Of a DNA stretch of 53,729 bases, positions 1 through 53,729 are shown piece by piece. How positions within the stretch are numbered: position 1 is the stretch's first letter; every line of letters starts with the position of its first letter. The stretch covers positions 1 to 53,729 of the IMG/VR virus record IMGVR_UViG_3300036846_000650; one strand, given 5' to 3'. The notes beneath the pieces were generated by a model, which saw nothing but the letters and a program-made list of their open reading frames with translations, was not told the origin of the DNA and ran no database searches. This DNA is from a virus (taxonomy: Duplodnaviria; Caudoviricetes). The position numbers and the translations under genes were made by a program.

Positions 1-700
1 GAGCGCGGAGTACGCGCTGCGCCATGTGTTCGTCGGCGGCGCATCATCGAGCACCGTCTACACGCAGCAGCGGATCGAGGACGGCTACCGGGTCAGCAAC
101 AAGCAGGTGACATGCTCATTTTGGGCCAGAGCGACCGTCGCGGGAATAATCCTCGGGGCTGGCGGTGGCATGGGGGGGATACCGTCATCCGACTCCGGAC
201 AGGTGACCTTGACCACGACCTGGGCGCGCTACTCGGTGACGTTCCATATGCCGTCGATGGCGGGGAATTCTCCCACCTACGGCCTGCTGACGCTCCAGAA
301 TTCCTCCAGTAGCAATTACGACGGGATGTATGGCACCACTGGCGTGCAGTCCGGCACGGTGGACATCTGGAACGTCAAGCTGGAGCTTGGCCCCACGATG
401 ACAGCCCCGGAGAAGATCGACCCGCAGCAAGACCTCGCCAAATGCCAACGCTATTTCCAGGCCAACTTTTTTGCGTTCAATAGTTATTGCGCAGCCGGTG
501 GCCAATTTGGCGGGTCGGTGCCCTTTGCTGTGCCAATGCGTGCGAACCCGACCGTGGCATTCAGTGGAATATCCTACGGAAATTGCGCCAGCCTTACGGC
601 GTCATTCATTGCCGGGGGCGCATTCACCGCCAACGCCAATGCTACGGCTGCGGCAGCGACAACTCTTGCGGCTAGTTACACAGCATCGGCGGACCTCTGA
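1..700 (+). CDS. Fibre/receptor-binding protein, C-terminal part (5'-truncated by the window edge)
   Basis: The frame is open from the window start. Beta-rich CBM-like region followed by QDLAKCQRYFQ and F.VPMRANPTV motifs typical of phage fibre C-termini. Confidence 0.7.
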   Translation, partial: SAEYALRHVFVGGASSSTVYTQQRIEDGYRVSNKQVTCSFWARATVAGIILGAGGGMGGIPSSDSGQVTLTTTWARYSVTFHMPSMAGNSPTYGLLTLQNSSSSNYDGMYGTTGVQSGTVDIWNVKLELGPTMTAPEKIDPQQDLAKCQRYFQANFFAFNSYCAAGGQFGGSVPFAVPMRANPTVAFSGISYGNCASLTASFIAGGAFTANANATAAAATTLAASYTASADL

Positions 701-701
701 C

Positions 702-869
702 ATGGCAAGCGAATATCTCCTCCTTCCCAAGACCTTCCCCGACGCGATGCAGATCGTGCTGCGGGTGGCGACCGGCGAATACATCCCGTTCGATCCCGGC
801 AACAAGGACTATCAGGAATATCTGGCGTGGTGCGCGGAGGGCAACGTGGCGGACGTGAAGGAGCCCTGA
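702..869 (+). CDS. Small fibre-associated/assembly chaperone (55 aa)
   Basis: ATG at 702 just after the fibre stop. The IPFDPGNKDYQEYLAW motif is common in small genes following CQRY-type fibres. Confidence 0.7.
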   Translation: MASEYLLLPKTFPDAMQIVLRVATGEYIPFDPGNKDYQEYLAWCAEGNVADVKEP

Positions 870-870
870 C

Positions 871-1521
871 ATGGCCGATGTGGAAGTCAAGAAGACCGTG
901 GACAAGGTGGCCGACCTGTTGCGCCGAGTGAGCAAGCTCACCGAGTGCGACGTGCTGGTGGGGGTGCCGCAGAGCAATTCCTCGCGCGACAGCGGTCCGG
1001 CCGGCAATGCGCTGCTCGCCTACGTGCACGAGTTCGGCAGCCCGGCCAGGAATATCCCGCCGCGGCCGTTCCTGATCCCTGGCATTCAGAAGGTGAGGGT
1101 GCGGATCACCAAGCTGCTCAAGCAAGCCGGCCTCGACGTGGTGACCGGCAAGCAGGCTAATCCGCTGCAAGCGCTGAAACAGGTCGGCATGATCGCCCGC
1201 AACTCGGTGGTGGAGGAGATCACCGACCCAAATCCCCCATTCACCCCCTTGCAGCCGGCGACCATCCGGGCCCGGCTGCGGCGCACCCAGGCGGGCCGGC
1301 GGCAACTGCGCAAGCTGGCCCAGCGCGGGGTGCGGGTCACTTCCTGGGCGGAAGCCGGCAACATCCATCCGCTGATCGACACCGGCCAGCTTCGCGCCTC
1401 GATCACCTACGTGCTGCGCAGCAATGCGAAGGTGGTGGGCGGGCCACCGCTGCCGGCGGCGATCCAGACTCAAATCAGGGCATCGATGGCGCGCTTGCAG
1501 AGCGTCGGCCAGCGGGGCTGA
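871..1521 (+). CDS. Neck/virion morphogenesis (tail completion) protein
   Basis: VLVGVP, YVHEFGSPARNIPPRPFL and PLIDTGQLRASITY motifs. Confidence 0.85.
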   Translation: MADVEVKKTVDKVADLLRRVSKLTECDVLVGVPQSNSSRDSGPAGNALLAYVHEFGSPARNIPPRPFLIPGIQKVRVRITKLLKQAGLDVVTGKQANPLQALKQVGMIARNSVVEEITDPNPPFTPLQPATIRARLRRTQAGRRQLRKLAQRGVRVTSWAEAGNIHPLIDTGQLRASITYVLRSNAKVVGGPPLPAAIQTQIRASMARLQSVGQRG

Positions 1522-1593
1522 GGCTCCAGGGGCATCATCCTAGCGCCCGGCGGCTGGACGCCCTGTACGGGCTTCCTAGGGGCCTTGGCGGGG

Positions 1594-1812
1594 CTATAGC
1601 AGGCTGGGCTGGTGCACGATCTCGCGGAACTCGCCGGAGGGCAGCTTGACCTTAAACGGCGGTGGCCCTAGCCCAGCGAGGAGCATGGGAGTCTTTGGTA
1701 GCCGCACCCAGGTGCCGGCTTCGGTGAAGTAGCCCCATGGCAAGCCGTCCTCGCCCGGCTCCTTCAACGGCCGCTCATAGGCAAACACATCGGAGGGCAG
1801 GGTGGCACTCAT
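1594..1812 (-). CDS. Hypothetical protein, antisense within the late operon
   Basis: Fills the gap between two structural genes. Its start overlaps the 1802 start head-to-head. Confidence 0.45.
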   Translation of the reverse strand: MSATLPSDVFAYERPLKEPGEDGLPWGYFTEAGTWVRLPKTPMLLAGLGPPPFKVKLPSGEFREIVHQPSLL

Positions 1813-2212
1813 TGGCGTCTCCGAGTTGCTTCTGGACCCGGACTTCGTGGACCCGGTCACCGTGCTGCGGCAGGTGCAGACGGTAGGCGATGACGGGATT
1901 GCGGTCTATGAGGTGCAGTCGATCGACATCCTCGCCTCGATCCAGTCCAACACCGACCGGCTGGAAATGCTGCCCGACCTGTCCCGCACCGAAGGCGCTT
2001 ACGACATCATCACCACCTTTCCGCTGCTCACCGCGACCGATACCAACGGGGCCGATGTCGTGGTCTGGAATGGCCGCCAGCACCGGGTGATCACGATCGG
2101 CCGGTTTGGCAACTTCGCCACCGGCTTCGGTCACTACGAGGGGGTGATGGAGATCATGTCCATCAGCCCGGTGCCGCAGGACGCAACGGCTCCGACGGAA
2201 TACACAGCTTAA
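1802..2212 (+). CDS. Head-tail joining/head closure protein
   Basis: VSELLLDPDF N-terminus, ADVVVWNGRQHRV, GGAGG SD; position in the neck module. Confidence 0.75.
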   Translation: MALIGVSELLLDPDFVDPVTVLRQVQTVGDDGIAVYEVQSIDILASIQSNTDRLEMLPDLSRTEGAYDIITTFPLLTATDTNGADVVVWNGRQHRVITIGRFGNFATGFGHYEGVMEIMSISPVPQDATAPTEYTA

Positions 2213-2236
2213 CTTCATCACCAAGGAGAACTCCCT

Positions 2237-2920
2237 ATGCCAGCCATGCCAGCCGTCATCATCACGCCGGAGCCGGGCGGACCGGCGCACCCAATTGCCC
2301 CCGGTGGCACCACGCCACCCTGGGGCATCGAGGGGCCGACCGATCCTTCCTACGGAATTCCGCTGCCGCCGGTGCATGTCGGCGGTGGTCCTGCGGTGCC
2401 GCCAGCGCATGTCGGTGGCGGACCGATCGTCAATTACCCGGTCGATCCCGGCTACGATCTGCCGGTGCCGCCGAATGTCTGGCCGCAGCCGCCACGTCCG
2501 CCCGGCGTCTGGCCGCCGCCGCAGCCGGTCTATCCCAGCCATCCGATCTACAGCCTACCGGGCCATCCCAGCACCGGGCCGGTGCCGGTGCCGCCCGCAC
2601 CCGGTCAGGGATTGCCACCCGCGGGTGGTACGCCAGAGCATCCGATCGCGCTGCCTCCTGGAGTCGTATGGCCGCCACTGCCGCCGGCAGTGACCGGAAA
2701 GCTCTTGGTATTTTGCTGGATAGTGGGTGTCGGCTATCGCTGGACAGTGATCGACACCACGCTGGAGGTCGGCGGTGGACCGATCATCCCGCCGTCCACA
2801 GTGCCCGGCTACCCGAGCCATCAGCCGGTGCCGTCTCCGGGGCACCCTAGTCATCCGCTGCCGCCGGCTCCGGCACGGCCGGACCAGGAGTTGCCACCGA
2901 CCGCGCAGCCACGGCGCTAA
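2237..2920 (+). CDS. Pro/His-rich repetitive protein of unknown function
   Basis: AAGGAG SD at 2223; repeated PxHPI, VGGGP and VWP motifs. Confidence 0.75.
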   Translation: MPAMPAVIITPEPGGPAHPIAPGGTTPPWGIEGPTDPSYGIPLPPVHVGGGPAVPPAHVGGGPIVNYPVDPGYDLPVPPNVWPQPPRPPGVWPPPQPVYPSHPIYSLPGHPSTGPVPVPPAPGQGLPPAGGTPEHPIALPPGVVWPPLPPAVTGKLLVFCWIVGVGYRWTVIDTTLEVGGGPIIPPSTVPGYPSHQPVPSPGHPSHPLPPAPARPDQELPPTAQPRR

Positions 2921-3147
2921 TGCCCGAAGAACACATCACAGTAGCCGAACAGGCACAGGCGGCGGGGGCAACTCCGCCGTCTACCACCTTCGATCCGCTC
3001 GATGAGCTTCGTGCGTACGTGACCGCCTTCATCATGGCGCAGCCGGGCGATCCGGACAGCCTGCCGCTCATGCACGCGAGGATGAAGCTAGAAGAACTGA
3101 TCCATTGGATCAGGGCGCACCAGATGGCGGCGGCACGCAATAAATGA
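2920..3147 (+). CDS. Small helical-hairpin protein, weakly Acb2/Tad1-like
   Basis: TAATG-coupled to the previous gene. ARMKLEELIHW resembles the AxTKLEEAxMW motif. Confidence 0.55.
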   Translation: MPEEHITVAEQAQAAGATPPSTTFDPLDELRAYVTAFIMAQPGDPDSLPLMHARMKLEELIHWIRAHQMAAARNK

Positions 3148-3794
3148 GCGAGACCAACACCTCTGCTACCGGCGGCTACATCATCGACCGCCCGCCGGTC
3201 CCGCCTACCGGTACGCAGATCACCGCGGCGCTTCAGCAGATGGTGGCGCAGCTTGCCGATCTGCCGGGGACACTGGTGAGGCCACGCTGGCAGCCGGTGC
3301 CACCCACACAGCCCAGCGCGGACACCACCTGGGCCGCTGTGGGGGTGACGATGACCGAAGTGGACGAATACCCCTACATCATCCACGACCCCACCACGAC
3401 GCTGCCAGGGCAGCCCAATCCCGGTGTCGATCGGATGACGCGGTGGTCCACGCTTACCGTGATGGTGAGCTTCTACGGGCCGGAGGCGGACGACTGCGCG
3501 GCGCGCTTCCGGGACGCCTTCTATGTCGGGCAAAACTGGGAGCCGCTGTCGGCGCTCGGGCTGAAGATGTACTCGGTGCATGACCTCGTGCGCGCGGCCG
3601 AAATCATCAATCAGCAATTCATCGACCGGTTCGACTTGCGGATGGAGCTTCGTCAGCAGATCGATCGGGTGTATCCGATCTTCGACATCGCCGCAGCGAA
3701 TGTTGGCGTGGATGGTGGCGACAACGCCGATGGCAGCGAGGGCGTCACGCGGGTCATCCAGGTGGACGAAGGCACGATCATCTGGGAGCCCTAG
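3144..3794 (+). CDS. Tail/neck terminator protein
   Basis: NTSATGGY start, LVRPRWQP and VSFYGP motifs; precedes the sheath gene. Confidence 0.8.
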   Translation: MSETNTSATGGYIIDRPPVPPTGTQITAALQQMVAQLADLPGTLVRPRWQPVPPTQPSADTTWAAVGVTMTEVDEYPYIIHDPTTTLPGQPNPGVDRMTRWSTLTVMVSFYGPEADDCAARFRDAFYVGQNWEPLSALGLKMYSVHDLVRAAEIINQQFIDRFDLRMELRQQIDRVYPIFDIAAANVGVDGGDNADGSEGVTRVIQVDEGTIIWEP

Positions 3795-3862
3795 GTGGCC
3801 GACGCCACCAAGATCACCAGAAACAGCCCGATAATTCCGAGTAGGATGATTTCGCTGCCCAT
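3791..3862 (-). CDS. 23-aa hydrophobic peptide (MGSEIILLGIIGLFLVILVASAT)
   Basis: ATG directly follows the stop of the 3863-4066 ORF; single TM-like stretch. Confidence 0.35.
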   Translation of the reverse strand: MGSEIILLGIIGLFLVILVASAT

Positions 3863-4066
3863 CTAAGGCTTGGCTTTGTTTTGCCCCGGCACCGGAACTA
3901 CCACGGCACGGTAGCCAAGTCTTGTGAATTCGGCGCGCAGTTCGTCGCCAGTCAGCCCGACGCACCAGTGCAGGATCGGTGCCGCCTCGACGCAGCGGTC
4001 GGTCACCTCGTTGTAGACGAGCCCGGCAACGAAGCTGTCGTCACGTCCCCTCACCCTAACCAGCAC
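3863..4066 (-). CDS. Small conserved-looking phage hypothetical protein
   Basis: GTG start overlapping the HNH gene end; FVAGL...AAPILHW pattern. Confidence 0.6.
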   Translation of the reverse strand: MLVRVRGRDDSFVAGLVYNEVTDRCVEAAPILHWCVGLTGDELRAEFTRLGYRAVVVPVPGQNKAKP

Positions 4067-4541
4067 GGAAGAACTCCCCGAAATGCCGTTGAGCGGCCTG
4101 GATATAGGCGGCGCGTGCCTCAGCGACTGTATCGAATACACCTATGAATTTGCGTTTCCTGTTTAGGTAGATCGCAGTCTGGAATTTATCCCGACACCGT
4201 TGAACACCTTTCGGAAGGTCATGATTACGGCGGCGTCGGCTGTTCTGACTGTTCTGGGCCTTAGTGGCTTCGCGCAGATTGGTCCAGCGGTTGTTAAAAT
4301 GATCACCATCGTGATGGTCAATTAAGCCGGTCGGATCACGGCCTGTCGCGATTTTCCAGATGATCCGCGACGCTTTGTAAAGGACACGGTCAAGGCGGAC
4401 TAAGACGCCAACTTTCTCGGCCGGGCAGCCCGCTACCTTTCCGGCGAATTGTCCACAACGCCAACGCAGTAAGCCGGTTTCCGGCTCATAGGCAAAACTC
4501 CGTCGCAGATAGTCCGCTTCGGGCAATGGCTTCGCGCGCAT
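4056..4541 (-). CDS. HNH homing endonuclease with AP2-like C-terminal domain
   Basis: YEPETGLLRW, IDHHDGDHFNNRWTNLREAT..QN, GV, IGVFDTVAEARAAY...HFGEF. Confidence 0.92.
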   Translation of the reverse strand: MRAKPLPEADYLRRSFAYEPETGLLRWRCGQFAGKVAGCPAEKVGVLVRLDRVLYKASRIIWKIATGRDPTGLIDHHDGDHFNNRWTNLREATKAQNSQNSRRRRNHDLPKGVQRCRDKFQTAIYLNRKRKFIGVFDTVAEARAAYIQAAQRHFGEFFRAG

Positions 4542-4570
4542 CCCGTAGTCTAACACCAAGGAGAAAAGCC

Positions 4571-7021
4571 GTGCCAGGATTGAGTGTAAGCGATGTAGTT
4601 AACGTCACCATCAACATGAGCCCGCTGGCGGTGCCACTGCGCAATTTCGGCGCGCAGCTATTCGCCGGTCCGTCGGCGGTGATCGATGTCAAGGAGCGGC
4701 TGCGGGAATATACCACGCTGGATCAGGTGGTGTCGGATTTCGGCACCGCCGCGCCGGAATATCTGGCGGCTGATTTGTTTTTCTCGCAGAGCCCGCAGCC
4801 CAGCATCTGCTACATCGGCCGGTTCGCGCAGACCGCCTCCAGCGCGGTGCTGCACGGCAGGATATTCAGCACCGCTGGCTCCGCGGCGCTGATCCGCCAG
4901 ATGCAGCAGATCACCAACGGCTCGATGCGGATCACGGTGGACGGCACGGTCCGCACCGCTTCGGCGGTGGCGGCCTACCTGAACGGCGGGGTGTTCTCGG
5001 CCGGCAATCAGGCCCCGCTGCTCACCACGCTGCAAGCGATCCTTGATGGTGCCTTCGGCATAACGATCGATGGCACGGCGCGGCAGATCAATCGCACGGC
5101 CGGGGTGATCGTCGGCGGGGCTACCGCTTCGGCCGATCAGGGGGCTCTGCTGACCAGCTTGCAGGCGATCACCGACGGCGGCTTTGCCATGACCATCGAT
5201 GGCACGTTGCGGCAGGTAGGCCCGATCGACTTCACCACCGCGGTCAATCTGGTGTCGTGCGCGGCGCTGATCGACGGCGAGCTTGGCTCCTGGGGCGACT
5301 GCAAGTGGGACGCCACCAATGGCACCTTTATCATCAGTTCGGCGACCTCGGGCGTTGCCTCGACGGTCACCTACGCCTCCGCGCCGCTCGCCGGCACCGA
5401 CATTTCGACCATCCTCCTGATGACTTCGGCCTCCGGGGCGGGTGCGCCGGTGGCGGGTGCCGCGGCCGGGATCGACTTCGCGGCGACGCAGTCGCTCGCC
5501 GACTGCGCGGCGCTGATCAACGTGGCGATGGCGGGCTGGGGTGGCTGCACTTGGGATGGGGTGATCGGCCGTTTCATCCTGACCTCGGCGACCACGGGGG
5601 CCGCTTCCACGATCACCTATGCGACCCCTCCGGGCACCGTGATCACCACCACCACCACCGCCGCGGTTGTCGCTGGGGACACAGTGATCCCGGTCGCGTC
5701 GGCTACCGGCATGGCAAACGGGATGGCGATTTCCGGCACAGGCATTCCGGCCGGCACGGTGATCAACACAATTGCCGGGCTCAATATCACGATCTCGAAT
5801 GCGACCACCGGCAGCGGCGTGGCGAACGGTGCGACGATCACGGTCACCTCCGCTGGGGCTGGCACCGACCTGTCGGCTCCACTGCAACTCACCTCGGCGA
5901 CCGGGGCGACTGCGCCAGTTGCGGGCAGCACCGGGATGAACTTCGCCGCGATCACCAACTTGAACGGCGCAGCCAGCATCATCCAGGCGGCGCTGCCCGG
6001 CGCATCGGTGGAATGGGACGGCACTCGCTTCCATATTTCCAGCCTCTCGGCCGGGCCCAACTCGACGCTGAGCTACGCGTCATCGGCGGGCACCGGGCAG
6101 GACATCTCGCTGATGACCGGCCTGTCGCAGGCGGGCGGGGCCACTCCACCGGTGAACGGGGTGAGTGCGGAGAGCCCGCTGCAAGCGGCGGCGGCGCTGC
6201 GCGCGCATCCGGAATGGTATGGGATGCAATTTGCGGTCACCACCGACATCTCGATCGATGACTACGTGGCGGTGGCGCAGTTCATCGAGGGGTGCTCGCC
6301 GTCCAGCATCTTTGGCTACACCACGATGGACACTGCGGCGCTCGATCCGACCAGCACCACCGACCTCGCGGCGACGCTGAAATCCTACACCCTGGAGCGC
6401 ACCTACGGGCAGTACAGCAGCAGTTCGCCGTATGCCAGCGCGAGCCTTGTGGCCAGGGCGTTCACCGTGGACTTCGAGGCCAACAACACCACCATCACCT
6501 TGAAGTTCAAACAGGAGCCGGGCGTCCAGGGCGAGCAGTTGACCGAGAGTCAGGCGGCGGCACTCAAGGGCAAGAACTGCAACGTGTTTGTCTACTACAG
6601 CAATGACGCTGCGATCATCCAGGAAGGGGTGATGTGCAACGGATTTTTCTTCGATGAGGTGCACGGGACGGACTGGCAAGCCAACAGGATACAGACCGAT
6701 CTGTTCAACGTGCTGTATCAGTCACCGACGAAAATTCCCCAAACAAATCCAGGCATCCACATCCTGGTGACCACGGTCACCGCGTCACTCAATCAGGGCG
6801 TGGTGAATGGGCTGATCGCACCGGGGCAGTGGAATGCGCCCGGTTTCGGCCAGTTGAAGCAGGGGCAGATACTACCGGACGGCTTCTATGTCTGGGCTCC
6901 GCTGGTGGAGAGCCAGCCGCAGGCAATCCGCGAGCAACGGATCGCACCGACCATCCAAGCCGCGATCAAGCTCGCGGGTGCGGTGCACAAGGCCAACGTC
7001 ATCGTCAACGTTAATCGCTAA
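4571..7021 (+). CDS. Contractile tail sheath protein (DUF3383 type), expanded to 816 aa
   Basis: AAGGAG SD then GTG at 4571; GLSVSDVVNV, FFSQSPQP, TITLKFKQEPG, KIPQT and LAGAVH motifs. Confidence 0.92.
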   Translation: MPGLSVSDVVNVTINMSPLAVPLRNFGAQLFAGPSAVIDVKERLREYTTLDQVVSDFGTAAPEYLAADLFFSQSPQPSICYIGRFAQTASSAVLHGRIFSTAGSAALIRQMQQITNGSMRITVDGTVRTASAVAAYLNGGVFSAGNQAPLLTTLQAILDGAFGITIDGTARQINRTAGVIVGGATASADQGALLTSLQAITDGGFAMTIDGTLRQVGPIDFTTAVNLVSCAALIDGELGSWGDCKWDATNGTFIISSATSGVASTVTYASAPLAGTDISTILLMTSASGAGAPVAGAAAGIDFAATQSLADCAALINVAMAGWGGCTWDGVIGRFILTSATTGAASTITYATPPGTVITTTTTAAVVAGDTVIPVASATGMANGMAISGTGIPAGTVINTIAGLNITISNATTGSGVANGATITVTSAGAGTDLSAPLQLTSATGATAPVAGSTGMNFAAITNLNGAASIIQAALPGASVEWDGTRFHISSLSAGPNSTLSYASSAGTGQDISLMTGLSQAGGATPPVNGVSAESPLQAAAALRAHPEWYGMQFAVTTDISIDDYVAVAQFIEGCSPSSIFGYTTMDTAALDPTSTTDLAATLKSYTLERTYGQYSSSSPYASASLVARAFTVDFEANNTTITLKFKQEPGVQGEQLTESQAAALKGKNCNVFVYYSNDAAIIQEGVMCNGFFFDEVHGTDWQANRIQTDLFNVLYQSPTKIPQTNPGIHILVTTVTASLNQGVVNGLIAPGQWNAPGFGQLKQGQILPDGFYVWAPLVESQPQAIREQRIAPTIQAAIKLAGAVHKANVIVNVNR

Positions 7022-7222
7022 GTGCGCCGTCGCCCGCTGACCGTGGTGCTGGTGGTCGCGGCGACGATCGTGCTGACCGCTGCGCTCAAGTGGGTCGATC
7101 CAAACTGGCCGATCTGTTGGACCTGTGTCCGGGCGGCGCAGCCGCGATGCCCACCGCCGAAACGGATCATCCTGCGGGTGCAGCGGGACGGCACCGCGCA
7201 GATGTTCTGCGTCACTCCGTAG
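7022..7222 (+). CDS. Small membrane-anchored Cys-containing protein
   Basis: Basic N-terminus, TM helix, four Cys; abuts the sheath stop. Confidence 0.45.
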   Translation: MRRRPLTVVLVVAATIVLTAALKWVDPNWPICWTCVRAAQPRCPPPKRIILRVQRDGTAQMFCVTP

Positions 7223-7529
7223 GCAACGGCTCCAAAGGCCAGCCATTTCGTCGCGCCCGCCAGCGTCGCCGATAGAGGTTGGCTTTCTCGACATTGGCCC
7301 GCCGCCACTCGCCGGCATATTCCGGATGTGTGTCGCGAAATCTAGCATTCTTGGCGGCGACTTCATCCGGATTTTTCTCCTGCCAGTCTTGGGTCCATTC
7401 GAGCACGCATTGCCGGCAGCCTTTTGTGCTGACCCAACGCTCGGAAATATGGCCGTGAATGCACGGTCTTCCGGTGAAGTAGCGCTTCAGCCCGCGCTGT
7501 TGCGCGGCTGCACGACTGATCGTCCGCAT
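7212..7529 (-). CDS. Zn-binding N-terminal domain of phage HNH-type proteins, no nuclease domain
   Basis: GLKRYFTGRPCIHGHISER...CRQC; GGAG SD; no HNH motif. Confidence 0.75.
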   Translation of the reverse strand: MRTISRAAAQQRGLKRYFTGRPCIHGHISERWVSTKGCRQCVLEWTQDWQEKNPDEVAAKNARFRDTHPEYAGEWRRANVEKANLYRRRWRARRNGWPLEPLPTE

Positions 7530-7558
7530 ACCTAATCTCCAACAACAAGGAGGCTTCC

Positions 7559-8026
7559 TTGGCTGTATATTCCTTCATTGATGTGGCAGCAACGATCACG
7601 GGACCCGGTGGGTCCTTTTCGTTGGGCTATGGTTCTGGCAATGCTGAAGAAGGCATCAGCATCGCAATGACCGAGGATAAGAACACAATGACCATCGGCG
7701 CGGATGGGAGCGTGATGCACTCCCTCCACGCCGGCAATGGCGGCACGGTCACCATCCGCTTCTTGAAGACCTCGCCCACCAATCAGCAGCTTGCGGTGAT
7801 GTATGACCTGCAACGCGTGTCGTCGGCGTTGTGGGGCCAGAACACCATCGTGGTGAGCGATCCCGCGCGCGGCGATCAGATCAGTTGCTCGCAGGTCGCC
7901 TTCCAGCGCTGGCCGAATGTCACCTACGCCAAAGACGGCGGAATGCAGGAATGGGCGTTTCATTGCGGCGTCATCACCGGCGTCCTGGGTGACGGCACGT
8001 CGGGCGTTGCCAACGTGGTGCAATAG
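7559..8026 (+). CDS. Tail tube protein (DUF3277 type)
   Basis: AAGGAGG SD with TTG start; YSFIDV, EEGISI, MTIGADG and LKTSPTN motifs. Confidence 0.9.
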   Translation: MAVYSFIDVAATITGPGGSFSLGYGSGNAEEGISIAMTEDKNTMTIGADGSVMHSLHAGNGGTVTIRFLKTSPTNQQLAVMYDLQRVSSALWGQNTIVVSDPARGDQISCSQVAFQRWPNVTYAKDGGMQEWAFHCGVITGVLGDGTSGVANVVQ

Positions 8027-8028
8027 CC

Positions 8029-8526
8029 ATGTTGGAATTCAACGTCGGGGAGCACCGCTATCGCGCGCGGAAGATGAACGCGCGGCAGCAATTCCACGTG
8101 GCGCGCCGGCTCGGGCCGCTGTTCAATCAGCTACTGCAACTCGGCCCGGCGATTGCCAATCTGACGCCGGGCACGATGGGCGACGCGGAGGCCAACAAGG
8201 TATTCGAGGAGGCGCTGGGAGCCTTCACCAGCGCGCTCGCCAAGATACCGGACCAAGACTGCGACTATGTGCTGGACCGCTGCATGGAGGTGTCACAGCG
8301 CCTGCAAGGCGGCAACGGCTCGGGGCAGTCGGTGTGGGCGGACGTGTGGAATTCCCGGCTCGGCCGGATGATGTTTGAGGACATCGACGTGGCCGAGATG
8401 TTCAACATTGCCGGGGAGGTCTTGCGGGACAATCTCTCGGGTTTTTTCAGTATAATGCCCGGGCCGAGTCCGAACGGGGCGGATACGGAGCCGTCGCATC
8501 AGGCGATCCCGGCTTCCGTGCAGTGA
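8029..8526 (+). CDS. Tail assembly chaperone (G-like)
   Basis: YRARKMNARQQFHVARRL; follows the tube gene; contains a slippery site. Confidence 0.85.
   Translation: MLEFNVGEHRYRARKMNARQQFHVARRLGPLFNQLLQLGPAIANLTPGTMGDAEANKVFEEALGAFTSALAKIPDQDCDYVLDRCMEVSQRLQGGNGSGQSVWADVWNSRLGRMMFEDIDVAEMFNIAGEVLRDNLSGFFSIMPGPSPNGADTEPSHQAIPASVQ
8439..8448 (+). other. Programmed -1 ribosomal frameshift site GGGTTTTTTC
   Basis: G_GGT_TTT and T_TTT_TTC heptamers are in phase. The -1 frame is open for 26 codons into the 8523-8708 ORF. Confidence 0.75.
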
Positions 8527-8708
8527 CCCTTGCGGACGGGGAATTCTACCTGATGCGCCCAGCACTTGCTGGGGTGTATCGGATGGAAAGCCTGCTCGAC
8601 GGCTCACTGGACCTGGAGGCCGTCACCTTGGCGAACGACGCGCTTGACGTGCAGCAGGAAAATGAGCGGCGCTATCGCTCGATGATGGAGCGGGAGACCC
8701 GGCAATGA
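8523..8708 (+). CDS. Tail assembly chaperone second part (T-like)
   Basis: YLMRP...SLLDGSLDL...LANDALDV..ENE motif; lies in the -1 frame of the preceding gene. Confidence 0.8.
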   Translation: MTLADGEFYLMRPALAGVYRMESLLDGSLDLEAVTLANDALDVQQENERRYRSMMERETRQ

Positions 8709-9955
8709 CCGTGATGGCACCATCTGGCGATCCGACTATTCCGGTAGTGCCGTCGGCACCGCCAGCGCAGCTTCCCGGGGAAGCCAACACCGCCACGCCC
8801 GACATCACGCCGTCCGCGGCATCGGACCCATCGCCCAGCTATCAGCAAGCCTATGCCGACCCGAATGCGAAATCCGGCCAGCGCTACTGGCTGCGCAAGT
8901 GGAAGCTGACGATTAGTAGTCCTGACACTCAAGTGCCGGTCACTACGGGAAGCAGTCCGAAAACACCTGGAGCCACGCCGTCGCAGCGCGCAGCAACGGT
9001 GCTGCCGGAGGTGACGGTCACCGCCAAGCGCGATCCGTCCACCACCACCAAGAGCGGGCAGACCATGGACCTGTCGCTCCTGCACATCACCTTCACGGTG
9101 GAGAAGGGCACCTACCAGAGCCCGACCACCGCGGTGATCCGGGTCTACAATCTGGGCCTGGATGACATGGCGAAAATCGCCAAGCAGTACAAACAGGTGA
9201 CCCTGGAAGCGGGCTATCAGAATGACCCGTATGGCATCATCTTCAAGGGCACCATCGCGTGGTTCGAGCACGGCAAGCAGAGCCCGACCGAGACCATGCT
9301 GACGATCCACGCCAACGAACTCGACGTGGCGGTGAATAATGCGGCGGTGAATGCGACGCTGCCGGCGGGTGTAACCCACAAGGACGTGGTGATGGCGGCG
9401 GCGACCGCGATGGCTCCGTTCGGGCTGTCGGTCGGCTACATCTCGAAATACCTGGATGACAGCAAGAGCCCACGCAGTCGCACCGTGTTTGGCATGGCAC
9501 GCGACGTGCTGCGCGACATCACCCGGACCAACAACGCCACCGCCTCTATCGATGGCGGGCAACTGAATATCGTGCGCTACGATGAGACCCTGCCGTCACC
9601 GGCCATCGTGCTGAACACCGCCCACGGCATGATCGGCATTCCCTCGATCGTCGCCGGCCAGGGCGTGCACGTGCGGTCACTGCTCAATCCGGCATTCAAG
9701 GCCAACGGCTCGCTGCGGATCGACCAACGCGGCATGATGCAGCAGGAAGGCGATCAAAGCACCGATCCGCAGAAGGGCTTGGCGCTGGCCGCCGACGCCG
9801 CGGCCAAGCTCCAGGTGTCGGCCGATGGTAGCTACAAAATCCTCAAGGTGACGCACACCGGGGATAATCGCGGCAACGCGTGGTATTCCGACCTCACCAC
9901 AGAGCCATCGGTGCCGACCGCGGCCAATCTCGGGATCAAGGTGACGGGAGAGTAA
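8705..9955 (+). CDS. Baseplate hub protein with Pro/Thr-rich N-terminal extension
   Basis: WLRKWKL, AVIRVYNL, VTLEAGY...GIIFKG, SLLNP and HTGDNRGNAWY motifs. Confidence 0.85.
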   Translation: MTVMAPSGDPTIPVVPSAPPAQLPGEANTATPDITPSAASDPSPSYQQAYADPNAKSGQRYWLRKWKLTISSPDTQVPVTTGSSPKTPGATPSQRAATVLPEVTVTAKRDPSTTTKSGQTMDLSLLHITFTVEKGTYQSPTTAVIRVYNLGLDDMAKIAKQYKQVTLEAGYQNDPYGIIFKGTIAWFEHGKQSPTETMLTIHANELDVAVNNAAVNATLPAGVTHKDVVMAAATAMAPFGLSVGYISKYLDDSKSPRSRTVFGMARDVLRDITRTNNATASIDGGQLNIVRYDETLPSPAIVLNTAHGMIGIPSIVAGQGVHVRSLLNPAFKANGSLRIDQRGMMQQEGDQSTDPQKGLALAADAAAKLQVSADGSYKILKVTHTGDNRGNAWYSDLTTEPSVPTAANLGIKVTGE

Positions 9956-10267
9956 ATGAACGCTGCTTCGCCTATTCTGATCGAGGCTAGGGCGCGGGGG
10001 CTGAAACGCTTCTTCACCGGCAAGCCGTGCAAGTATGGCCACGTGTCGGAGCGGACTGTGTCCGGACAGAAGTGCGTCGCTTGCCTTCTGATATATGAGC
10101 AGGAGCGCTACGCCGCTGATCCAGCGCCCAAGATAGCCAAGACCGCAGCATATTATGCCAGGAACAAGGCTCGGATGGACCTCCTGAGAGCTAACTGGCG
10201 CGCGGCAAACAAGGATCACATCCGCCAGTACGAACGTGCGTGGAGGCGAGATAATGGCCGCCACTGA
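9956..10267 (+). CDS. Second Zn-binding HNH-associated N-terminal domain protein, no nuclease domain
   Basis: GLKRFFTGKPCKYGHVSER...CVAC; paralogous to 7212-7529. Confidence 0.75.
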   Translation: MNAASPILIEARARGLKRFFTGKPCKYGHVSERTVSGQKCVACLLIYEQERYAADPAPKIAKTAAYYARNKARMDLLRANWRAANKDHIRQYERAWRRDNGRH

Positions 10268-12662
10268 GCTTTTACAAGAATTCTTAGTAAGTGTCCGCTA
10301 CGGCGTAGACGCGGCCAGCCAGCGCTCATTCCTCGATGGGCTGAAGCGGATGGCCGGCTCGGTCTCCGGGGTGGCGGCGGAGGTGGTGGCACTGTCCGGC
10401 GCGGTGATCGCGTTTGCCGAGAAGATGGCGCGGGCCGGCGAGCAACTGTACTTCATGGGCCAGCGGATCGGCTCGACGGTCAACGACATCCAGGCGGCCA
10501 CCTTCGCGATGAGCCAACTGGGCACATCGGCCGATGACGCGAAATCCTCGATGGAGTCGCTGGGTAGGTTCCAGCGCACCTACGGCCCGGCCGCCACCGC
10601 GTATATGCGGATGCTCGGGGTGACCGCCACCGACACCGCGCACCAGATGCAGCAACTCGGCCAGATCATCGGCCGGATGGGGCCGCAGGGGAGTGTCGGC
10701 TACGCGCGCGGGCTGGCGATGGCCGGCATGATGGGGATCAGTGAAAACGCCCTGCGTGCGGTCAGCAGTCCGGAATATCAGGCGCAACTGGCGTGGTTCG
10801 ACAAGCTCACCGAGAGCATCAACAAGGCCGGCGGCAATCTCGGTCGGTTCGGTATTCTGTCGCATCAGGTCATGGATACCTTCCGACAATGGTGGGCGCT
10901 GATCGAGCAGATTGCGCAGGCATTTGCGGTCGCGTTATTCCCTGGCCTCAACAAAAACATGCAGACCATGCTGGGGATGATGCAGGCGCATATGCCGCAG
11001 ATCATCGCCTGGGTGCAGGGGGCGGCGCAGGCATTAACTGCGTTCGGCGACACCATCATGTTCGTGGTGCGCGGCCTGGGGCAGTTTACCGAATGGATCG
11101 GCAATCTCGATCCGATGATCCGGCACATCATCGAGGGCTTCGCCGGGCTGAAGGCCGCGATGTGGCTGATCGGCACGGAAATCCTGTCATCGCCGTTCGG
11201 CTGGCTGTTGATGACGCTCGGCGCGATCATGCTGTTGCTGGACGACTACAGCGCCTGGGCGTCGGGCGGCAAGTCGGCCATCAACTGGTCCTTCCTGGGG
11301 GATTTCCAGAAGAAATTCGCCGGCATCAAGGAAGGCATCGACGGCTGGATGAAGTCGATCTTTGGGGTCGAGCACGGCTTCAATGATCTGGTCGGCGCGG
11401 CAAGTGTGCTGTTCGGAGCCTGGATGCTGGGCGGCTTCGCCAAGGCGGAGGCTGCGGTCAAGGCGATCGGCGCGGCGGCCACGTCGTCACTGGGGCAATT
11501 CCTGCTCCTGACCGCAGCGATCATGGGCGCGGGGTGGCTGAAGGGAAAACTCGAACAAGGCAGCGAGGCGGTCGAGCGCTTCCTGTTTGGTGACAAGCGG
11601 GTGAACGAACGCAAGAAGATGCAGGAGCAGGGGCGCGAGCAATTCTGGCGTGGGGTGAGAAATGCGCCGTCGGCGATCGGCGGCGGCCTGGGCTGGCTAT
11701 GGCATCACACGCTTGGCTCCTCACCCGCGGCTGCGGCTGAGACCGGTGGTGGTGGCAAGACCGGCACTACCGCCACGCCAGCGGCATCGCCTGCATCGGT
11801 GGCTGCCGCGGCTGCGGCTGCGGCGACCGCGGTGGTGACTGGCGGCACGGCGGGCGGACCGGGTGGCGGTGACCCGTTCGCCTTCGACTGGTCGAAATAT
11901 GACGTGGGCGGCGCTGAGTCGAAGGACTTCCAAGACACCTACGGCCCGACCGGCATGGGCTCGCTGGGCTCGACCGGCGGGGTGGGCTCATTGCCCGGCG
12001 GCGGCATGTCCGATCCGATCTCGCCGCGGGACGCCTCTGCCAACGCGGTCCGGCTGCGCGACAAGATCATGGCCATGCTGGGAGTACCCGCCAATGTCGC
12101 GGCGGGCATCGTGTCCAATCTGATGGCCGAGTCCGGCGGCGTCTCGGACATCTGGTCGAAGATGGCACCGGTCGGCCAGGGCGGCTACGGGCTGATGCAG
12201 TGGGCTGGCTCACGCAGACGGGCACTGTTTGCTTGGGCGAAATCCAAGGGGCTCGATGCGTCCAAAGAGGACGTGCAACTGATGTTCATGAAGGAGGAGC
12301 TTGCCGCCAAATTCCCTGGCTTACTCGGCCGGATGGGAGGGATGACCGCGGAGCAGGCGGCCGGGCTATTCTTCGATGTCGCTGAGTCGGGCGGCGCGCA
12401 AAGTCTGATGCAGTATCGCCCCGGGCATATGGCGTGGGCCAGGAATGTAGAGCGGGCCTCCTCCGCAGACTTCGCGACTCCAGCGCCTTCGACGCCGATG
12501 ACCCGGCAGCACGCTTCGGCCGGAGGGCCGATGAACTTGCATCATCAGGTGGCGATCAATCTGCACGCGCCGGACCCGCACACCGGGGCGCGGCTGGTAG
12601 CGGATAATCAGGCCAGGATGCACGAGGACCTCGTGCGCAAGGCCGGTGGAGTGCTGGTATGA
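10254..12662 (+). CDS. Tape measure protein with C-terminal phage tail lysozyme domain
   Basis: LLQEFLVSV start; long Ala/Gly helical region with hydrophobic segments; AAGIVSNLMAESG...GYGLMQW lysozyme-like motif. Confidence 0.9.
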   Translation: MAATELLQEFLVSVRYGVDAASQRSFLDGLKRMAGSVSGVAAEVVALSGAVIAFAEKMARAGEQLYFMGQRIGSTVNDIQAATFAMSQLGTSADDAKSSMESLGRFQRTYGPAATAYMRMLGVTATDTAHQMQQLGQIIGRMGPQGSVGYARGLAMAGMMGISENALRAVSSPEYQAQLAWFDKLTESINKAGGNLGRFGILSHQVMDTFRQWWALIEQIAQAFAVALFPGLNKNMQTMLGMMQAHMPQIIAWVQGAAQALTAFGDTIMFVVRGLGQFTEWIGNLDPMIRHIIEGFAGLKAAMWLIGTEILSSPFGWLLMTLGAIMLLLDDYSAWASGGKSAINWSFLGDFQKKFAGIKEGIDGWMKSIFGVEHGFNDLVGAASVLFGAWMLGGFAKAEAAVKAIGAAATSSLGQFLLLTAAIMGAGWLKGKLEQGSEAVERFLFGDKRVNERKKMQEQGREQFWRGVRNAPSAIGGGLGWLWHHTLGSSPAAAAETGGGGKTGTTATPAASPASVAAAAAAAATAVVTGGTAGGPGGGDPFAFDWSKYDVGGAESKDFQDTYGPTGMGSLGSTGGVGSLPGGGMSDPISPRDASANAVRLRDKIMAMLGVPANVAAGIVSNLMAESGGVSDIWSKMAPVGQGGYGLMQWAGSRRRALFAWAKSKGLDASKEDVQLMFMKEELAAKFPGLLGRMGGMTAEQAAGLFFDVAESGGAQSLMQYRPGHMAWARNVERASSADFATPAPSTPMTRQHASAGGPMNLHHQVAINLHAPDPHTGARLVADNQARMHEDLVRKAGGVLV

Positions 12663-13399
12663 GCGGCCTGATCTCTGCTGGGAGTCAGCTATTTTCGGTC
12701 GGCTCGCAGGCATTAAGTGCCACCGGGCTGATGCCGGCCTTCATCCGTGCCCAGCGGCAGATCGACACCATCATTCCGGACGTGACCATCGAGGAGCATC
12801 ACTCCGATCGAATGGAGATCACCAATCATCCGGTCGCCTCGGGCTCGCCTATCTCGGATCACGCCTACCGTCAGCCATCGCAGGTGGTGATGCGGCTGGG
12901 CTGGACCAATTCCAATCCGCTCGGCGCGGTGGGCTCCGGCTTTTCCTCCGGCGGCGGCTTCAGTGATCTGGCGGGCGGTCTGGCGGGGGCAGCTACTGGG
13001 GCGCTCTCGGCCTTCACCGAACAGCGGGTGAAGGACATCTACGCCACCCTGCTCTCGCTCCAGGCTGGCGGCACCCCGGGGACCACCGATCCCAAGCCGA
13101 TGCCGTTCGCGCTCACCACCGGCAAGCGCAACTACAAGAATATGCTGATCGCCGAATTGCGCGTCACCACCGACCGGCACAGCGAATACTCGCTGATGGT
13201 GGAAGCGCGGATGCAGGAAGTCATTATCGTCACGACTTCCACCACCGACACGCCGGGGCAGGCGGATCAGGCGCAGCCGTCAAAGACCGCCAGCACCACC
13301 GATACCGGCACCACCAAGCCGCGGGAGTCGTTCCTGTCCAAGGGCGCGACCTTCTTCGGCTACACGCCGCCGGCTGGCGGCTACAAGCCATTCGGATGA
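12659..13399 (+). CDS. Baseplate/tube-initiator (Dit-like) protein
   Basis: TIEEHHSD.MEITNHPV.SG..ISDHAY and TGKRNYKNMLI motifs. Confidence 0.85.
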   Translation: MSGLISAGSQLFSVGSQALSATGLMPAFIRAQRQIDTIIPDVTIEEHHSDRMEITNHPVASGSPISDHAYRQPSQVVMRLGWTNSNPLGAVGSGFSSGGGFSDLAGGLAGAATGALSAFTEQRVKDIYATLLSLQAGGTPGTTDPKPMPFALTTGKRNYKNMLIAELRVTTDRHSEYSLMVEARMQEVIIVTTSTTDTPGQADQAQPSKTASTTDTGTTKPRESFLSKGATFFGYTPPAGGYKPFG

Positions 13400-13743
13400 G
13401 CGGCACCGACATCGAGGTGCTGGCCCAGGAAATTCCCCTGGTCATCGGCACGCCGCAGCAATTCTTCCTGCCGCTCGATCCTAATCAATACCAGTTCGTG
13501 CTGCTCTACCGCGACGCCGACATGGGCGGCTGGGTGCTGGACATCAACGACGGTCTGGGCAATCCGCTGGTGTGCGGCATTCCGCTGGTGAGCGGGCACG
13601 ATCTGCTCGAACAATACGTTTACCTGAATATCCCTGGGCAATTGTGGATCACCTCGGATGGCGATGTTACCGCGGTGCCGACCTTCGATGCGCTCGGCCT
13701 CAGCACGCGGCTGTATTTCCTGCCCAACGTGACCCCGACATGA
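13396..13743 (+). CDS. Small baseplate (plug-family) protein
   Basis: GWVLDI.DG.GNPLVCGIPLVSG.DLLEQY motif. Confidence 0.85.
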   Translation: MSGTDIEVLAQEIPLVIGTPQQFFLPLDPNQYQFVLLYRDADMGGWVLDINDGLGNPLVCGIPLVSGHDLLEQYVYLNIPGQLWITSDGDVTAVPTFDALGLSTRLYFLPNVTPT

Positions 13744-14366
13744 GCGACTATCTCGACATCCGGCAGCGCTATTCGGACGGGCTGGAAGCCTTGCAGACGG
13801 TGCACGACGGCCGACAGGCGCAGATCAACACCGCGATGCCGGCCACGGTGGTCTCGTTCAATCCGACCGCGCTCACGGTGAATGTGCAGCCTTCGATCCA
13901 GGCGGTGCAGATCAACACCGACGGCACCCAGAGCCACATCACGATCGCCGAACTGCACGACGTGCCGGTGGTGTTTCCTGGTGGTGGCGGTCATCTGCTC
14001 ACCTACCCGATCCAGCCGGGGGATGATTGCCTGATCATCTTCTCGCAGCGTTCGATCGATCACTGGTGGCAGTTGGGCCAACTGCACCCACCCTCGGACT
14101 GGCGGATGCACGACATCAACGACGGCTTCGCGCTGATCGGCGTGCGCAGCCTGCCCAAGGTGCCGGGCGGCGGCGGTAATCGACTATTCCGCAACGCGGG
14201 CGCGCCGGTCTCCACCACCACGGTGCAGCTTCGCTCGGACGACGGTCAGATGGTGATCGACCTCAATCCGGCGTCCAACACGGTGACCATCACGGCGCAG
14301 AAGATCGTGCTCAACGCCGGCCAGTCGATCACCATGACCTCGCCGCTGATCCAGCAAAATCCATGA
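13740..14366 (+). CDS. Central spike, Gp138/gpV-like
   Basis: ATGA-coupled start at 13740; TAMPATVVSF, DVPVVFP, PGDDCLIIFSQRSIDHWW and RMHDINDG motifs. Confidence 0.9.
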   Translation: MSDYLDIRQRYSDGLEALQTVHDGRQAQINTAMPATVVSFNPTALTVNVQPSIQAVQINTDGTQSHITIAELHDVPVVFPGGGGHLLTYPIQPGDDCLIIFSQRSIDHWWQLGQLHPPSDWRMHDINDGFALIGVRSLPKVPGGGGNRLFRNAGAPVSTTTVQLRSDDGQMVIDLNPASNTVTITAQKIVLNAGQSITMTSPLIQQNP

Positions 14367-14473
14367 GCAAAGAGCAGATCGAAGCCAACCGCCGGATCGA
14401 AAAACTGTGGCGCGCTGGCAAGCTCAGCTTTGCCGCATTCGATCAGTGGCTACGCTGGATGTGTGGAGTGTGA
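14363..14473 (+). CDS. 36-aa hypothetical peptide
   Basis: ATGA overlap with the spike stop; MSKEQIEANRRIEKLWRAG... Confidence 0.45.
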   Translation: MSKEQIEANRRIEKLWRAGKLSFAAFDQWLRWMCGV

Positions 14474-14565
14474 TGAAACGCTGGCTGCCGCATGACGTGA
14501 TCGACTGGATACTGATCGCCATCATGTTGCTGTCGATCAATCAACTGTTGGGATTGTTCCGATGA
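14473..14565 (+). CDS. 30-aa single-TM peptide
   Basis: TGATG overlap upstream and ATGA overlap downstream; MKRWLPHDVIDWILIAIMLLSINQLLGLFR. Confidence 0.45.
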   Translation: MKRWLPHDVIDWILIAIMLLSINQLLGLFR

Positions 14566-14762
14566 CGCCAGAGCAAGAGCCGTTATTGCAATTTTTTGGC
14601 TACCTGCATCTTCCGGTGGAATTGCAGGAAGTGTCGATGCCGTTCTGCGAACTAGCCAACAAGCTGGTCGATGTGCTGCCACGCAACCCGGAGCGCACGG
14701 TCGCCCTGCGCAAGCTCCTGGAGGCGAAGGACTGCGCCGTGCGGGCGAAACTGTATCGATGA
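14562..14762 (+). CDS. Acb2/Tad1-like helical hairpin protein (candidate immune-signal sponge)
   Basis: FFGYLHLP...ELANKLVDVLPRNPERTVALRKLLEAKDCAVRA matches the F.Y.H / ELA..I...P...E...A..KL.EA pattern. Confidence 0.65.
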   Translation: MTPEQEPLLQFFGYLHLPVELQEVSMPFCELANKLVDVLPRNPERTVALRKLLEAKDCAVRAKLYR

Positions 14763-15031
14763 GAGCGCTGGCGCGCCTGGGCGACGGAAGTGACCACGGC
14801 GGCACTATCGTGTCGGCCTCGTCCTCGGTCACGGCGGATGGCAAGGGTGTGGCGCGGGAAGGCGATAGCCATAGCTGTCCGATCACCGGACACGGCACCA
14901 CGGCGCTGTCGCACGGCACGCCGCCGACCACGATCACGGTGGACGGCCGCAAGGCAATCTACGTCGGCGATACTGCCGGCTGCGGTGCTGCCATCACCAG
15001 TGGCTCGCCCACGGTGTTCGCCGGCCCGTGA
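14759..15031 (+). CDS. PAAR-domain spike tip protein
   Basis: ARLGD..DHGG, VAREGD...CP..GH and VGD..GCGA repeats. Confidence 0.93.
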   Translation: MRALARLGDGSDHGGTIVSASSSVTADGKGVAREGDSHSCPITGHGTTALSHGTPPTTITVDGRKAIYVGDTAGCGAAITSGSPTVFAGP

Positions 15032-15105
15032 CCACCACCCGTGCGTTGCTGGTCATCGTCGTGGGTGCGGCGATCATGTTGTTTCTGATGGGTCTGAGGG
15101 GATGA
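15028..15105 (+). CDS. 25-aa single-TM peptide
   Basis: GTGA overlap; MTTTRALLVIVVGAAIMLFLMGLRG. Confidence 0.4.
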   Translation: MTTTRALLVIVVGAAIMLFLMGLRG

Positions 15106-15108
15106 GCC

Positions 15109-15636
15109 ATGAGATATCGACGCTTGGACCCGACCGGCGACATGACCTTTGGGCGCGGCCAGAATGACTTCCTGGTCAATCAGCCCGAAGCGGTGGCGCA
15201 ACTGGTGATGACCCGGCTGCGGCTCAACTACGGGGAATGGTTCGCCGACACCGCGGACGGCACGCCGTGGAATGCCCGGGTGCTGGGCGAGCGCACCCAG
15301 GGCACCCGGGACGCGGTGGTGCGCTCGCGCGTGTTCGATACCCAGGGCGTGTCCGCGCTCACCGGCTACAACAGCCTGTCGGAGCCGAACACCCGCAACT
15401 GGACCGCGGCGATGGTGATCCGGACGGTCTACGGCCCGGCCGGGGTGGCGGTAGCGAGGCTGCCCGGCAGCCTGCCGGTGGGCGCGGTGCCGCCTGGGCC
15501 CGGGGCGCAGCTACTCGGCCTCACTGCCGGCACACGCGGCACCACGATCAGTGCCTCGCCGGCCTACCTGCCGATCGGGCCGCAGGCGGACATCACCGAA
15601 TTCAGCATCACCGCGCTTGATCCGGGGCGCTTCTGA
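15109..15636 (+). CDS. Baseplate wedge subunit (gp25/gp46-like) with C-terminal extension
   Basis: MRYRRLD..GD.TFG, AVAQLV.TRL.L..GEWF.D...GTPW motifs. Confidence 0.88.
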   Translation: MRYRRLDPTGDMTFGRGQNDFLVNQPEAVAQLVMTRLRLNYGEWFADTADGTPWNARVLGERTQGTRDAVVRSRVFDTQGVSALTGYNSLSEPNTRNWTAAMVIRTVYGPAGVAVARLPGSLPVGAVPPGPGAQLLGLTAGTRGTTISASPAYLPIGPQADITEFSITALDPGRF

Positions 15637-15992
15637 TGTCCGTCGCGCTGCGCGTTGTGCCGGGGCGCATGGATATGCCCCGCCCGGCCCTTGGGAAGCC
15701 CGCTGAGCCTCCCGCCCGGCCGACGCTCGTCCTGGTGGGGCCGGAGGGCTGGCCGCCGCCCAGGGCCGTCGCAGCCCGGCCGGTGAAGATGTTGTCCTCC
15801 TACGCGATGCGCGAGGCGGCGCTGGGCCCGACGCCCACCCCACCCGCGATCTCCGCGGCCGTCCGGGTCGGGCTGGTCGCGTCCGAGACCCAAGGCACCA
15901 AGATCACCATGACCCCGGCCAACATGCTGTTCGGCCCAGAGGCCGACATCACCGAGTTCGTGGTCACCTTGCTCGATCCCGGCACCTACTGA
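15636..15992 (+). CDS. Hypothetical protein sharing a 32-aa C-terminal motif with the upstream wedge gene
   Basis: TGATG coupling; GPEADITEF...LDPGTY. Confidence 0.65.
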   Translation: MSVALRVVPGRMDMPRPALGKPAEPPARPTLVLVGPEGWPPPRAVAARPVKMLSSYAMREAALGPTPTPPAISAAVRVGLVASETQGTKITMTPANMLFGPEADITEFVVTLLDPGTY

Positions 15993-15998
15993 GGTCCC

Positions 15999-17216
15999 AT
16001 GAGCGGCACACTCTCCCCGACAGCGGCCTATGTGGACCAGTACGGTATCCACGCGCCCACCTTCACCGACATCCAAAACTACTTGATTTTGCAGTTTCAA
16101 CGCATCTACGGCAGCGACATCGTCACCTCCAACGACAGCCAGGACGGGCAACTGATCGGGGTGCTGGCGCTGGCGCTGGCGGACACCAACAGCGCCTGCC
16201 TCGCGGTCTACAACAGCTTCTCGCCGTCCACCGCCCAGGGCGTCGGACTGAGCAGCATGGTCAAGATCAACGGGATGACCCGGCAACTGCCGTCGAATTC
16301 CATGGTCGATCTGGTGTTGGTCGGCCAAGCCGGCACCCCGATTTCCAACGGCTACGCCACCGACGTGGCATCGCAGCGGTGGAACTTGCCGGTGTCAGTG
16401 CTGATCCCGCCCTCCGGGACCATCACGGTCACCGCCACCGCCGCCCAGCCGGGCGCGCTCACCGCGCAGCCGGGCGATATCACCCGGATCGGCAGTCCCA
16501 CCAGAGGCTGGCAGAGCGTCAACAATCCCACCGCCGCCAATCCTGGTGCGCCGGTGGAGACCGATGCGGCGCTGCGGGTGCGCCAGAGCACGTCGGCCGG
16601 GCTGCCGTCGGCCAGCGTGCTCGCCGGCATCCTGGGCGCGGTGTTGTCGCTGCCGGGGGTGACCGGCGGCAAAATCTACGAGAACGACACCGGGGCTACC
16701 GACGCCACCACCGGGCTGTCGGCGCACTCGATCGGGCTGGTGATCGAAGGCGGCGACGCGGCGCTGATCTGCCAGACCATCCTGCATCACAAGACCCCCG
16801 GCTGTTACACCGAAGGCACGACCCGGGTATCGACCGATGATGTCTACGGGCTGCCGCATGACATCGGATTTTATGTGCCGACGCAGAAGCCGGTCGGGGT
16901 GGCGATCACACTCACCGCGAAGCCGGGCTATTCCTCGGTGATCGGGCTGGCGATCTCGCAGACCATCGCCGACTACATCAATGGTCAGGGCTCCGGCGAG
17001 GAGGTGGTGTACTCGAAGCTGTGGTCCCCGGCCAATCTGTGCGACACCACGACCGGGCAGCCGCCGTCGGCGTCGAACACCTACGACATCACCGCGATGA
17101 CCATGGGCACGCCGGTGGATGGCACCGGGGCCTCCTACAGCACCGCCAATATTCCGGTGGCGATTTTCGAGATCGCGATGTGTGATCCGGCCAACGTGGT
17201 GATCACGGTCAGCTAA
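15999..17216 (+). CDS. Baseplate J/gp47-like wedge protein
   Basis: DSQDGQLIG, YNSFSPSTAQG, ETDAALRVRQ and IYENDT motifs. Confidence 0.92.
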   Translation: MSGTLSPTAAYVDQYGIHAPTFTDIQNYLILQFQRIYGSDIVTSNDSQDGQLIGVLALALADTNSACLAVYNSFSPSTAQGVGLSSMVKINGMTRQLPSNSMVDLVLVGQAGTPISNGYATDVASQRWNLPVSVLIPPSGTITVTATAAQPGALTAQPGDITRIGSPTRGWQSVNNPTAANPGAPVETDAALRVRQSTSAGLPSASVLAGILGAVLSLPGVTGGKIYENDTGATDATTGLSAHSIGLVIEGGDAALICQTILHHKTPGCYTEGTTRVSTDDVYGLPHDIGFYVPTQKPVGVAITLTAKPGYSSVIGLAISQTIADYINGQGSGEEVVYSKLWSPANLCDTTTGQPPSASNTYDITAMTMGTPVDGTGASYSTANIPVAIFEIAMCDPANVVITVS

Positions 17217-17217
17217 A

Positions 17218-17901
17218 ATGGCAAACGACCTCAGCACGTATCTCGGGCTGGTCCCGTCATGGAACAGCACCCGGCCGAAATTCATGTCCACCGTGGCGGC
17301 GCTGATCCAACCGTTGGTGGAAGCGCAGGCGATGCTGGCCAAGCTCACCGCCGACTTCGACCTGGACACCGCGATCGGCGTGCAGTTGGACATGGTGGGC
17401 CAGTGGCTCAACCGGAACCGCTACGTCACGGAGCCGATCACCGGCGTATTTTTCGCTTTCAACACCGATAAGGTGGGCTTCAATCAGGGGATATGGCTCG
17501 GGCCCTATCAGGACACTGACGCGCTGACCGCGCTGGACGACACCACCTATCGCGCGGTGCTGAAGCTGCAAGCCATTGCGAATGCCTGGGATGGCGCTCT
17601 GCCCTCGGTGCAGGCGGCGCTGGACGAAGTCTTTCCCGGCATCGTGGTGCAGGACAAGGGCGACACGCCGACCGGCCTGATGGCGATGGACGTGATCATC
17701 CCGAACACCTTCCTGTCGGCCACCTTGCTCGCGGTGCTGGAGCAGGACTTTCCGGTGCGACCGTCCGGGGTGCTGGTGAACATCATCGAGACCACGGTGC
17801 AGGGCGTGCCCATTTTTGCATTTAATCTGCCGCTGACCGCCGCCAATCAGTTCGGCGGCTTTAACGAGGCAGCCTGGGGTCAGATCATCCAGTCGCAGTA
17901 A
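17218..17901 (+). CDS. Baseplate protein (DUF2612 type)
   Basis: FDLDTAIGVQLDMVGQW and LDDTTYR..LK motifs. Confidence 0.9.
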   Translation: MANDLSTYLGLVPSWNSTRPKFMSTVAALIQPLVEAQAMLAKLTADFDLDTAIGVQLDMVGQWLNRNRYVTEPITGVFFAFNTDKVGFNQGIWLGPYQDTDALTALDDTTYRAVLKLQAIANAWDGALPSVQAALDEVFPGIVVQDKGDTPTGLMAMDVIIPNTFLSATLLAVLEQDFPVRPSGVLVNIIETTVQGVPIFAFNLPLTAANQFGGFNEAAWGQIIQSQ

Positions 17902-17920
17902 AACAAGGGGCCAGAAACGC

Positions 17921-19855
17921 ATGGCGACCAATGACTTTGTCACCTTCGCGGCTGATCCCGCGGCGGATGTCGAAACGCAGGCAAACTACATCGATGTGGC
18001 CGCCACATGGCGCATCCTTGGCTTTGCCACCGGCACCGCGATCAGCACCCAGCTTAACAAGGTCTGGCGGCAGGCGTCGCTGATCTCCGCGATGATCGGT
18101 GAGTTCTGCATCACCGAGACCGGCAATGACATGCTGGACGACGGCACCACCACCGGCATGGCGGCCTTGCAGAACACCTTCACCGCGGCGGTGCAGGCGG
18201 CGGCGATTGCCGCGATCGGCACCGGCTACTTGCCGCTAACCGGAGGTACTCTCACCGGCAATCTGGTGGTCAACTCGCCGCTGATTCAGATCAACTCGCC
18301 GACCGGCACCAACGCGAATTTCGCGCTGAACTCGCACGCCGCCAACGGAGACTTCCTCACCGGCTACACCAACAACGTGGCGCGCTGGCAGATGGCGCTG
18401 GGCGACGTGACACCGGAGACCGGGCAGAACGCCGGCAGCAACTTCTCGCTGTCTCGCTTTGCCGACAGCGGCGCGGTGCTGGGCACGCCGATCTCGATCA
18501 ATCGCGCCACCGGCATCGTCAACTTTGCCCAGGTGCCGACCCTGAACAATCAGCCGCTGCCATTCCTGCCCAGCATCGGCGGCTACCTGTCCGGCGACAT
18601 CATCTTCACCGGCGGCACCGGCATCTACTATGCGGTCGGCACTTACTCGCACGCCCACGAATTCGGCTGGGATGGCGCGAATATCCTGGCCTGGGTGGAC
18701 GGCACCTATGAGGGCAATCTTGCCTTGCAAGGCTGGGTCAGCGGCGTGGTGGGTGGCTACTTGCCGCTCTCTGGTGGGACTCTCACCGGCAACTTGCAGG
18801 TGAATGGCTCGTTGGTGGTCAACGGCGGCTCCGGCTTCCGAAGCTCGGTCTGGTTCGCCAATATCGGCGACTTCGCAAACTTCTCCGACGGTCGCACCCG
18901 CTACCGGCAGTGGGCGGGAAATTGGTGGGATGGCTGGGATGGCACGAACGGCAATCGCACATGGTATTGCGCCGGTGGCCAGAGCATGTTCCTCGACGGT
19001 GCGGCGAATTTTCAGACCTCCGGTCATATCCTGTCGCTCAACGGCCGGATCATCAGCCAATCCGGCGGGGCGTCGTCGGTGTCGGCGTGGAATTACGGTG
19101 CTGGGTCCAACAATGGCTTCTGGAACGACGGCAATCTGGTGTTCGGTGGTCTGGACGGCTCGGGCAACCCATCGTCTGCCTGGGTGTGGGTCCAGCCCGG
19201 CGGCCAACTCAATGTCGCCGGAGGTGCCTCGGTCGGCGGACAGATTTATTCCGGCAACAACATCGTCGCTGCGGCCGGGCTGATCGCCTACGGCGGAGCC
19301 TCGATCTCCGCCAATTGCGTTGTCGGCCAGAATATCTCAGCCGGCGGCGCGATCTGGTGCAACGGCTCGGTGGTCAGCTATGGCAGCAAGGTGATGGCCC
19401 AGGGCGGCTGGCCGCAGATTGCCGTCTACAATACGTCCACCGGCAACGCGGCGTCGTGGGACTGCGGCAGCGGCGGGCTGGAATGGGGCGCGGCCGACGG
19501 CAACGGCAACCGCTATAACGGGCTGATGAATCTGGACTGGGGCGGTAATTTCTTCGTCGCCGGGCATATCTACACACCGTCGGACGAACGGCTGAAGGAC
19601 AACATCACACCGGCCGATGACTTCGACAGCCTCGCTGCGATCTGCCGCACCCCGATCCACGCCTATGACCGCAGGCTGGACGGTCAGCACGTGCCGCACG
19701 GGATCATCGCCCAGGAAATCCGCCAGACTCTGCCTGACGTGGTTATGGAGCACGGCGCGGATGCGACACTGGCGCTCGATACCCACACCATGCTGGTCCA
19801 TGCCTTCCGTGCCATTGCGCAATTGAACGCCAAACTGGAGGCCCTGCATGTCTGA
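17921..19855 (+). CDS. Tail fibre with C-terminal intramolecular chaperone (peptidase S74-like)
   Basis: LNKVWRQAS baseplate anchor, repeated YLPL.GGTLTG, SDERLKDNI...GIIAQEI...AIAQL. Confidence 0.92.
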   Translation: MATNDFVTFAADPAADVETQANYIDVAATWRILGFATGTAISTQLNKVWRQASLISAMIGEFCITETGNDMLDDGTTTGMAALQNTFTAAVQAAAIAAIGTGYLPLTGGTLTGNLVVNSPLIQINSPTGTNANFALNSHAANGDFLTGYTNNVARWQMALGDVTPETGQNAGSNFSLSRFADSGAVLGTPISINRATGIVNFAQVPTLNNQPLPFLPSIGGYLSGDIIFTGGTGIYYAVGTYSHAHEFGWDGANILAWVDGTYEGNLALQGWVSGVVGGYLPLSGGTLTGNLQVNGSLVVNGGSGFRSSVWFANIGDFANFSDGRTRYRQWAGNWWDGWDGTNGNRTWYCAGGQSMFLDGAANFQTSGHILSLNGRIISQSGGASSVSAWNYGAGSNNGFWNDGNLVFGGLDGSGNPSSAWVWVQPGGQLNVAGGASVGGQIYSGNNIVAAAGLIAYGGASISANCVVGQNISAGGAIWCNGSVVSYGSKVMAQGGWPQIAVYNTSTGNAASWDCGSGGLEWGAADGNGNRYNGLMNLDWGGNFFVAGHIYTPSDERLKDNITPADDFDSLAAICRTPIHAYDRRLDGQHVPHGIIAQEIRQTLPDVVMEHGADATLALDTHTMLVHAFRAIAQLNAKLEALHV

Positions 19856-20072
19856 CGATCCCGCAAGCCCGACCATGCCCAAGGCACCGGAGCCGGTAGA
19901 GACCGCCGCCCACCCGCCGCTGCCACACCTGCCGCAGTCCCCCCCGCCGCCGGAGCCGATGCAGCCGATCATTCCAGGTGAGCCACCACGGGGGCCGCCG
20001 CTGCCTGAGATGCCGGGGGCGAAGCCAGCCCAGATAATAATGCCGAATTTGAATCCAGTCCGGATGCCATGA
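19848..20072 (+). CDS. Small proline-rich protein
   Basis: Overlaps both neighbours; GGAGG SD. Confidence 0.55.
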   Translation: MSDDPASPTMPKAPEPVETAAHPPLPHLPQSPPPPEPMQPIIPGEPPRGPPLPEMPGAKPAQIIMPNLNPVRMP

Positions 20073-20446
20073 CCACGATCGCGCGCGAGCCCGGGCGGCA
20101 CCTGGGCGTCCGGGTGGGCACCGGCCATTGCGTGGCGCTGGTCCGCGAACTCGCCGGCCTACCGCCTACCGCGCACTGGCGGCGCGGCATGTTGGTGCGC
20201 GACGGCGACGTGCCGGCTGGGGCCGCCATCGCGACATTTGATAGCGACGGGCGCTACGGCAATCACACCGACGGTCGCAGCCACGCCTGCATCCTCGAAG
20301 CCGAGACCACGGAGGGGCTGGAGGTGGTCGACCAATGGATGGGCCAGCCCTGCCAGCGCCGCACCATCCGCTTCAAGGGTGGCCGGGGAAAGCCGGTGGA
20401 CGACGGCGACGCCTACCACATCATCGAACTACAGGAGAGCACATGA
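20069..20446 (+). CDS. BPSL0067/Tae3-like Cys-His peptidoglycan amidase (candidate endolysin)
   Basis: GHCVALV, W.RG..V, G.AIATF...GRY, SHACI and V.DQW motifs. Confidence 0.8.
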   Translation: MTTIAREPGRHLGVRVGTGHCVALVRELAGLPPTAHWRRGMLVRDGDVPAGAAIATFDSDGRYGNHTDGRSHACILEAETTEGLEVVDQWMGQPCQRRTIRFKGGRGKPVDDGDAYHIIELQEST

Positions 20447-20640
20447 ACGACCCCAACAATCCCGACATCACCGTGACCTTGCCGCTGTCGCACTGGAATA
20501 TGGTGTTCGACTACCTGGGCGATCAGCCATTCAAGAAGGTGGCCGACCTGATCGTGGCGATCCGCACCCAGGCGCAGCGACAGGCGCAGAGCGCTCAGTT
20601 AGGGCCGCGGCCGAATGGGGAGTTGCGTGACGCGGCGTGA
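20443..20640 (+). CDS. Small phage protein often found near fibre genes
   Basis: AGGAG SD; L..WN.V...L..QPFKKVADLI pattern. Confidence 0.7.
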   Translation: MNDPNNPDITVTLPLSHWNMVFDYLGDQPFKKVADLIVAIRTQAQRQAQSAQLGPRPNGELRDAA

Positions 20641-20692
20641 CCTCAGTAGGCTGCCAACGGACTAGGAGTATCTCCTTCAAACCTCCCCTGAC

Positions 20693-20723
20693 CCCCCGTC
20701 TCTCCCAAGGCGGGGGCTTTTTT
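20693..20723 (+). terminator. Rho-independent terminator ending the late operon
   Basis: CCCCCGTC-TCTCCCAA-GGCGGGGG hairpin followed by CTTTTTT at the strand convergence point. Confidence 0.8.
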
Positions 20724-20931
20724 ACGGCTCGAACATATTCGGCTGTTTGGCCAGCCGGAAGAACGCGGTGCTGGCGTGGTATTCGCGGCGGGAGTCCACC
20801 GCCGGGGCGAAGCGGGCGCACCGGCCGCGCTCCAGGATGCAGTCCTCGCACAACAGCAGATCGGGGATCGGCCGGCGGCGCGGGAAGGTGGCCTCCTTGC
20901 CGGTAGCGCCGCAGTCATGGCAAGCATTCAT
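20722..20931 (-). CDS. Small Zn-finger-like protein
   Basis: CHDC...CEDC; ATGA-coupled. Confidence 0.6.
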   Translation of the reverse strand: MNACHDCGATGKEATFPRRRPIPDLLLCEDCILERGRCARFAPAVDSRREYHASTAFFRLAKQPNMFEP

Positions 20932-21296
20932 TCGTCGTCCTCCTCGTCCTCGTCGTCCGCCGCCGCTTCGATGCGCTCAGCGTCATCCTGCAAGGTGCCG
21001 GCCAGGGCGCGCAGCATGGCCAATCCGTCCAGGGCCGTGCTTTCGTGCAGGTACTGAGCGATCGCCACCGCGATGGTGCGCACCATGGTCATCAGGTCGA
21101 ACGGATCGCCGCCGTTGGTGATGTTGCCGGCGATAATGGCAGTGGCGTGCAGGTTGGCCGAAGCCATCATGACGCTGTCATCGCTGTCGCGGAACAGCGG
21201 GATCACCACTTCCTCCAGGTGATCAGCCGCGGCGTCCTGGCCGTCCGCGCGCAGCCCTTCCAGCATTTCCTGGACTTCGGTGCGGAAGTTTACCAT
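20928..21296 (-). CDS. Hypothetical protein with acidic tail
   Basis: MVNFRTEVQ start; overlaps both neighbours. Confidence 0.65.
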   Translation of the reverse strand: MVNFRTEVQEMLEGLRADGQDAAADHLEEVVIPLFRDSDDSVMMASANLHATAIIAGNITNGGDPFDLMTMVRTIAVAIAQYLHESTALDGLAMLRALAGTLQDDAERIEAAADDEDEEDDE

Positions 21297-21496
21297 GGCA
21301 GAAATCCTGAGAGCAGGACGGTGCCGACCAGCGCGACACCGCCGACAAACAGAAGCAACAAGGCCGTCATCAGCCCGCAGTAGATCGCGAAGCGGATCGC
21401 CATCTTGCGCTGGTGCAGACGGCGGCGCTCCTCGATCGTGTCGGGCCGTAAGCGCCGGAAGACCATCCGGTAGGCCCGGATGAATTCCTGATCCAT
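21290..21496 (-). CDS. Small membrane protein
   Basis: MDQEFIRAY start, TGATG-coupled to recT; C-terminal TM. Confidence 0.6.
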   Translation of the reverse strand: MDQEFIRAYRMVFRRLRPDTIEERRRLHQRKMAIRFAIYCGLMTALLLLFVGGVALVGTVLLSGFLPW

Positions 21497-23364
21497 CACG
21501 CGGCGTCCGGCGGCTCGGGCTCGTCGGGCGGGCCAAGCTCCTCCAGCTTGGCGGCGAAGGCGTTGTCGGCACGCTCGAACTGCGCCGGATTCTCCCGCCG
21601 CAGCCGCTTCATCTCCCGCTGCACGTCGGGCGACGCGCCAAGCTCGGCCACTGCCCTGGCGGTGGTGTGCTCGGATAGCGTGTGGATGATGTCGTCCACC
21701 CAGCGGGCGTCCTTGTCGTCGGTCACCAGCTTCGGCTGGGGGCGTGGCGGTGCCGGCGTCGGTGGCTTGCCCGGTGCACCGGTGAGATCGATCACCCACT
21801 CCGGCAGCCCGGCCTTCAGTTGGTCACCCCGCTCGCGGATGTGCTTCAGCAGCAGCAGCCGGGTGGGCAACGGGGCCCGCTGCATCACCTCGCGCTGGAA
21901 ATCCAGCCACGTGGCGAGATCGCCGCGTAGCCCGAACAGGACCGACCGGAATTCCGCGGTGTAGCCTCGCCAGTCCGGCTTGCCCTCGCGGCTCTCCTTC
22001 AGGATGACGGACAGCAGCTTGGGCAGATCGCGCCGCTCCTCCATCACCGCGAGGAGTTGGTCGGCGATCGGGAATTTCCTGGCTTCTTCCAGGGCCTGCT
22101 CGTTGTTCTCCAGCAAGGTGGCGGTGTCGCGGGCGTGCTGCCACAGATTGATGAAGCCGCGGGCCCACTGCACCGGATCAACGAACGGCTCGGGGTCATA
22201 ATCCCCGACCTCGTCAATCAGAAACGCCTCGAAGGAGGGGTCGGTCAGCGGCTCCGGCTTTTCCTGAACGATGGGCGCGGGCTGGGCGGCCTTCCAACGG
22301 CGGAACTCCTCAAGCTCGGCCTCAGAGCCTTCTGGGCGGCGTCCGGCGTCGGCCGTGCTGTCGGGGCGGCGATCGGTGAAGGCGGCATCAGGAGCCGCCC
22401 CAGGGCTGCCGGTGGGCATGTATTCGGGCTCGGGATCATCACTGCGCTCGCCCAGGTGTGCCGCAGCGCTGGCATAGTCCGGATTGGCGTCGGTGCCGGC
22501 CATGTCGATCACCTTGCCGTAGTCGATGTCCCGGCGGTCGTGGGCCTCGTCAATCCGCACGGCGTTGGCCAGTTCGGCCGACTTGGGCAGGTACTTGGTG
22601 CCGTGGCGGATCATGGTCTTGCGCGCCATCGGCTCCTCGTGGGCGACCCACGGCGCGGCGGTCCAGGTGAGCGGGGGCCGCTTGCCCTCCTTCTGCGCCT
22701 CCTCCAGTGCCCGCAGTGCGCGCCGGTAGCCCTGGCTCATGTTGCGGATGCGCAGCACCTCGCCGTAGGGCCAGACTTCGATGGCCTGTCCGCCACCCAC
22801 CGTGTTGGCGTGGAAGTAGGCGTATTCCGGCCGGTCATCGGCGCTGCGCTCGCGCCGGCCGCCGCGCTTGAATTTCAGGAAGCTGTCGGTCCCTTCCTGC
22901 CAGTCGAACACGTCGGAGCCGGTGTAGACCACATTCGCCGACGTGTTGAGGATTTGCTTGGTGTTGTAGGCCAGCTTCAGCAGGCCGGAATAGCCGAAGA
23001 TCACCTGGATTTCGACCACCTCGCGGTCCGGCTTGCCGCGCTCCTTGATGGTGCGCCTGAAGGGGATCAGGTGCGCTTCATTTAACGCCGAATTCGGCTC
23101 CAGGCCGATATTGCTGGCGGTGAGGCAGGCTCCGGCAAAGCTGGTCGGTGTGGCCTTTACCAGGAGCGGATTGCCGCTGTGCGCGCGCAGGCACACCGAC
23201 AGCATCCGATCCGGGGTGATGTGGGTCGGCACCGACGCCATGATGCGCTCGCGGAACTCGGAGGACAGGAATAGCTCCTCCAGATTCCTGGCCGCCTTGA
23301 TCGGCACGTAATTCTCCCGCGGCAGGTTGGGGGTGGTGAGCGGCCTCCGTTTGGTGTCACTCAT
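21496..23364 (-). CDS. recT: RecT-family single-strand annealing protein with long C-terminal extension
   Basis: SFAGACLTASNIGLEP, AHLIPF, GYSGLLKLA and MARKTMIR...KYLPKS motifs. Confidence 0.9.
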   Translation of the reverse strand: MSDTKRRPLTTPNLPRENYVPIKAARNLEELFLSSEFRERIMASVPTHITPDRMLSVCLRAHSGNPLLVKATPTSFAGACLTASNIGLEPNSALNEAHLIPFRRTIKERGKPDREVVEIQVIFGYSGLLKLAYNTKQILNTSANVVYTGSDVFDWQEGTDSFLKFKRGGRRERSADDRPEYAYFHANTVGGGQAIEVWPYGEVLRIRNMSQGYRRALRALEEAQKEGKRPPLTWTAAPWVAHEEPMARKTMIRHGTKYLPKSAELANAVRIDEAHDRRDIDYGKVIDMAGTDANPDYASAAAHLGERSDDPEPEYMPTGSPGAAPDAAFTDRRPDSTADAGRRPEGSEAELEEFRRWKAAQPAPIVQEKPEPLTDPSFEAFLIDEVGDYDPEPFVDPVQWARGFINLWQHARDTATLLENNEQALEEARKFPIADQLLAVMEERRDLPKLLSVILKESREGKPDWRGYTAEFRSVLFGLRGDLATWLDFQREVMQRAPLPTRLLLLKHIRERGDQLKAGLPEWVIDLTGAPGKPPTPAPPRPQPKLVTDDKDARWVDDIIHTLSEHTTARAVAELGASPDVQREMKRLRRENPAQFERADNAFAAKLEELGPPDEPEPPDAA

Positions 23365-23365
23365 T

Positions 23366-24580
23366 TTATCGGTTCCTCATGACGATCGAGCGGTTGATTT
23401 TAATGCCGGGAATTGGCGAGCGGCCAGCCTTCGCATCCTCGCGCGCGGCCACCACGTCGTCACTGGCATAGGCGCGCAGCGTCTGGCCTACCAGTGCCTC
23501 ATTCACCTGGAGGTACTTGAGCGGCACCTTGCTGATGTCGGTGATCTGGAAGCTCCAGGTCTCCTGGCCCGACATGGTGCGGCCATAGCTGGTGTCGGCG
23601 CGGGTGAGATCGGCAGTGCGGCCAGATGCCAATTCCTGGGCCTCCTGGGCCTCCAGGGCGGCCTTGCGGGCGTCGTCCAGTAGCTGTGGCGCGGCCGGCG
23701 TCTCCCGCTGTAGCGCCTCCCTGGCCGCCTTGGCGAGGCGCTCCGCTTCGGCCTGGGCAGCGGCGGCACGGACGGCTTCCTCAGCCCGCCGCCGGGCGTC
23801 CTCTTTGGCCGCGTAGTCATTCATCAGCCGCTGCACTGGGGCCATCGCGGTATCAAGCTGCTTCAGGAGCTTGGCGAACCATTCATCGACCGCCCGGCCG
23901 CCCAACAGGAATGGGCGTTTGGCCGTGGTCCGGTGCTTCTCGGCCAGCCGCAGATGGGCCTTGGCGGTGTCCATGTTGCCGCCGATCTCGCCCAACCGGG
24001 CCTCGGTGGTGATCTCCGTGGTCTCAGCGTCCCTGGCCAACTGCGCCACGTCGGCGGCGATAGAGGCGGCCAGCGCCTCCTCCTCATACGCCAGCCATTC
24101 GACGATCGCCTTGGGCTCTAGCGGGGATGGCGGCGGCGGCCGATTGAGCGGCTCTACTGCCAGCGGCGCGGGCGGCGTCGGATTGCCGAATTCCGGGGTG
24201 AGGCGCAGCGTGGTGGGGTCCACCTGCTTACGCGGATCGAGACAGGGGTGGTCTGGATAGCTCTGGCGCGCCCATGCCTTCAGCGGGATCGGGCGGGCGT
24301 CGGGGTCCTCGCTGGTGCGGTAATTGTATTCCGCCGCGCTGATCGGCTCCTTGTCGGCAAGCCAGATGTCCATCACGCCGTCGGCCATGGCGGGGTCGGC
24401 ATTCGGCAGTCCGGCTTCCTTGCCGTCAATCACCGCGGACCACAGCCCGCCCTCGAAAATAATCCGGGCCGGCACATAAGGCCAGCCGCCGGAGTAACGG
24501 CGCAGCTTCCAGAGTCCAGGCTCCGGCTGATCGACGCGAATCGGGTCAAGCCCGCGACGGGCTCGGGGAGAACGGCTCAT
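23366..24580 (-). CDS. Recombination-module coiled-coil protein (Gp157/Gam-like C-terminus)
   Basis: AAGGAG SD before ATG at 24580; PEPGLW..R...GWPYVPARI N-domain; KRPFL...RAVDEWF coil; WSFQITD..KVP..YL...IPGI end. Confidence 0.65.
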   Translation of the reverse strand: MSRSPRARRGLDPIRVDQPEPGLWKLRRYSGGWPYVPARIIFEGGLWSAVIDGKEAGLPNADPAMADGVMDIWLADKEPISAAEYNYRTSEDPDARPIPLKAWARQSYPDHPCLDPRKQVDPTTLRLTPEFGNPTPPAPLAVEPLNRPPPPSPLEPKAIVEWLAYEEEALAASIAADVAQLARDAETTEITTEARLGEIGGNMDTAKAHLRLAEKHRTTAKRPFLLGGRAVDEWFAKLLKQLDTAMAPVQRLMNDYAAKEDARRRAEEAVRAAAAQAEAERLAKAAREALQRETPAAPQLLDDARKAALEAQEAQELASGRTADLTRADTSYGRTMSGQETWSFQITDISKVPLKYLQVNEALVGQTLRAYASDDVVAAREDAKAGRSPIPGIKINRSIVMRNR

Positions 24581-24713
24581 AGGGAACTCCTTGGGTGGAC
24601 GTGTGCGGCGATAGAATAGGCCAATCACCCGATGATTAACAGAAAATTCCGGCGGACTTGCTGACAAATGCCGTTCGGCCAACATATAGTCGCGGCAACA
24701 GGAGGTTAGCAGC

Positions 24714-25433
24714 ATGAGCGAGTCGCTTGGGTCGAATATCCCGCCAGAGACGATCCTACACTGGATACACGAATTGTCGCGCTCCAAGTTGGCCTGCGAC
24801 GAAGCCAACGGCCGGCACCGCGCCAACGTCAAGCGCGCCAAGGCAGAGGGCTTGCCGGTGGAGGCGATCACCGAGTCGATCGCCTGGGCCCGACAGGACC
24901 CAGAGACCCGCCGGCAGCGGCTGATCTCGCGCATCCGGGTGGAGGGCATTCGCTACCCGGAAAATGGCGCGGCACTCAGCGAGATGCTGCCCAACTTGGA
25001 TATTCGGGTGTCTGACCGGATGCGCTACACCGACACGCTGTTTGACGGCGAACAGAAGGGCTATCAGGCCGGTCTGGGCGGCGCAGCGGCGGACGGCAAT
25101 CCCTATCCGCCGGGCTCGGAAATGGCGCAGCAGTGGCGCAATGGCTGGGGCCGCGGCAATGAGGTGCGCAGCGCTACCGTCGGGACCGAAGGCGGCCGGG
25201 TGGGCAACGCGGCGCGCCGGGTGCCGGGCCGTAAGCGGGCGGCACAGCCATCAATGCTGCCGGAGGAGTCGCCGGAGCCGAGACGCCCCCGTGGCCGTCC
25301 CAAGGGCAGTAAAAACAAGGCCGGGCCGAACTACCGCAAGGCCGCCGCCAAGAAGCGCGGCCGGGCCAAACGGGCGGCGCGCAAGATGTCCAACGTGGCG
25401 CAGTTTCCCAGCCCCGGTGAGGCGGCGGAGTGA
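24714..25433 (+). CDS. GapR-like + Rmf-fold + AT-hook protein
   Basis: AGGAGG SD; AKAEGLPV...RQDPETR (GapR-like); GYQAG...NPY...WRNGW (Rmf-like); PRGRPKGSKNK. Confidence 0.65.
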   Translation: MSESLGSNIPPETILHWIHELSRSKLACDEANGRHRANVKRAKAEGLPVEAITESIAWARQDPETRRQRLISRIRVEGIRYPENGAALSEMLPNLDIRVSDRMRYTDTLFDGEQKGYQAGLGGAAADGNPYPPGSEMAQQWRNGWGRGNEVRSATVGTEGGRVGNAARRVPGRKRAAQPSMLPEESPEPRRPRGRPKGSKNKAGPNYRKAAAKKRGRAKRAARKMSNVAQFPSPGEAAE

Positions 25434-25615
25434 CCAAATCGCGCTGGTACCTCCGGCTTACCCAGACGGAGGGACAGGTGGGGATCACCCTCTCCGCGGC
25501 GGATGACGCCTACACCTTCACCGCGCGATGGCCTGTTGACGCGAGCGGGCGAGTGATTGCGGAATATCTGCATGATCTCGCCTCCGACCTCGAAGCCGCC
25601 GATCCCGACGCCTGA
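25430..25615 (+). CDS. Hypothetical protein
   Basis: GTGA-coupled ORF. Confidence 0.55.
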   Translation: MTKSRWYLRLTQTEGQVGITLSAADDAYTFTARWPVDASGRVIAEYLHDLASDLEAADPDA

Positions 25616-26144
25616 AGGCGGGCTCCTCGCCCTCGATCTGGGCTCCACCATCGGCTGGGCCTACGGTCCGCTGGACTGGCCACAGCCGCTGTCCGGCTAC
25701 ATCACCACGCCGGTGCTGGGCGGGCAGGCACCCAGATTTCAGGTGCTGGACAGCGAGCTATGCGACATGATCGAGAAGTGGCAGCCGACCAAGCTGGCGG
25801 TGGAATCGCCGCTGCATGTCATGGCGCACGACTCAACCGCGGCGGCGGCACTGCTCTACGGGATGCGGGCGATCGTGCTGCTGCGCGCCTACGGCTACGA
25901 AATCCCGCTGTCCTCGATCTCGGCTGATCTGGTGCGGCAGGACCTGATGGGCTTCTGCCGGATACCGGGCGGCAAGCGCGGGGCGATCAAGGACGCGGTC
26001 CTGGCATGGTGCCGGCATCGCAAACACTGGCAGATTTCCAATCACAACGCCGCCGATGCCGCGCTAATCTGGGCGTGGCATCAGCGGCAGCTTGTGCGTC
26101 CCCGGCAATTAACGATCTCGCCGGAGATGGTGCCCTACGCCTGA
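25572..26144 (+). CDS. RuvC-like Holliday junction resolvase
   Basis: LLALDLG..IGWA, LAVESP and NHNAADA acidic motifs; start uncertain. Confidence 0.8.
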   Translation: MISPPTSKPPIPTPEGGLLALDLGSTIGWAYGPLDWPQPLSGYITTPVLGGQAPRFQVLDSELCDMIEKWQPTKLAVESPLHVMAHDSTAAAALLYGMRAIVLLRAYGYEIPLSSISADLVRQDLMGFCRIPGGKRGAIKDAVLAWCRHRKHWQISNHNAADAALIWAWHQRQLVRPRQLTISPEMVPYA

Positions 26145-26650
26145 CCCTCCGGCTCCATGCCCGACAAGCCAGTGTCGAACACTTGGTCGGTCTGGGCGGC
26201 GCGGCGCTTCCACTCCTCCTCCTGCCGGCGCTCGGTCTCCGCCTTGTGCTTCTGGGCGTGGTGGAACCACCGCCACCGGTAGTGATTGAGGGCATGGGTC
26301 AGATCGGAAAATCTCTCGGCGTCAATCAGATGGCGCTCCTCGCCATCGTTGAAGTACTGACACACCGAGAAGACCGATTTGTCCGGCTGGACAATCAGCA
26401 CGGTGTCGCCGCCATTCTCGACATCAAAATCCGGAGCATCGGCTGCCGCCAGGATCGGCCAGCAACTGGTGGTCGAGCCGCGCCATTTGCGGTGCTCCCA
26501 GCCCAGGATGGGGACCGTCGCCCTGATGATATCGTGGTGCCGGTAGTGGTCGAAGTGCTCGCCGGCCTTGTAGCGATTCCAGATGGTCGATCCATCGAGC
26601 CAGACCGCGTAGCTGCCTGGGATGGCCGGTAGGATGTCAGACGTGTCCAT
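26135..26650 (-). CDS. Hypothetical protein
   Basis: AGGAG SD; clean ORF. Confidence 0.65.
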   Translation of the reverse strand: MDTSDILPAIPGSYAVWLDGSTIWNRYKAGEHFDHYRHHDIIRATVPILGWEHRKWRGSTTSCWPILAAADAPDFDVENGGDTVLIVQPDKSVFSVCQYFNDGEERHLIDAERFSDLTHALNHYRWRWFHHAQKHKAETERRQEEEWKRRAAQTDQVFDTGLSGMEPEGQA

Positions 26651-26658
26651 GGTCTCTC

Positions 26659-26913
26659 CTAACGAAAGCCGGGAAGTTCGATGGGCTCAAAGAACTTGCT
26701 GTCCGGCCCGCACAGGGTGTGCCCGCTATGGGCCTGTGTCCAGGAGCGATTTAGCCCGGCGGTGATCCGGTAGGGCGGCGGGGTGCGGCCGGTCACCGGA
26801 CTGGGTGTGGAGTCTACCAGCGCCGACGGGTGGGCGCACTTGCGGCGCTCGTCGGCATCCTCCTCGTCGGTGTGTCGGGGCAGCAGGTGGACGCAGTCGA
26901 TACACAGCCTCAT
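26659..26913 (-). CDS. Cys-rich hypothetical phage protein
   Basis: GGAGG SD; LCIDCVH...CAHP...CGPDSKFFEP. Confidence 0.7.
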   Translation of the reverse strand: MRLCIDCVHLLPRHTDEEDADERRKCAHPSALVDSTPSPVTGRTPPPYRITAGLNRSWTQAHSGHTLCGPDSKFFEPIELPGFR

Positions 26914-26932
26914 GGCAATATCCTCCCTCGCA

Positions 26933-26991
26933 AATATACCCTGAAAAATTCAGATGTCTATGTTGCATTTATTGCGGGACACCGCCATTCT
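26933..26991. promoter_or_regulatory. Divergent sigma70-like promoters
   Basis: Minus strand TAGACA-16-TATATT; plus strand TTGCAT-17-CATTCT; AT-rich gap between divergent genes. Confidence 0.5.
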
Positions 26992-27026
26992 TCCTGGGTT
27001 CGTCGCAGATACCCACAGGAGGATAA

Positions 27027-28085
27027 ATGGCCCACGACCCCAAGATCGAGTCCTGGCTTACCCGCAATGGCTATGCCTGGGAATTCGTCCCTGACCACCC
27101 GATCGCGCTGATCGACCTGCGGGAGGCGGATGAAAATCCGGCCCGGCTCACCCGCAAGCTGGATACCGTCCGGGCCACCCACTACGGGTGCAACATGATC
27201 GATGGGGACGAATTCCCCGCGGTGTTGCTGCACGAGATGGTCGGCAAGCGGCTGAAGCACCTGCTGAACGGACGGCACCGGACCAAGGGCGCGCTGGAAG
27301 CCGATCGCACCACCTTCGACGCCATCGTGGTCCGGGAGGCTGATCCCTACCGGATCGATGTCCTGCTGCGCTTCTCCAACTGCCTGGAGGGTGACCGGCC
27401 CACCGAGACCGACAACTTGATCCAGATCGCCGAAATGCGGGCGAAGTATCCCGACAAGGGCCCGAAGGATTTGGCCAAGATCGCCGGCCTGTCGATGAAG
27501 GCGGTGGACAACTACCTGAAACTGCGCGAGGTAGAGGACCGCGCCGACGACCTGGGGATCGGCACAATTTTCCGCAATGAGCGGATTTTCAAGCCGGCGG
27601 TGAAGCTGGCATTGCAACAGATCACCAACCTCAACAACTTCCTGGCCACGGCGCAGTTGATCGCCAAGCATGAGGAATTGCAGGGCGGCAACGGCACCAG
27701 TCTGGCGAAGGAGGTACAGAAATGCACAACCGAGAAGGCGGTGCTGAAGCTGCTGATGGATCGCGACAAGGAGCTTACCGACCGGCGGACCGACCGCGAG
27801 CGCAAGCGGATGCGGGCCCCTTCCTCGAAGGCTACCAAGCTGGTGGGCCTGGGCCGGGGGGTGAATTCACTGACCGAGGGCGGCATCCAGCGGGTGCATC
27901 TGGCGGGCCTTGGCGGCCTGTCGGAATTGCAGCGCGCGAAGGCGGTGATCTCGACAGCAAGGGACCGGCTGGACTCAGCGGAGGAGGAACTGGACCGGCT
28001 GATCGAGGAGGCGAAGGCGGAAGCCGAGTTCGTGGCTGGCGCGCGGAAATCCGCGCCATCCTCACCTCATGCACCACCACCCTGA
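27027..28085 (+). CDS. ParB/Srx-like N-terminal domain protein with HTH
   Basis: FPAVLL...LLNGRHR..GA motif; KDLAKIAGLS HTH; AGGAGG SD. Confidence 0.7.
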   Translation: MAHDPKIESWLTRNGYAWEFVPDHPIALIDLREADENPARLTRKLDTVRATHYGCNMIDGDEFPAVLLHEMVGKRLKHLLNGRHRTKGALEADRTTFDAIVVREADPYRIDVLLRFSNCLEGDRPTETDNLIQIAEMRAKYPDKGPKDLAKIAGLSMKAVDNYLKLREVEDRADDLGIGTIFRNERIFKPAVKLALQQITNLNNFLATAQLIAKHEELQGGNGTSLAKEVQKCTTEKAVLKLLMDRDKELTDRRTDRERKRMRAPSSKATKLVGLGRGVNSLTEGGIQRVHLAGLGGLSELQRAKAVISTARDRLDSAEEELDRLIEEAKAEAEFVAGARKSAPSSPHAPPP

Positions 28086-28096
28086 CCGCAGGCGAA

Positions 28097-28468
28097 TTGT
28101 TTGATCAGGTGCGGCGGGATATTCCGCTGCACCATGCGACCCGGCGCTACCGCAAGGGCGGCTACAAGACCGACGCCTCAAACGATCGGATGCGCTGGGT
28201 GCTGTTCGCCGAACAGGTAAACCGATTTGACGTGACGACAACGCAGACCGGGCCGCGCAGGATGCTGGAGCGCAACACCCGGTTGATACCGAACCTCACG
28301 CCCTGCGCGGAGTGTGGCAAGCCGTTCTTGCGTGACAATCGCCGGAGCGAGATCATCAACTGCTCGATCAGGTGTGGTCACTTGCTGCGCAGCCGGCGGC
28401 TGGCTGAGAAGGAGGAGGACGATCCGATGGCCGGGGTGCTGGCGACGCTCAACCGCGGGAGGAAATGA
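28097..28468 (+). CDS. Hypothetical Zn-finger protein (start uncertain)
   Basis: CAECGKPF...CSIRC; stop overlaps the methylase start. Confidence 0.55.
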   Translation: MFDQVRRDIPLHHATRRYRKGGYKTDASNDRMRWVLFAEQVNRFDVTTTQTGPRRMLERNTRLIPNLTPCAECGKPFLRDNRRSEIINCSIRCGHLLRSRRLAEKEEDDPMAGVLATLNRGRK

Positions 28469-29514
28469 TGCCGGAGGGGCTCAGTCTCACCGAATTAGCG
28501 ACTGCGGTTACCGGCCGGATACCGCATCCGCTGGACGTGCTGGCAGCAGAAATCCGGGCGGCGCATGAGTCGGTGGTGCGGCACAGCCGGCACACCGCAG
28601 AAAGTGCCTTGGAGGCTGGAGAGAAGCTCATTATCGCAAAGCTGCATCCGGACACCCAAGGTATCAGGTGGCAGGACTGGGTCGAGCAGAAGGCGCGGGT
28701 GCCCTACCGAAATGCGCAACGCTACGCTCAACTATTCATTTCGGTGCATGGGGGTGTTGTCTTAAGGCAAGACGTTGCAGAACTTGGCATATTCGGTGCG
28801 CTGCGGCTGGATTTCGCGTTACGCGGACTTACCCCCGAACAACGGACGATGGTGCGGGATAGGATGGCACTGGGCACGCGGGTCATGGAAGCCCGCCGGC
28901 TGGTCCTGGCTGATGACAGGGTGAATGCCGAACTGCTGATGCCCAGCGGCAAATTCCGAGTGATCTATGCCGACCCGCCGTGGTCCTATGGCAACACGCA
29001 GCCGGACACTTTCGGCGAGCAACGCGACCATTATCCGGTGATGTCTCTTGCCGACATTTGCGCGCTGCCGGTACTCGACTGGGCACTAGATGACGCGGTG
29101 CTGTATCTGTGGGTGACCGCGCCCATGGCGCTCGACGTTGCGGCGGTGATCGACGCCTGGGGCTTCGAGTACAAGGCGCAGTTTATCTGGCACAAGGAAA
29201 GGCACGTCCAGGGCCACTACAATTCGGTCCGCCACGAGTTGCTGTATGTCTGCACCCGCGGTGCCTGTCAGCCCGATGTGCGCCGGCTGTTTCCCAGCGT
29301 CTACACCGAGCCGCGGGCTGACCACAGCCGCAAGCCGGAATATTTCTATTCGGTGATCGAGACGCTATACCCACGGGGCAGGCGGCTCGAATTATTCCGG
29401 CGCGGGCCGCCAAGGGACGGGTGGGAGGCGTATGGAAACGAGGTCACTGGAGCAGCGGATCGCCGAACTGGAGCAGGAGAACCAGCGGCTGCGGCAACAG
29501 GTGAGGTATCCTGA
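28465..29514 (+). CDS. MT-A70-family N6-adenine methyltransferase with DUF3102-like N-terminus
   Basis: FRVIYADPPW, HYPVM, AVLYLW, WGFEYK, HSRKPE, LELF and GWEAYGNE motifs. Confidence 0.92.
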   Translation: MMPEGLSLTELATAVTGRIPHPLDVLAAEIRAAHESVVRHSRHTAESALEAGEKLIIAKLHPDTQGIRWQDWVEQKARVPYRNAQRYAQLFISVHGGVVLRQDVAELGIFGALRLDFALRGLTPEQRTMVRDRMALGTRVMEARRLVLADDRVNAELLMPSGKFRVIYADPPWSYGNTQPDTFGEQRDHYPVMSLADICALPVLDWALDDAVLYLWVTAPMALDVAAVIDAWGFEYKAQFIWHKERHVQGHYNSVRHELLYVCTRGACQPDVRRLFPSVYTEPRADHSRKPEYFYSVIETLYPRGRRLELFRRGPPRDGWEAYGNEVTGAADRRTGAGEPAAAATGEVS

Positions 29515-29983
29515 CGCCAAGAGCCGGGACGCGGTAGAGCAGGGGCTGCAATTCCAGGACTGGGTCTGCTGCTTATTCTCCGCCCGCTTTGATTACCACC
29601 TGCAAAATATGTGCTCCCGGCTGTATCAGCTAAAGCTGGGGGAAAATCGCCAGCGCTGGGAAATCAAGCTCGATGAGCTTTGCCTGCAACATGGGCGGCT
29701 GTCGATCGAGGTCGAGGAGCGCCGGCACAAGGATATGACTACCTGGACCCCAAGCGGCATCTTCGCTGAGCCCGGGTCGCTCTACTACGTCCAGGGCAAC
29801 ACCCAATTCCTCGCGGTGTTCGAGACCGACTGGTTACGGGGCTACTTCCGCGAGGAGCGGCCGGAGGTGTTCACCAAGCGGGAGACCGTCCGGGCCTTCT
29901 ACCTGGACCTGAAGGTAGTGCGGGAGCGTGCCCTGATGGTGCTCGAACTGCGCGACGAGCCGTTCAATCCGTTTGCCAGCTAG
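29432..29983 (+). CDS. Putative PD-(D/E)xK-like nuclease-fold protein
   Basis: GGAGG SD at 29424; G.QFQD, GEN...EIKLD, LSIEV.E and PSGI motifs. Confidence 0.55.
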   Translation: METRSLEQRIAELEQENQRLRQQVRYPDAKSRDAVEQGLQFQDWVCCLFSARFDYHLQNMCSRLYQLKLGENRQRWEIKLDELCLQHGRLSIEVEERRHKDMTTWTPSGIFAEPGSLYYVQGNTQFLAVFETDWLRGYFREERPEVFTKRETVRAFYLDLKVVRERALMVLELRDEPFNPFAS

Positions 29984-30218
29984 CGCGGCCGTGCCGCTTG
30001 TGCCATAATCAGCCTTGCAGACGGAGGAAACGCACGGCAAGGCTAGGCTGGAAAAGCTGGGCCGCCAGTGCATTGTCCAACGGGAAATCAAGCACTTATC
30101 CCCACAAACTAAATTCTTAAAACGGCAAATAATTGCTTGCGCGGCGGGCGCTTGCGGAGTCATCTTCCGCGCCGACAGATTGCCTCCCACCCCAGGAAAG
30201 CCCGCGATGTAGCACCGG

Positions 30219-30319
30219 AAAAAGAAGCCGCCGGCAAGGTATGAGCCCTACCGGCGGCGTGTTCGTCGCTTCCCCAAGAAGCGCCTGTTGTCATGTGCCC
30301 GTCAAAAGGTCACCTAACA
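30219..30319 (-). ncRNA. Candidate antisense RNA upstream of the replication initiator
   Basis: Two hairpins, a U-tract on the minus strand, and a weak minus-strand promoter at 30326-30354. Confidence 0.35.
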
Positions 30320-30416
30320 TGCTGACAATTACAGTATTCAGAACTTCCACACAAGCCGAAAATTACGGCTTCCCACAAAATTCTCGTGAGTGTCGCCAGA
30401 TCGCCATGGTGCGGTC

Positions 30417-30611
30417 ATGAGCGCCGACTTCGAGGCGGCCCGGTCGGCCTTCCTTCAGGCATGGTGGGAAATACCCACTGGAGCCTATTCGCCAGAGGAC
30501 ATCGCGTGGGAAATTGAGGCTGTGGCCAGCGCCATGCGGCAGTTGGCTGTGTTGCGTCATGAGGAGGGATCGCCCCGCGTCCGCCGGCTGATCGGGGGGG
30601 CCGCACCATGA
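30417..30611 (+). CDS. Hypothetical protein
   Basis: ATGA-coupled to the initiator gene. Confidence 0.55.
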   Translation: MSADFEAARSAFLQAWWEIPTGAYSPEDIAWEIEAVASAMRQLAVLRHEEGSPRVRRLIGGAAP

Positions 30612-31273
30612 GCTTCCAGGCGGAAAGCTGGGCATGGGACCAGCGGTGCGGTAGCGTCGTGAAGAAGGCGATCCTGGCCTACCTCGCATGGCGGGCCGAC
30701 CGGAATACCGGAGAGTCTTGGCCGTCGGTCAAGACCATTGCCCACGCCATCGAATGCGGAGAGCGGTCCGTCTACCGAAGCCTTGTGGAGCTTGAGAAGG
30801 AAGGCATGGTCGAGAGGGGACAGCGGACAGCAGCGAACGGGGCTTGCCTGACCACCGTCTACCGACTTCCGGTCTGCTCTACCCCCCTGCCACAGGAGCC
30901 AGACCCCCCTGCCACAGAACCAGACCCCCCTGCCATGGTGGCAGGGAATCCTTCACTTGACCTTAAAGAACCCCCAATACCTTCGGTATTGTCCCCCACG
31001 CCGAAGCCTGCTTCGCAGAAGCGGAAGAAGCCGGCGATCCCAATGCCGGAGGGCTGGCACCCAGACATCGACGGGCAGGGCTGGGCCTACGCGGAAGCTC
31101 GTGGGCTCGATCCGGAAGTCACTTGGGCCGCCTTCCGAAGCCACCATCTGGCCAAGGGCAACACCTTCATCAGTTGGCATCAAGCGTGGCAATTCTGGTG
31201 CAATCAGCAGATCGTCTACGGGCGCGGCCATAAGCCGGTCCGGCAGGAGGCCCAGCCGGGGCTCGGGCTATGA
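30608..31273 (+). CDS. Replication initiator (winged HTH, lambda O/DnaT-like organisation)
   Basis: K.ILAYLA.RAD...SWPSVKTIA...ERSV.R.L..LE..G; C-terminal P.GW.P...F..HH...W..AW..W; internal iterons. Confidence 0.85.
   Translation: MSFQAESWAWDQRCGSVVKKAILAYLAWRADRNTGESWPSVKTIAHAIECGERSVYRSLVELEKEGMVERGQRTAANGACLTTVYRLPVCSTPLPQEPDPPATEPDPPAMVAGNPSLDLKEPPIPSVLSPTPKPASQKRKKPAIPMPEGWHPDIDGQGWAYAEARGLDPEVTWAAFRSHHLAKGNTFISWHQAWQFWCNQQIVYGRGHKPVRQEAQPGLGL
30881..30946 (+). repeat. Iterons, probable replication origin
   Basis: ACCCCCCTGCCA at 30881, 30903 and 30924, plus inverted TGGCAGGG at 30939-30946. Confidence 0.8.
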
Positions 31274-33060
31274 GCGCGGACCTGATGGGCCTGTTGCTCG
31301 ACCGCGGCATCCGGCTGAAGTCGGTCGGGCCCGGTCGGTCGGAGCAGGTGATCTGCCCGCGCTGCGGTGGCGGGCGTACCCGGGAGCGGTCGCTGTCGGT
31401 AAAGATCGATGACGACGGCCTGGGCGCGGTGTGGCAGTGCCACCGCGGCAAGTGCGACGGCAACACCGGGTCGGTCCGGGTGTCCAGCGAGGATGACTGG
31501 CAGCCGCGGGCACGGGCGCAGAAGGCGAAGCCGCTGCCGAAGCAGCCGTTGGGTGCGGAGGAATTCCGCCCGGACTGGTTCTGGGATTTCTGGTCTGCCC
31601 GCAAGATCGGCGCGCGGGTGATCAAGCAATTCGGCGTCCATGCTGCCAAGCGGTGGTTTCGCGATCTCGGGGAGCAGGACGCCATCGTGTTCCCGTATCA
31701 CCATGGCAACGAGGTGGTGGCGCGGAAATACCGGCACCACCCCGACAAGCACCCGATGAATCAGGAAAACACCGGCGTGCCGACGCTCTACAACGCCAAC
31801 GCGCTGCCGGACGCCAACTGGATCATCTGGGTCGAGGGCGAGCCGGACGTGCTGGCGATGGCGGAGTGCGGCTTCGCCAACGCAGTGAGCCTGCGCGACG
31901 GCGCGCCGCAGGATGCCAAGTACCGCGCCGATGACAAGCGCTTTGCGGCGCTGGCCACCCACGAGAAGGAATTGGCACTGGTCGGTAAATTCATCCTGGC
32001 CGGCGACAACGACCCGCCTGGGCTGGCATTGCGCGAGGAGCTAGCCCGCCGTCTGGGCCGGCACAAGGTGGCGCTGGTGACGTGGCCGGAGGGCTGCAAG
32101 GACGCCGGAGACGTTTTGGAGCGGCACGGACCCGACGTGGTCGCTGAGGCCATTGCCACCGCGGAGCCGTATCCGATCGACGGGCTGGTCCGGGTGCATC
32201 CGGATATTCTCAATGGCTACCGGGAGAAGCCGCGGCCTATCCTTACGTCCACCGGCACGCGCAACACCGATCTGATCCTGCGGCTGCCGGGCGAGGGGCG
32301 GCTGATCGTGGTGACCGGCTTTCCGTCGCACGGCAAGACCTCCTGGGTGCGCTTCGTGATGGTGCACCTGATGCGCCAGTCCGGGCGGAAGTGGCTGGTC
32401 TTCAGCCCGGAGCATCTGCCGATGGAGGACTTCATCACCGAATGCGCGGAAGTCTATGTCGGGCAGCCGTATTGGGCCGATCAGGCCCATACCGCGATGA
32501 CGACGGCGGAGGAGCGGTCGGCGGCGGAGTTTTTCTCCGAGCGGCTGACCATGTTGAATTGCGACTCGCTCACTGAGCAGCCGACGCTGGACTGGCTGCT
32601 TGAGCGCGCTGAAGCAGCGGTGCTGCGCGACGGGATCACGGACTTCCAACTCGATCCGTGGAATGAGATCGCGCACCAGCGCGGCGAGATGACGGAGACC
32701 GACTACACCGGGCAATCGCTACAAAAGCTCAAGGCGTTTGCCTACCGCCATGGGGTGAATATCTGGGTGGTGGCGCACCCGGCCAAGCCGGCACCGGGCG
32801 ACAACGACAAGCCGCCGGGTGGATATTCCATTTCCGGCAGTCAGCACTGGAATAACAAGGCCGACCTGGGCCTGACGGTCTGGGTGAAGCCGAATACCAA
32901 CGACGTGGAGTTGCATGTCTGGAAGTCGCGGTTTCGCCGCTGGGCACGGCGCGGCGACCACGCCAAGCTGAATTTCGATCAGGCGAGTGGGCGGTATTCC
33001 GACCGGATGGCGAGCCGCGATCCACCTCCGGCGCGCGGCTTCGGTGGGCGGGACGACTGA
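31270..33060 (+). CDS. Primase-helicase (T7 gp4/Twinkle-like)
   Basis: CPRC...CHRGKC Zn domain; TOPRIM EGEPD, DND and KDA; Walker A GFPSHGKT; DPWN, VAHP and ISGS motifs. Confidence 0.93.
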   Translation: MSADLMGLLLDRGIRLKSVGPGRSEQVICPRCGGGRTRERSLSVKIDDDGLGAVWQCHRGKCDGNTGSVRVSSEDDWQPRARAQKAKPLPKQPLGAEEFRPDWFWDFWSARKIGARVIKQFGVHAAKRWFRDLGEQDAIVFPYHHGNEVVARKYRHHPDKHPMNQENTGVPTLYNANALPDANWIIWVEGEPDVLAMAECGFANAVSLRDGAPQDAKYRADDKRFAALATHEKELALVGKFILAGDNDPPGLALREELARRLGRHKVALVTWPEGCKDAGDVLERHGPDVVAEAIATAEPYPIDGLVRVHPDILNGYREKPRPILTSTGTRNTDLILRLPGEGRLIVVTGFPSHGKTSWVRFVMVHLMRQSGRKWLVFSPEHLPMEDFITECAEVYVGQPYWADQAHTAMTTAEERSAAEFFSERLTMLNCDSLTEQPTLDWLLERAEAAVLRDGITDFQLDPWNEIAHQRGEMTETDYTGQSLQKLKAFAYRHGVNIWVVAHPAKPAPGDNDKPPGGYSISGSQHWNNKADLGLTVWVKPNTNDVELHVWKSRFRRWARRGDHAKLNFDQASGRYSDRMASRDPPPARGFGGRDD

Positions 33061-33287
33061 TGGCCCAGATCACCGAACTCACCATCGGCTACGCCCGGAC
33101 GATCAATCTGGGCCACTACGAGTCGGCGCAGATCAAGGCCGCGGTCACGGTGGCGATCGAGCCCGGCGAGGTGATCGCCGACGTGCGGGCGACGATGCAA
33201 AGCACGCTGCGGCTGCTGCTGGAGGACACCTGGAAGGCGCAGCACCGGCCGACCAAGAATCCGCCGGAGGAGAACGGCAATGGCTGA
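33060..33287 (+). CDS. Conserved phage hypothetical protein
   Basis: RTINLGHYES motif; TGATG-coupled. Confidence 0.7.
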   Translation: MAQITELTIGYARTINLGHYESAQIKAAVTVAIEPGEVIADVRATMQSTLRLLLEDTWKAQHRPTKNPPEENGNG

Positions 33288-33552
33288 GCCGGTCAGCCTG
33301 GACGCGGCGCGCAGCCGGCGGACGATGCAACGGGTCAAGCTCGTCAAGGCACCGGAGCCATCGGTCTACCGCGACGATGCGGCGCTGCTCCAGTCGCCAT
33401 GGCGGGTGCGGGTCGAGGACGCGGTCTTCGAGATCGACGCCATCCTGGGCGGCCTCGATGTGCACGAGCGGATTGCGGTCACCAACGCGCTGGAGCGGCT
33501 GGCCGACGACATCGACTGTATGCGGTCGCCCCACCCGTGGGGGGACGCATGA
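33280..33552 (+). CDS. Hypothetical protein
   Basis: GGAG SD; overlaps the previous gene. Confidence 0.6.
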   Translation: MAEPVSLDAARSRRTMQRVKLVKAPEPSVYRDDAALLQSPWRVRVEDAVFEIDAILGGLDVHERIAVTNALERLADDIDCMRSPHPWGDA

Positions 33553-33782
33553 AGCTTCCATTTCCCCGCCGCGATGCGGTAGACTGGCGGCGCTCCACGG
33601 GGTTGGGCCTCCGGGCCCAGACCCTGGTGGCAGTGTGCAGGCGGGCGGGGGTGCGCGACCCTCGCCTGCCAACGCCCCTCAGAAGCCGCTACGCGGCGTC
33701 CAGCCCCCGGACCGTCTCCCACTACCCGCCAGCCGCCGCACCGCCCTGTAGCCTCATGGGAGGGCTGGCAAATGCTGCCTGA
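33549..33782 (+). CDS. Hypothetical protein
   Basis: ATGA-coupled; fills the operon gap. Confidence 0.4.
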   Translation: MKLPFPRRDAVDWRRSTGLGLRAQTLVAVCRRAGVRDPRLPTPLRSRYAASSPRTVSHYPPAAAPPCSLMGGLANAA

Positions 33783-33993
33783 ATACTGGGTGATCCGGGA
33801 CTACGCCCGGCAGTGCTGCATGACGCAACTGCCGCCCGGCCAGATGCGGTATGTCCCGCTGGATGAGGAAACGCAGCTAGGCCGTTGGCTGCGCGTGGCT
33901 ACCGGGCACGCCAGCGACGAAGACCTCCGGCTCACCTGGGGCGAATGGTTCCACGAAAACAATCCCGAGGACGGGGTGCCCTACGATGCGTAG
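33772..33993 (+). CDS. Hypothetical protein
   Basis: GGAGG SD; overlaps both neighbours. Confidence 0.55.
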   Translation: MLPEYWVIRDYARQCCMTQLPPGQMRYVPLDEETQLGRWLRVATGHASDEDLRLTWGEWFHENNPEDGVPYDA

Positions 33994-34615
33994 GCCGCAG
34001 CGGACCGTGGTGCCGCGGCCGGACGATCCACCGGCGGCCAGGATGGCGCGGGCTGATCCCTACGGCCGGCGGCCCGAGGCGACGGTGATGGTCGCTGAAT
34101 GGGTCGACCCGGACGACATCCGGCCCAACGCCGCCAAGAGTGCCAGGACCATCCGCGGCTTCCGCAGCTTCTGCCCGATCCGGCGGATGGCGGCGATGCC
34201 GGCGACCGGGGTGACGATCGAGCACGTGATGGCGGCCGACAAGCTGCGCGAGCTATGGGATCAGGTGCGGGTGGGCTTCACCGCGGCGGGCAATCCGCTG
34301 ATGCTGGCGGTGCTGGTCTCGCCGCAGCCGCGGACCGGGCCCAATGCCGGCGAGATCGAGCGGGCCAAATCGGCCCGGGCACTACGCCGTGCGGTGGCTA
34401 TCCTGTCGCTGCCGGAGCAGGCGCTGATGTCGGCGATCATCCTCCAGAATCAGAGCATCCGGTATTTCTGCCGGTCGCATACTGAGCGGACCGGCTTCTA
34501 TCTCGACCAGGATGTCACCAAAGTCCGGCTGATGATGGTGCTCAACAAGCTGAAGGATCACTTTGCCGGTGAGATCGAGGAGGAGGTGGCGCGCGGCCGA
34601 CGGCTGGCACCATGA
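33986..34615 (+). CDS. DUF6456-like putative late-transcription regulator
   Basis: AADKLRELW...C-terminal sigma4-like HTH ending L..L..HF; located at the end of the replication operon. Confidence 0.6.
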   Translation: MRRPQRTVVPRPDDPPAARMARADPYGRRPEATVMVAEWVDPDDIRPNAAKSARTIRGFRSFCPIRRMAAMPATGVTIEHVMAADKLRELWDQVRVGFTAAGNPLMLAVLVSPQPRTGPNAGEIERAKSARALRRAVAILSLPEQALMSAIILQNQSIRYFCRSHTERTGFYLDQDVTKVRLMMVLNKLKDHFAGEIEEEVARGRRLAP

Positions 34616-34797
34616 GTGATCAGGACAACGACGCTGCCGGCACCATTAACGTCTGGCTTTGTCCGACGTGTCAGACGCTCACGTTGCTCGACGAAGCCCT
34701 GGCCGACCGATGTTGTCGGGAGCCGCGCTGGCCAGATTGCCCGCTGCCGGCCCTGATCGCCGCGTTTGCACGTCAAGGACCTGACAGATTGTCCTGA
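34612..34797 (+). CDS. Small Cys-rich hypothetical protein
   Basis: CPTC...CC...C; ATGA-coupled. Confidence 0.45.
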   Translation: MSDQDNDAAGTINVWLCPTCQTLTLLDEALADRCCREPRWPDCPLPALIAAFARQGPDRLS

Positions 34798-34862
34798 CAG
34801 ATTGTCAGGGAACGCGAATCGGCACGAAACGGCTACAAACAGGAAACGACTCGGAGTAAGTG

Positions 34863-35261
34863 ATGGCCGCACCGCTGATCATCGGGCAGACTCAGAGGGC
34901 CGAATTGGCGGCATTGCGCGAGCTTGCGCACGCGATGCCGCAGGATGTGCAGGTGGTCATGGTGCAATGCAGGACGCCCACCGGGCACGCGCTGCATCTC
35001 GAAGCCATGAAGCCGTTCACCATCCCGCTCCCGACCGCGTTCATGGTGACCTTCACGCTGGAAATCGGGCATCCGGCCGGGCTGTGCCGGCACCTCAGCA
35101 TGTCGTCCCTCCGGCACAGCCGCACGCCGACGCCCGAGGCGGTCTGGATGGTGGCGCAGGAGCTTGGCTTTCAGGGCAGCATCCAGGACTGCGCCTTTTG
35201 GCTGGAAGATATCGGCTCCGGTGATGCGGCGGTGAATATCGTCCAGCCGGTGGCGAGCTAG
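34863..35261 (+). CDS. Hypothetical protein (RHLSxS motif)
   Basis: GGAG SD; CRHLSMS...TP.PEAV..VAQELGF. Confidence 0.7.
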   Translation: MAAPLIIGQTQRAELAALRELAHAMPQDVQVVMVQCRTPTGHALHLEAMKPFTIPLPTAFMVTFTLEIGHPAGLCRHLSMSSLRHSRTPTPEAVWMVAQELGFQGSIQDCAFWLEDIGSGDAAVNIVQPVAS

Positions 35262-35564
35262 CGCGGGCAGACGTGCCGGAGGTCGTCCTGACAATCGCCG
35301 TAGATCGGCGCTGGCACCGAGTTCACCACCAGCGCCATGATCACCACCAGGGCCACGATCACCCAGACCAGGATGTCATCGCCGTCTTTCATGGCGGGGC
35401 TGCCCAGTAAAGTATGGCGATAAATACGCAGATCACGGCGGCAACGCTGAGCCCGGACAGGACCACCTTGAGGATCATTCTGACCCCCATTTGATGAATT
35501 TTCCCACGAGCACCGGCAGCCAGATGCAGACCACCAGGGCGATACCCACCACCCACCAGATCAT
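35258..35564 (-). CDS. Three tandem tiny TM ORFs (35475-35564, 35389-35478, 35258-35392)
   Basis: Each start overlaps the previous stop as ATGA; 29, 29 and 44 aa, each with one hydrophobic helix. Confidence 0.55.
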
Positions 35565-36574
35565 CGGTCTGTCCTTTGGTAAAAGCTGCGGCCCAGGTGC
35601 ACCGACTCCTCGCGGCCTTCTTTGAGGTTCACCACCGCGTCGCGCACAAACACGGTGCCGCCGCCATGATACGCCGCCTTGTGCCGGACGTGGCCGCGGC
35701 GCAGGTGCGGCACCGGTGAGGCGTGGTGGCCGGCGGGAGCGCCCTTCGGGTGCGGCTGGCGGCGGGCGGTGAGCGCGGTCACGTAATCGCCACAGTGGAC
35801 GTGCCAGTGCGCCGGGATCGCCGGCTTGCGGTTCTTGGCCCGGGCCTTGTTCAGCCGCTCCGGCGCGGCGATCCGATCCACCGGCACGCCGTCGGTATTC
35901 AGCAACAGCAGCCCGGTCATCACCGGCTCGATCAGGTTGCCCATGGAGGTGGGCGGCGGCCTGCCATCGGCATCTTCGGCAGCGCCGTGCATGGCGGAGG
36001 CGATAACGATACCGCCATAGCGCTTGTTCGCGGCGTCGGTCGCGACAATGGCGCAGTCGCCCATAAGCAGCGAGCCCTTGCCGGCGATCTTGATCGCCTG
36101 GGCTTCGGCGATCAGGATGCTGCCCGGTGGCACCTTGCCATCCATCATGGTGTGCCAGTCGGCGGGGTCGACCACGTAGAGCGAGCCGCCCCCTTCCCAG
36201 CGATGAAAAATACAGTAAGGGCTGCGGAATGGATGGCCGATATGCCCGCCCTCAAACAGAGTAGCGGCGCGGCCCGACTCGCCGCCGATCACCGCGTTGG
36301 GCAGGAAGCCGAAGTCAAACAGCCGGCCCGCGGCTATCGCCTCCTCGAATACGCCCGGCAGCGAGGCGAACATCTTGGCGTCGCCTTCGAGCGTTATCTT
36401 TTTGCTATTCCTGGCGTGCCACGCCGGCACGATCATGCGGGCCTCCAGGACGGCGTTGCGGACTTGTTCGACGGTGGCGGTGGGCCATTCCTCCAGGGAG
36501 CGGAATAGCTTTTCGCTCATGTCGGCATCGAGCGCCGTCATCTCCTCCGGGCGCATTTGGGGCTGGTAACTCAC
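35561..36574 (-). CDS. Hypothetical protein with HASPxxHxRRGHxR C-terminal motif
   Basis: AAGGAG SD then GTG; HHASPVPHLRRGHVRH. Confidence 0.75.
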   Translation of the reverse strand: MSYQPQMRPEEMTALDADMSEKLFRSLEEWPTATVEQVRNAVLEARMIVPAWHARNSKKITLEGDAKMFASLPGVFEEAIAAGRLFDFGFLPNAVIGGESGRAATLFEGGHIGHPFRSPYCIFHRWEGGGSLYVVDPADWHTMMDGKVPPGSILIAEAQAIKIAGKGSLLMGDCAIVATDAANKRYGGIVIASAMHGAAEDADGRPPPTSMGNLIEPVMTGLLLLNTDGVPVDRIAAPERLNKARAKNRKPAIPAHWHVHCGDYVTALTARRQPHPKGAPAGHHASPVPHLRRGHVRHKAAYHGGGTVFVRDAVVNLKEGREESVHLGRSFYQRTDR

Positions 36575-36726
36575 GAGATTGGGCTCCTTTGGTGGGTGGT
36601 CAGTGTGCCTTGGGAATATAGCGGATAATCCGTCAATGCGTTAGCTATTTTTCGTCAGACTTGACGCTAGCTGCTTCGTCGTCCTAGGGTCCTGGTAATG
36701 AATGATAATTGCGTCCGAAGGCCAGT

Positions 36727-36930
36727 TTGAGAAGTGAAACACCGAAAGAAGCCCAGCGTGATCGGCGTCGCATCTACCGGGAAGTAGACCGGATGGAGCG
36801 CGCACTGGCTGCGGTGTGGCTGGCCTGCGCTGAATTATCGCCGCTAGAGAAAATGGTTGTCTTGCAGTCGGCGCTGACCGAAGCTGTAGAAGCACACAAG
36901 CAACAGCACCCGCAGGTTGGCAGGAAGTGA
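36727..36930 (+). CDS. Hypothetical protein
   Basis: Helical ORF, GTGA-coupled to the next gene; start uncertain. Confidence 0.4.
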   Translation: MRSETPKEAQRDRRRIYREVDRMERALAAVWLACAELSPLEKMVVLQSALTEAVEAHKQQHPQVGRK

Positions 36931-37244
36931 CCGCCCGAAAATCCTACGCCGATCTCGATCCGATCGTGATCTATCAGATCGGCCAGTCGGAATATTCCCA
37001 GGTATATCTGGCCTGGAAATTCAAGCTCGGGGTCAACACCATCGCGCAAATTCAGCGGGACCAGCGGGCGCTTCACCGGCAGGATCACCGCTTCTCCCAC
37101 AAGGCGCGCATCCGCATCGTGGTGGGGATGTCGGAGGACCAGCAATTTCGCCAGAGCCGGCCGCATAGTCAGAGGCCAGCGGATCACCCACAGAGCCTGA
37201 CGCAGATCGCGGTGCCGCGACCAAAACTTTACACAGATAACTAG
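36927..37244 (+). CDS. Hypothetical protein, possible HTH remnant
   Basis: SQVYLAWKFKLGVNTIAQI is HTH-like. Confidence 0.4.
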   Translation: MTARKSYADLDPIVIYQIGQSEYSQVYLAWKFKLGVNTIAQIQRDQRALHRQDHRFSHKARIRIVVGMSEDQQFRQSRPHSQRPADHPQSLTQIAVPRPKLYTDN

Positions 37245-37312
37245 CTGCAACGGAAATTGCCAAGATGAATTGAGCGATTTCAATAAGTTGCAAAACTGGT
37301 GTGATTCTTGCA
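37228..37312 (+). promoter_or_regulatory. Sigma-54 promoter with IHF-like site and TTTACA enhancer half-site
   Basis: TGGTGTGATTCTTGCA at 37297-37312 (GG-N10-GC); TTTCAATAAGTTG at 37278-37290 (one mismatch to WATCAANNNNTTR); TTTACA at 37228-37233. Confidence 0.65.
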
Positions 37313-37367
37313 CTTGGTGTCCGCGCCCCAACTCCGGGGCCGCACACACAAGGGACACCAACTGATT

Positions 37368-38078
37368 ATGCGACAGCTACTGCTTACCGGCGCTGCACTG
37401 GCGGCGCTCACCATTGGAGCCGGGACGGCGCACGCGGCGCTGGTATCACTCGGACCCAGCGCGGGCACCGAAGGGCTCACCTACACGCTGGAGTCCATGG
37501 CGACCGCCAATCCGCTGGTCGAGGAATTCGCCCTCACCATCACCGGCGAGAATACCGCAGCCGACCTGGAAGGTGGCGTCAACGCGCACCGCACCGGGAT
37601 CAACGCGATTGCCTTCAACACCGTGTCGAAGAATAATCCGGCGTCGGGCACCATGTTGTCCACGACCATCAACGGCGTCACCAAGACCTCGCCGAACACC
37701 GGATTTACCTTTGTTCCCGGCGGGCTGGCGTCCTCCGGCTGCGATGGCAGCGGCGGCTTCTTCTGCTTCGATAACACGGCGATCCCGCCGATCCCGGCCT
37801 CGCCCGACATCACCGGCAAGGTGACCCTGGTCTTCAGCGCCACGCTGGACGCCGGCAGTTCTTGGGCCAACTACACGACCGCGTTCAAGATCGACTGGGT
37901 GGGCCCGGGCACCAACAACTTCAACTTGGTGTCGCTGGATATTCCGGTGAACACCGACTGCCCGGACTGTGGTCCTGGCACGCACAGCGCGCCGGAGCCG
38001 GCCTCGTTGGCCATCCTGGGCGTCGGCCTGCTTGGCCTGGGCGTCGTTACCCGGCGCAGCCGCCGGTCAGCCTCCTAA
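37368..38078 (+). CDS. PEP-CTERM sorting domain surface protein 1
   Basis: Signal peptide ending AHA; APEPASLAILGVGLLGLG-RRSRR C-terminus. Confidence 0.92.
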   Translation: MRQLLLTGAALAALTIGAGTAHAALVSLGPSAGTEGLTYTLESMATANPLVEEFALTITGENTAADLEGGVNAHRTGINAIAFNTVSKNNPASGTMLSTTINGVTKTSPNTGFTFVPGGLASSGCDGSGGFFCFDNTAIPPIPASPDITGKVTLVFSATLDAGSSWANYTTAFKIDWVGPGTNNFNLVSLDIPVNTDCPDCGPGTHSAPEPASLAILGVGLLGLGVVTRRSRRSAS

Positions 38079-38081
38079 CTG

Positions 38082-38130
38082 AGGGGGGCGGGCCCGGTTC
38101 GCTTGGGAGGCTTCCCGGGCCTGCCTCCCT
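38082..38130 (+). other. Long intergenic hairpin between the PEP-CTERM genes
   Basis: AGGGGGGCGGGCCCGG pairs with CCGGGCCTGCCTCCCT (16 bp including two G-U). Confidence 0.6.
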
Positions 38131-38163
38131 TGGGGACTTCCTCCCATAGGCAAAGGAATATCC

Positions 38164-38715
38164 ATGCGTAAGCTCTTACTCTCCACGGCTCTGATCGGTG
38201 GTTTTGCCGGTCTGGCCAACGCCGCCCCGATCGCCGCTGGCAGCGAACTCAACGTGATTGGCGGCGCGCAGTTCAACGCCACCACGATCACGTCCAACAC
38301 GCCGGCCGGGCTGGCTCCTGATCAGACCGGCTCGTTCGCGGCGTTCATCGCGTGCTTGTCCTGCGTGACGGTCAACGCGGCCAGCTTCACGTACTCTCCG
38401 GCGGTGCAGACCGGCCTGCTGTTCACCATCACCGAAGGGTCGTTGGTCGCTACCATCTCGGTCGATGCCGGCGGCATAGCCACACCGGGGATCAACTCGC
38501 TGGCGATCAATGCCCCCGCCACCTTGACCATGACGGGCTTCTCCGCGACGCCGGGCCAATTTGTTTGGACAATCAATCAGTTGGGGCAGGAAGTTGGCTC
38601 GTTTTCTGCGACCGCTGATGCTTCCGCGGTGCCGGAGCCGGCCAGTCTTGGTCTGCTGGGTGTCGGCCTGCTTGGTCTGGCCGGGATCACCGAACTGCGC
38701 CGTCGGCGCAGGTAG
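38164..38715 (+). CDS. PEP-CTERM sorting domain surface protein 2
   Basis: Signal peptide ending ANA; VPEPASLGLLGVGLLGL...RRRRR C-terminus. Confidence 0.92.
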   Translation: MRKLLLSTALIGGFAGLANAAPIAAGSELNVIGGAQFNATTITSNTPAGLAPDQTGSFAAFIACLSCVTVNAASFTYSPAVQTGLLFTITEGSLVATISVDAGGIATPGINSLAINAPATLTMTGFSATPGQFVWTINQLGQEVGSFSATADASAVPEPASLGLLGVGLLGLAGITELRRRRR

Positions 38716-38881
38716 ATTCCACACCACCATCGTGGCGGTGTAGACGCGAAAGGGTGGCCGTCGACTCCCTGGTGGGTCGGCGGCCGTTCGTGTCCCGAGC
38801 CGGCCAAGTGCTGCGCATCGTCGCGGTCTTCCTATTCTACCTTGTCATGCTCTTGTTGCTTGTGTGGTGGATGGCGGCCAG

Positions 38882-40717
38882 ATGAAAATCCGCATCACCG
38901 GTCGGTTCGACATCACGGTGGAGGTGCCCATGGGAAAGCCGCCAGAGCCGCCCGGCCAGGGCGGGACACCTCCGGGGCACGGCGGGACGCCTCCCGGACA
39001 GCAGCCCGAGCCGCCCGATCCCGGCATCCCGACGCCACCGGACCGACCACAGCCCATCCCACCCGAGCCACCCGACATCGAGGAGCCGCCGCCGGACATC
39101 GAGATCGAGCCGCCGCCTGTCGGGAGTATGCAGGCGCTCGTGATGCTCAGCGGCGTGAACTACGTGTTCAACGAGGCGGACGCGATCGACATCGGCTCCT
39201 ACGTGCACCCACACGGGCGCTTCACCATGGCCTGCCGGCGCGGCACCCTGCCGTCCTGCCCGCTACGGGTGGACTTCCGGCGCATCGATGGCTGGCAGTG
39301 CATCATCTTCGAGACCGGCGACCCGATGGCACCGGAGCCGCTCAATCTGCCGCCGTATGAGGTGCAGATCGTGGACGACGCCGGGGCGTTTCATCCGGTC
39401 CAGGTGCCCGACCAGTGGGCCTACAGCCGGTGGCGCTGGCAGTCCGGCAAGTGGCCGCTGGAGCTTCTCACGGTGGAGGACCTGACCACCGAAGGGCTGG
39501 TGCCCAACTACGACGCGGACATGACCGGCGGCACCGCCCATCCGCTGCCGCTGGCGACCTACGAGCCGATGGGCCTCGCCGGGCTCACCGCCAACATGCC
39601 CAACACGGGTGGCCGTTCGGATATCGGTCTATTCACGGATTGGGGTGGCGAATATCTCTGCACCCAGTCGGAGACCGCGCTGGCCTCGGTGCTGGCGCAG
39701 GCGGAGGCAGGCGGGACGATCCCGTGGATGATGCGGGACCTGGGCACCGGCGCGCCGCTCGATCTCATGAACGATTGGAAGTACGCGACAATCTATTGGG
39801 ACCCGAGCGCCAATCCCTACATTCCGAGCGCCAAGGACACCGGCATCTCGATCGACACCTCGCACCAGCCGGCGCTGGCTTATCTGCCGCTCCTGCTGAC
39901 CGGCGATCCGTATCACCTGGAGACGCTCCAATGTCAGGCGAATTTCGCCTTCCTGGAGACGCCGCGGAATTGGAATGAGGGTCAGGTCTGGCAATGCCCG
40001 GGAACTGGCCAGACTCGCAGTATGGCGTGGAACATCAGGACAATAGGGTCCGCGCTTGCGATGACACCGGAGGAGGTGCCGTCCTGGCTGTTGCCCAAAG
40101 CGGTGCTGCACCAGATGCTGGCGCAGTGCGTCAAGGGCACCAATGCCATCATGCAGGAAGGCGGGAACAATCGGACGGTCCTGCACGCGATCGACGTGGG
40201 CCTGCCGGGCGGCGACGAAGGTGCACCGGGCGGCTATTACCCCTCCAATTGCTACAGCCGTTGCTGGCAGACCAGTTTTTTCGCGCAAGCGGTCGGATGG
40301 CTCGCGCAGCTTCACCGGGAATTGGCACCGTTGGCCGGCTATATCGCGAAAAACATGATCGCGCGCGCCGACGGGCTGCACTGGGACAGCACCTATCCGG
40401 CTCCCTACGCCCTGCTGTTGCGGCCGGCCTACGAGGCTGATTGGTTCGATAGCTGGCAGGTGTGCTGGGAGTCCAACGCGGCCATCCTGGGCGTGCCTGC
40501 GGCCCCGCTGTCCAATCAGCTTAAGGCGGTGGGGGACTACGAAGGCGGCTTCTACGGCGGCCTCGCAGCCCTAGCACAGGGGCACGCCGCTGGGGTGTCG
40601 GATATCCCCGCCGAGATCAACGCGGCGCTCGATCATTACAGCGGGCAGGTGGCTGCGCTACTGGCCACCGGCGGGAATAATTATCTCACCTGGAATAACG
40701 CCATCGCGCTGCCCTAG
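38882..40717 (+). CDS. Large hypothetical protein: Pro-rich linker plus probable alpha/alpha-barrel enzyme-like domain
   Basis: MPNTGGRSDIG, DTSHQPALAYLP.LLTGD.YHLE.LQ and QTRSMAW motifs; start 38864 or 38882. Confidence 0.7.
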   Translation: MKIRITGRFDITVEVPMGKPPEPPGQGGTPPGHGGTPPGQQPEPPDPGIPTPPDRPQPIPPEPPDIEEPPPDIEIEPPPVGSMQALVMLSGVNYVFNEADAIDIGSYVHPHGRFTMACRRGTLPSCPLRVDFRRIDGWQCIIFETGDPMAPEPLNLPPYEVQIVDDAGAFHPVQVPDQWAYSRWRWQSGKWPLELLTVEDLTTEGLVPNYDADMTGGTAHPLPLATYEPMGLAGLTANMPNTGGRSDIGLFTDWGGEYLCTQSETALASVLAQAEAGGTIPWMMRDLGTGAPLDLMNDWKYATIYWDPSANPYIPSAKDTGISIDTSHQPALAYLPLLLTGDPYHLETLQCQANFAFLETPRNWNEGQVWQCPGTGQTRSMAWNIRTIGSALAMTPEEVPSWLLPKAVLHQMLAQCVKGTNAIMQEGGNNRTVLHAIDVGLPGGDEGAPGGYYPSNCYSRCWQTSFFAQAVGWLAQLHRELAPLAGYIAKNMIARADGLHWDSTYPAPYALLLRPAYEADWFDSWQVCWESNAAILGVPAAPLSNQLKAVGDYEGGFYGGLAALAQGHAAGVSDIPAEINAALDHYSGQVAALLATGGNNYLTWNNAIALP

Positions 40718-40851
40718 AGCATCGCGCGGATCGCCACCATGACGCCACCGGCGATGATGCCCAGGATACCGACGATCACCAGCACCGCGACCGCGGTGAC
40801 CATCGCATATTGCCGGCGGTTAAGCTTCGGCTCTCTGGTGTCCGGGATCAC
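40714..40851 (-). CDS. 45-aa single-TM peptide
   Basis: GTGA overlap with the DUF968-like stop; long hydrophobic helix. Confidence 0.45.
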   Translation of the reverse strand: MIPDTREPKLNRRQYAMVTAVAVLVIVGILGIIAGGVMVAIRAML

Positions 40852-41144
40852 AGGAAGTACTTCGCGGTGTCATCGCCGATGGCCGGCGAGGTCTGGGCCA
40901 GGAGTCGGGCGATGCCGGTGAGGTCGAGCTTGTAGTGCGCCTCGAAGGTCATCCAGCCCATGAGGTGGCCCTCGGAGTGATGCTCCGAGCACAGCGGCAC
41001 TGCCCACCGGTCACTGGGCTTCATCCCGGTGCCGGCGACGCTGGCGGAGCGGACGTGGTGGGCGTGGACGCCGATCGCGACGTGGCAGCCCGGCACGCAG
41101 CAGGGCAGCGACCTGACCCAGCGCAGGTGAGCCGGCGACTTCAT
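40848..41144 (-). CDS. DUF968-like Zn/His (HNH-related) protein
   Basis: HLRWVRSLPCCVPGC, HAHH and GMKPSD..AVPLC..HH motifs. Confidence 0.85.
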   Translation of the reverse strand: MKSPAHLRWVRSLPCCVPGCHVAIGVHAHHVRSASVAGTGMKPSDRWAVPLCSEHHSEGHLMGWMTFEAHYKLDLTGIARLLAQTSPAIGDDTAKYFL

Positions 41145-41611
41145 GGGCCGCACTCAATGGTCCGGTCACCGGAGAATGGCGCTACCCGAGTCTCGCACTC
41201 GCGGGTCTTGCCGTCCTGGGTGGTGATCACGGTGTGGCTGCCGCGGTCGAACGGGTTGGCGTAGTTGCGCCCGCTGAAGGGTTTGCCGTCGGTGCCGACG
41301 CCCTCGAAGCTGTAGCCGCGATCGAACGGGTTCTGCCGGGTCGTCACAGACTGGGCCTGTGCGCAGCCCAGGAGCGCGCCCAGGAGCGACAAGAACAGGA
41401 TGGCTAGTAGCACGCGGCCGGTGAAGCTGAGCCGTCCACGGGGCTCCTGGGCCGTCTGCGGGCCGATCTCGATCTGGATGCGGATACGCTGCCGGCGCGG
41501 TGGCTCCGGCGGCTTGGGCGGCGGCAGGATGTCGGCCTCCGGGCTGATCGCCAGCGGGCCTAGCAGGTAGTCGAAGGAGCCGCGCTGGGGCGGCTTGCGG
41601 GTGTCGATCAT
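41141..41611 (-). CDS. Membrane-anchored hypothetical protein
   Basis: TM segment ending LLGC; NPFDRG repeated twice. Confidence 0.6.
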   Translation of the reverse strand: MIDTRKPPQRGSFDYLLGPLAISPEADILPPPKPPEPPRRQRIRIQIEIGPQTAQEPRGRLSFTGRVLLAILFLSLLGALLGCAQAQSVTTRQNPFDRGYSFEGVGTDGKPFSGRNYANPFDRGSHTVITTQDGKTRECETRVAPFSGDRTIECGP

Positions 41612-41970
41612 CAGCGGTCTCCATCAAATGGGATGTCGGCGGGCACGGCCGGCTGCGCAGCCGGATACCGGCCCCAGCGCATCATGGTGGTCCACACCTC
41701 CGAATAGGCATCGTGGCGGTCGTCCTCCAGCACGCTGTCCTTGAAGTTGGGATAATCGATCCGATCCACTTCCGCGGCCATGGCGCGCTTCACCAGCTTG
41801 CGCCCGACATAGGCGCGGAATTGGTAGTCGCGTTGTGGCGTGGCGGTCACCCGGATGCCGGGGAACACCGTCAGGATATCGGCCTCACGCCGGGCGCGCA
41901 CCAGCAGCAGGTTGCGGCGCTTCGGCAATTGCACGATCGACAGGAAAGCGTCGTTAATAAATACCCACAT
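41611..41970 (-). CDS. Conserved phage hypothetical protein
   Basis: MWVF...FLSIV, LLVRAR, DYQFRA and IDYPNFK motifs. Confidence 0.8.
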   Translation of the reverse strand: MWVFINDAFLSIVQLPKRRNLLLVRARREADILTVFPGIRVTATPQRDYQFRAYVGRKLVKRAMAAEVDRIDYPNFKDSVLEDDRHDAYSEVWTTMMRWGRYPAAQPAVPADIPFDGDR

Positions 41971-42117
41971 TTATTCGTCCTCGTCGTCAAATAGGGAAGC
42001 TGAATCGGGATCGGCCTCACGCTCGCAGCACGGGCAGAACGAGGTGCGCGGCGTGTCGAGCGTCTCGTCCCATTCGTTCGGGCATTCCTCGCAGTAGAAG
42101 GTGTAAGTGCGGGGCAT
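41971..42117 (-). CDS. 48-aa Zn-ribbon protein
   Basis: MPRTYTFYCEEC...CPCC; abuts both neighbours. Confidence 0.6.
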   Translation of the reverse strand: MPRTYTFYCEECPNEWDETLDTPRTSFCPCCEREADPDSASLFDDEDE

Positions 42118-42118
42118 C

Positions 42119-42310
42119 TCAGCGCTCCTGCACGGTGAAGGTGAACACCACCTTGGAATTCGGTCGGTTCATCGAGCCGTTGAGCGCCGCGGCCTCCCAT
42201 TCGGCGGTGGCCTTGTCGGTCCACATCTGGATGGTGCCATCCTTCTTGAGCCATGCCGCACGGGAGCCAGTCCGCCCGCCGGAGACTTCGCACCAGATGC
42301 TGTAGATCAT
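42119..42310 (-). CDS. Hypothetical protein
   Basis: AAGGAG SD; IWCEVSGGRTGSRAAWLK. Confidence 0.65.
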   Translation of the reverse strand: MIYSIWCEVSGGRTGSRAAWLKKDGTIQMWTDKATAEWEAAALNGSMNRPNSKVVFTFTVQER

Positions 42311-42474
42311 CACTCGGTCTCCTTCAGGGCTTTGGCCATCCAGGCCGCCCAGACGGCGGTAGCGGCATCCTCGCGGGCCTGTGGCAGATCGCGCAGGACA
42401 GCCGCGTAGGCGCGCTGTGCGTCCTCGTGAGCCGCCTTGCGGATGGTCTGGGGGGAGCGGGCGGAGACGATCAC
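42310..42474 (-). CDS. Hypothetical protein (54 aa)
   Basis: GTGA and TGATG coupling at its two ends. Confidence 0.5.
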   Translation of the reverse strand: MIVSARSPQTIRKAAHEDAQRAYAAVLRDLPQAREDAATAVWAAWMAKALKETE

Positions 42475-42671
42475 AGCACCACCGCCCGGCCCAGGCGGGC
42501 CATGGTGAGCCCGGACAGCACGCCCAGGATGCCAAACGCGGTGGCGATGGCGAGCACCGGCACCGGCGCGGGATCGATCAGGAAGGAGCCGATCGCGCAG
42601 TCGATGGCGGCGACGAAGAAAGCGATAATCCCGAAGTAGATCGGGGTCAGGATTTTTTCGGAGAGTTTCAT
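42471..42671 (-). CDS. Two-TM small membrane protein
   Basis: First gene after a leader-hairpin promoter; two hydrophobic segments. Confidence 0.6.
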   Translation of the reverse strand: MKLSEKILTPIYFGIIAFFVAAIDCAIGSFLIDPAPVPVLAIATAFGILGVLSGLTMARLGRAVVL

Positions 42672-42687
42672 CGGGGAGTTTCCAAAT

Positions 42688-42763
42688 TCGCCAGAGCGGA
42701 ATTGCCCCGGCGACACCTGGAAATATATTCAGGACGGTCGATTAAATCAAGCGAAAAATACGC
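42688..42763 (-). promoter_or_regulatory. Early promoter plus CAAUUCCG leader hairpin, copy 1
   Basis: TTGATT-17-TATATT; stem TCGCCGGGG/CTCTGGCGA. Confidence 0.75.
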
Positions 42764-42776
42764 AAACAGCGAATTT

Positions 42777-43391
42777 TCACGATGGCCGGATTATCTCCTG
42801 TTGCTTGAATAGCCCGGCGGCTTCCAGACGCGCGCGCAGGGCCACCCGCTCCTCCTCCGGCAATATCCGGTCCGGCAGGATATCGTGCATCCGGCCTCTG
42901 CCCACGCCTGAGTCAAAGGGCTTGATGCTGGCCGGCTTGCCGTTGGCACCACGGACGATCTCACCGGTGGTGATGTCGGCGTGCCGCTCGCCGGTCGCAT
43001 CGTCCAGCCATGTGGTCTGCACGGCCACGATCTCGATCCGATCCTCAGCTTCGGCTGTCGGCACGGCCACGATCCTGGCCTCTTTTTCGGCTTTGGTCTC
43101 GCCGGGGATCGGGTGGATACTGCGCATCCAGGCTTCGCCGATGAAGGTGAGGCAGTTGGCTCCCATGGCGAGGCAGAGCAATTTCACCGCATTCATGGTG
43201 TTGGCCTTCTCGTGGTCATTCTGCCACGTGGCGGGCACGATATTGATGGCGGTGGCGTTGCGCAGCACGAACATCGACACGACCGTGCCATCGGTCAGGA
43301 TCATCTGCTTGGCAAACTCGAAATCGAATCTGATCTGCTTGGCATAATCGAGCTTGCCATCCTTGCCGGTGGCGGTGTGGGGCTTGCGCAT
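42777..43391 (-). CDS. Hypothetical protein
   Basis: AAGGA SD; FIGEAW...EDRIEIV pattern. Confidence 0.7.
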   Translation of the reverse strand: MRKPHTATGKDGKLDYAKQIRFDFEFAKQMILTDGTVVSMFVLRNATAINIVPATWQNDHEKANTMNAVKLLCLAMGANCLTFIGEAWMRSIHPIPGETKAEKEARIVAVPTAEAEDRIEIVAVQTTWLDDATGERHADITTGEIVRGANGKPASIKPFDSGVGRGRMHDILPDRILPEEERVALRARLEAAGLFKQQEIIRPS

Positions 43392-43404
43392 CAGGAAATT
43401 CCTT

Positions 43405-44061
43405 TCAATACCAAGTGCGGACCGCGGCGACCATGTAATCCTGGCCTTTATCCGCGGGGTCATCCTTGACGGTGAACGCCTCCACGGTGCCGTGCCAGTG
43501 GCCATCCGAGATCGGGGTGGGAATACTGAAGCGGCTGTTCGCCGCCAGCTTCTGAATCAGATCGGGGTGGTCGCTGATCGCCTTCATGTCGCGCAGCAGC
43601 GCCTCCTCGGTCCGGTCGCGGCCACGATCGAGCCGGCGGGCCAGGGCGTGGTAGTTGAAATTCACCAGTGGCGCGCTCTCGATCTTCAGCCCGATGTTGC
43701 GGCGGCCGATCCGCACCGTGTGCATGGCGACGGTCAGGTCCTGCTCCTCCCATTCCGCCCGAAACTGGGTGCCGGCGGACAGCCGCACCTCGCGGAGTTC
43801 GATCCCGCCCGGGAGCTTCGTGGTAGTGCCGGCCCAGCGGAATTCCAGGGCGGAGGCATGGTAGGATGCGAGCAGCGCCTGGATGTGCGCCGGGCGGAGG
43901 CTGCGGCCTGGATAGCGGTCCCATCGCGCGGAGGCGACTTCTATTGCCCCCTCGGTGATCTCCCGCCAGCGGTTGCCGTCGGCCATCACGCGTTGGCGCA
44001 GGGCGCGCACCCGGCCGAGCGACTCCCGGGTGATCGGGGCGCTCTCGAAGTAATCGTTCAC
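43405..44061 (-). CDS. Hypothetical protein
   Basis: HALARRLDRG...AVRTW; GTGA-coupled. Confidence 0.7.
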   Translation of the reverse strand: MNDYFESAPITRESLGRVRALRQRVMADGNRWREITEGAIEVASARWDRYPGRSLRPAHIQALLASYHASALEFRWAGTTTKLPGGIELREVRLSAGTQFRAEWEEQDLTVAMHTVRIGRRNIGLKIESAPLVNFNYHALARRLDRGRDRTEEALLRDMKAISDHPDLIQKLAANSRFSIPTPISDGHWHGTVEAFTVKDDPADKGQDYMVAAVRTWY

Positions 44062-44300
44062 GGCCGCTCCTCCCGGCGCTGGCGCGGGCCACTGTCCTTC
44101 GAGCCCCTAGGACGGCCTCGGGGCCGCGGTGGGCCCTCTGGCGGCGTCCGGGTAGGTGGTAGGCCGTCCAGCTTGGCCAGGGCGCGTACGTGCCTCACAA
44201 GGGCATATGCGCCGTGCCGCCAGATCAGCCGGCGCAGCGTCCGGGTGGTCTCGGTGGAGAGCCCCGGGATCGGTGGCTTCCAGCCCGCTCGCAACGCCAT
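44058..44300 (-). CDS. Small AT-hook protein
   Basis: AAGGAG SD; RPRGRPRGSKD. Confidence 0.6.
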   Translation of the reverse strand: MALRAGWKPPIPGLSTETTRTLRRLIWRHGAYALVRHVRALAKLDGLPPTRTPPEGPPRPRGRPRGSKDSGPRQRREERP

Positions 44301-44312
44301 GGGAAGTCTCCT

Positions 44313-44453
44313 TTAAGCCGGTGGCAGCCGCTTGGCGGTCACCACGATTTCTGGAATGTCCTGTTGCGGCGGGAGGGAGTATTCCCAAGAGAGGAATACC
44401 CCAGCGCCGACAAGCAGGTGCAGGATCAGCGAGATCAGGGCCAGCTTGGCCAT
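44313..44453 (-). CDS. 46-aa TonB/TolA-N-terminus-like mini-protein
   Basis: TGATG-coupled; MAKLALISLILHLLVGAGVFLSWEYSLPPQQDIPEIVVTAKRLPPA. Confidence 0.55.
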   Translation of the reverse strand: MAKLALISLILHLLVGAGVFLSWEYSLPPQQDIPEIVVTAKRLPPA

Positions 44454-45094
44454 CACGCCACCCCCTCGCAGGAGAGGGCGGCGGTGGTCTTGGCACCCCA
44501 GGGTAGTCCGAAGTGCTCAGCGCAGTCCGGGCCATACCCGACGGCCTTGCTGTCCGGGTGGGTCAGTTCCTTCTGGCAGAAGCAGCAGTGATGGGTGGCG
44601 ACGCCGTAGGCTGCCGCGGTGCCGGCCGGGTCGTTGGCCAGCACGGCGAGGAGCCCGGCCACCGCAAGCTGGGTGGCATGGTCCACCTTGCCCGACACCT
44701 GCCACGCGCCGTCCGGGCTGACGCGGCCATACCAGACGTTGGAGCCAAACTTGCCGCCGTCGGTGACGTTCACCGTGCCCGGCTGCTTGGCCTTCTCGCC
44801 CGCGAGCGACAGCACGATCTTGCGGCCATCGTTGAGCTTCAGGGCGATCTTGGGGAATGCCTTGTGCTGCTTGGCGGCGGCGAATAGCGCGATGACGCCA
44901 GCGAAGTTGCCCACCTCGACCGCGGGAGCGGCTGCCGGCGCGGTGCCGGTGGCGCGCTGCGCCAGCTTCATGATCCAATACATCTGCTTCTCGGAGGGAT
45001 GGCTGGCCGACAGCAGGGAGTGGGCGAAAGCCTGATCCTTGGCGGGCAGGCTGGCGAGGTTTTCGGTGAGGGTGATGATCGGGTTGATTTCCAT
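44453..45094 (-). CDS. DUF6011-type Zn-binding protein
   Basis: CCFCQKELT.PDS..VGYGPDCA motif. Confidence 0.82.
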   Translation of the reverse strand: MEINPIITLTENLASLPAKDQAFAHSLLSASHPSEKQMYWIMKLAQRATGTAPAAAPAVEVGNFAGVIALFAAAKQHKAFPKIALKLNDGRKIVLSLAGEKAKQPGTVNVTDGGKFGSNVWYGRVSPDGAWQVSGKVDHATQLAVAGLLAVLANDPAGTAAAYGVATHHCCFCQKELTHPDSKAVGYGPDCAEHFGLPWGAKTTAALSCEGVA

Positions 45095-45114
45095 CGGGGT
45101 GGTTCCGTCTGAAG

Positions 45115-45190
45115 GGCCCGAGCGGAATTGCTCCGGCCACGACGAAAATATACGCATTTCGGGTATTTTTCGCAAGGGAAAAAATACACC
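45115..45190 (-). promoter_or_regulatory. Early promoter plus CAAUUCCG leader hairpin, copy 2
   Basis: TTGCGA-17-TATATT; stem GGCCGGAG/CTCGGGCC. Confidence 0.75.
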
Positions 45191-45210
45191 AAATCTGAAT
45201 TATTTTAATT

Positions 45211-45515
45211 CGGCTGGTGGTAGCGTTTCAGCGCATTCCACCTAACGCCAGCCGTTGGCGACCCCTCCGGGGTCCGGTGCTGTTTTACCGGTAGCTGACC
45301 GGCTTCGCTTCATCGGGTGCAGCCCGACTAGCCGGGAGCGACCCCGGCACGTCTGAATAAGGGAGGGCGGCCAGCCTTACCCGTACCGTTTTAAGCCCAC
45401 CTAGGGATTGCCCCTTGTCCAGCCCGGCCATGAATGATCACAGGGGTGACCGGGAGGTGGGGAGGCTGGCCATGTCGCGTTGTGCCCTCGTCAACTGTGA
45501 AACCGGTGGGACCCC
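45211..45515 (-). ncRNA. Candidate structured non-coding RNA
   Basis: About 300 nt with no credible ORF and at least nine stems, including a multibranch domain. Confidence 0.5.
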
Positions 45516-46634
45516 CTATGCTGCCACGAGCGCCCGGCCGTTGGCGGTAGCGATCTCCGTCCACTGGCTCCTGGATAGGTCGATGATCTCGCCGCCCATG
45601 CGCTCGAATTCACTGGCGCGGTCATAGGACGACAGGTCCTCCGCCGTCCGCGTCACCGCGTTGTACAAGCCGTAGCGTGTCAGATCGCCACCCTCGATCA
45701 AGTTCTTCAGGACGGAGGAGCGCTCGCCCTCGTTCATCTCAAACTTGCGGGCGGTCAGTTCCACCACCTTGACCACGTCGGCCTCGATCGGCTGGCTGGC
45801 GGTGTCGGCGATCTTCTTGACCCGGGCCTCGAAGGCGGCCTCGTTGAAGGCACCGCGGACCACGTCGCGCACCTGCATCCAGATCGCCTTGTCGGTCTGG
45901 CGGCGGGTCTCGTCGGACAGCAACTCGCGGATATTGTCCACCACTGAGGAGAGATCGTGACGGGCCCCCAGGTGGCGCTTCTTCATGCCTTGGTCGGCAA
46001 ACACCGCGAGGTTGGTGCACGCCCTGGTCCAGACGCCGGACTCTACCGACAGCATACCAACGCCGACTTCTGAGTTGCTGATGATGACCGCGGGGGCGCA
46101 GGTGTCGAAGATGGTGTGGCTGCCGTCGCCCATGCGGCGGCCCGACGGGATGTCGAGATTGATGCTCTGGTCCACGCACTTGATGTAGAGCCGGCGTTCG
46201 GTGATCTGTGCGGAGACGACTTCGAGCCGAAGGTCCATCAGCACCGGCAGCACGGCCTCCGCCAGTTCGACATTCTCCAGCGGGCGGTAGCCGTCGGACA
46301 GGAAGGCGCGCATCCGGCCGTCCATGGTGCGGACCATCCGCTTGGCGCTGGGGTCCTGGGCCATCCAGGCGTTGACGTTCTGGGCCAGGAGGTCGGGCAT
46401 CTTGGCCAGCATCCGGTCGTAGTATTTGCCCGGAATGTTGGTGAAGGTGCCGATCTGGTCATGGGCCAGACTGTTGATGCCGAATTGTGTCTCATGGCCG
46501 ACGCGCATGGCCACGCCGCCATCGCCGTCGTTCATCATGGTGAGTGCCTTAACGGGCGCGATCAGATCGTGCTTGGCGTTGGCCTGCCGCTCGATCTCGC
46601 GGGCGAGGTCCTGGAGGGAGAGTCCGGTCTTCAT
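45516..46634 (-). CDS. DUF932-family protein
   Basis: RAFLSDGYRPLEN, ISNSEVG.G and RACTNL motifs; AAGGAG SD. Confidence 0.85.
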   Translation of the reverse strand: MKTGLSLQDLAREIERQANAKHDLIAPVKALTMMNDGDGGVAMRVGHETQFGINSLAHDQIGTFTNIPGKYYDRMLAKMPDLLAQNVNAWMAQDPSAKRMVRTMDGRMRAFLSDGYRPLENVELAEAVLPVLMDLRLEVVSAQITERRLYIKCVDQSINLDIPSGRRMGDGSHTIFDTCAPAVIISNSEVGVGMLSVESGVWTRACTNLAVFADQGMKKRHLGARHDLSSVVDNIRELLSDETRRQTDKAIWMQVRDVVRGAFNEAAFEARVKKIADTASQPIEADVVKVVELTARKFEMNEGERSSVLKNLIEGGDLTRYGLYNAVTRTAEDLSSYDRASEFERMGGEIIDLSRSQWTEIATANGRALVAA

Positions 46635-46671
46635 AGGGGAAATGCTCCTTGGGGTGCAGTGTGCTGGTCGT

Positions 46672-46755
46672 CCGAGCGGAATTGCCCGGGCCGGAAATAA
46701 ATAGGGCTTTGCGAATTAAATGTCCATGGAAAAATACCGCTACCGGGTATTTTCC
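46672..46755 (-). promoter_or_regulatory. Early promoter plus CAAUUCCG leader hairpin, copy 3, with upstream palindrome
   Basis: TGGACA-17-TATTTA; stem CCGGG/CTCGG; GGAAAATACC-N7-GGTATTTTTCC. Confidence 0.7.
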
Positions 46756-46970
46756 TTGGATTTCCTCCGGCCTCGACCTGGAGCCTCTGGCACCAGCCAT
46801 GGCCAGCCCGAGCGCCGGGCGCAGTCCATGCACAGCCGTCGCTCCGGGCCGCCCGACAGCACGAAGACCGTGGCTGGACGCCGCGGGTGCCGTTCACAGC
46901 GCAATGACGTTGGGCTTCCGGTGGTAACGTGCACGAGAGCACTATGCGCGTGCACGTGCAGAATGGTCAC
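46740..46970 (-). CDS. Small Zn-finger-like hypothetical protein
   Basis: CERH...CMDC. Confidence 0.4.
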   Translation of the reverse strand: MTILHVHAHSALVHVTTGSPTSLRCERHPRRPATVFVLSGGPERRLCMDCARRSGWPWLVPEAPGRGRRKSKENTR

Positions 46971-46972
46971 AT

Positions 46973-47002
46973 AGAAAAGGGGCGGACCCTGCGGCCCGCC
47001 CC
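46973..47002 (-). terminator. Rho-independent terminator
   Basis: Minus strand GGGGCGGGCC-GCAG-GGTCCGCCCC then TTTTCT; adjacent 12-bp tandem repeat GCCCCCGTCTCA x2. Confidence 0.75.
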
Positions 47003-47018
47003 CGTCTCAGCCCCCGTC

Positions 47019-47264
47019 TCAGCCCTCGTACACCAGCCCGTCCACCACCTCGAAGGCTTCCACCACGGCGAAGCCGCCGCCATCGGTGAAGGTGATCCGA
47101 GTGCCCGGCGCGTTGTTCCGGCGCGGGTAGTAGCAGCGGATCGCCTCCACGTTGACCGCGCACGGGGTGGAGGTGATGCCCGCCGGGCCCTCGCCCTCCT
47201 CGTTGTCGTTGTACATGTCCCGCCGACGATCGGCGGTGATCTTCTTCAGGATGACACGTCGCAT
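47019..47264 (-). CDS. Hypothetical protein
   Basis: AGGAG SD; AVNVEAI...GTRITF...VVEAFEVV. Confidence 0.7.
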   Translation of the reverse strand: MRRVILKKITADRRRDMYNDNEEGEGPAGITSTPCAVNVEAIRCYYPRRNNAPGTRITFTDGGGFAVVEAFEVVDGLVYEG

Positions 47265-47297
47265 AGTCAGGTACTCCTAAAAAGCCAGCGTAATTTC

Positions 47298-47825
47298 TTA
47301 GCCGGTCGCTGGCATGGCCGGCATCTCCGGGTAGGCCGCGAGTGTCGGCCGCCCCTTCCTGCGGTGGCGTTGGCGCTCCACGTAAGTCGGGCTCTTGTCG
47401 TCCCATGAGTCGCGGACCGCCTCGTTCAGTCCCTTGTGGGCTGCCTTCGGCATCCGGTGGTCCCGGTAGCCCTGCTTGATCACCCGCAGGTAATAGTCGC
47501 TGGGCGGCATGATCCCGGTGGAGTTCATGACGTAGATCAGCATCTCGGTTTCGCCCATCGGGGTGCGCTTGATCTGGATGTATTCCTTGCGATACAGCCC
47601 GGAGCCGATCCCCTCATAGATGTCCAGCGCCACCTCGCAGGTTGGCGTGATCCGCCACACCCCGCCGTAGCAGATTGCGCCGGGCTCCTGGATGACATCG
47701 GCCACGCCGCGGAAGACCAGCCGCCAGTTGGCCAGCCGCATCCGCCCGAGCGGCTCCGCGTCCGGGCAGCGCTTCGCCATCTGTTCGACATTCAGGTTGC
47801 TGCCGTAGGCAAACATCAGCGCCAT
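47298..47825 (-). CDS. Gamma-glutamylcyclotransferase (GGCT/AIG2-like)
   Basis: FAYGSNL...QM..RCP, LD.YEG...Y and PS..Y..VI..GY motifs. Confidence 0.92.
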   Translation of the reverse strand: MALMFAYGSNLNVEQMAKRCPDAEPLGRMRLANWRLVFRGVADVIQEPGAICYGGVWRITPTCEVALDIYEGIGSGLYRKEYIQIKRTPMGETEMLIYVMNSTGIMPPSDYYLRVIKQGYRDHRMPKAAHKGLNEAVRDSWDDKSPTYVERQRHRRKGRPTLAAYPEMPAMPATG

Positions 47826-48265
47826 CACACGACTCCTTCATTGCCGTAGGCGGTCATGCCCAGCGCCAGTGCGGCGCACGCCAGTCCGATGTAGTGGGGA
47901 ATACGCTGGCCTGTCTCCCAGCCTGCCAGGGAGTTTCTGGAGCAGCCCAGCATCTTGGCAGCCTCAGCCTGCGAGTAGCCCATCCGTTCCCGCCACACGA
48001 TCAGCGTAGGCCCGTCCAGGGCCGCGTTGGGCCGGGTCGGGCTTGGCTTCTCAGGGGGCGTGATGGCCACCTCGCCGGGGCTGTCGTTGTCCAGATCGAT
48101 CGCGATGTGACGGAAGGCGCGCACTCCGTGGCGGGAAACTTCCGCCCGCTCAGCAAAGCCAAGGGTGCGGAAGATCGCGCAAAGCTGGGCCTCGTTCATG
48201 CCGGTGTGCCATGCCATGCGGCCAAGATCGGCCGCGGCTTCTGTGGTGAGGGTTTGTGTATTCAT
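47825..48265 (-). CDS. XRE-family HTH protein
   Basis: WRERMGYSQAEAAKMLGCSRNSLAGWETG..IP..I.LAC.AL. Confidence 0.85.
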   Translation of the reverse strand: MNTQTLTTEAAADLGRMAWHTGMNEAQLCAIFRTLGFAERAEVSRHGVRAFRHIAIDLDNDSPGEVAITPPEKPSPTRPNAALDGPTLIVWRERMGYSQAEAAKMLGCSRNSLAGWETGQRIPHYIGLACAALALGMTAYGNEGVV

Positions 48266-48318
48266 TTGAGCCGGTTCCTTTCGTGTTGGAGCATATATGC
48301 GCTGATGCCTGCCCTAAT

Positions 48319-49344
48319 TCAAGCAGCCATCGCCATTGAGCTAGAAAGATGCGCCGTCCGGGCCGTGAAGAAGGCCCGTTCGGCATCGTCAAGGCCGAGC
48401 TTGCCAAACAGCCCTTCGAGGCTGGCTGGAGCTTCGGTGGAGGCAGCCGCGGCCTGGGCGAAGTACCTCACGACGCGGCCGGTCCGCTGGGTGGTGTAGG
48501 CCAGCCCGCACTCGCGAGCCCGCTGCGGCAGGGAGATCGACGGCCAGCCGGTGGCTGCGCACGCCTCCTCGCGGGTCACGCCCTCAGTGCGGAGCATCAG
48601 TTGCCCGACAAGGTGGCCCTTGCTGCCCAGGCGGGCGCGGTTGATTGCTCCGCCGCCGGTAGCGATGCCGTTGCCGGACTTGGCTGCCCATACCAGCTTG
48701 AGGCAGAGCAGTATCCAGTTGCGCACCTTGGCGTTGTCCAGCGTGCCCTGATGCTGGCGGAATTCAACGGTCTGGTGGGCGCGGTAGGCACAGAGGTTGA
48801 GCTTGGTATAGCGTGCCGTGTGGCCTGGGGGCGTCAGTGCCCGGATGAGCCCCTCCACGCTGTCCGTCCGATCGATGGTGCGGAAGGGGACGTTGGTCAC
48901 CGAGCGGCAGTAGGACGCAGCGCTGGCGCGCCGTGACGCCGCCATGAAGCGGTCGATCACCGGCTCGAAGTGCGCGTAGAGCTTCAGCAGGTTGCGGAAA
49001 AACGCTATGTTGCCGTTGCCGTGGCCGACGCCGACATGGACGTGGGTCCCGCACAGCTTGGACACCGTGCAGCCCATGTCATTGAGGAGCGCCAGCACCG
49101 TGGCGACCGTCTCCAGGCCGGCCTCGCCTTGCAGGACGGGAGAGACGAATTCCGCCCCGCGGGCGTAATCGTTGAGCGAGCCGTCAGTGACGATCTTCCA
49201 CCATGTGCGGGTTTGGTGGTTGTAGCTCTCGGGCCGGCAGTCGATGCCCTGATTGGTGAGCGCCATCGCCGCCGCGCCATGGGAAAGGCCGACGGGGAGG
49301 TAGACTTCAAACTCCACGCCGAAGGTTTGGTCGAGGTAGGCCAT
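48319..49344 (-). CDS. Putative amidoligase (Amidoligase_2) with DUF3489-like insert
   Basis: TFGVEFE, WKIVTDGSL, EFVSPVL, CGTHVHVG, RY.KLN and TVEFRQHQGT motifs. Confidence 0.92.
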   Translation of the reverse strand: MAYLDQTFGVEFEVYLPVGLSHGAAAMALTNQGIDCRPESYNHQTRTWWKIVTDGSLNDYARGAEFVSPVLQGEAGLETVATVLALLNDMGCTVSKLCGTHVHVGVGHGNGNIAFFRNLLKLYAHFEPVIDRFMAASRRASAASYCRSVTNVPFRTIDRTDSVEGLIRALTPPGHTARYTKLNLCAYRAHQTVEFRQHQGTLDNAKVRNWILLCLKLVWAAKSGNGIATGGGAINRARLGSKGHLVGQLMLRTEGVTREEACAATGWPSISLPQRARECGLAYTTQRTGRVVRYFAQAAAASTEAPASLEGLFGKLGLDDAERAFFTARTAHLSSSMAMAA

Positions 49345-49382
49345 CTGTCGAAGCTCCATGTGGTGGATCAGTGTGCGGCACA

Positions 49383-49429
49383 AATATGCGCAATCACCAC
49401 GGGATAGTCAAGCACTAATTTGCGCAATC
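49383..49429 (-). promoter_or_regulatory. Early promoter with GATTGCGCA direct repeats
   Basis: TTGACT-17-CATATT; GATTGCGCA(A/T)ATT upstream of the -35 and overlapping the -10. Confidence 0.65.
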
Positions 49430-49486
49430 TGGAATTTTCTGCACGAATTTACGCTGGGCGGCTGATGTAAGCTGGATTACATCTGG

Positions 49487-49645
49487 ATGTGACCGGATTT
49501 CAGGCCGGTTTGGAGTGCACACCCCAAAGTCGCCCTGGCAATTGCCATGTGACCGGATCGGCCCGAATCCCCGGACAAACTTTCTTACCCTCTGTCGGGG
49601 GTTTCCCAGCTTCAACTGGTTTAAGCTGCCATGTGACCGGATCGG
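49487..49645 (+). repeat. Direct repeats upstream of terS (candidate pac/terminase sites)
   Basis: ATGTGACCGGAT x3; TGCCATGTGACCGGATCGG exact at 49543 and 49627. Confidence 0.7.
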
Positions 49646-49805
49646 GAGTGGCAATCCGCGGAAATTATGTCACGCTTTCCGCGGCGGTTTCTGCGGGCCT
49701 CCAGAAGCCGCAGGACAGCCCCCGAGCTTGCCTGCTACACTCACCGCCACCAGAGTCCACAAGCCGCCCAGCGGGCTCCCTAAGCCAGCCACGGGCATAC
49801 TAGCC

Positions 49806-50258
49806 ATGGGGGCCGGATTGCCGCAGCAAGGACGGGTGACACTTCGGACGGGGAAGAAACGCCGGCAGTTTCTGAGCGTCCTGGCCACTGGCTATTCAGT
49901 CACCAGAGCCGCCCAGGCGATCGGCCTCAGCCGCAACACGATGTATGAATGGCGCAGGGACGACCCCGAATTTGCCAGGGAATGGGACGATGCCTGGGAG
50001 TCCGGCACCGACTGCTTCGAGGACCAGCTACGCGAGATGGCGGCGGAGAAGAATATCGCCGCGGTAATCTTCGGCCTGAAATCCCGCCGGCCCGAGCGCT
50101 ACAATCGCGCGCCCTATGTGCCAGATGAGCTACCGATGGTCCCGATCACCGGCGGTGGCATGGCCGAAGCTACCGGGCGGCAAATCTATCTGCCAAGCTC
50201 CGACATCGACCAAAGCCCGCTGATCGAGGGCACGGCGGAGGAGGAGAAAGCCGCGTGA
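49806..50258 (+). CDS. terS: Terminase small subunit
   Basis: FL..LA.G.SVTRAA..IG.SR.T.Y.WR..DPEFA..W..A; LK.RRPE.Y. Confidence 0.85.
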   Translation: MGAGLPQQGRVTLRTGKKRRQFLSVLATGYSVTRAAQAIGLSRNTMYEWRRDDPEFAREWDDAWESGTDCFEDQLREMAAEKNIAAVIFGLKSRRPERYNRAPYVPDELPMVPITGGGMAEATGRQIYLPSSDIDQSPLIEGTAEEEKAA

Positions 50259-50455
50259 GACGGACCCGCAGCCGCATTGAGCGGGAGCTATTGGGCCGCG
50301 TTAAGGACGTGCTGAGCCTGTGCTTCCACAACGTGCGCGGCGACAATACCGAAGATTGCCGGCAGGCAATTGGGTATCTGACGATGGAAATTGACCAGCG
50401 TTTGGGAATTGTCCATCCCCCTCCGCCCCCAGGCTTCCGGCACGCAAGGCTGTGA
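50255..50455 (+). CDS. Hypothetical protein between terS and terL
   Basis: GTGA overlaps at both ends. Confidence 0.5.
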   Translation: MRRTRSRIERELLGRVKDVLSLCFHNVRGDNTEDCRQAIGYLTMEIDQRLGIVHPPPPPGFRHARL

Positions 50456-51834
50456 CCGCGGCCCGCAAGAAGCCCCGGCCGGGCATCGACATCTACCCGC
50501 AGGCTGGCCCGCAGCAGCAATTCCTGAAGACCGGCGCGGAGATCGCGATCTTCGGTGGAGCCGCAGGTAGTGGGAAATCATGGGCTTTGCTGATGGAGGG
50601 CCTGCGCTGGCCGCCTGAGATACCGGGCTTCGACGCGGTGATGTTCAGAAGGAATACCACCGATCTGCGCAAGCCGGGCGGGCTGTGGTCCGAATCCATG
50701 AAGCTCTACCCGTATGCTGGCGGACGGCCGATATCGCACCGGCTGGAATGGAAATGGGACCACGGGGGCTCGATCAAGCTGGCGCACCTGGAATATGACA
50801 ACACGGTCTTGGACTGGCACGGCAGCCAAGTGCCTTTGATCTGCTTCGATGAGTTGACCACCTTCAGCAAGTACCAGTTTTTCTATCTGCTGAGCCGCAA
50901 CAGAAGCACCACGGGGAAGCGGCCACGGGTGCGCGCCTCGTGCAACGCCGACGCAGGGTCATGGGTGGCCGAGCTAATCGGCTGGTGGATCGACCCGGTC
51001 ACCGGCTACCCGATCCCCGAGCGCAGCGGGGTGATCCGCTACTTCGTGCGCGGCCCGGACGATGCGCTGATATTCTACGACTCGCGCGAGCAGGCGATGG
51101 AAGCCACCGGGCAAGCGGCGGAGACCATCAAGAGCCTCACCTTCATCGCGGCCAAGCTGGCGGACAATCCCGCGCTGATGCGGTCCGATCCGGCCTACCT
51201 GGGCAATCTGATGGCGTTGCCCGCGGTGGAGCGCGAGCGGCTGCTCAATGGCAACTGGAAGATACGGCCGAGCGCCGGGCTCTATTTCAATCGCTCGTGG
51301 GTGCAGGTGGTGGATATCGCTCCCAAGACCGCGATGGTGGCCAGGGGATGGGACCTCGCCGCGACACCGGAGACGCAGGACAACGACCCGGATTGGACCA
51401 CAAGCACCAAGATCGGCCGGCTGGCGGATGGCCGTTACATCGTGCTGCACCATACCTGGACCCGCGGCACGCCGGCTGAGGTGGAGCGGCGGGTGCACAA
51501 TCTCTCAAGCCAGGACGGCTACATGACCACGGTGGGCCTGCCGCAGGACCCCGGGCAGGCGGGCAAGGCGCAGATCGCGGCGTTTGTCAGGATGCTGGCC
51601 GGCTACCCGATAGAATACAGCCCGGAGACCGGCGACAAGATCACCCGCTTCAGCCCGTTTTCGGCGCAAGCGGAGGCGGGCAACGTGCTGGTGCTGCGCG
51701 GCGACTGGAATGAGATGTGGTTTCAGCAGTTGGAAGGCTTTCCCGAGCTTCCGCACGATGACGCGGTCGACGCTACCTCGCGGGCATTTTCCATCGTGGC
51801 GGCGAGCGACCTCACACTGTGGGCGAGGATGTGA
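50452..51834 (+). CDS. terL: Terminase large subunit
   Basis: PQAGPQ, GGAAGSGKS, FDEL, WDLA, QDPGQAGK and HDDAVDA motifs. Confidence 0.96.
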   Translation: MTAARKKPRPGIDIYPQAGPQQQFLKTGAEIAIFGGAAGSGKSWALLMEGLRWPPEIPGFDAVMFRRNTTDLRKPGGLWSESMKLYPYAGGRPISHRLEWKWDHGGSIKLAHLEYDNTVLDWHGSQVPLICFDELTTFSKYQFFYLLSRNRSTTGKRPRVRASCNADAGSWVAELIGWWIDPVTGYPIPERSGVIRYFVRGPDDALIFYDSREQAMEATGQAAETIKSLTFIAAKLADNPALMRSDPAYLGNLMALPAVERERLLNGNWKIRPSAGLYFNRSWVQVVDIAPKTAMVARGWDLAATPETQDNDPDWTTSTKIGRLADGRYIVLHHTWTRGTPAEVERRVHNLSSQDGYMTTVGLPQDPGQAGKAQIAAFVRMLAGYPIEYSPETGDKITRFSPFSAQAEAGNVLVLRGDWNEMWFQQLEGFPELPHDDAVDATSRAFSIVAASDLTLWARM

Positions 51835-52115
51835 TGGACGAAGAATTCGAGGACGTGATGTGCACAGGCAATCCAGGTCCGCTTGATCCGCTGCCGCTGA
51901 GTGGCGGTGCGATCTGCGGTGAATTTCTACTGACCGACCTGACGCCGAAGCATTTCACCTTCGTGAACAACGAAACCGCCAAGGCATTCCTGACCGTCGG
52001 CTTCGACCCGCCGAGCGTGGAGGTGGACCCGGACCTGGACTGGAATCAGGCGGCAAGGATGTTCTGGAACGCGGTCTACCGGATGGTCGGCAAGCCGGCG
52101 CTATTCCCGGACTGA
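51834..52115 (+). CDS. Hypothetical protein
   Basis: TGATG-coupled; W..AA..FW motif. Confidence 0.6.
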   Translation: MDEEFEDVMCTGNPGPLDPLPLSGGAICGEFLLTDLTPKHFTFVNNETAKAFLTVGFDPPSVEVDPDLDWNQAARMFWNAVYRMVGKPALFPD

Positions 52116-52141
52116 TCCTCCCTTTCTAGGAGGGACCATTT

Positions 52142-53722
52142 ATGTCTGACAATCCGTCGGCTGGACGCCCGCGCGTGCGCGTGCCGGCGGGTGGCGCGCC
52201 ATACGTGAATAATCGCACGCAGACCTTCGACAGCGTCAGCAACTTCGCTGCGCGTATCGGCATCGGCAATCCGAATCTGCTGTCGGAGACCAGCTACAGC
52301 TACATCCCTATTTCGCGTTTGCAACAGTTGATGGAGTGGATGTATCGCTCCTCGTGGATCGTCGGTGCGGCGGTGGACGCAGTGGCAGACGACATGACCA
52401 GGGCGGGCGTCACCTTCAATTCCGACACGCCGCCGGACGACATCGAGGAAATCCTCAAGGCGGCGTCCGACCTCGATCTGTGGCAGATGCTCAATCAGGC
52501 GATCAAGTGGGGCAGGCTGTATGGCGGCGGCCTGATGGTGATGCTGATCGACGGTCAGGACTTCGCCACCGAGCTTGATCCGGACAGCATATCCGAGGAC
52601 CAGTTGAAGGGCTTCACCGTGCTGGACCGCTGGATGGTGCAGCAGAGCTTCAATGAATTGGTCACTGACTATGGGCCCGACTACGGCCTGCCGAAATTCT
52701 ATGACGTGATCGCCACCGCGCCCTTTATGCCGCGGATGCGGGTGCACTATTCGCGGGTGGTGCGGATCGACGGGGTGAGCCTGCCATTCCGGCAAAGGCT
52801 GGCGGAAAATGGCTGGGGCATGTCGGTCATCGAGCGCTTGTATGACCGGCTGGTGGCGTTTGATTCCGGCACCATGGGTGCGGCGCAGCTTTTATACAAA
52901 GCCTATTTGCGGACCTACAAGGTAAAGGACTTTCGCCGGCTGGTAGCGATCGGTGGTGAGGCCACCGAGGGATTTCACAAGGCGATGGAATTGATGCGGA
53001 TGCTCCAGTCTAACGAGGGGCTGACGGTCATTGACATGGAGGACGAATTCGAGACCCATGAGTACAGTTTCGGCGGTGTTTCAGAGACGCTGCTGATGCT
53101 GGGCCAGCAGATATCCGGTGCGCTGGGCATCCCGCTGGTGCGTTTGTTTGGTCAGTCACCCGCGGGCCTTAACAGCACCGGCGACAGCGACTGGCGCAAC
53201 TATGAGACGATGGTGAATGCGACCCAGGAGGCCAGACTGCGCCGGCCGCTCACCACGGTCTTCAAGGTGCTGTGGCGCAGCACACTGGGCACTGACCCGC
53301 CGCCGACCTTTGGCTTCAAGTTTAATCCGCTGACCGTGCTCACCGAGGCAGAGAAGGCCGAGATCGCGCAACGCGATGCGGATACGATCAAGCTGCTGCA
53401 CGACGGCGGGGTGATCACCACAACTATTGCGTTGAAGGAATTAAAGCAGTCATCGGTGGTGACTGGGCGCTTCACCAACATACAGGAATCCGACATCAAA
53501 GATAGTGAGGAAGCTCCGGCTCCATGGGAGCAGCCACCTCCAGGTCAGGGCTTGCCTGGAATGCCCGGTGCGCCGGGCGCTGCGGGGGCCGCAGGCGGCA
53601 AGGGCGGCGCACCCGGTGCCAACGTGCCGGGCGTGCCAGGGGGCACTCCACCGCCTCCTGGCAAGTCTAACGGGGCCGGTCTACAGGTGCATGTCCACCA
53701 AGCCGGCAGCGACGATGACTGA
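52142..53722 (+). CDS. Portal protein (DUF1073 type) with Pro/Gly-rich tail
   Basis: YRSSWI...VD..ADDMTR, WGRLYGG, VHYSRV, IPLVRLFGQSPAGLNSTG and FNPL motifs. Confidence 0.93.
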   Translation: MSDNPSAGRPRVRVPAGGAPYVNNRTQTFDSVSNFAARIGIGNPNLLSETSYSYIPISRLQQLMEWMYRSSWIVGAAVDAVADDMTRAGVTFNSDTPPDDIEEILKAASDLDLWQMLNQAIKWGRLYGGGLMVMLIDGQDFATELDPDSISEDQLKGFTVLDRWMVQQSFNELVTDYGPDYGLPKFYDVIATAPFMPRMRVHYSRVVRIDGVSLPFRQRLAENGWGMSVIERLYDRLVAFDSGTMGAAQLLYKAYLRTYKVKDFRRLVAIGGEATEGFHKAMELMRMLQSNEGLTVIDMEDEFETHEYSFGGVSETLLMLGQQISGALGIPLVRLFGQSPAGLNSTGDSDWRNYETMVNATQEARLRRPLTTVFKVLWRSTLGTDPPPTFGFKFNPLTVLTEAEKAEIAQRDADTIKLLHDGGVITTTIALKELKQSSVVTGRFTNIQESDIKDSEEAPAPWEQPPPGQGLPGMPGAPGAAGAAGGKGGAPGANVPGVPGGTPPPPGKSNGAGLQVHVHQAGSDDD

Positions 53723-53729
53723 GACGCCG

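Follow-up and report, generated by a model that had tools for sequence, protein, structure and literature searches.

A tandem pair of PEP-CTERM genes with a candidate sigma-54-type control region in a tailed phage genome

PEP-CTERM proteins, together with the PrsK/PrsR/sigma-54 switch, are linked to the formation of exopolysaccharide, flocs and biofilm. To our knowledge, both the proteins and the switch have hitherto been regarded as chromosomal traits. Among phages, the lambda genes bor and lom are morons, encoding surface proteins of lysogenic conversion. As published, a PEP-CTERM box, assigned to PrsK/PrsR/PrsT with a sigma-54 promoter, lies upstream of proteobacterial PEP-CTERM genes (Haft 2006, PMC1569441). 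Motif 1 of this box is 17 nt long and terminates in TTTACA, while motif 2 is GG-N10-GC and is found 23–221 nt before the start codon (mean 71, SD 38.5), the spacer between the two having a mean of 62.8 nt and a range of 32–92. More than 65% of the cases are single-gene operons (Haft 2006). In Aquincola, experiments have shown a PEP-CTERM gene to be RpoN-dependent, and the same account presents PepA of Aquincola and Zoogloea as floc-forming and RpoN-dependent; its -24/-12 promoter was mapped and an enhancer predicted (PMC9850573).

The window, i.e. the whole 53,729-nt stretch of DNA analysed here, is a virus record of a tailed phage (IMGVR_UViG_3300036846_000650), estimated to be 74% complete. 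It harbors two tandem PEP-CTERM genes, PEP1 and PEP2, behind a candidate box and, like the PepA systems, pairs PEP-CTERM cargo with elements of this type, here candidate ones. The reading favoured here, to which a probability of roughly 0.6 is assigned, is that of a moron-like accessory module in a tailed phage from soil, in which exosortase cargo is combined with a native host control region so that expression and sorting are run by the host. The host's own slime-and-surface control circuit would then probably switch on and sort the phage cargo. An earlier note on this DNA had drawn attention to the locus; its observation is confirmed, and its interpretation is partly supported.

According to this reading, two Sec-exported beta-sandwich proteins with PEP-CTERM tails would have been captured from the chromosome of an Acetobacteraceae-like host, along with the native control region of both genes, comprising a TTTACA-ended PrsR enhancer, an IHF-like bending site and a -24/-12 sigma-54 promoter. 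Transcription would proceed through host RpoN and PrsK/PrsR, the circuit governing exopolysaccharide-linked PEP-CTERM genes, and the products would be passed to the host exosortase (XrtA) and onwards to the cell surface or slime matrix, with a possible benefit to phage or host.

The likeness to lambda bor/lom-type morons would lie in a self-contained accessory unit between phage modules, with its own candidate promoter, a terminal hairpin and predicted envelope proteins. The differences are that the promoter class in the window would be that of sigma-54 with an enhancer-binding protein, that the products would rely on a host sorting enzyme, and that a temperate lifestyle, and with it prophage expression, is not established, the search of this 74%-complete record having turned up no integrase.

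Cargo genes and their phage setting

Both genes are located on the plus strand. PEP1 (37368-38078, with its ATG at 37368) encodes 236 amino acids, starting with MRQLLLTGAALAALTIGAGTAHAA and ending in APEPASLAILGVGLLGLGVVTRRSRRSAS, while PEP2 (38164-38715) encodes 183 amino acids, with MRKLLLSTALIGGFAGLANA at the N-terminus and VPEPASLGLLGVGLLGLAGITELRRRRR at the C-terminus, and has a ribosome-binding site, AAAGGAA, 7 nt 5' of its ATG. Each N-terminus reads as a signal peptide, in which Met is followed by a basic residue and then a hydrophobic core, with AHA-A in PEP1 or ANA-A in PEP2 at the end, and PEP2 is predicted to be secreted by this route. The PEP-CTERM tails are recognised by family models: PEP1 scores 24.3 bits with PF07589 (cut-off 20.7) and 18.9 bits with TIGR02595 (cut-off 16), and PEP2 reaches 20.3 bits with TIGR02595, its PF07589 score of 18.8 bits lying under the cut-off. 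The tails recognised in the TIGR02595 search, which the earlier note had proposed, and the signal peptides read from the sequence agree with its description of tandem genes that each carry both.

Judged by sequence, PEP1 and PEP2 are members of two separate unnamed families. Homologs of PEP1 number 127, and a PEP-type tail terminates 33/33 rows of the family alignment. The AlphaFold2 model of PEP1 (pLDDT 79.3, pTM 0.73) comprises a beta-sandwich followed by a C-terminal helix, consistent with a secreted beta-sandwich protein, and its Foldseek matches were all generic (adhesin, cohesin and CBM-like; TM at most 0.47). For PEP2 there are 74 homologs, of which the named ones belong to Acetobacteraceae and Falsiroseomonas, and the first cassette gene of a viral locus, L108, is 74% identical to it. 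The clusters nearest to the protein Atlas model of PEP2 are PEP-CTERM and VPDSG-CTERM proteins, together with one all-viral cluster at a TM of 0.73. PepA was considered as an orthologue and rejected, because the partial, weak matches to NF033554 (20.2 bits for PEP1 and 26.1 bits for PEP2) lie far below the cut-off of 80. Exosortase processing and surface display of the two proteins would follow from their tails and signal peptides, while receptor masking, exclusion and persistence in the host, as put forward in the earlier note, are guesses.

The cassette is embedded in phage DNA, as had been claimed, with tail, replication, terminase and portal genes on its flanks. Upstream, the replication genes share its orientation, which makes read-through transcription possible, and a minus-strand gene at 35561-36574 breaks the upstream plus-strand operon. 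Within the window, searches for an exosortase, a Sigma54_activat domain, rpoN and PrsK/PrsR gave no match, in line with the earlier note and with the 74% completeness of the record in mind. Since the phage encodes none of PrsR, IHF and sigma-54, transcription from the candidate box would depend on host RpoN and PrsK/PrsR. No RNA dataset is listed with the stretch, and the single DNA run that contains it is probably the source sample.

The upstream control region

Three elements, all on the plus strand, precede PEP1. The first is a candidate enhancer at 37217-37233, corresponding to motif 1 of the PEP-CTERM box and to a predicted PrsR site, a 17-mer (GCGACCAAAACTTTACA) with TTTACA at 37228-37233, which overlaps the final codons of the preceding ORF (36927-37244). 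An IHF-like site follows at 37278-37290 (TTTCAATAAGTTG), beginning 19 nt 5' of the -24 TGG and deviating by one mismatch from WATCAANNNNTTR, which we take to be the IHF core. The third is a sigma-54-type -24/-12 element at 37297-37312 (TGGTGTGATTCTTGCA), with GG at 37298-37299 and GC at 37310-37311. TTTACA, the IHF-like site and GG-N10-GC had been reported at 37228, 37278 and 37297, and all three are present there.

The architecture corresponds to the box of Haft 2006 in its order of elements: a TTTACA-ended motif, roughly 63 nt of spacer, GG-N10-GC, and about 55–70 nt to the start codon. The spacer from TTTACA to the -24/-12 element (37234-37296) is 63 nt, against the published mean of 62.8, and the distance from this element to the ATG of PEP1 is 55 nt, against a mean of 71. 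The cargo type, a signal peptide with a PEP-CTERM tail, is likewise the same. Relative to the published cases, the window copy differs in being housed in a phage genome devoid of prsK, prsR, rpoN and exosortase, in standing before two tandem cargo genes where single-gene operons predominate, and in a motif 1 whose left half is unconserved as judged by the alignment of relatives.

The support for the individual elements is uneven. GG-N10-GC is uninformative by itself, because its 1113 occurrences in the window do not exceed the 1170 expected, and TGG-N8-TTGCW, with 4 occurrences against 3.4 expected, shows no excess over chance either. A weight matrix trained on 10 upstream sites from bacterial and metagenomic relatives, on the other hand, ranks 37297 first among 107,428 window positions on both strands (12.8 bits), with a p of 0.0067 against 4,770 control windows. 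At the -24 flank, TGGTGT stands in place of the consensus TGGCAC, and 5/8 flank positions agree. For IHF, the window contains 3 matches to a relaxed pattern (WWTCAANNNNTTR), where 0.6 would be expected; among related loci, 10/18 have an IHF-like site, allowing one mismatch, within 65 nt upstream of the -24 element, against 1.0 expected from shuffles, and their offset is almost equal in the window and in L050, L079, L107 and L015. A simple scan for a sigma-70-type site between 37245 and 37367 found none.

The enhancer is the least regular of the three. TTTACAC occurs once in the whole window and is enriched upstream of the relatives, where 8/49 loci carry it against 0.43 expected. The left half of the candidate, however, misfits the yGTCGg consensus of the relatives (-0.7 bits, rank 315 of 107,426 window positions), scored against the alignment made in this analysis and not against the published Haft 2006 logo. 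PrsR may therefore bind here weakly or no longer at all. The sigma-54/IHF/enhancer-like promoter of the earlier note thus stands with regard to its three elements, their recurrence, and their order and spacing relative to the published box, the left half of the enhancer being unconserved.

Recurrence in viruses and bacteria

An alignment-based scan of viral contigs places the PEP1 family in 29 further viral loci, several of which display the same box and phage hallmark genes, the latter adjoining the cassettes in L100, L108, L110 and L121. The promoter score has p<=0.05 in 8/23 distinct viral loci and p<=0.01 in 6/23, which goes some way towards the survey of phage PEP-CTERM genes with upstream motifs that had been proposed earlier; 11/23, including L001/L095, lack any promoter-like score (p above 0.1). 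On the coding strand, 12/49 distinct upstream regions contain a sigma-54-like site with 5/8 or more flank matches, compared with 1/49 on the opposite strand. In the relatives, a yGTCGg-N7-TTTACA element is positioned 53–75 nt upstream of such sites. The same domain carries either a PEP-CTERM or a VPLPA-CTERM-like tail among the viral relatives.

Other searches were narrower in yield. When PEP2, the 617-aa ORF downstream and the ORF at 35561-36574 were each used as a single query, the viral contigs yielded no relative, and neither PEP1 nor PEP2 matched any of 50,697 deposited phage records in tblastn. None of 49 phage loci related by primase or helicase has a PEP-tailed ORF within 10 kb, as would suit an accessory status, though these relatives are distant (at most 52% identity) with little synteny. 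The literature searched here yielded no description of tailed-phage PEP-CTERM genes or of a phage-borne PEP-CTERM box; a 2026 preprint notes a PEP-CTERM domain in Dehalococcoides, within a virus-like element (10.64898/2026.09.15.751708).

The PEP1 family is also present in bacterial chromosomes, in Acetobacteraceae-type MAGs. Of the MAGs with PEP1 relatives, 2/4 have an exosortase, 3/4 a PrsR above the cut-off and 4/4 RpoN, and the two with no exosortase match are incomplete. The Rhodopila MAG among them combines XrtA, the system glycosyltransferase, PrsR, PrsK and PrsT. In a stricter first look, a search of 401 sampled Acetobacteraceae genomes with the portal protein brought up no more than remote matches, in 7 of them and with identities of up to 29%.

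It is conceivable, though we hold it tentatively, that matrix-conversion modules of this kind are a regular feature of soil phages infecting Acetobacteraceae-like bacteria, composed of exosortase cargo and the host enhancer/sigma-54 switch, with tails exchanged according to exosortase class and often accompanied by glycan-degrading enzymes. If true, such phages would join the host's decision on slime, flocs and biofilm and alter which phages adsorb. Any phage with such cargo behind the host's enhancer and promoter would in itself be a clear case of virus genes wired into a host two-component and sigma-54 regulon, and would offer a testable route for phage influence on how soil and sludge bacteria aggregate and on the properties of their surfaces.

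The genes could alternatively be real phage cargo while the box is a decaying relic, expression being driven by phage promoters or read-through and independent of RpoN/PrsR. The lost left half of motif 1 is what such decay would look like, as are the -24 flank, only moderately near its consensus, and the situation in L001/L095, the closest viral relative compared at the DNA level, which has an enhancer-like palindrome (TGTAAAGCGCGCTTTACA) yet no usable -24/-12 element; the shared orientation with the upstream replication module would favour read-through. The element at 37297 nevertheless remains the best sigma-54-like match in the window, with spacing and IHF-like site retained, while the minus-strand gene interrupts the upstream operon and the intergenic region lacks a sigma-70-like promoter in the simple scan. 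A relic box is therefore regarded as unlikely, and a control region still read by the host is preferred.

Downstream genes and possible roles

Two plus-strand hairpins, neither with a U-tract, accompany the genes. A strong, GC-rich one (38079-38133) separates PEP1 from PEP2; the RNA fold of 38076-38170 has -51.5 kcal/mol and a z of -2.8, with 3/200 shuffles equally stable, and it may act as an attenuator or RNA stabiliser. The other follows PEP2 at 38743-38794 and is a terminator candidate, to which the fold of 38713-38830 lends weak support (-54.4 kcal/mol, z -1.9, 12/200 shuffles equally stable).

Beyond this hairpin, on the same strand, is a 617-aa ORF (38864-40717; 611 aa from the ATG at 38882), a putative glycan-active enzyme that is possibly part of the same module. 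It has at least 237 homologs and no Pfam, PHROG or NCBIfam family match. The AlphaFold2 model (pLDDT 86.6, pTM 0.85) combines a beta-sandwich with an (alpha/alpha)6 toroid, the N-terminus being disordered and rich in Pro; Foldseek gave nothing for this model at E<=0.001. By VIA-align it resembles GH88 (4q88_B, Z 13.5, rmsd 4.0, 288 aligned), GH105, YteR and GH76 (Z 12–13) and, over residues 1–611, the PL26 lyase 5xq3_B (Z 9.3), values at which helical toroids can match by architecture alone. A homolog also comes after the cassette in L108. With a probable glycan-active enzyme as the next gene, a role of the cassette in the matrix is suggested.

This neighbour could also serve lytic infection, the cassette products and the enzyme binding or reorganising exopolysaccharide for release, or against the sticking of progeny to dying cells, with no part in lysogenic conversion. 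Its recurrence in L108, the right-handed beta-helix proteins that adjoin cassettes in L001-type loci, L011, L101, L103/104 and L010, the thymidylate-synthesis and dCMP-deaminase genes that flank those of L100 and L108, and the missing integrase would all suit such a role. A timed lytic programme, however, sits oddly with a promoter dependent on a host two-component system; a hairpin stands between PEP2 and the enzyme gene, and the record has an HTH_3 repressor-like gene at 47825-48265. A purely lytic function is accordingly considered improbable, and the host-run surface module remains the preferred reading.

The physical integrity of the locus was assessed by an independent assembly, in which a 12,197-nt contig covers 36774-45000 with 0 differences and a depth of 10–13.5 throughout. 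The cassette is thereby joined to downstream phage genes, which argues against a chimeric host insert, the outcome in read coverage that the earlier note had named as counting against its proposal. An origin of the cassette in a bacterial chromosome, through chimeric assembly or mis-binning of host DNA, might be suspected from the break of the independent assembly at 36774-36794, where contigs overlap by only 21 nt, and from the chromosomal relatives of PEP1, but it is highly improbable given the uninterrupted junction downstream, the phage genes on either side of the break, the evenness of depth and GC content, and the position of the PEP1 family next to phage hallmark genes in several other viral contigs.

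Gene content of the phage and the encoded proteins

The gene content of the window is that of a tailed phage. This linear virus record of 53.7 kb carries tail and baseplate genes at 1–20 kb, RecT and an exonuclease at 21.5–25 kb, a methyltransferase, replication initiator and primase/helicase at 28–33 kb, a minus-strand block (HNH, DUF6011, DUF932, GGACT, HTH protein and amidoligase) at 40.8–49.4 kb, and the large terminase and portal at 50.4–53.7 kb. Within the minus-strand block, a GGACT/AIG2-like gamma-glutamyl cyclotransferase, the HTH protein and an Amidoligase_2 enzyme form a row at 47298–49383 (−); viral locus L099 likewise has a GGACT gene close to its cassette.

After the replication genes and before the minus-strand block are two tandem plus-strand genes, PEP1 (37368–38078, 236 aa) and PEP2 (38164–38715, 183 aa). 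The N-termini read as typical signal peptides, and both C-termini consist of P-E-P, a hydrophobic stretch and an arginine cluster. PEP1 exceeds the Pfam and TIGRFAM PEP-CTERM cut-offs, while PEP2 exceeds that of TIGR02595 and falls slightly below that of Pfam, bearing out the earlier note's description of two secreted proteins with sorting tails. Its remark that the window lacks the processing and activation machinery also holds, as searches of this record (estimated 74% complete) turned up neither an exosortase nor a sigma-54 activator domain, and neither rpoN nor a tyrosine integrase. No named full-length family fits either protein in the family-model search. The PEP1 model (pLDDT 79.3) is a beta-sandwich with a C-terminal helix, matching generic adhesin, cohesin and carbohydrate-binding-type sandwiches at low TM, and the nearest neighbours of PEP2 in the protein Atlas are small PEP-CTERM or VPDSG-CTERM proteins and one all-viral cluster.

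A search of 185,579 species genomes found only 5 loci with PEP1 relatives: Rhodopila, an Acetobacteraceae MAG, a Pseudomonadota MAG, Pseudolabrys and one weak match. Named relatives of PEP2 likewise belong to Acetobacteraceae. The setting is ordinarily chromosomal in L005, L006, L007, L018 and L062, for example between argS, a dGTPase gene and ftsZ, and phage-like in L011 and L027. Four MAGs with relatives yield RpoN in all, PrsR above cut-off in three and exosortase in two, these MAGs being incomplete, such that a missing match does not equate to absence of the gene. The Rhodopila MAG contains XrtA, the XrtA-system glycosyltransferase, PrsR, PrsK and PrsT, and the box of its PEP1 relative is of textbook form (TGTCGGGAAATTTTACA, 74 nt, TGGCGCGTTTTTTGCT).

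The control region

The GG-N10-GC pattern, offered earlier as a promoter argument, is worthless taken alone, with 1113 occurrences in the window where 1170 are expected; for the tighter TGG-N8-TTGCW the figures are 4 and 3.4. Comparison of related sequences gives much stronger evidence than such counts. It took in 49 distinct sequences upstream of relatives, gathered from genomes, metagenomes and viral contigs. Sigma-54-like sites, defined as GG-N10-GC with 5 or more of the 8 flank positions agreeing with the consensus, are found on the coding strand in 12 and on the opposite strand in 1, and word counting finds TTTACAC in 8, with 0.43 expected. By inspection, a 17-nt element, yGTCGg-N7-TTTACA, lies 53–75 nt upstream of the relatives' sigma-54 sites. 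Within the 65 nt preceding the −24 element, sites with at most one mismatch to the IHF core consensus WATCAANNNNTTR are present in 10 of 18 loci (1.0 expected), at a near-constant offset in the window, L050, L079, L107 and L015, so the proposed IHF-like site stands.

The relatives' arrangement exactly matches the PEP-CTERM box described upstream of proteobacterial PEP-CTERM genes, in which motif 1, a predicted PrsR site of 17 nt with TTTACA at its end, is followed after a mean of 62.8 nt (SD 10.6, range 32–92) by a 17-nt motif 2 with −24 GG and −12 GC, itself a mean of 71 nt from the start codon (Haft et al., 2006; PMC1569441). In the window, the candidate enhancer TTTACA ends at 37233 (+) and the candidate sigma-54-type −24/−12 element spans 37297–37312 (+), giving a spacer of 63 nt, close to the published mean, and an ATG 55 nt on, compared with 71. 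A weight matrix built from ten relatives' sites, leaving out the window and viral loci, places 37297 first of 107,428 window positions (p = 0.0067 against 4,770 control windows), and TTTACAC occurs once in the window. Weak points are the left half of motif 1, which is not conserved (−0.7 bits, rank 315 of 107,426, scored against relatives' sites rather than the published logo), and the −24 flank, TGGTGT.

On the opposite strand, after the TTTACA element and before the IHF-like site, TGGCAATTTCCGTTGCA (37246–37262) is a near-perfect sigma-54-like word with one base too many in its spacing; it may have arisen by chance or may belong to the enhancer region. An 18-nt enhancer variant, TGTAAAGCGnnCnTTACA (TGT-N12-ACA), stands alongside or replaces the 17-nt form upstream in L015 and L027, each with two tandem copies, at L001 5134–5151 and in L102.

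Proposed working and the putative enzyme downstream

The favoured reading, with a probability of roughly 0.6, is that the cassette is cargo wired into a host regulon; all beyond the sequence anatomy is what we infer. The module, its switch still intact, would have been acquired from the chromosome of a host. Where PrsK/PrsR and RpoN are active in the cell, the TTTACA element would be bound by PrsR and the DNA bent by IHF; sigma-54 polymerase would open at 37297–37312 and transcribe PEP1, then PEP2 past the strong hairpin between them. Sec would export the products, on which XrtA would then act. In Aquincola, RpoN dependence of a PEP-CTERM gene was shown experimentally, and overexpression of pepA reduced soluble exopolysaccharide and brought flocs back (PMC9850573). 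The phage proteins may, by analogy, alter retention of slime at the cell surface. Of the rival readings, a relic box with expression driven by the phage is unlikely, and a lytic-phase matrix function together with the next, putative enzyme is more doubtful still.

Among 23 distinct viral loci the promoter score reaches p ≤ 0.05 in 8 and p ≤ 0.01 in 6, examples being L098 (TGTCAGATAATCTTACA, 51 nt, TGGCCCGCTGCATGCA) and L099 (TGGCATAGCTATTGCA). L001/L095, the closest viral relative among those with DNA examined (64% identity), has an enhancer-like palindrome and lacks a usable −24/−12 element. About ten viral loci (L111, L113–L117, L119, L120, L122, L123) carry on the PEP1 domain an alternative tail, TPLPAAVWLF...RRRKK, resembling VPLPA-CTERM (TIGR03370 16–21 bits, below the 25.35 cut-off), and promoter scoring found no sigma-54 box in them. 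This looks like a tail swap tracking the host's exosortase class and is a lead; sorting tail and switch both following the host's system would fit these loci.

The gene after PEP2, a 617-aa ORF at 38864–40717 (+) (611 aa if counted from the ATG at 38882), could be assigned to no family. Its confident model (pLDDT 86.6) combines a beta-sandwich and an (alpha/alpha)6 toroid with an N-terminus that is Pro-rich and disordered. Structural alignment pairs the toroid with GH88, GH105, YteR and GH76 at Z 12–13.5 and the whole protein with a PL26 lyase (Z 9.3), values within the range where helical toroids align by architecture alone; Foldseek with the model gave no match at E ≤ 0.001. The family is large (at least 237 matches at E ≤ 0.001, P0195–P0314 among them), shows numerous invariant Trp, Arg and Asp residues and lacks a Pfam domain, and its nearest Atlas clusters are 52–70% viral. 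In L108 a homolog follows the cassette. Right-handed beta-helix proteins (PF13229) adjoin cassettes in L001-type loci (L001 6879–8015), L011 (1904–3013), L101, L103/L104 and L010, some with long Pro-rich tails, on phage-like contigs. Given the modelled toroid, the L108 homolog and these neighbours, a connection of the cassette to polysaccharide is plausible but unproven.

Provenance and recurrence of the cassette

GC content is even across the cassette region. In Logan's separate assembly of the only public DNA run that contains this DNA, perhaps the sample from which the window came, a 12,197-nt contig spans 36774–45000 with 0 differences, thereby joining the cassette to downstream phage genes, and depth over 31–45 kb is 10–13.5. 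This assembly breaks at 36774–36794, where the 12,197-nt contig (depth 13.5) shares 21 nt with one of 2,230 nt (depth 10), with phage genes on either side; the break may reflect strain variation at the module's left edge. An alignment-based scan finds the PEP1 family in another 29 viral loci, several of them nearly identical among themselves. Tail-fibre, terminase, primase/helicase or nucleotide-metabolism genes lie within 5 kb of the cassette in L100, L108, L110 and L121, and Gam-like and Erf-like genes adjoin it in L004. Even composition, the unbroken contig, its depth, flanking phage genes and recurrence in viral loci thus make it very improbable that the cassette is a piece of bacterial chromosome joined in assembly, and the coverage gives no sign of the chimeric insert that the earlier note had listed among the findings that would count against it.

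Viral cassettes are mostly tandem pairs whose members come, in varying order, from the PEP1 family, the PEP2 family and one other; in L108 a PEP2 of 74% identity precedes a PEP1-like gene. The individual parts are already known. As far as literature searches reach, their combination is new, namely exosortase cargo genes in tandem, carried by a tailed phage along with a host enhancer, IHF site and sigma-54 promoter, and recurring over many viral contigs, often beside a putative glycan-active enzyme. A window protein at 24714–25433 (+) contains an RMF (ribosome modulation factor) domain (PF04957, 32.5 bits, cut-off 27.9), and L004, a second phage with a PEP cassette, also encodes a PF04957 protein (1171–1872, minus strand, 32.2 bits).

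Follow-up and report, generated by a model that had tools for sequence, protein, structure and literature searches.

Hairpins located near promoters and in leaders

Short RNA hairpins close to a promoter or a start codon belong to several described regulatory systems. Lambda nut sites combine boxA with boxB, a hairpin with a 5-nt purine-rich, GNRA-like loop, and the HK022 put RNA consists of two adjacent stem-loops, about 70 nt in length, acting on RNA polymerase. The E. coli ompA leader forms a 5′-terminal stabilising stem-loop, and such stabilisers need no particular loop. In the T4 gene 43 operator and the coat-protein operators of RNA phages, a hairpin with a sequence-specific loop is situated just 5′ of the ribosome site. 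The radC RNA motif is a 5′ UTR element of mobile elements, where it is found ahead of radC and of further genes with DNA-related roles. This motif is a table entry (RF01754) in Weinberg et al. 2010 (PMC2864571). PeSL cassettes (promoter-early stem-loops) of T4-type phages are repeated units of a sigma70 promoter and a stem-loop, about 100 bp in length (Arbiol et al. 2010, PMC2839356). The stem-loop, reported to be a terminator or attenuator for upstream transcription, is located within or before the promoter and is recognized by its stem, in which a G run and a C run flank the loop; PeSLs occur in hyperplastic regions of T4-type myoviruses (PMC2839356; Comeau et al. 2014, PMC4122927).

A GC-clamped hexaloop hairpin in three leaders of a soil phage

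The window analyzed here is an entire 53.7-kb virus record of an uncultured soil phage, a contig of about 54 kb with matches to tail sheath, tape-measure, baseplate, terminase, portal and RecT-like proteins; an HTH protein is encoded at 47825-48265. No close relative of the phage was found by a single-protein scan or by megablast of 40700-49500 against isolated phages. The sequence-only reading of this DNA had reported one motif, GCAATTCCGCTC, three times on the minus strand, and this was confirmed by exact matches at 42694-42705, 45120-45131 and 46674-46685, compared with 0.03 matches expected by chance; three or more matches occurred in 0 of 100 dinucleotide-preserving shuffles. A fourth exact copy was not found anywhere in the 53.7-kb record. 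Only exact copies were counted, since the relaxed number of sites with up to two mismatches (11 found vs 7.3 expected) is not above chance.

Each copy forms part of a hairpin (Table 1), and the structure shared by the three leaders is a single hairpin of 18-26 nt. The element CAAUUCCG, formerly taken as an invariant loop, is indeed invariant, but its C and G pair with each other; therefore, the true loop is the hexaloop AAUUCC, closed by a C-G pair and then a G-C pair. The outer stems, described as unlike in sequence yet still pairing, were found as quoted, that of the middle copy with one G.G mismatch, and they vary on both sides, with C-G vs G-U at one pair and G-C vs C-G at another. RNAfold gave −11.6, −16.3 and −18.4 kcal/mol for 30-nt minus-strand folds (z = −1.1, −2.7 and −3.9), and −10.2, −15.1 and −10.6 kcal/mol for their plus-strand counterparts, the sense strand being the better fold because of its G.U pairs (3 in all). 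From the end of the hairpin to the ATG, the distance is about 37 nt for the DUF932-like gene, 20 nt for the DUF6011 gene and 16 nt for the 66-aa membrane ORF.

Table 1. Elements of the three hairpin-bearing leaders, with positions in the window
Feature	Position	Strand	Description
Operator-like palindrome	46729..46754	-	GAAAATAC-N9-GTATTTTTC, adjoins -35 of P1
Promoter P1	46698..46726	-	TGGACA-17-TATTTA, identified by eye, weaker match, missed by promoter scan
Leader hairpin 1	46669..46693	-	stem CCGGGC/GCUCGG, two further outer pairs, loop AAUUCC at 46683-46678
Start context	46632..46639	-	CCCCTATG, DUF932-like gene (45516-46634)
Half-site pair	45163..45187	-	GTATTTTT(T/C), reverse arrangement, flanks -35 of P2
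Promoter P2	45147..45175	-	TTGCGA-17-TATATT, called by promoter scan
Leader hairpin 2	45114..45140	-	stem GGCCGGAGC/GCUCGGGCC, one G.G mismatch, loop AAUUCC at 45129-45124
Start context	45092..45099	-	CCCCGATG, DUF6011 gene (44453-45094)
Operator-like palindrome	42753..42778	-	GAAAATTC-N9-GTATTTTTC, adjoins -35 of P3
Promoter P3	42722..42750	-	TTGATT-17-TATATT, called by promoter scan
Leader hairpin 3	42688..42713	-	10-bp stem UCGCCGGGGC/GCUCUGGCGA, two G.U pairs, loop AAUUCC at 42703-42698
Start context	42669..42676	-	CCCCGATG, 66-aa ORF (42471-42671)

Predicted transcript starts and the question of antitermination

The copies of GCAATTCCGCTC sit 12-16 nt downstream of a sigma70-like −10 box. 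The claim that a 17-bp spacer precedes each of these boxes agrees with the promoter scan for two sites and with inspection by eye, at a weaker match, for the third. The hairpins are positioned at least 8 nt past the −10 box, and a terminator scan did not call them as terminators. Judged only from the −10 positions, transcripts would start with the hairpin or no more than a few bases away from it, and the predicted starts leave 0-3 unpaired bases 5′ of the stem. The proposal that the hairpin defines an early regulon holds insofar as three promoters share it; however, at least two other sigma70-like promoters on the minus strand, at about 49.4 kb and 36.6 kb, are without it, so that the hairpin accompanies three of at least five.

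The sequence-only reading also suggested a boxB/put-like antitermination signal. Such a nut- or put-type hairpin would act from the nascent RNA, loading an antitermination factor or modifying RNA polymerase directly, and lead to read-through of downstream terminators. Similar to lambda nut and HK022 put, the phage element is a short RNA hairpin with a sequence-specific loop, near the promoter and once per transcription unit. In addition, a small arginine-rich ORF (44058-44300; 80 aa, no family match, its motif more AT-hook-like) lies in unit 2, and UCUUAAC-like sequence, faintly reminiscent of boxA, follows the hairpin in a few unrelated IMG/VR copies. On the other hand, the three leaders have no boxA-like element in common and fold into one stem only, without the second stem of put, and the pyrimidine-rich 6-nt AAUUCC loop closed by C-G differs from the GNRA-like purine pentaloop of nut. 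What is constrained, in relatives and other phage-like contigs as well, is the spacing from the hairpin to the start codon, not that to terminators, and in one other locus (L112) the hairpin is found just 5′ of the ribosome site for each of three consecutive genes. A simple scan found no intrinsic-terminator-like site on the minus strand from 46.7 to 40.7 kb, and the only such minus-strand sites in the scanned 36-50 kb are 47003-46978, upstream of P1, and 37653-37639. With no boxA, no second stem, another loop type and no intrinsic terminator downstream, antitermination of the boxB/put type is not supported and appears very improbable.

A repeated regulatory cassette

Alignment indicates that a single cassette of about 100 nt recurs at the three sites. 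It begins with an operator-like palindrome and the predicted promoter; the hairpin comes next, and a ribosome site leads to a CCCC(G/U)AUG start. The cassette alignments contain 64-70 identical residues of 90-97 positions, with scores far above those of shuffles. As 13-14 of its 14 positions are identical among the cassettes, the 14-nt core is better preserved than its flanks (about 70%). CCCCKATG occurs five times in the window, three of these being the starts of the hairpin-led genes, and the alignment of the three leaders has no conserved sequence between the hairpin and the ribosome site. Pairing of the loop with the ribosome-site region was rejected, the mean duplex energy being −2.18 vs −2.36 ± 0.17 with loops swapped among the leaders and −2.25 ± 0.25 with shuffled loops. 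The 385-nt gap after the DUF932-like gene was likewise dismissed as a structured RNA (z = −1.2, no Rfam match), and the model of the DUF932-like protein (pLDDT 84) gave no Foldseek PDB match at E ≤ 0.001 and no significant PDB sequence match.

The conserved block might also be a double-stranded DNA operator or protein site over the transcription start, the hairpin being a by-product of a partial palindrome. Its predicted position of about +1 to +25 is the classical repressor position, its AATT centre is flanked by GAGC..GCTC arms, the phage has the HTH protein mentioned above, and a close relative (L178) carries a GGAGC-AAT-GCTCC palindrome between −35 and −10. Nevertheless, the arms vary around a fixed centre, the reverse of a dimer operator, and the G.T pairs leave only one strand foldable. 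The distance to the −10 box varies as well, both here (12-16 nt) and elsewhere (about 9-21 nt), whereas the orientation to the downstream gene is nearly constant across IMG/VR, as described below. A better operator candidate, GAAAAT(A/T)C-N9-GTATTTTTC, lies upstream. A DNA operator at the hairpin itself is considered improbable.

In organization, the cassettes resemble PeSLs: both are intergenic repeats of about 100 bp, bounded by the stop of the preceding gene and the ATG of the next. Both have an AT-rich upstream part, followed by a sigma70-like promoter together with a stem-loop and a ribosome site, and both head small accessory or early genes. In contrast to PeSLs, the phage hairpin is located past the −10 box, inside the predicted transcript, with loop and clamp conserved rather than the stem; no U-run follows the hairpins in the window, and the AAUUCC loop is common to unrelated elements. 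From its genome size and gene set, we read the phage as not T4-like.

The PeSL precedent bears on a purely structural explanation, in which a 5′-terminal stem-loop with no reader shields the message from 5′-end-dependent decay or insulates the ribosome site from upstream folding. Clamp and loop would then be relics of a cassette that was duplicated, recombined and spread horizontally, in the manner of PeSLs. The three sites can be aligned from the operator to the start codon, and the RecT-like and exonuclease proteins encoded by the phage could drive exchange between repeats. Furthermore, the hairpins share with ompA-type stabilisers a stable fold, almost no unpaired 5′ bases (as predicted here) and a place upstream of an unoccluded ribosome site. 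Against this explanation, neither loop nor clamp varies within the genome, and the core has been kept exactly or with one difference while the flanks drifted. The distribution of the hairpin outside this genome is also relevant to the choice.

Recurrence in related phages and in unrelated contigs

In related soil phages, a GC-clamped A....C hexaloop hairpin is present in about a quarter of 132 DUF932-like gene leaders. The class pattern GC-A....C-GC, defined post hoc after the data had been seen, accounts for 17 of the 109 six-nt-loop hairpins in the 132 unique DUF932 leaders vs 51 of 8615 in the remainder of those loci. AAUUCC itself is found ahead of a DUF932-like gene on the stem CGATGGC/GCCATCG in relative L104 and, directly past a TTTACA..TCTAAT promoter, on the stem CCGGC/GCCGG in relative L225. 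Both belong to clades of the DUF932 tree other than that of the window, whose closest DUF932 relatives (6 rows, own clade) have leaders of other kinds. Since loops differ among the related phages (AAUCAC, ACUUUC, AGUUUC, AAUCCC and others), a single universal partner is not obvious; many DUF932 leaders of relatives have a promoter-proximal hairpin with a quite unlike loop, which favors a structural role. Covariation was counted on an alignment of 29 rows, which is circular, since being a hairpin was the criterion for choosing a row. The covariance models R1 and R2, applied over 72 and 100 sources, yielded little beyond the rows used to train them, as a short hairpin holds too little information. 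Among the assembled genome contigs searched, only two MAG contigs carry a relative, one of Hyphomicrobiales and one of Sinobacteraceae.

Beyond these relatives, the exact 16-mer CGGGCAATTCCGCCCG was found in 55 distinct IMG/VR contexts, not all of them independent. A ribosome site and a start codon are located 15-25 nt past it in 27/55, compared with 3/31 for ATCTAC, a control loop of the same composition (p = 3e-4; one control loop per scan), and with 2/55 in the opposite orientation. AT enrichment of the region upstream was seen in 16/55 contexts vs 0/31 for the control. These distance, AT-excess and orientation tests replaced the assignment of intergenic position by absence of a long open frame, which failed in GC-rich DNA. 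The downstream ORFs fall into 43 families, and the GC content of the contigs ranges from 0.40 to 0.72. A 222-kb phage has two copies on unlike stems, each 1-3 nt past a TATATT. Among the matches listed, the GCAATTCCGC core placed after TATATT-N6-22 lies on a stem of 7 bp or more in 8/108 unique contexts, compared with 0/76 among the matches listed for the reversed loop; GCAATTCCGC-like strings are frequent in GC-rich coding DNA. A T-run follows the hairpin in 7/56 clusters, in AT-richer contigs. The exact 16-mer GRGCAATTCCGCTCKG has 79 IMG/VR loci with one match each (five whole records checked held one copy each) in mixed contexts, i.e., coding, terminator-like and a few leaders, and its count was set aside as support because it is near chance by rough arithmetic. 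Cassettes from other contigs gave no match among phages or plasmids.

The same clamp and loop on unrelated stems, before unrelated gene families and over a wide GC range, together with a control loop that has no such leader contexts, argue against a purely structural stem-loop, which is regarded as possible but on the unlikely side. Nonetheless, much of this would be explained, without any partner, by a plain 5′ stabiliser or insulator disseminated in cassette form.

The Rfam search called for in the sequence-only reading was performed with Rfam 15, and no family matches the hairpin. No match reached the gathering score in the whole window or at twelve other hairpin loci, and within 42400-47100 a cutoff of E = 5 admitted a single match, to a miRNA, which is ascribed to chance. 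For one AAUUCC-hairpin cluster (L511), the protein that follows was read by eye as RadC-like, as it would be for the radC motif; radC RNA gave no match up to E = 10 in 2 kb around these copies. Literature text searches (AAUUCC loop/hairpin, DUF932, radC motif) found no description. Leader hairpins as such are common, but one whose clamp and loop recur ahead of dozens of unrelated genes in unrelated phage-like contigs is not described. As the hairpin stands about 20 bases before the start of unrelated genes in many such contigs, it looks like a shared, undescribed control signal.

Proposed function and significance

The earlier suggestion of a cis-acting structured RNA signal in the 5′ leaders is supported by the strand-specific fold and by the retention of loop and clamp far outside this genome. 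The preferred reading, with a probability of about 0.5, is that a strand-specific 5′ leader RNA hairpin acts on translation initiation or mRNA stability and is probably read by a putative trans-acting factor. The hairpin would be made in RNA, at or close to the message 5′ end as placed by the −10 boxes, as a member of a widespread, undescribed leader class of phages and other phage-like contigs. Members of this class share the G-C/C-G clamp without change and an A....C hexaloop (AAUUCC in this phage), vary in the stem, and typically end 15-25 nt 5′ of the start codon. Its action would follow transcription start, on the translation-initiation region or on 5′-end-dependent decay of the first messages, and the invariant clamp and loop would be read by a protein or RNA partner of host or phage, being more than a structural plug. 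Hairpin 1, at about 37 nt from its start codon, is beyond the usual 15-25 nt, which counts against the preferred reading. Similar to translational operators, a small hairpin with a specific loop stands at a fixed short distance from the start (16, 20 and about 37 nt here), and several genes of one genome share it in a regulon-like manner. Autogenous control cannot be the general rule, because the downstream genes are unrelated.

A more speculative and rather unlikely extension is that the GC-clamped AAUUCC hexaloop marks incoming mobile DNA as a “first-message tag”, shared horizontally among phages and possibly conjugative-element-like contigs, and read by a conserved host component such as the ribosome, RNA polymerase or an RNase. 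AAUUCCG is complementary to CGGAAUU at 556-562 of E. coli 16S rRNA. This pairing is a weak lead only, as CGGAATT occurs once in the E. coli rrsH locus but at least once in 39/200 shuffles, and no such pairing is expected of the variant loops.

Many genes behind the hairpin were named by eye as SSB-, RadC- or DUF932-like, kinds that would be expected to be expressed first after DNA entry. Should a host or element factor recognize the loop, the hairpin would be a shared control point for the first-expressed genes of incoming DNA. If the tag reading is true, the first transcripts after entry would gain privileged translation or stability, and the hairpin would represent a new cis-regulatory RNA class with a reach comparable to that of nut sites, acting at translation. 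Apart from the tag reading, the hairpin would serve as a sequence tag for early or leading genes in metagenomes and as a compact part for expression design. In this phage, three units would be co-regulated through the hairpin, which in combination with the palindrome upstream would provide a testable regulatory map.

Three cassettes in the minus-strand block

The window (53.7 kb, 64% GC, a whole IMG/VR record with a CheckV completeness of 74%) is a contractile-tailed phage by its PHROG matches, which include sheath, tape measure, baseplate, tail fibre, a RecT-like protein with exonuclease, primase/helicase, small and large terminase, and portal. The hairpins lie in a block of minus-strand genes between 49.4 and 40.7 kb, the features of which are collected in the table. 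AT-rich DNA in this 64% GC window is confined to promoters.

Coordinates of features in the window and, in the last two rows, in two other contigs
Feature	Positions	Strand	Remark
GAAAATTC half-site	~49425-49455		at the hairpin-less 49.4 kb promoter
Operon of amidoligase (Amidoligase_2), HTH protein and gamma-glutamyl cyclotransferase-like protein	47298-49383	-	upstream of the cassettes
HTH protein	47825-48265
Strong terminator	47003-46978	-	end of the amidoligase/HTH/gamma-glutamyl cyclotransferase-like operon, before the three hairpin units
Operator-like palindrome	46729-46754		abuts -35 of P1
P1	46698-46726	-	promoter upstream of hairpin 1
Hairpin 1	46669-46693	-
Start context CCCC(G/T)ATG	46632-46639
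DUF932-like gene	45516-46634	-	heads the first unit
Stretch without obvious gene, 385 nt	45131-45515		between the DUF932-like gene and P2
Half-sites in opposite arrangement	45163-45187		around -35 of P2
P2	45147-45175	-	promoter upstream of hairpin 2
Hairpin 2	45114-45140	-
Start context CCCC(G/T)ATG	45092-45099
DUF6011 gene	44453-45094	-	heads the second unit
Arginine-rich ORF, 80 aa	44058-44300	-	second unit
Operator-like palindrome	42753-42778		abuts -35 of P3
P3	42722-42750	-	promoter upstream of hairpin 3
Hairpin 3	42688-42713	-
Start context CCCC(G/T)ATG	42669-42676
Membrane ORF, 66 aa	42471-42671	-	heads the third unit
L112 repeats	3248-3275, 4418-4445, 4963-4990		GAAGC-GATCCC-GCTTC twice, GCGGC-AATCAC-GCCGC once
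L511 leader, ~160 nt	4380-4620, 5165-5400	-	84% identity between copies

An exact search confirmed three copies of GCAATTCCGCTC at the positions reported by the sequence-only reading, each of them on the minus strand, against an expectation of 0.03 in shuffled sequences, 0 of 100 of which reached three copies; with up to two mismatches allowed, 11 matches versus 7.3 expected correspond to the chance level. Each copy folds as had been described, but the C and G of what was taken as the invariant loop pair together, so that an AAUUCC hexaloop is closed by a G-C/C-G clamp, outside which the stem varies. Because three of the pairs are G.U, the minus strand folds better (-11.6, -16.3 and -18.4 kcal/mol) than the plus strand (-10.2, -15.1 and -10.6 kcal/mol). 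Two stem positions vary between the copies, with both sides changed. A sigma70-like promoter with a 17-bp spacer had been proposed for every copy; the promoter scan found it for the second (TTGCGA-17-TATATT) and third (TTGATT-17-TATATT), whereas that of the first (TGGACA-17-TATTTA) is weaker and was seen by eye only. The hairpin stems begin 8-9 nt downstream of the -10, which would place the predicted transcript starts 0-3 nt ahead of the hairpin. Two further sigma70-like promoters on the minus strand, at 49.4 kb and 36.6 kb, have no hairpin.

The three sites represent a single cassette. Along ~99 nt, 66/90, 70/90 and 64/97 aligned positions are alike, the alignment scores far exceed those of shuffles, and the 14-nt hairpin core (13-14/14 identical) is better kept than the remaining cassette. 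The common parts are the promoter, the hairpin, an upstream operator-like palindrome, GAAAAT(A/T)C-N9-GTATTTTTC, and the start context CCCC(G/U)ATG. Allowing one mismatch, GTATTTTTC is present 15 times versus 2.0 expected, and the palindrome is a likely site for the HTH protein. As DNA, the start context CCCC(G/T)ATG occurs five times in the window versus 7.6 expected, and three of these five are the exact start codons of the hairpin-led genes. The C-run can pair with the ribosome-site GG in leaders 2 and 3.

Among the neighbouring products, the DUF932-like protein gave a confident model (pLDDT 84, pTM 0.80), with 0 Foldseek matches in the PDB at E <= 0.001; a sequence comparison with solved structures gave nothing significant either. 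The arginine-rich ORF of the second unit, for which a family search returned no match, carries a terminal RPRGRPRGS stretch that looks like a possible AT-hook. The 385-nt stretch before the second unit folds no better than shuffles (z = -1.2) and has no Rfam match.

The hairpin in other phage-like contigs

A scan for TATATT-N6-22-GCAATTCCGC gave at least 108 unique contexts, with stems of 5 bp or more in 19/108 and of 7 bp or more in 8/108 among the matches listed, and a reversed-loop scan gave at least 76, with 5/76 and 0/76 among those listed. The long-stem cases among the listed TATATT matches run from promoter through hairpin and ribosome site to gene; one such family precedes a protein read by eye as SSB-like, and a 222-kb phage contributes two further copies. 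Strings like GCAATTCCGC are frequent in GC-rich coding DNA. In two MAGs (G021 and G022, behind L257 and L258), GCAATYMYGC occurs 161 and 149 times and the backwards pattern 10 and 14 times, an excess for which a codon or dinucleotide effect in GC-rich coding sequence is the probable cause.

The exact 16-mer CGGGCAATTCCGCCCG, which contains AATTCC, was found at 101 loci (105 matches, 56 context clusters, 55 with enough flank for testing), in contigs of GC 0.40 to 0.72; a control 16-mer, CGGGCATCTACGCCCG, was present at 48 loci that fall into 32 clusters, of which 31 could be tested. Counted per testable cluster, with one control loop per test and clusters that are not fully independent, the AATTCC 16-mer is followed 15-25 nt downstream by a ribosome site and start in 27/55 versus 3/31 for the control loop (Fisher p = 3e-4) and in 2/55 for the opposite, antisense orientation; the AT content of the upstream 55 nt exceeds that of the contig by 10 points or more in 16/55 versus 0/31, and the stem is extended by at least two more pairs in 22/55 versus 4/31. 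An ORF lies within 70 nt downstream in 84/105 matches of the AATTCC 16-mer, and all-against-all BLASTP sorted the downstream proteins into 43 families, several of which look, by eye, like RadC-, DUF932-, DUF2958- and DUF2786-type proteins. BLAST of four cassettes against phage and plasmid collections found no cultured phage or ICE with the hairpin.

The 222-kb IMG/VR record carries two AAUUCC hairpins (L377, L382) with different stems, each lying 1-3 nt past TATATT, so that the DNA inverted repeat would in part lie upstream of the predicted start. A T-run follows one of these two hairpins. That the conserved block is a double-stranded DNA site or operator is unlikely, as the arms vary around a fixed centre, only one strand is favoured by the G.T pairs, the distance from the -10 is variable, and the orientation to the gene is nearly always the same.

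A repeated leader in L511, a 65% GC IMG/VR contig, stands before a gene whose product looks RadC-like by eye and again before the gene that follows; at the end of each copy is GGTTCCGGGCAATTCCGCCCG, then a ribosome site and ATG. The radC motif gave 0 matches up to E = 10 in 2 kb around the copies, and no Rfam family matched the long leader.

Leaders of DUF932-like relatives

No close relative of the window was found among isolated phages. A 40-protein alignment of DUF932-like homologues led to 80 IMG/VR and 80 metagenome loci and to 151 leaders (132 unique), in many of which the order is promoter, hairpin, ribosome site and ATG. In two loci (L104, L225) other stems carry the AAUUCC loop with the same clamp, and related, mostly GC-clamped loops include AAUCAC, AAUUUC, ACUUCC, ACUUUC, AGUUUC, AAUCCC and GAUCCC, among others. 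A loop class defined post hoc (beginning with A or GA, C at the end, pyrimidine-rich 3' side) occurs in 30/132 leaders, versus 5.0 +/- 2.1 in shuffles and 12 in the reverse complement; with the loop unconstrained, GC-A....C-GC makes up 17/109 of the 6-nt-loop hairpins in leaders and 51/8615 elsewhere in the same loci. Covariation counts on a 29-row alignment are strong but circular, because its rows were picked as hairpins. In L112, a stop and two hairpins, the first variable and the second GC-clamped, precede the ribosome site and ATG of each of three consecutive genes, so the element is tied to start regions rather than promoters. In L178, a close relative, a GGAGC-AAT-GCTCC palindrome lies between -35 and -10, ~100 nt upstream of the DUF932-like gene; it resembles the inner stem of the second hairpin of the window, in a different place.

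When 133 DUF932-like proteins were placed in a tree, those of the window, L104 and L225 fell into separate clades, and the six nearest DUF932 relatives of the window have other leaders; the hairpin type is therefore not simply inherited with the gene. The cassette-like spread, together with the variation of loops among related phages, would suit a purely structural hairpin without a reader. This alternative is possible but less likely, given that clamp and loop are kept exactly on changing stems, in one orientation and before unrelated genes and elements.

Known systems and possible mode of action

As the sequence-only reading had proposed, Rfam was searched, and neither the window nor 12 other hairpin loci matched a family. 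The suggested boxB/put-like antitermination signal, and with it the nut/put reading, fails: the loop is of another type, boxA is missing, there is only one stem, and a simple scan found no intrinsic terminator downstream. Such a role is highly improbable. The PeSL cassettes (PMC2839356, PMC4122927) share a repeated promoter and stem-loop design; the PeSL stem-loop is, however, a terminator that is defined by its stem and lies in or upstream of the promoter, whereas the hairpin of the window is loop-defined and in the transcript. With the ribosome-site region downstream, the loop pairs no better than swapped or shuffled loops do.

The preferred reading is that of an RNA hairpin that acts in cis from the 5' end of the message or very close to it, ~15-25 nt upstream of the start codon; it would most likely affect the initiation of translation or a decay that depends on the 5' end. 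That clamp and loop stay exactly the same while the stems change argues for a partner that reads their sequence. A hairpin acting at these steps, its sequence being read by something, is given a probability of about 0.5.

Follow-up and report, generated by a model that had tools for sequence, protein, structure and literature searches.

The pRNA of phi29-type phages is a phage RNA of ~120 to 170 nt with two loops that carry complementary 4-nt words, which vary between phages yet remain complementary. These loops pair between molecules, building a ring. The tRNA gene cluster of phage T4 includes small stable RNAs, species 1 and 2, that are cotranscribed with the tRNAs. Purine and lysine riboswitch aptamers have a multihelix junction that is held by a kissing loop. 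To our knowledge, structured RNAs with covarying tertiary contacts are rare, and such RNAs have repeatedly proved to be ribozymes, riboswitches, or large RNA machines. According to PMC12286853, ROOL and GOLLD are RNAs of phages and prophages that often lie beside tRNA islands, have no known function, and possess a covarying structure with pseudoknots, in an architecture in which loop-mediated contacts matter. HDV-like theta ribozymes are presented in PMC10879173 as small structured RNAs located directly after phage tRNA genes.

The RNA analyzed here is best described as a new family within a known kind, the phage-borne structured noncoding RNAs, and it is absent from the Rfam catalogue. One copy lies in the window, which is the whole 53,729-base IMG/VR virus record that was analyzed (estimated completeness, 74%; G+C content, 64%). 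We hold with high confidence that positions 45201 to 45362, read on the minus strand, are a copy of a conserved structured RNA of ~150 to 200 nt; this confidence covers the conserved structure and the strand.

In context the new RNA is closest to ROOL and GOLLD, because it is phage-borne and lies inside phage tRNA arrays in three contexts. However, ROOL and GOLLD are ~580 nt and >800 nt, compared with ~150 to 200 nt for the new RNA, which has alphaproteobacterial hosts, and the ROOL and GOLLD models gave no match in the window (E ≤ 10) or in seven other loci (E ≤ 1). The resemblance to phi29-type pRNA is in logic only. Two loops of the new RNA carry covarying complementary words, but Rfam gives no match, the carriers are unrelated to phi29-like phages and have an ordinary terminase and portal, and no link to packaging was seen. 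With species 1 and 2 of T4 there is an analogy of context alone, with no sequence or structural relation expected. Like purine and lysine riboswitches, the new RNA has helices held together by a kissing loop, with an alternative pairing possible after them. Unlike riboswitches, it has neither a conserved class of downstream gene nor an Rfam match, in several copies the strand of the RNA carries no gene downstream, and its position across contexts is not the constant one, upstream of a single gene class, that characterizes a riboswitch or leader. The theta ribozymes (PMC10879173) are the closest precedent for a small RNA immediately after phage tRNAs. However, no HDV-type model matched the new RNA, its helix order and pseudoknot topology appear to differ from the consensus features of the HDV type, and most copies follow protein genes.

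The window encodes a large terminase, a portal, a tail lysozyme, and a RecT protein, and the gap that contains the RNA sits in a block of minus-strand accessory genes (~40.8 to 49.4 kb). Upstream of the gap is a gene for a DUF932-like protein of 372 amino acids (45516 to 46634, minus strand; Pfam PF06067, E = 5.9e-4, which is under the curated cutoff). This protein had 4092 relatives at E ≤ 1e-10 among the 8000 candidates scored. Downstream is a gene for a DUF6011 protein (44453 to 45097, minus strand; Pfam PF19474, E = 6e-12), whose open reading frame starts at either 45097 (ATG) or 45175 (TTG). The gap is therefore real, because the DUF932-like frame ends at 45516 and the DUF6011 frame starts at one of these two positions. 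A preliminary description of this DNA had presented it as a large gap in a tightly packed genome; the gap itself is borne out by the gene boundaries, but the tight packing is not, as the window has several other gaps of 200 to 1000 nt. The gap is noncoding and has three parts: the RNA, which takes up about half of it, a spacer, and a promoter region. Small open reading frames, which the preliminary description had named as an alternative explanation, were considered and rejected. Stop codons occur in all frames and the GC3 bias of genes is absent; for example, 45353 to 45515 has stops in all six frames and a GC3 of 0.57 to 0.68, versus ~0.85 in genes. Folding energy proved to be a weak indicator when taken alone. 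The folding z-score of the whole 340-nt gap was −1.37 on the minus strand, where 12 of 100 shuffles folded equally well, and −2.11 on the plus strand, where 5 of 100 did so. It is comparative evidence, rather than folding energy, that goes beyond chance, and it does so only for 45201 to 45362.

A blastn search of the window against a phage collection gave one weak match, 50 nt at 85% identity, in an intergenic region of Rhodobacter phage RcXuper. In this alignment hairpins stand at equivalent places and the sequences of their stems differ. The RcXuper stretch matches phages DSS3_MAL1, RpAliso, and MD18 at 78 to 83% identity. An anchored pattern made from conserved positions found 2 IMG/VR loci and 10 metagenome loci, two of the latter being duplicates, and a looser 19-mer scan added one divergent IMG/VR copy, L050 (L-numbers are labels of the loci compared; for example, L034 is DSS3_MAL1 and L036 is MD18). 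A first combined pattern had no matches in IMG/VR, and of four new loci found there with a third pattern, none passed the covariance model. The strict pattern found no loci in genome_contigs, which holds one genome each of 185,579 species. The loose 19-mer matched 88 stretches of genome_contigs (80 listed, mostly from Streptomyces), which were judged to be chance matches because the covariance model keeps none of them convincingly; the best of the 80 listed, L064 at 23.6 bits and L062 at 18.3 bits, are both partial or weak. L062, L064, and L111 were left out of the covariation alignment on account of their weak or partial model matches.

Two covariance models, R1 and R2, were built only from seven sequences of one clade, with the window excluded. 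Model R2 nevertheless matched the window over its full length at 45201 to 45362 on the minus strand (75.8 bits, E ~ 2e-26), and R1, which has the opposite orientation, scored 70 bits. R2 recovers 16 of 16 distinct copies at E ≤ 1.6e-10, and the homologues that the preliminary description had proposed to look for were found only for 45201 to 45362. The element is 133 to 213 nt long in 15 full-model matches; the match in L040 is partial (85 nt). The copies come from this virus, four cultured Rhodobacteraceae phages (RcXuper, DSS3_MAL1, RpAliso, and MD18), three other IMG/VR contigs, and eight metagenome contigs, with 7 of the 16 from one clade of ~149-kb phages. All carriers look viral, and the RNA is common to unrelated phages of Alphaproteobacteria. 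Each of five whole phage records has one copy, and a search of 151 genomes belonging to the family of a Rhodovulum genome, which served as the center, found none. The laboratory hosts of the four cultured carriers are Rhodobacter capsulatus YW1 for RcXuper, Ruegeria pomeroyi DSS-3 for RpAliso and DSS3_MAL1, and Phaeobacter inhibens DSM 17395 for MD18, and an RNA of ~150 to 200 nt is small enough for structure work. The small size, the cultured phages, and the tRNA context like that of ROOL and GOLLD therefore make this a tractable system for studying the function of a phage RNA.

The RNA does not travel with the DUF932 gene that precedes it in the window. None of 28 loci encoding relatives of the DUF932 protein matched the RNA model, and blastn likewise found nothing similar to the gap in them, so the RNA has no fixed link with this DUF932 family. 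These 28 loci came from an alignment scan, a scan with the single DUF932 protein having returned no loci; a scan with the DUF6011 protein found 2 distant loci. The plasmid collection had no match to this region of the window, and tblastx of the carrier loci against the window gave noise only.

The preliminary description could not match the sequence to a tRNA, a tmRNA, or a known ribozyme, and the searches agree. Rfam 15 had no match to the window at gathering score, and in seven other copies the matches at E ≤ 1 were only tRNAs and noise. The best Rfam 15 matches in 44800 to 45900 were IRES_HIF1, in the coding region, at 19.1 bits (cutoff, 110) and Pseudomon-groES at 15.4 bits (cutoff, 50; E = 5.1). 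ARAGORN called no tRNA or tmRNA genes in the window and elsewhere called only flanking tRNAs, none of which overlaps the element. By none of the model matches run does the RNA belong to a known family. In the papers found on RcXuper, DSS3_MAL1, RpAliso, and MD18 (for MD18, PMC7643831), no mention of a noncoding RNA was found. PMC10690425 is a catalogue of 10,006 uncurated candidate viral RNAs, and this family may already stand among those candidates. The earlier designation of the sequence as an undescribed phage noncoding RNA thus applies to 45201 to 45362, which has homologues, covariation, tertiary pairings, and no Rfam match, but not to the rest of the gap, in which no sign of selected structure was seen.

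The core of the RNA consists of five hairpins, E', D', C', B', and A', together with a variable 3' domain, H1'. On the minus strand of the window the RNA begins with helix E' (GCCGGG/CCCGGC, 45331 to 45348; loop GUCGCU), which is 100% paired in the alignment (helix 1) and has 2 compensatory pairs. The junction CUAGUC between E' and D' (45326 to 45331) is kept in all 16 copies, one of which has UAGUG, a conservation that the search pattern partly forced. Helix D' (UCGGG/CCCGA, 45313 to 45327; loop CUGCA; helix 3) is also 100% paired, with 3 compensatory pairs. It is followed by a conserved linker, UGAAGCGAAG at 45303 to 45312 in the window and GAUGAUNGAAG in the family consensus, and by helix C' (CCGGU/ACCGG, 45288 to 45302; loop CAGCU; helix 5), in which all 5 pairs are compensatory. 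An A-rich linker, UAAAACAGCACCGGA (45273 to 45287), holds GCA (45278 to 45280), which is a pseudoknot partner, and a conserved CCGGA. Helix B' (CCCC-GGA-GGGG, 45262 to 45272; helix 6) is 98.4% paired and nearly invariant. B' never varies and so is uninformative for or against pairing, and it served as a search anchor, so that its invariance is in part ascertainment. In helix A' (CGCCA/UGGCG, 45246 to 45260; loop ACGGC; helices 7 and 8) the inner three pairs are all compensatory, one of them being CG in 5, GC in 4, and UA in 4 copies. The 3' domain is reduced in the window (45211 to 45242): H1' (GGUGG/CCACC, 45238 to 45242 with 45216 to 45220) encloses a small hairpin, GCG-CUGAAA-CGC, and is followed by the tail AGCCG (45211 to 45215). 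In H1' pairing is 100% across all 12 aligned copies, 3 of 4 pairs are compensatory, and the size of the domain varies among copies. In L039 an extra insertion of ~28 nt (~10650 to 10680) lies between A' and the H1' domain; the A'/H1' junction therefore tolerates insertions.

All of the complementarities listed in the preliminary description are present in the sequence, and four of its hairpins, at 45260 to 45274, 45288 to 45302, 45313 to 45327, and 45331 to 45348, are the conserved B', C', D', and E'. Among the alternative CCGGT/ACCGG pairings that it placed at 45274 to 45302, one, at 45288 to 45302, is C'.

In the alignment fitted to the model, pairing extends to 94.9% of cells, and compensatory changes occur in 17 of 31 pairs, versus 8.3 ± 1.7 in shuffles (0 of 500 reached 17) and 4 to 6 in controls slid by 1 to 3 columns; because 7 of the 16 copies are from a single clade, independent events are fewer than the cell counts suggest. 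Anchor patterns supplied most of the copies, and these anchors inflate the invariance of B' and of GACUAGCC. All helices except B' covary, giving six covarying helices. RNAalifold proposed a 3-bp CGG/CCG pairing that is invariant across the alignment. A long-range helix, P1 (GGCUGGU with ACUAGCC in plus-strand letters), was rejected because it overlaps three covarying helices and has an A·C mismatch on the favored strand.

Two tertiary pairings were found in loops that the model had left unconstrained, by scanning for covarying column pairs outside the nested helices; they were picked after the fact. The first is a kissing loop. In all copies the E' and C' loops are complementary, with words that differ (GUCA/UGAC, CGCU/AGCG, CAUCA/UGAUG, UGCCA/UGGCA, AACCA/UGGUU, and others). 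The summed complementarity was 55, compared with 39.6 ± 3.0 when the loops were re-dealt among copies, and 0 of 10,000 permutations reached it. In the window, GCU in the E' loop (45337 to 45339) pairs with AGC in the C' loop (45294 to 45296) on the minus strand. The second is a pseudoknot between three D'-loop bases and the word GCN, located in the linker that follows C'; in the window these are UGC (45319 to 45321) and GCA (45278 to 45280), again on the minus strand. The N pair of this pseudoknot (columns 45 and 106) is CG in 5 copies, UA in 5, GC in 3, UG in 1, and another combination in 1. Adding both pairings brings the compensatory pairs to 20 of 36 and the paired cells to 96.8%. The kissing loop between E' and C' and the pseudoknot of the D' loop therefore indicate that the molecule folds compactly and into a definite form in three dimensions. 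There is also a tentative third pairing, in which the tail beyond H1' joins the A' loop. All 12 aligned copies have at least 4 bp of this pairing, and its two sides change together in RpAliso, L037, and L041, yet it was not significant by permutation (711 of 10,000). In the window it corresponds to the stem that the preliminary description drew between 45211 to 45217 and 45248 to 45254, which shares this tentative standing.

The genes around the RNA differ among carriers. The dense tRNA arrays, in which the RNA stands between tRNA genes or immediately behind one, contain 11 tRNAs in 3.6 kb (L040), 9 tRNAs (L042), and 8 tRNAs (L050), and in L050, an IMG/VR contig of 160,725 bases, the RNA lies between tRNA-Ser and tRNA-Val. 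L040 and L042 have in common an identical copy of the RNA and two adjacent tRNAs, and the rest differs. Most copies are not beside tRNAs and are preceded by protein genes. The nearest upstream gene or tRNA is co-oriented with the RNA in 13 of 14 distinct contexts, by our reading, and the remaining one is geneless within 1 kb. In most copies other than the one in the window, the RNA starts ~0 to 50 nt past the upstream stop codon or tRNA. Downstream of it are DUF6011, small unknown open reading frames, an AAA ATPase, DUF7717, a methyltransferase, tRNAs, or a convergent gene. Outside the clade of ~149-kb phages the flanking proteins have no similarity between carriers. The neighboring genes are thus unconserved, so the RNA looks like a self-contained module.

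A different DUF932 gene (PF06067, E = 2.8e-37) stands directly upstream of the RNA in L037 (6008 to 6868), with a strong hairpin between them. The presence of a DUF932 gene beside the RNA in two unrelated carriers, the window and L037, may be a coincidence. In DSS3_MAL1 (1320 to 1976) and MD18 (1319 to 1567), deposited "hypothetical protein" coding sequences extend into the RNA and terminate at a UAG inside its conserved 5' part. The annotation of these two phages therefore includes hypothetical protein calls that end inside an RNA element.

We prefer, in about equal belief and doubt, to read the RNA as a self-contained module that acts in trans by binding a partner. Read-through from the upstream gene, here the DUF932 gene, would yield the RNA. 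In tRNA arrays it would be made within the transcript of the array and released by tRNA-processing or other RNases. The compact folded RNA might then bind a partner of the host or the phage, such as a protein, the ribosome, or tRNA-related machinery, and no particular neighboring gene would be regulated by it. The scattered neighbors, the single copy per genome, and the absence of the RNA beside DUF932 relatives favor a self-contained RNA module of phages over a regulator of a single class of genes. The preliminary description had offered a cis-regulatory RNA as an option; control of one particular gene is unlikely, because the flanking genes differ from phage to phage.

However, a cis-acting 3'-end element would explain equally well why the RNA constantly sits just behind a co-oriented gene and why a few copies have U-rich tails. 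Such an element, which we consider rather unlikely, would be a conditional terminator or attenuator (riboswitch-like) or a stability or insulator structure for the upstream transcript. The RNA is always just downstream of a co-oriented gene or tRNA; in DSS3_MAL1, MD18, and L039 it occupies the interval that separates convergent genes, a place at which one would expect a terminator, and in the window it lies between two promoter-driven units. Pairing of the A' loop and 3' half with the tail after H1' would give a long stem that excludes A' (at least 4 bp in 12 of 12 copies), and a U-rich run follows this stem in RcXuper, L043, and L037. The permutation result for this pairing (711 of 10,000) counts against it, however. 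The GC-rich hairpin plus U run of an intrinsic terminator was not found as a feature of the family: there is a real U tract after the 3' domain in only ~3 to 4 of 15 copies, the window has none, and a terminator scan of 44300 to 46800 on the minus strand found no site, whereas this phage has a canonical terminator elsewhere (~46970 to 47003). A plain terminator would also require no kissing loop or pseudoknot, and the downstream genes are unrelated or are tRNAs, so that no common regulated function is visible.

A new self-cleaving or self-processing ribozyme, which would cut a polycistronic transcript at a conserved junction and separate the upstream gene or tRNA from the rest, is unlikely. 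The compact pseudoknotted fold, with conserved junctions (CUAGUC, GAUGAUNGAAG, and CCGGA) and variable peripheral stems, is what such a ribozyme might look like, and the scattered, unrelated gene contexts are compatible with it. In the three tRNA-array contexts the first helix begins ~5 to 7 nt after the 3' end of the tRNA, and the theta ribozymes provide a precedent beside phage tRNAs (PMC10879173). However, the RNA matches no ribozyme family in Rfam 15, including hammerhead, HDV-like/theta, twister, and other self-cleaving ribozymes. Its helix order, junctions, and tertiary pairs appear to be unlike the hammerhead core or the HDV double pseudoknot, judged by their consensus features, and newly found structured RNAs are mostly not ribozymes. 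A related option is a homo-oligomer formed through the covarying loops, by analogy with the rings of phi29 pRNA and the cages of ROOL and GOLLD. Considered jointly, a new self-cleaving or processing ribozyme and a homo-oligomer, with alphaproteobacterial phages using the RNA together with their tRNA sets, would be a rather doubtful proposition.

It is very unlikely that the functional product is instead a small RNA from the plus strand, with CCUCC anti-Shine-Dalgarno-like motifs and antisense to the flanking operon. The motifs CCUCCAC and CCCCUCCGGGG do occur on the plus strand, which in the window lies downstream of an AT-rich region, and the folding z-score of 45209 to 45357 is slightly better on that strand (−2.29, versus an unremarkable −1.48 on the minus strand). 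The two orientations do not differ in overall pairing (95.2% for plus and 94.9% for minus). However, when pairs that close loops are set aside, the window-minus orientation has 11 G·U and 0 A·C, and in this form the RNA runs in the same direction as the tRNA genes beside it in three contexts (L040/L042, L044, and L050) and as flanking genes. The wobbles and the co-oriented tRNAs and genes therefore indicate that the RNA is read from the same strand as the DUF932 and DUF6011 genes. Furthermore, the alignment has no conserved promoter upstream of the plus orientation, and the promoter scan of the region gave minus-strand sites only.

Chance structure in GC-rich spacer DNA or a DNA-level element (an origin, packaging, or attachment site) is barely credible and would be viable only for the spacer (45363 to 45515), because, although folding energies are near those of shuffles across much of the gap and two copies adjoin tRNA genes, which are common integration sites, it cannot explain compensatory changes in six helices plus loop-loop pairing across unrelated phages, and the carriers include ~149-kb phages in which no integration context was seen.

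The spacer runs from the stop codon of the DUF932 gene to the RNA and is noncoding and unexplained. It holds the 45369-to-45471 region that the preliminary description had interpreted as a multibranch domain, with a further pseudoknot between CCCCU and AGGGG. Neither feature is supported. The folding z-score of 45360 to 45480 is at chance level (−0.26 for plus and +0.22 for minus), and blastn and tblastx found no homologue of the spacer in any locus compared or in the phage and plasmid collections.

On the other side of the RNA, 45120 to 45210 is the AT-rich promoter region of the DUF6011 gene (minus strand; G+C, 0.42 to 0.48) and lies outside the RNA. The promoter scan found 3 sites versus 0.4 expected, including a sigma-70-like site on the minus strand (TTGCGA-17-TATATT, 45175 to 45147). 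Promoter-like sites stand before both the DUF932 and the DUF6011 genes; thus each appears to have its own promoter, and the RNA is at the 3' end of the DUF932 unit. A motif, CAATTCCGCTC, lies at 45130 to 45120, behind the promoter-like site of the DUF6011 gene. By eye the same word occurs at ~42710, 45125, and 46685, before the gene that starts at ~42681, the DUF6011 gene, and the gene that starts at 46634. Three promoter-like regions on the minus strand (~42700 to 42760, 45120 to 45175, and 46670 to 46710) each have a TATATT/TATTTA box, and in all three CAATTCCGCTC is part of a partial palindrome 13 to 17 nt after the box. The motif may be a phage-specific operator or a shared 5'-UTR hairpin.

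The minus-strand block of the DUF932 gene also includes an amidoligase (PF12224) gene and a gamma-glutamyl cyclotransferase-like (AIG2/GGACT) gene at 47298 to 49383 of the window. A second noncoding stretch, of ~380 nt (46760 to 47018), lies upstream of the DUF932 gene. It opens with a canonical terminator on the minus strand (~47003 to 46968), GGGGCGGGCC-GCAG-GGTCCGCCCC and then TTTTCT, after which there is ~200 nt of GC-rich sequence.
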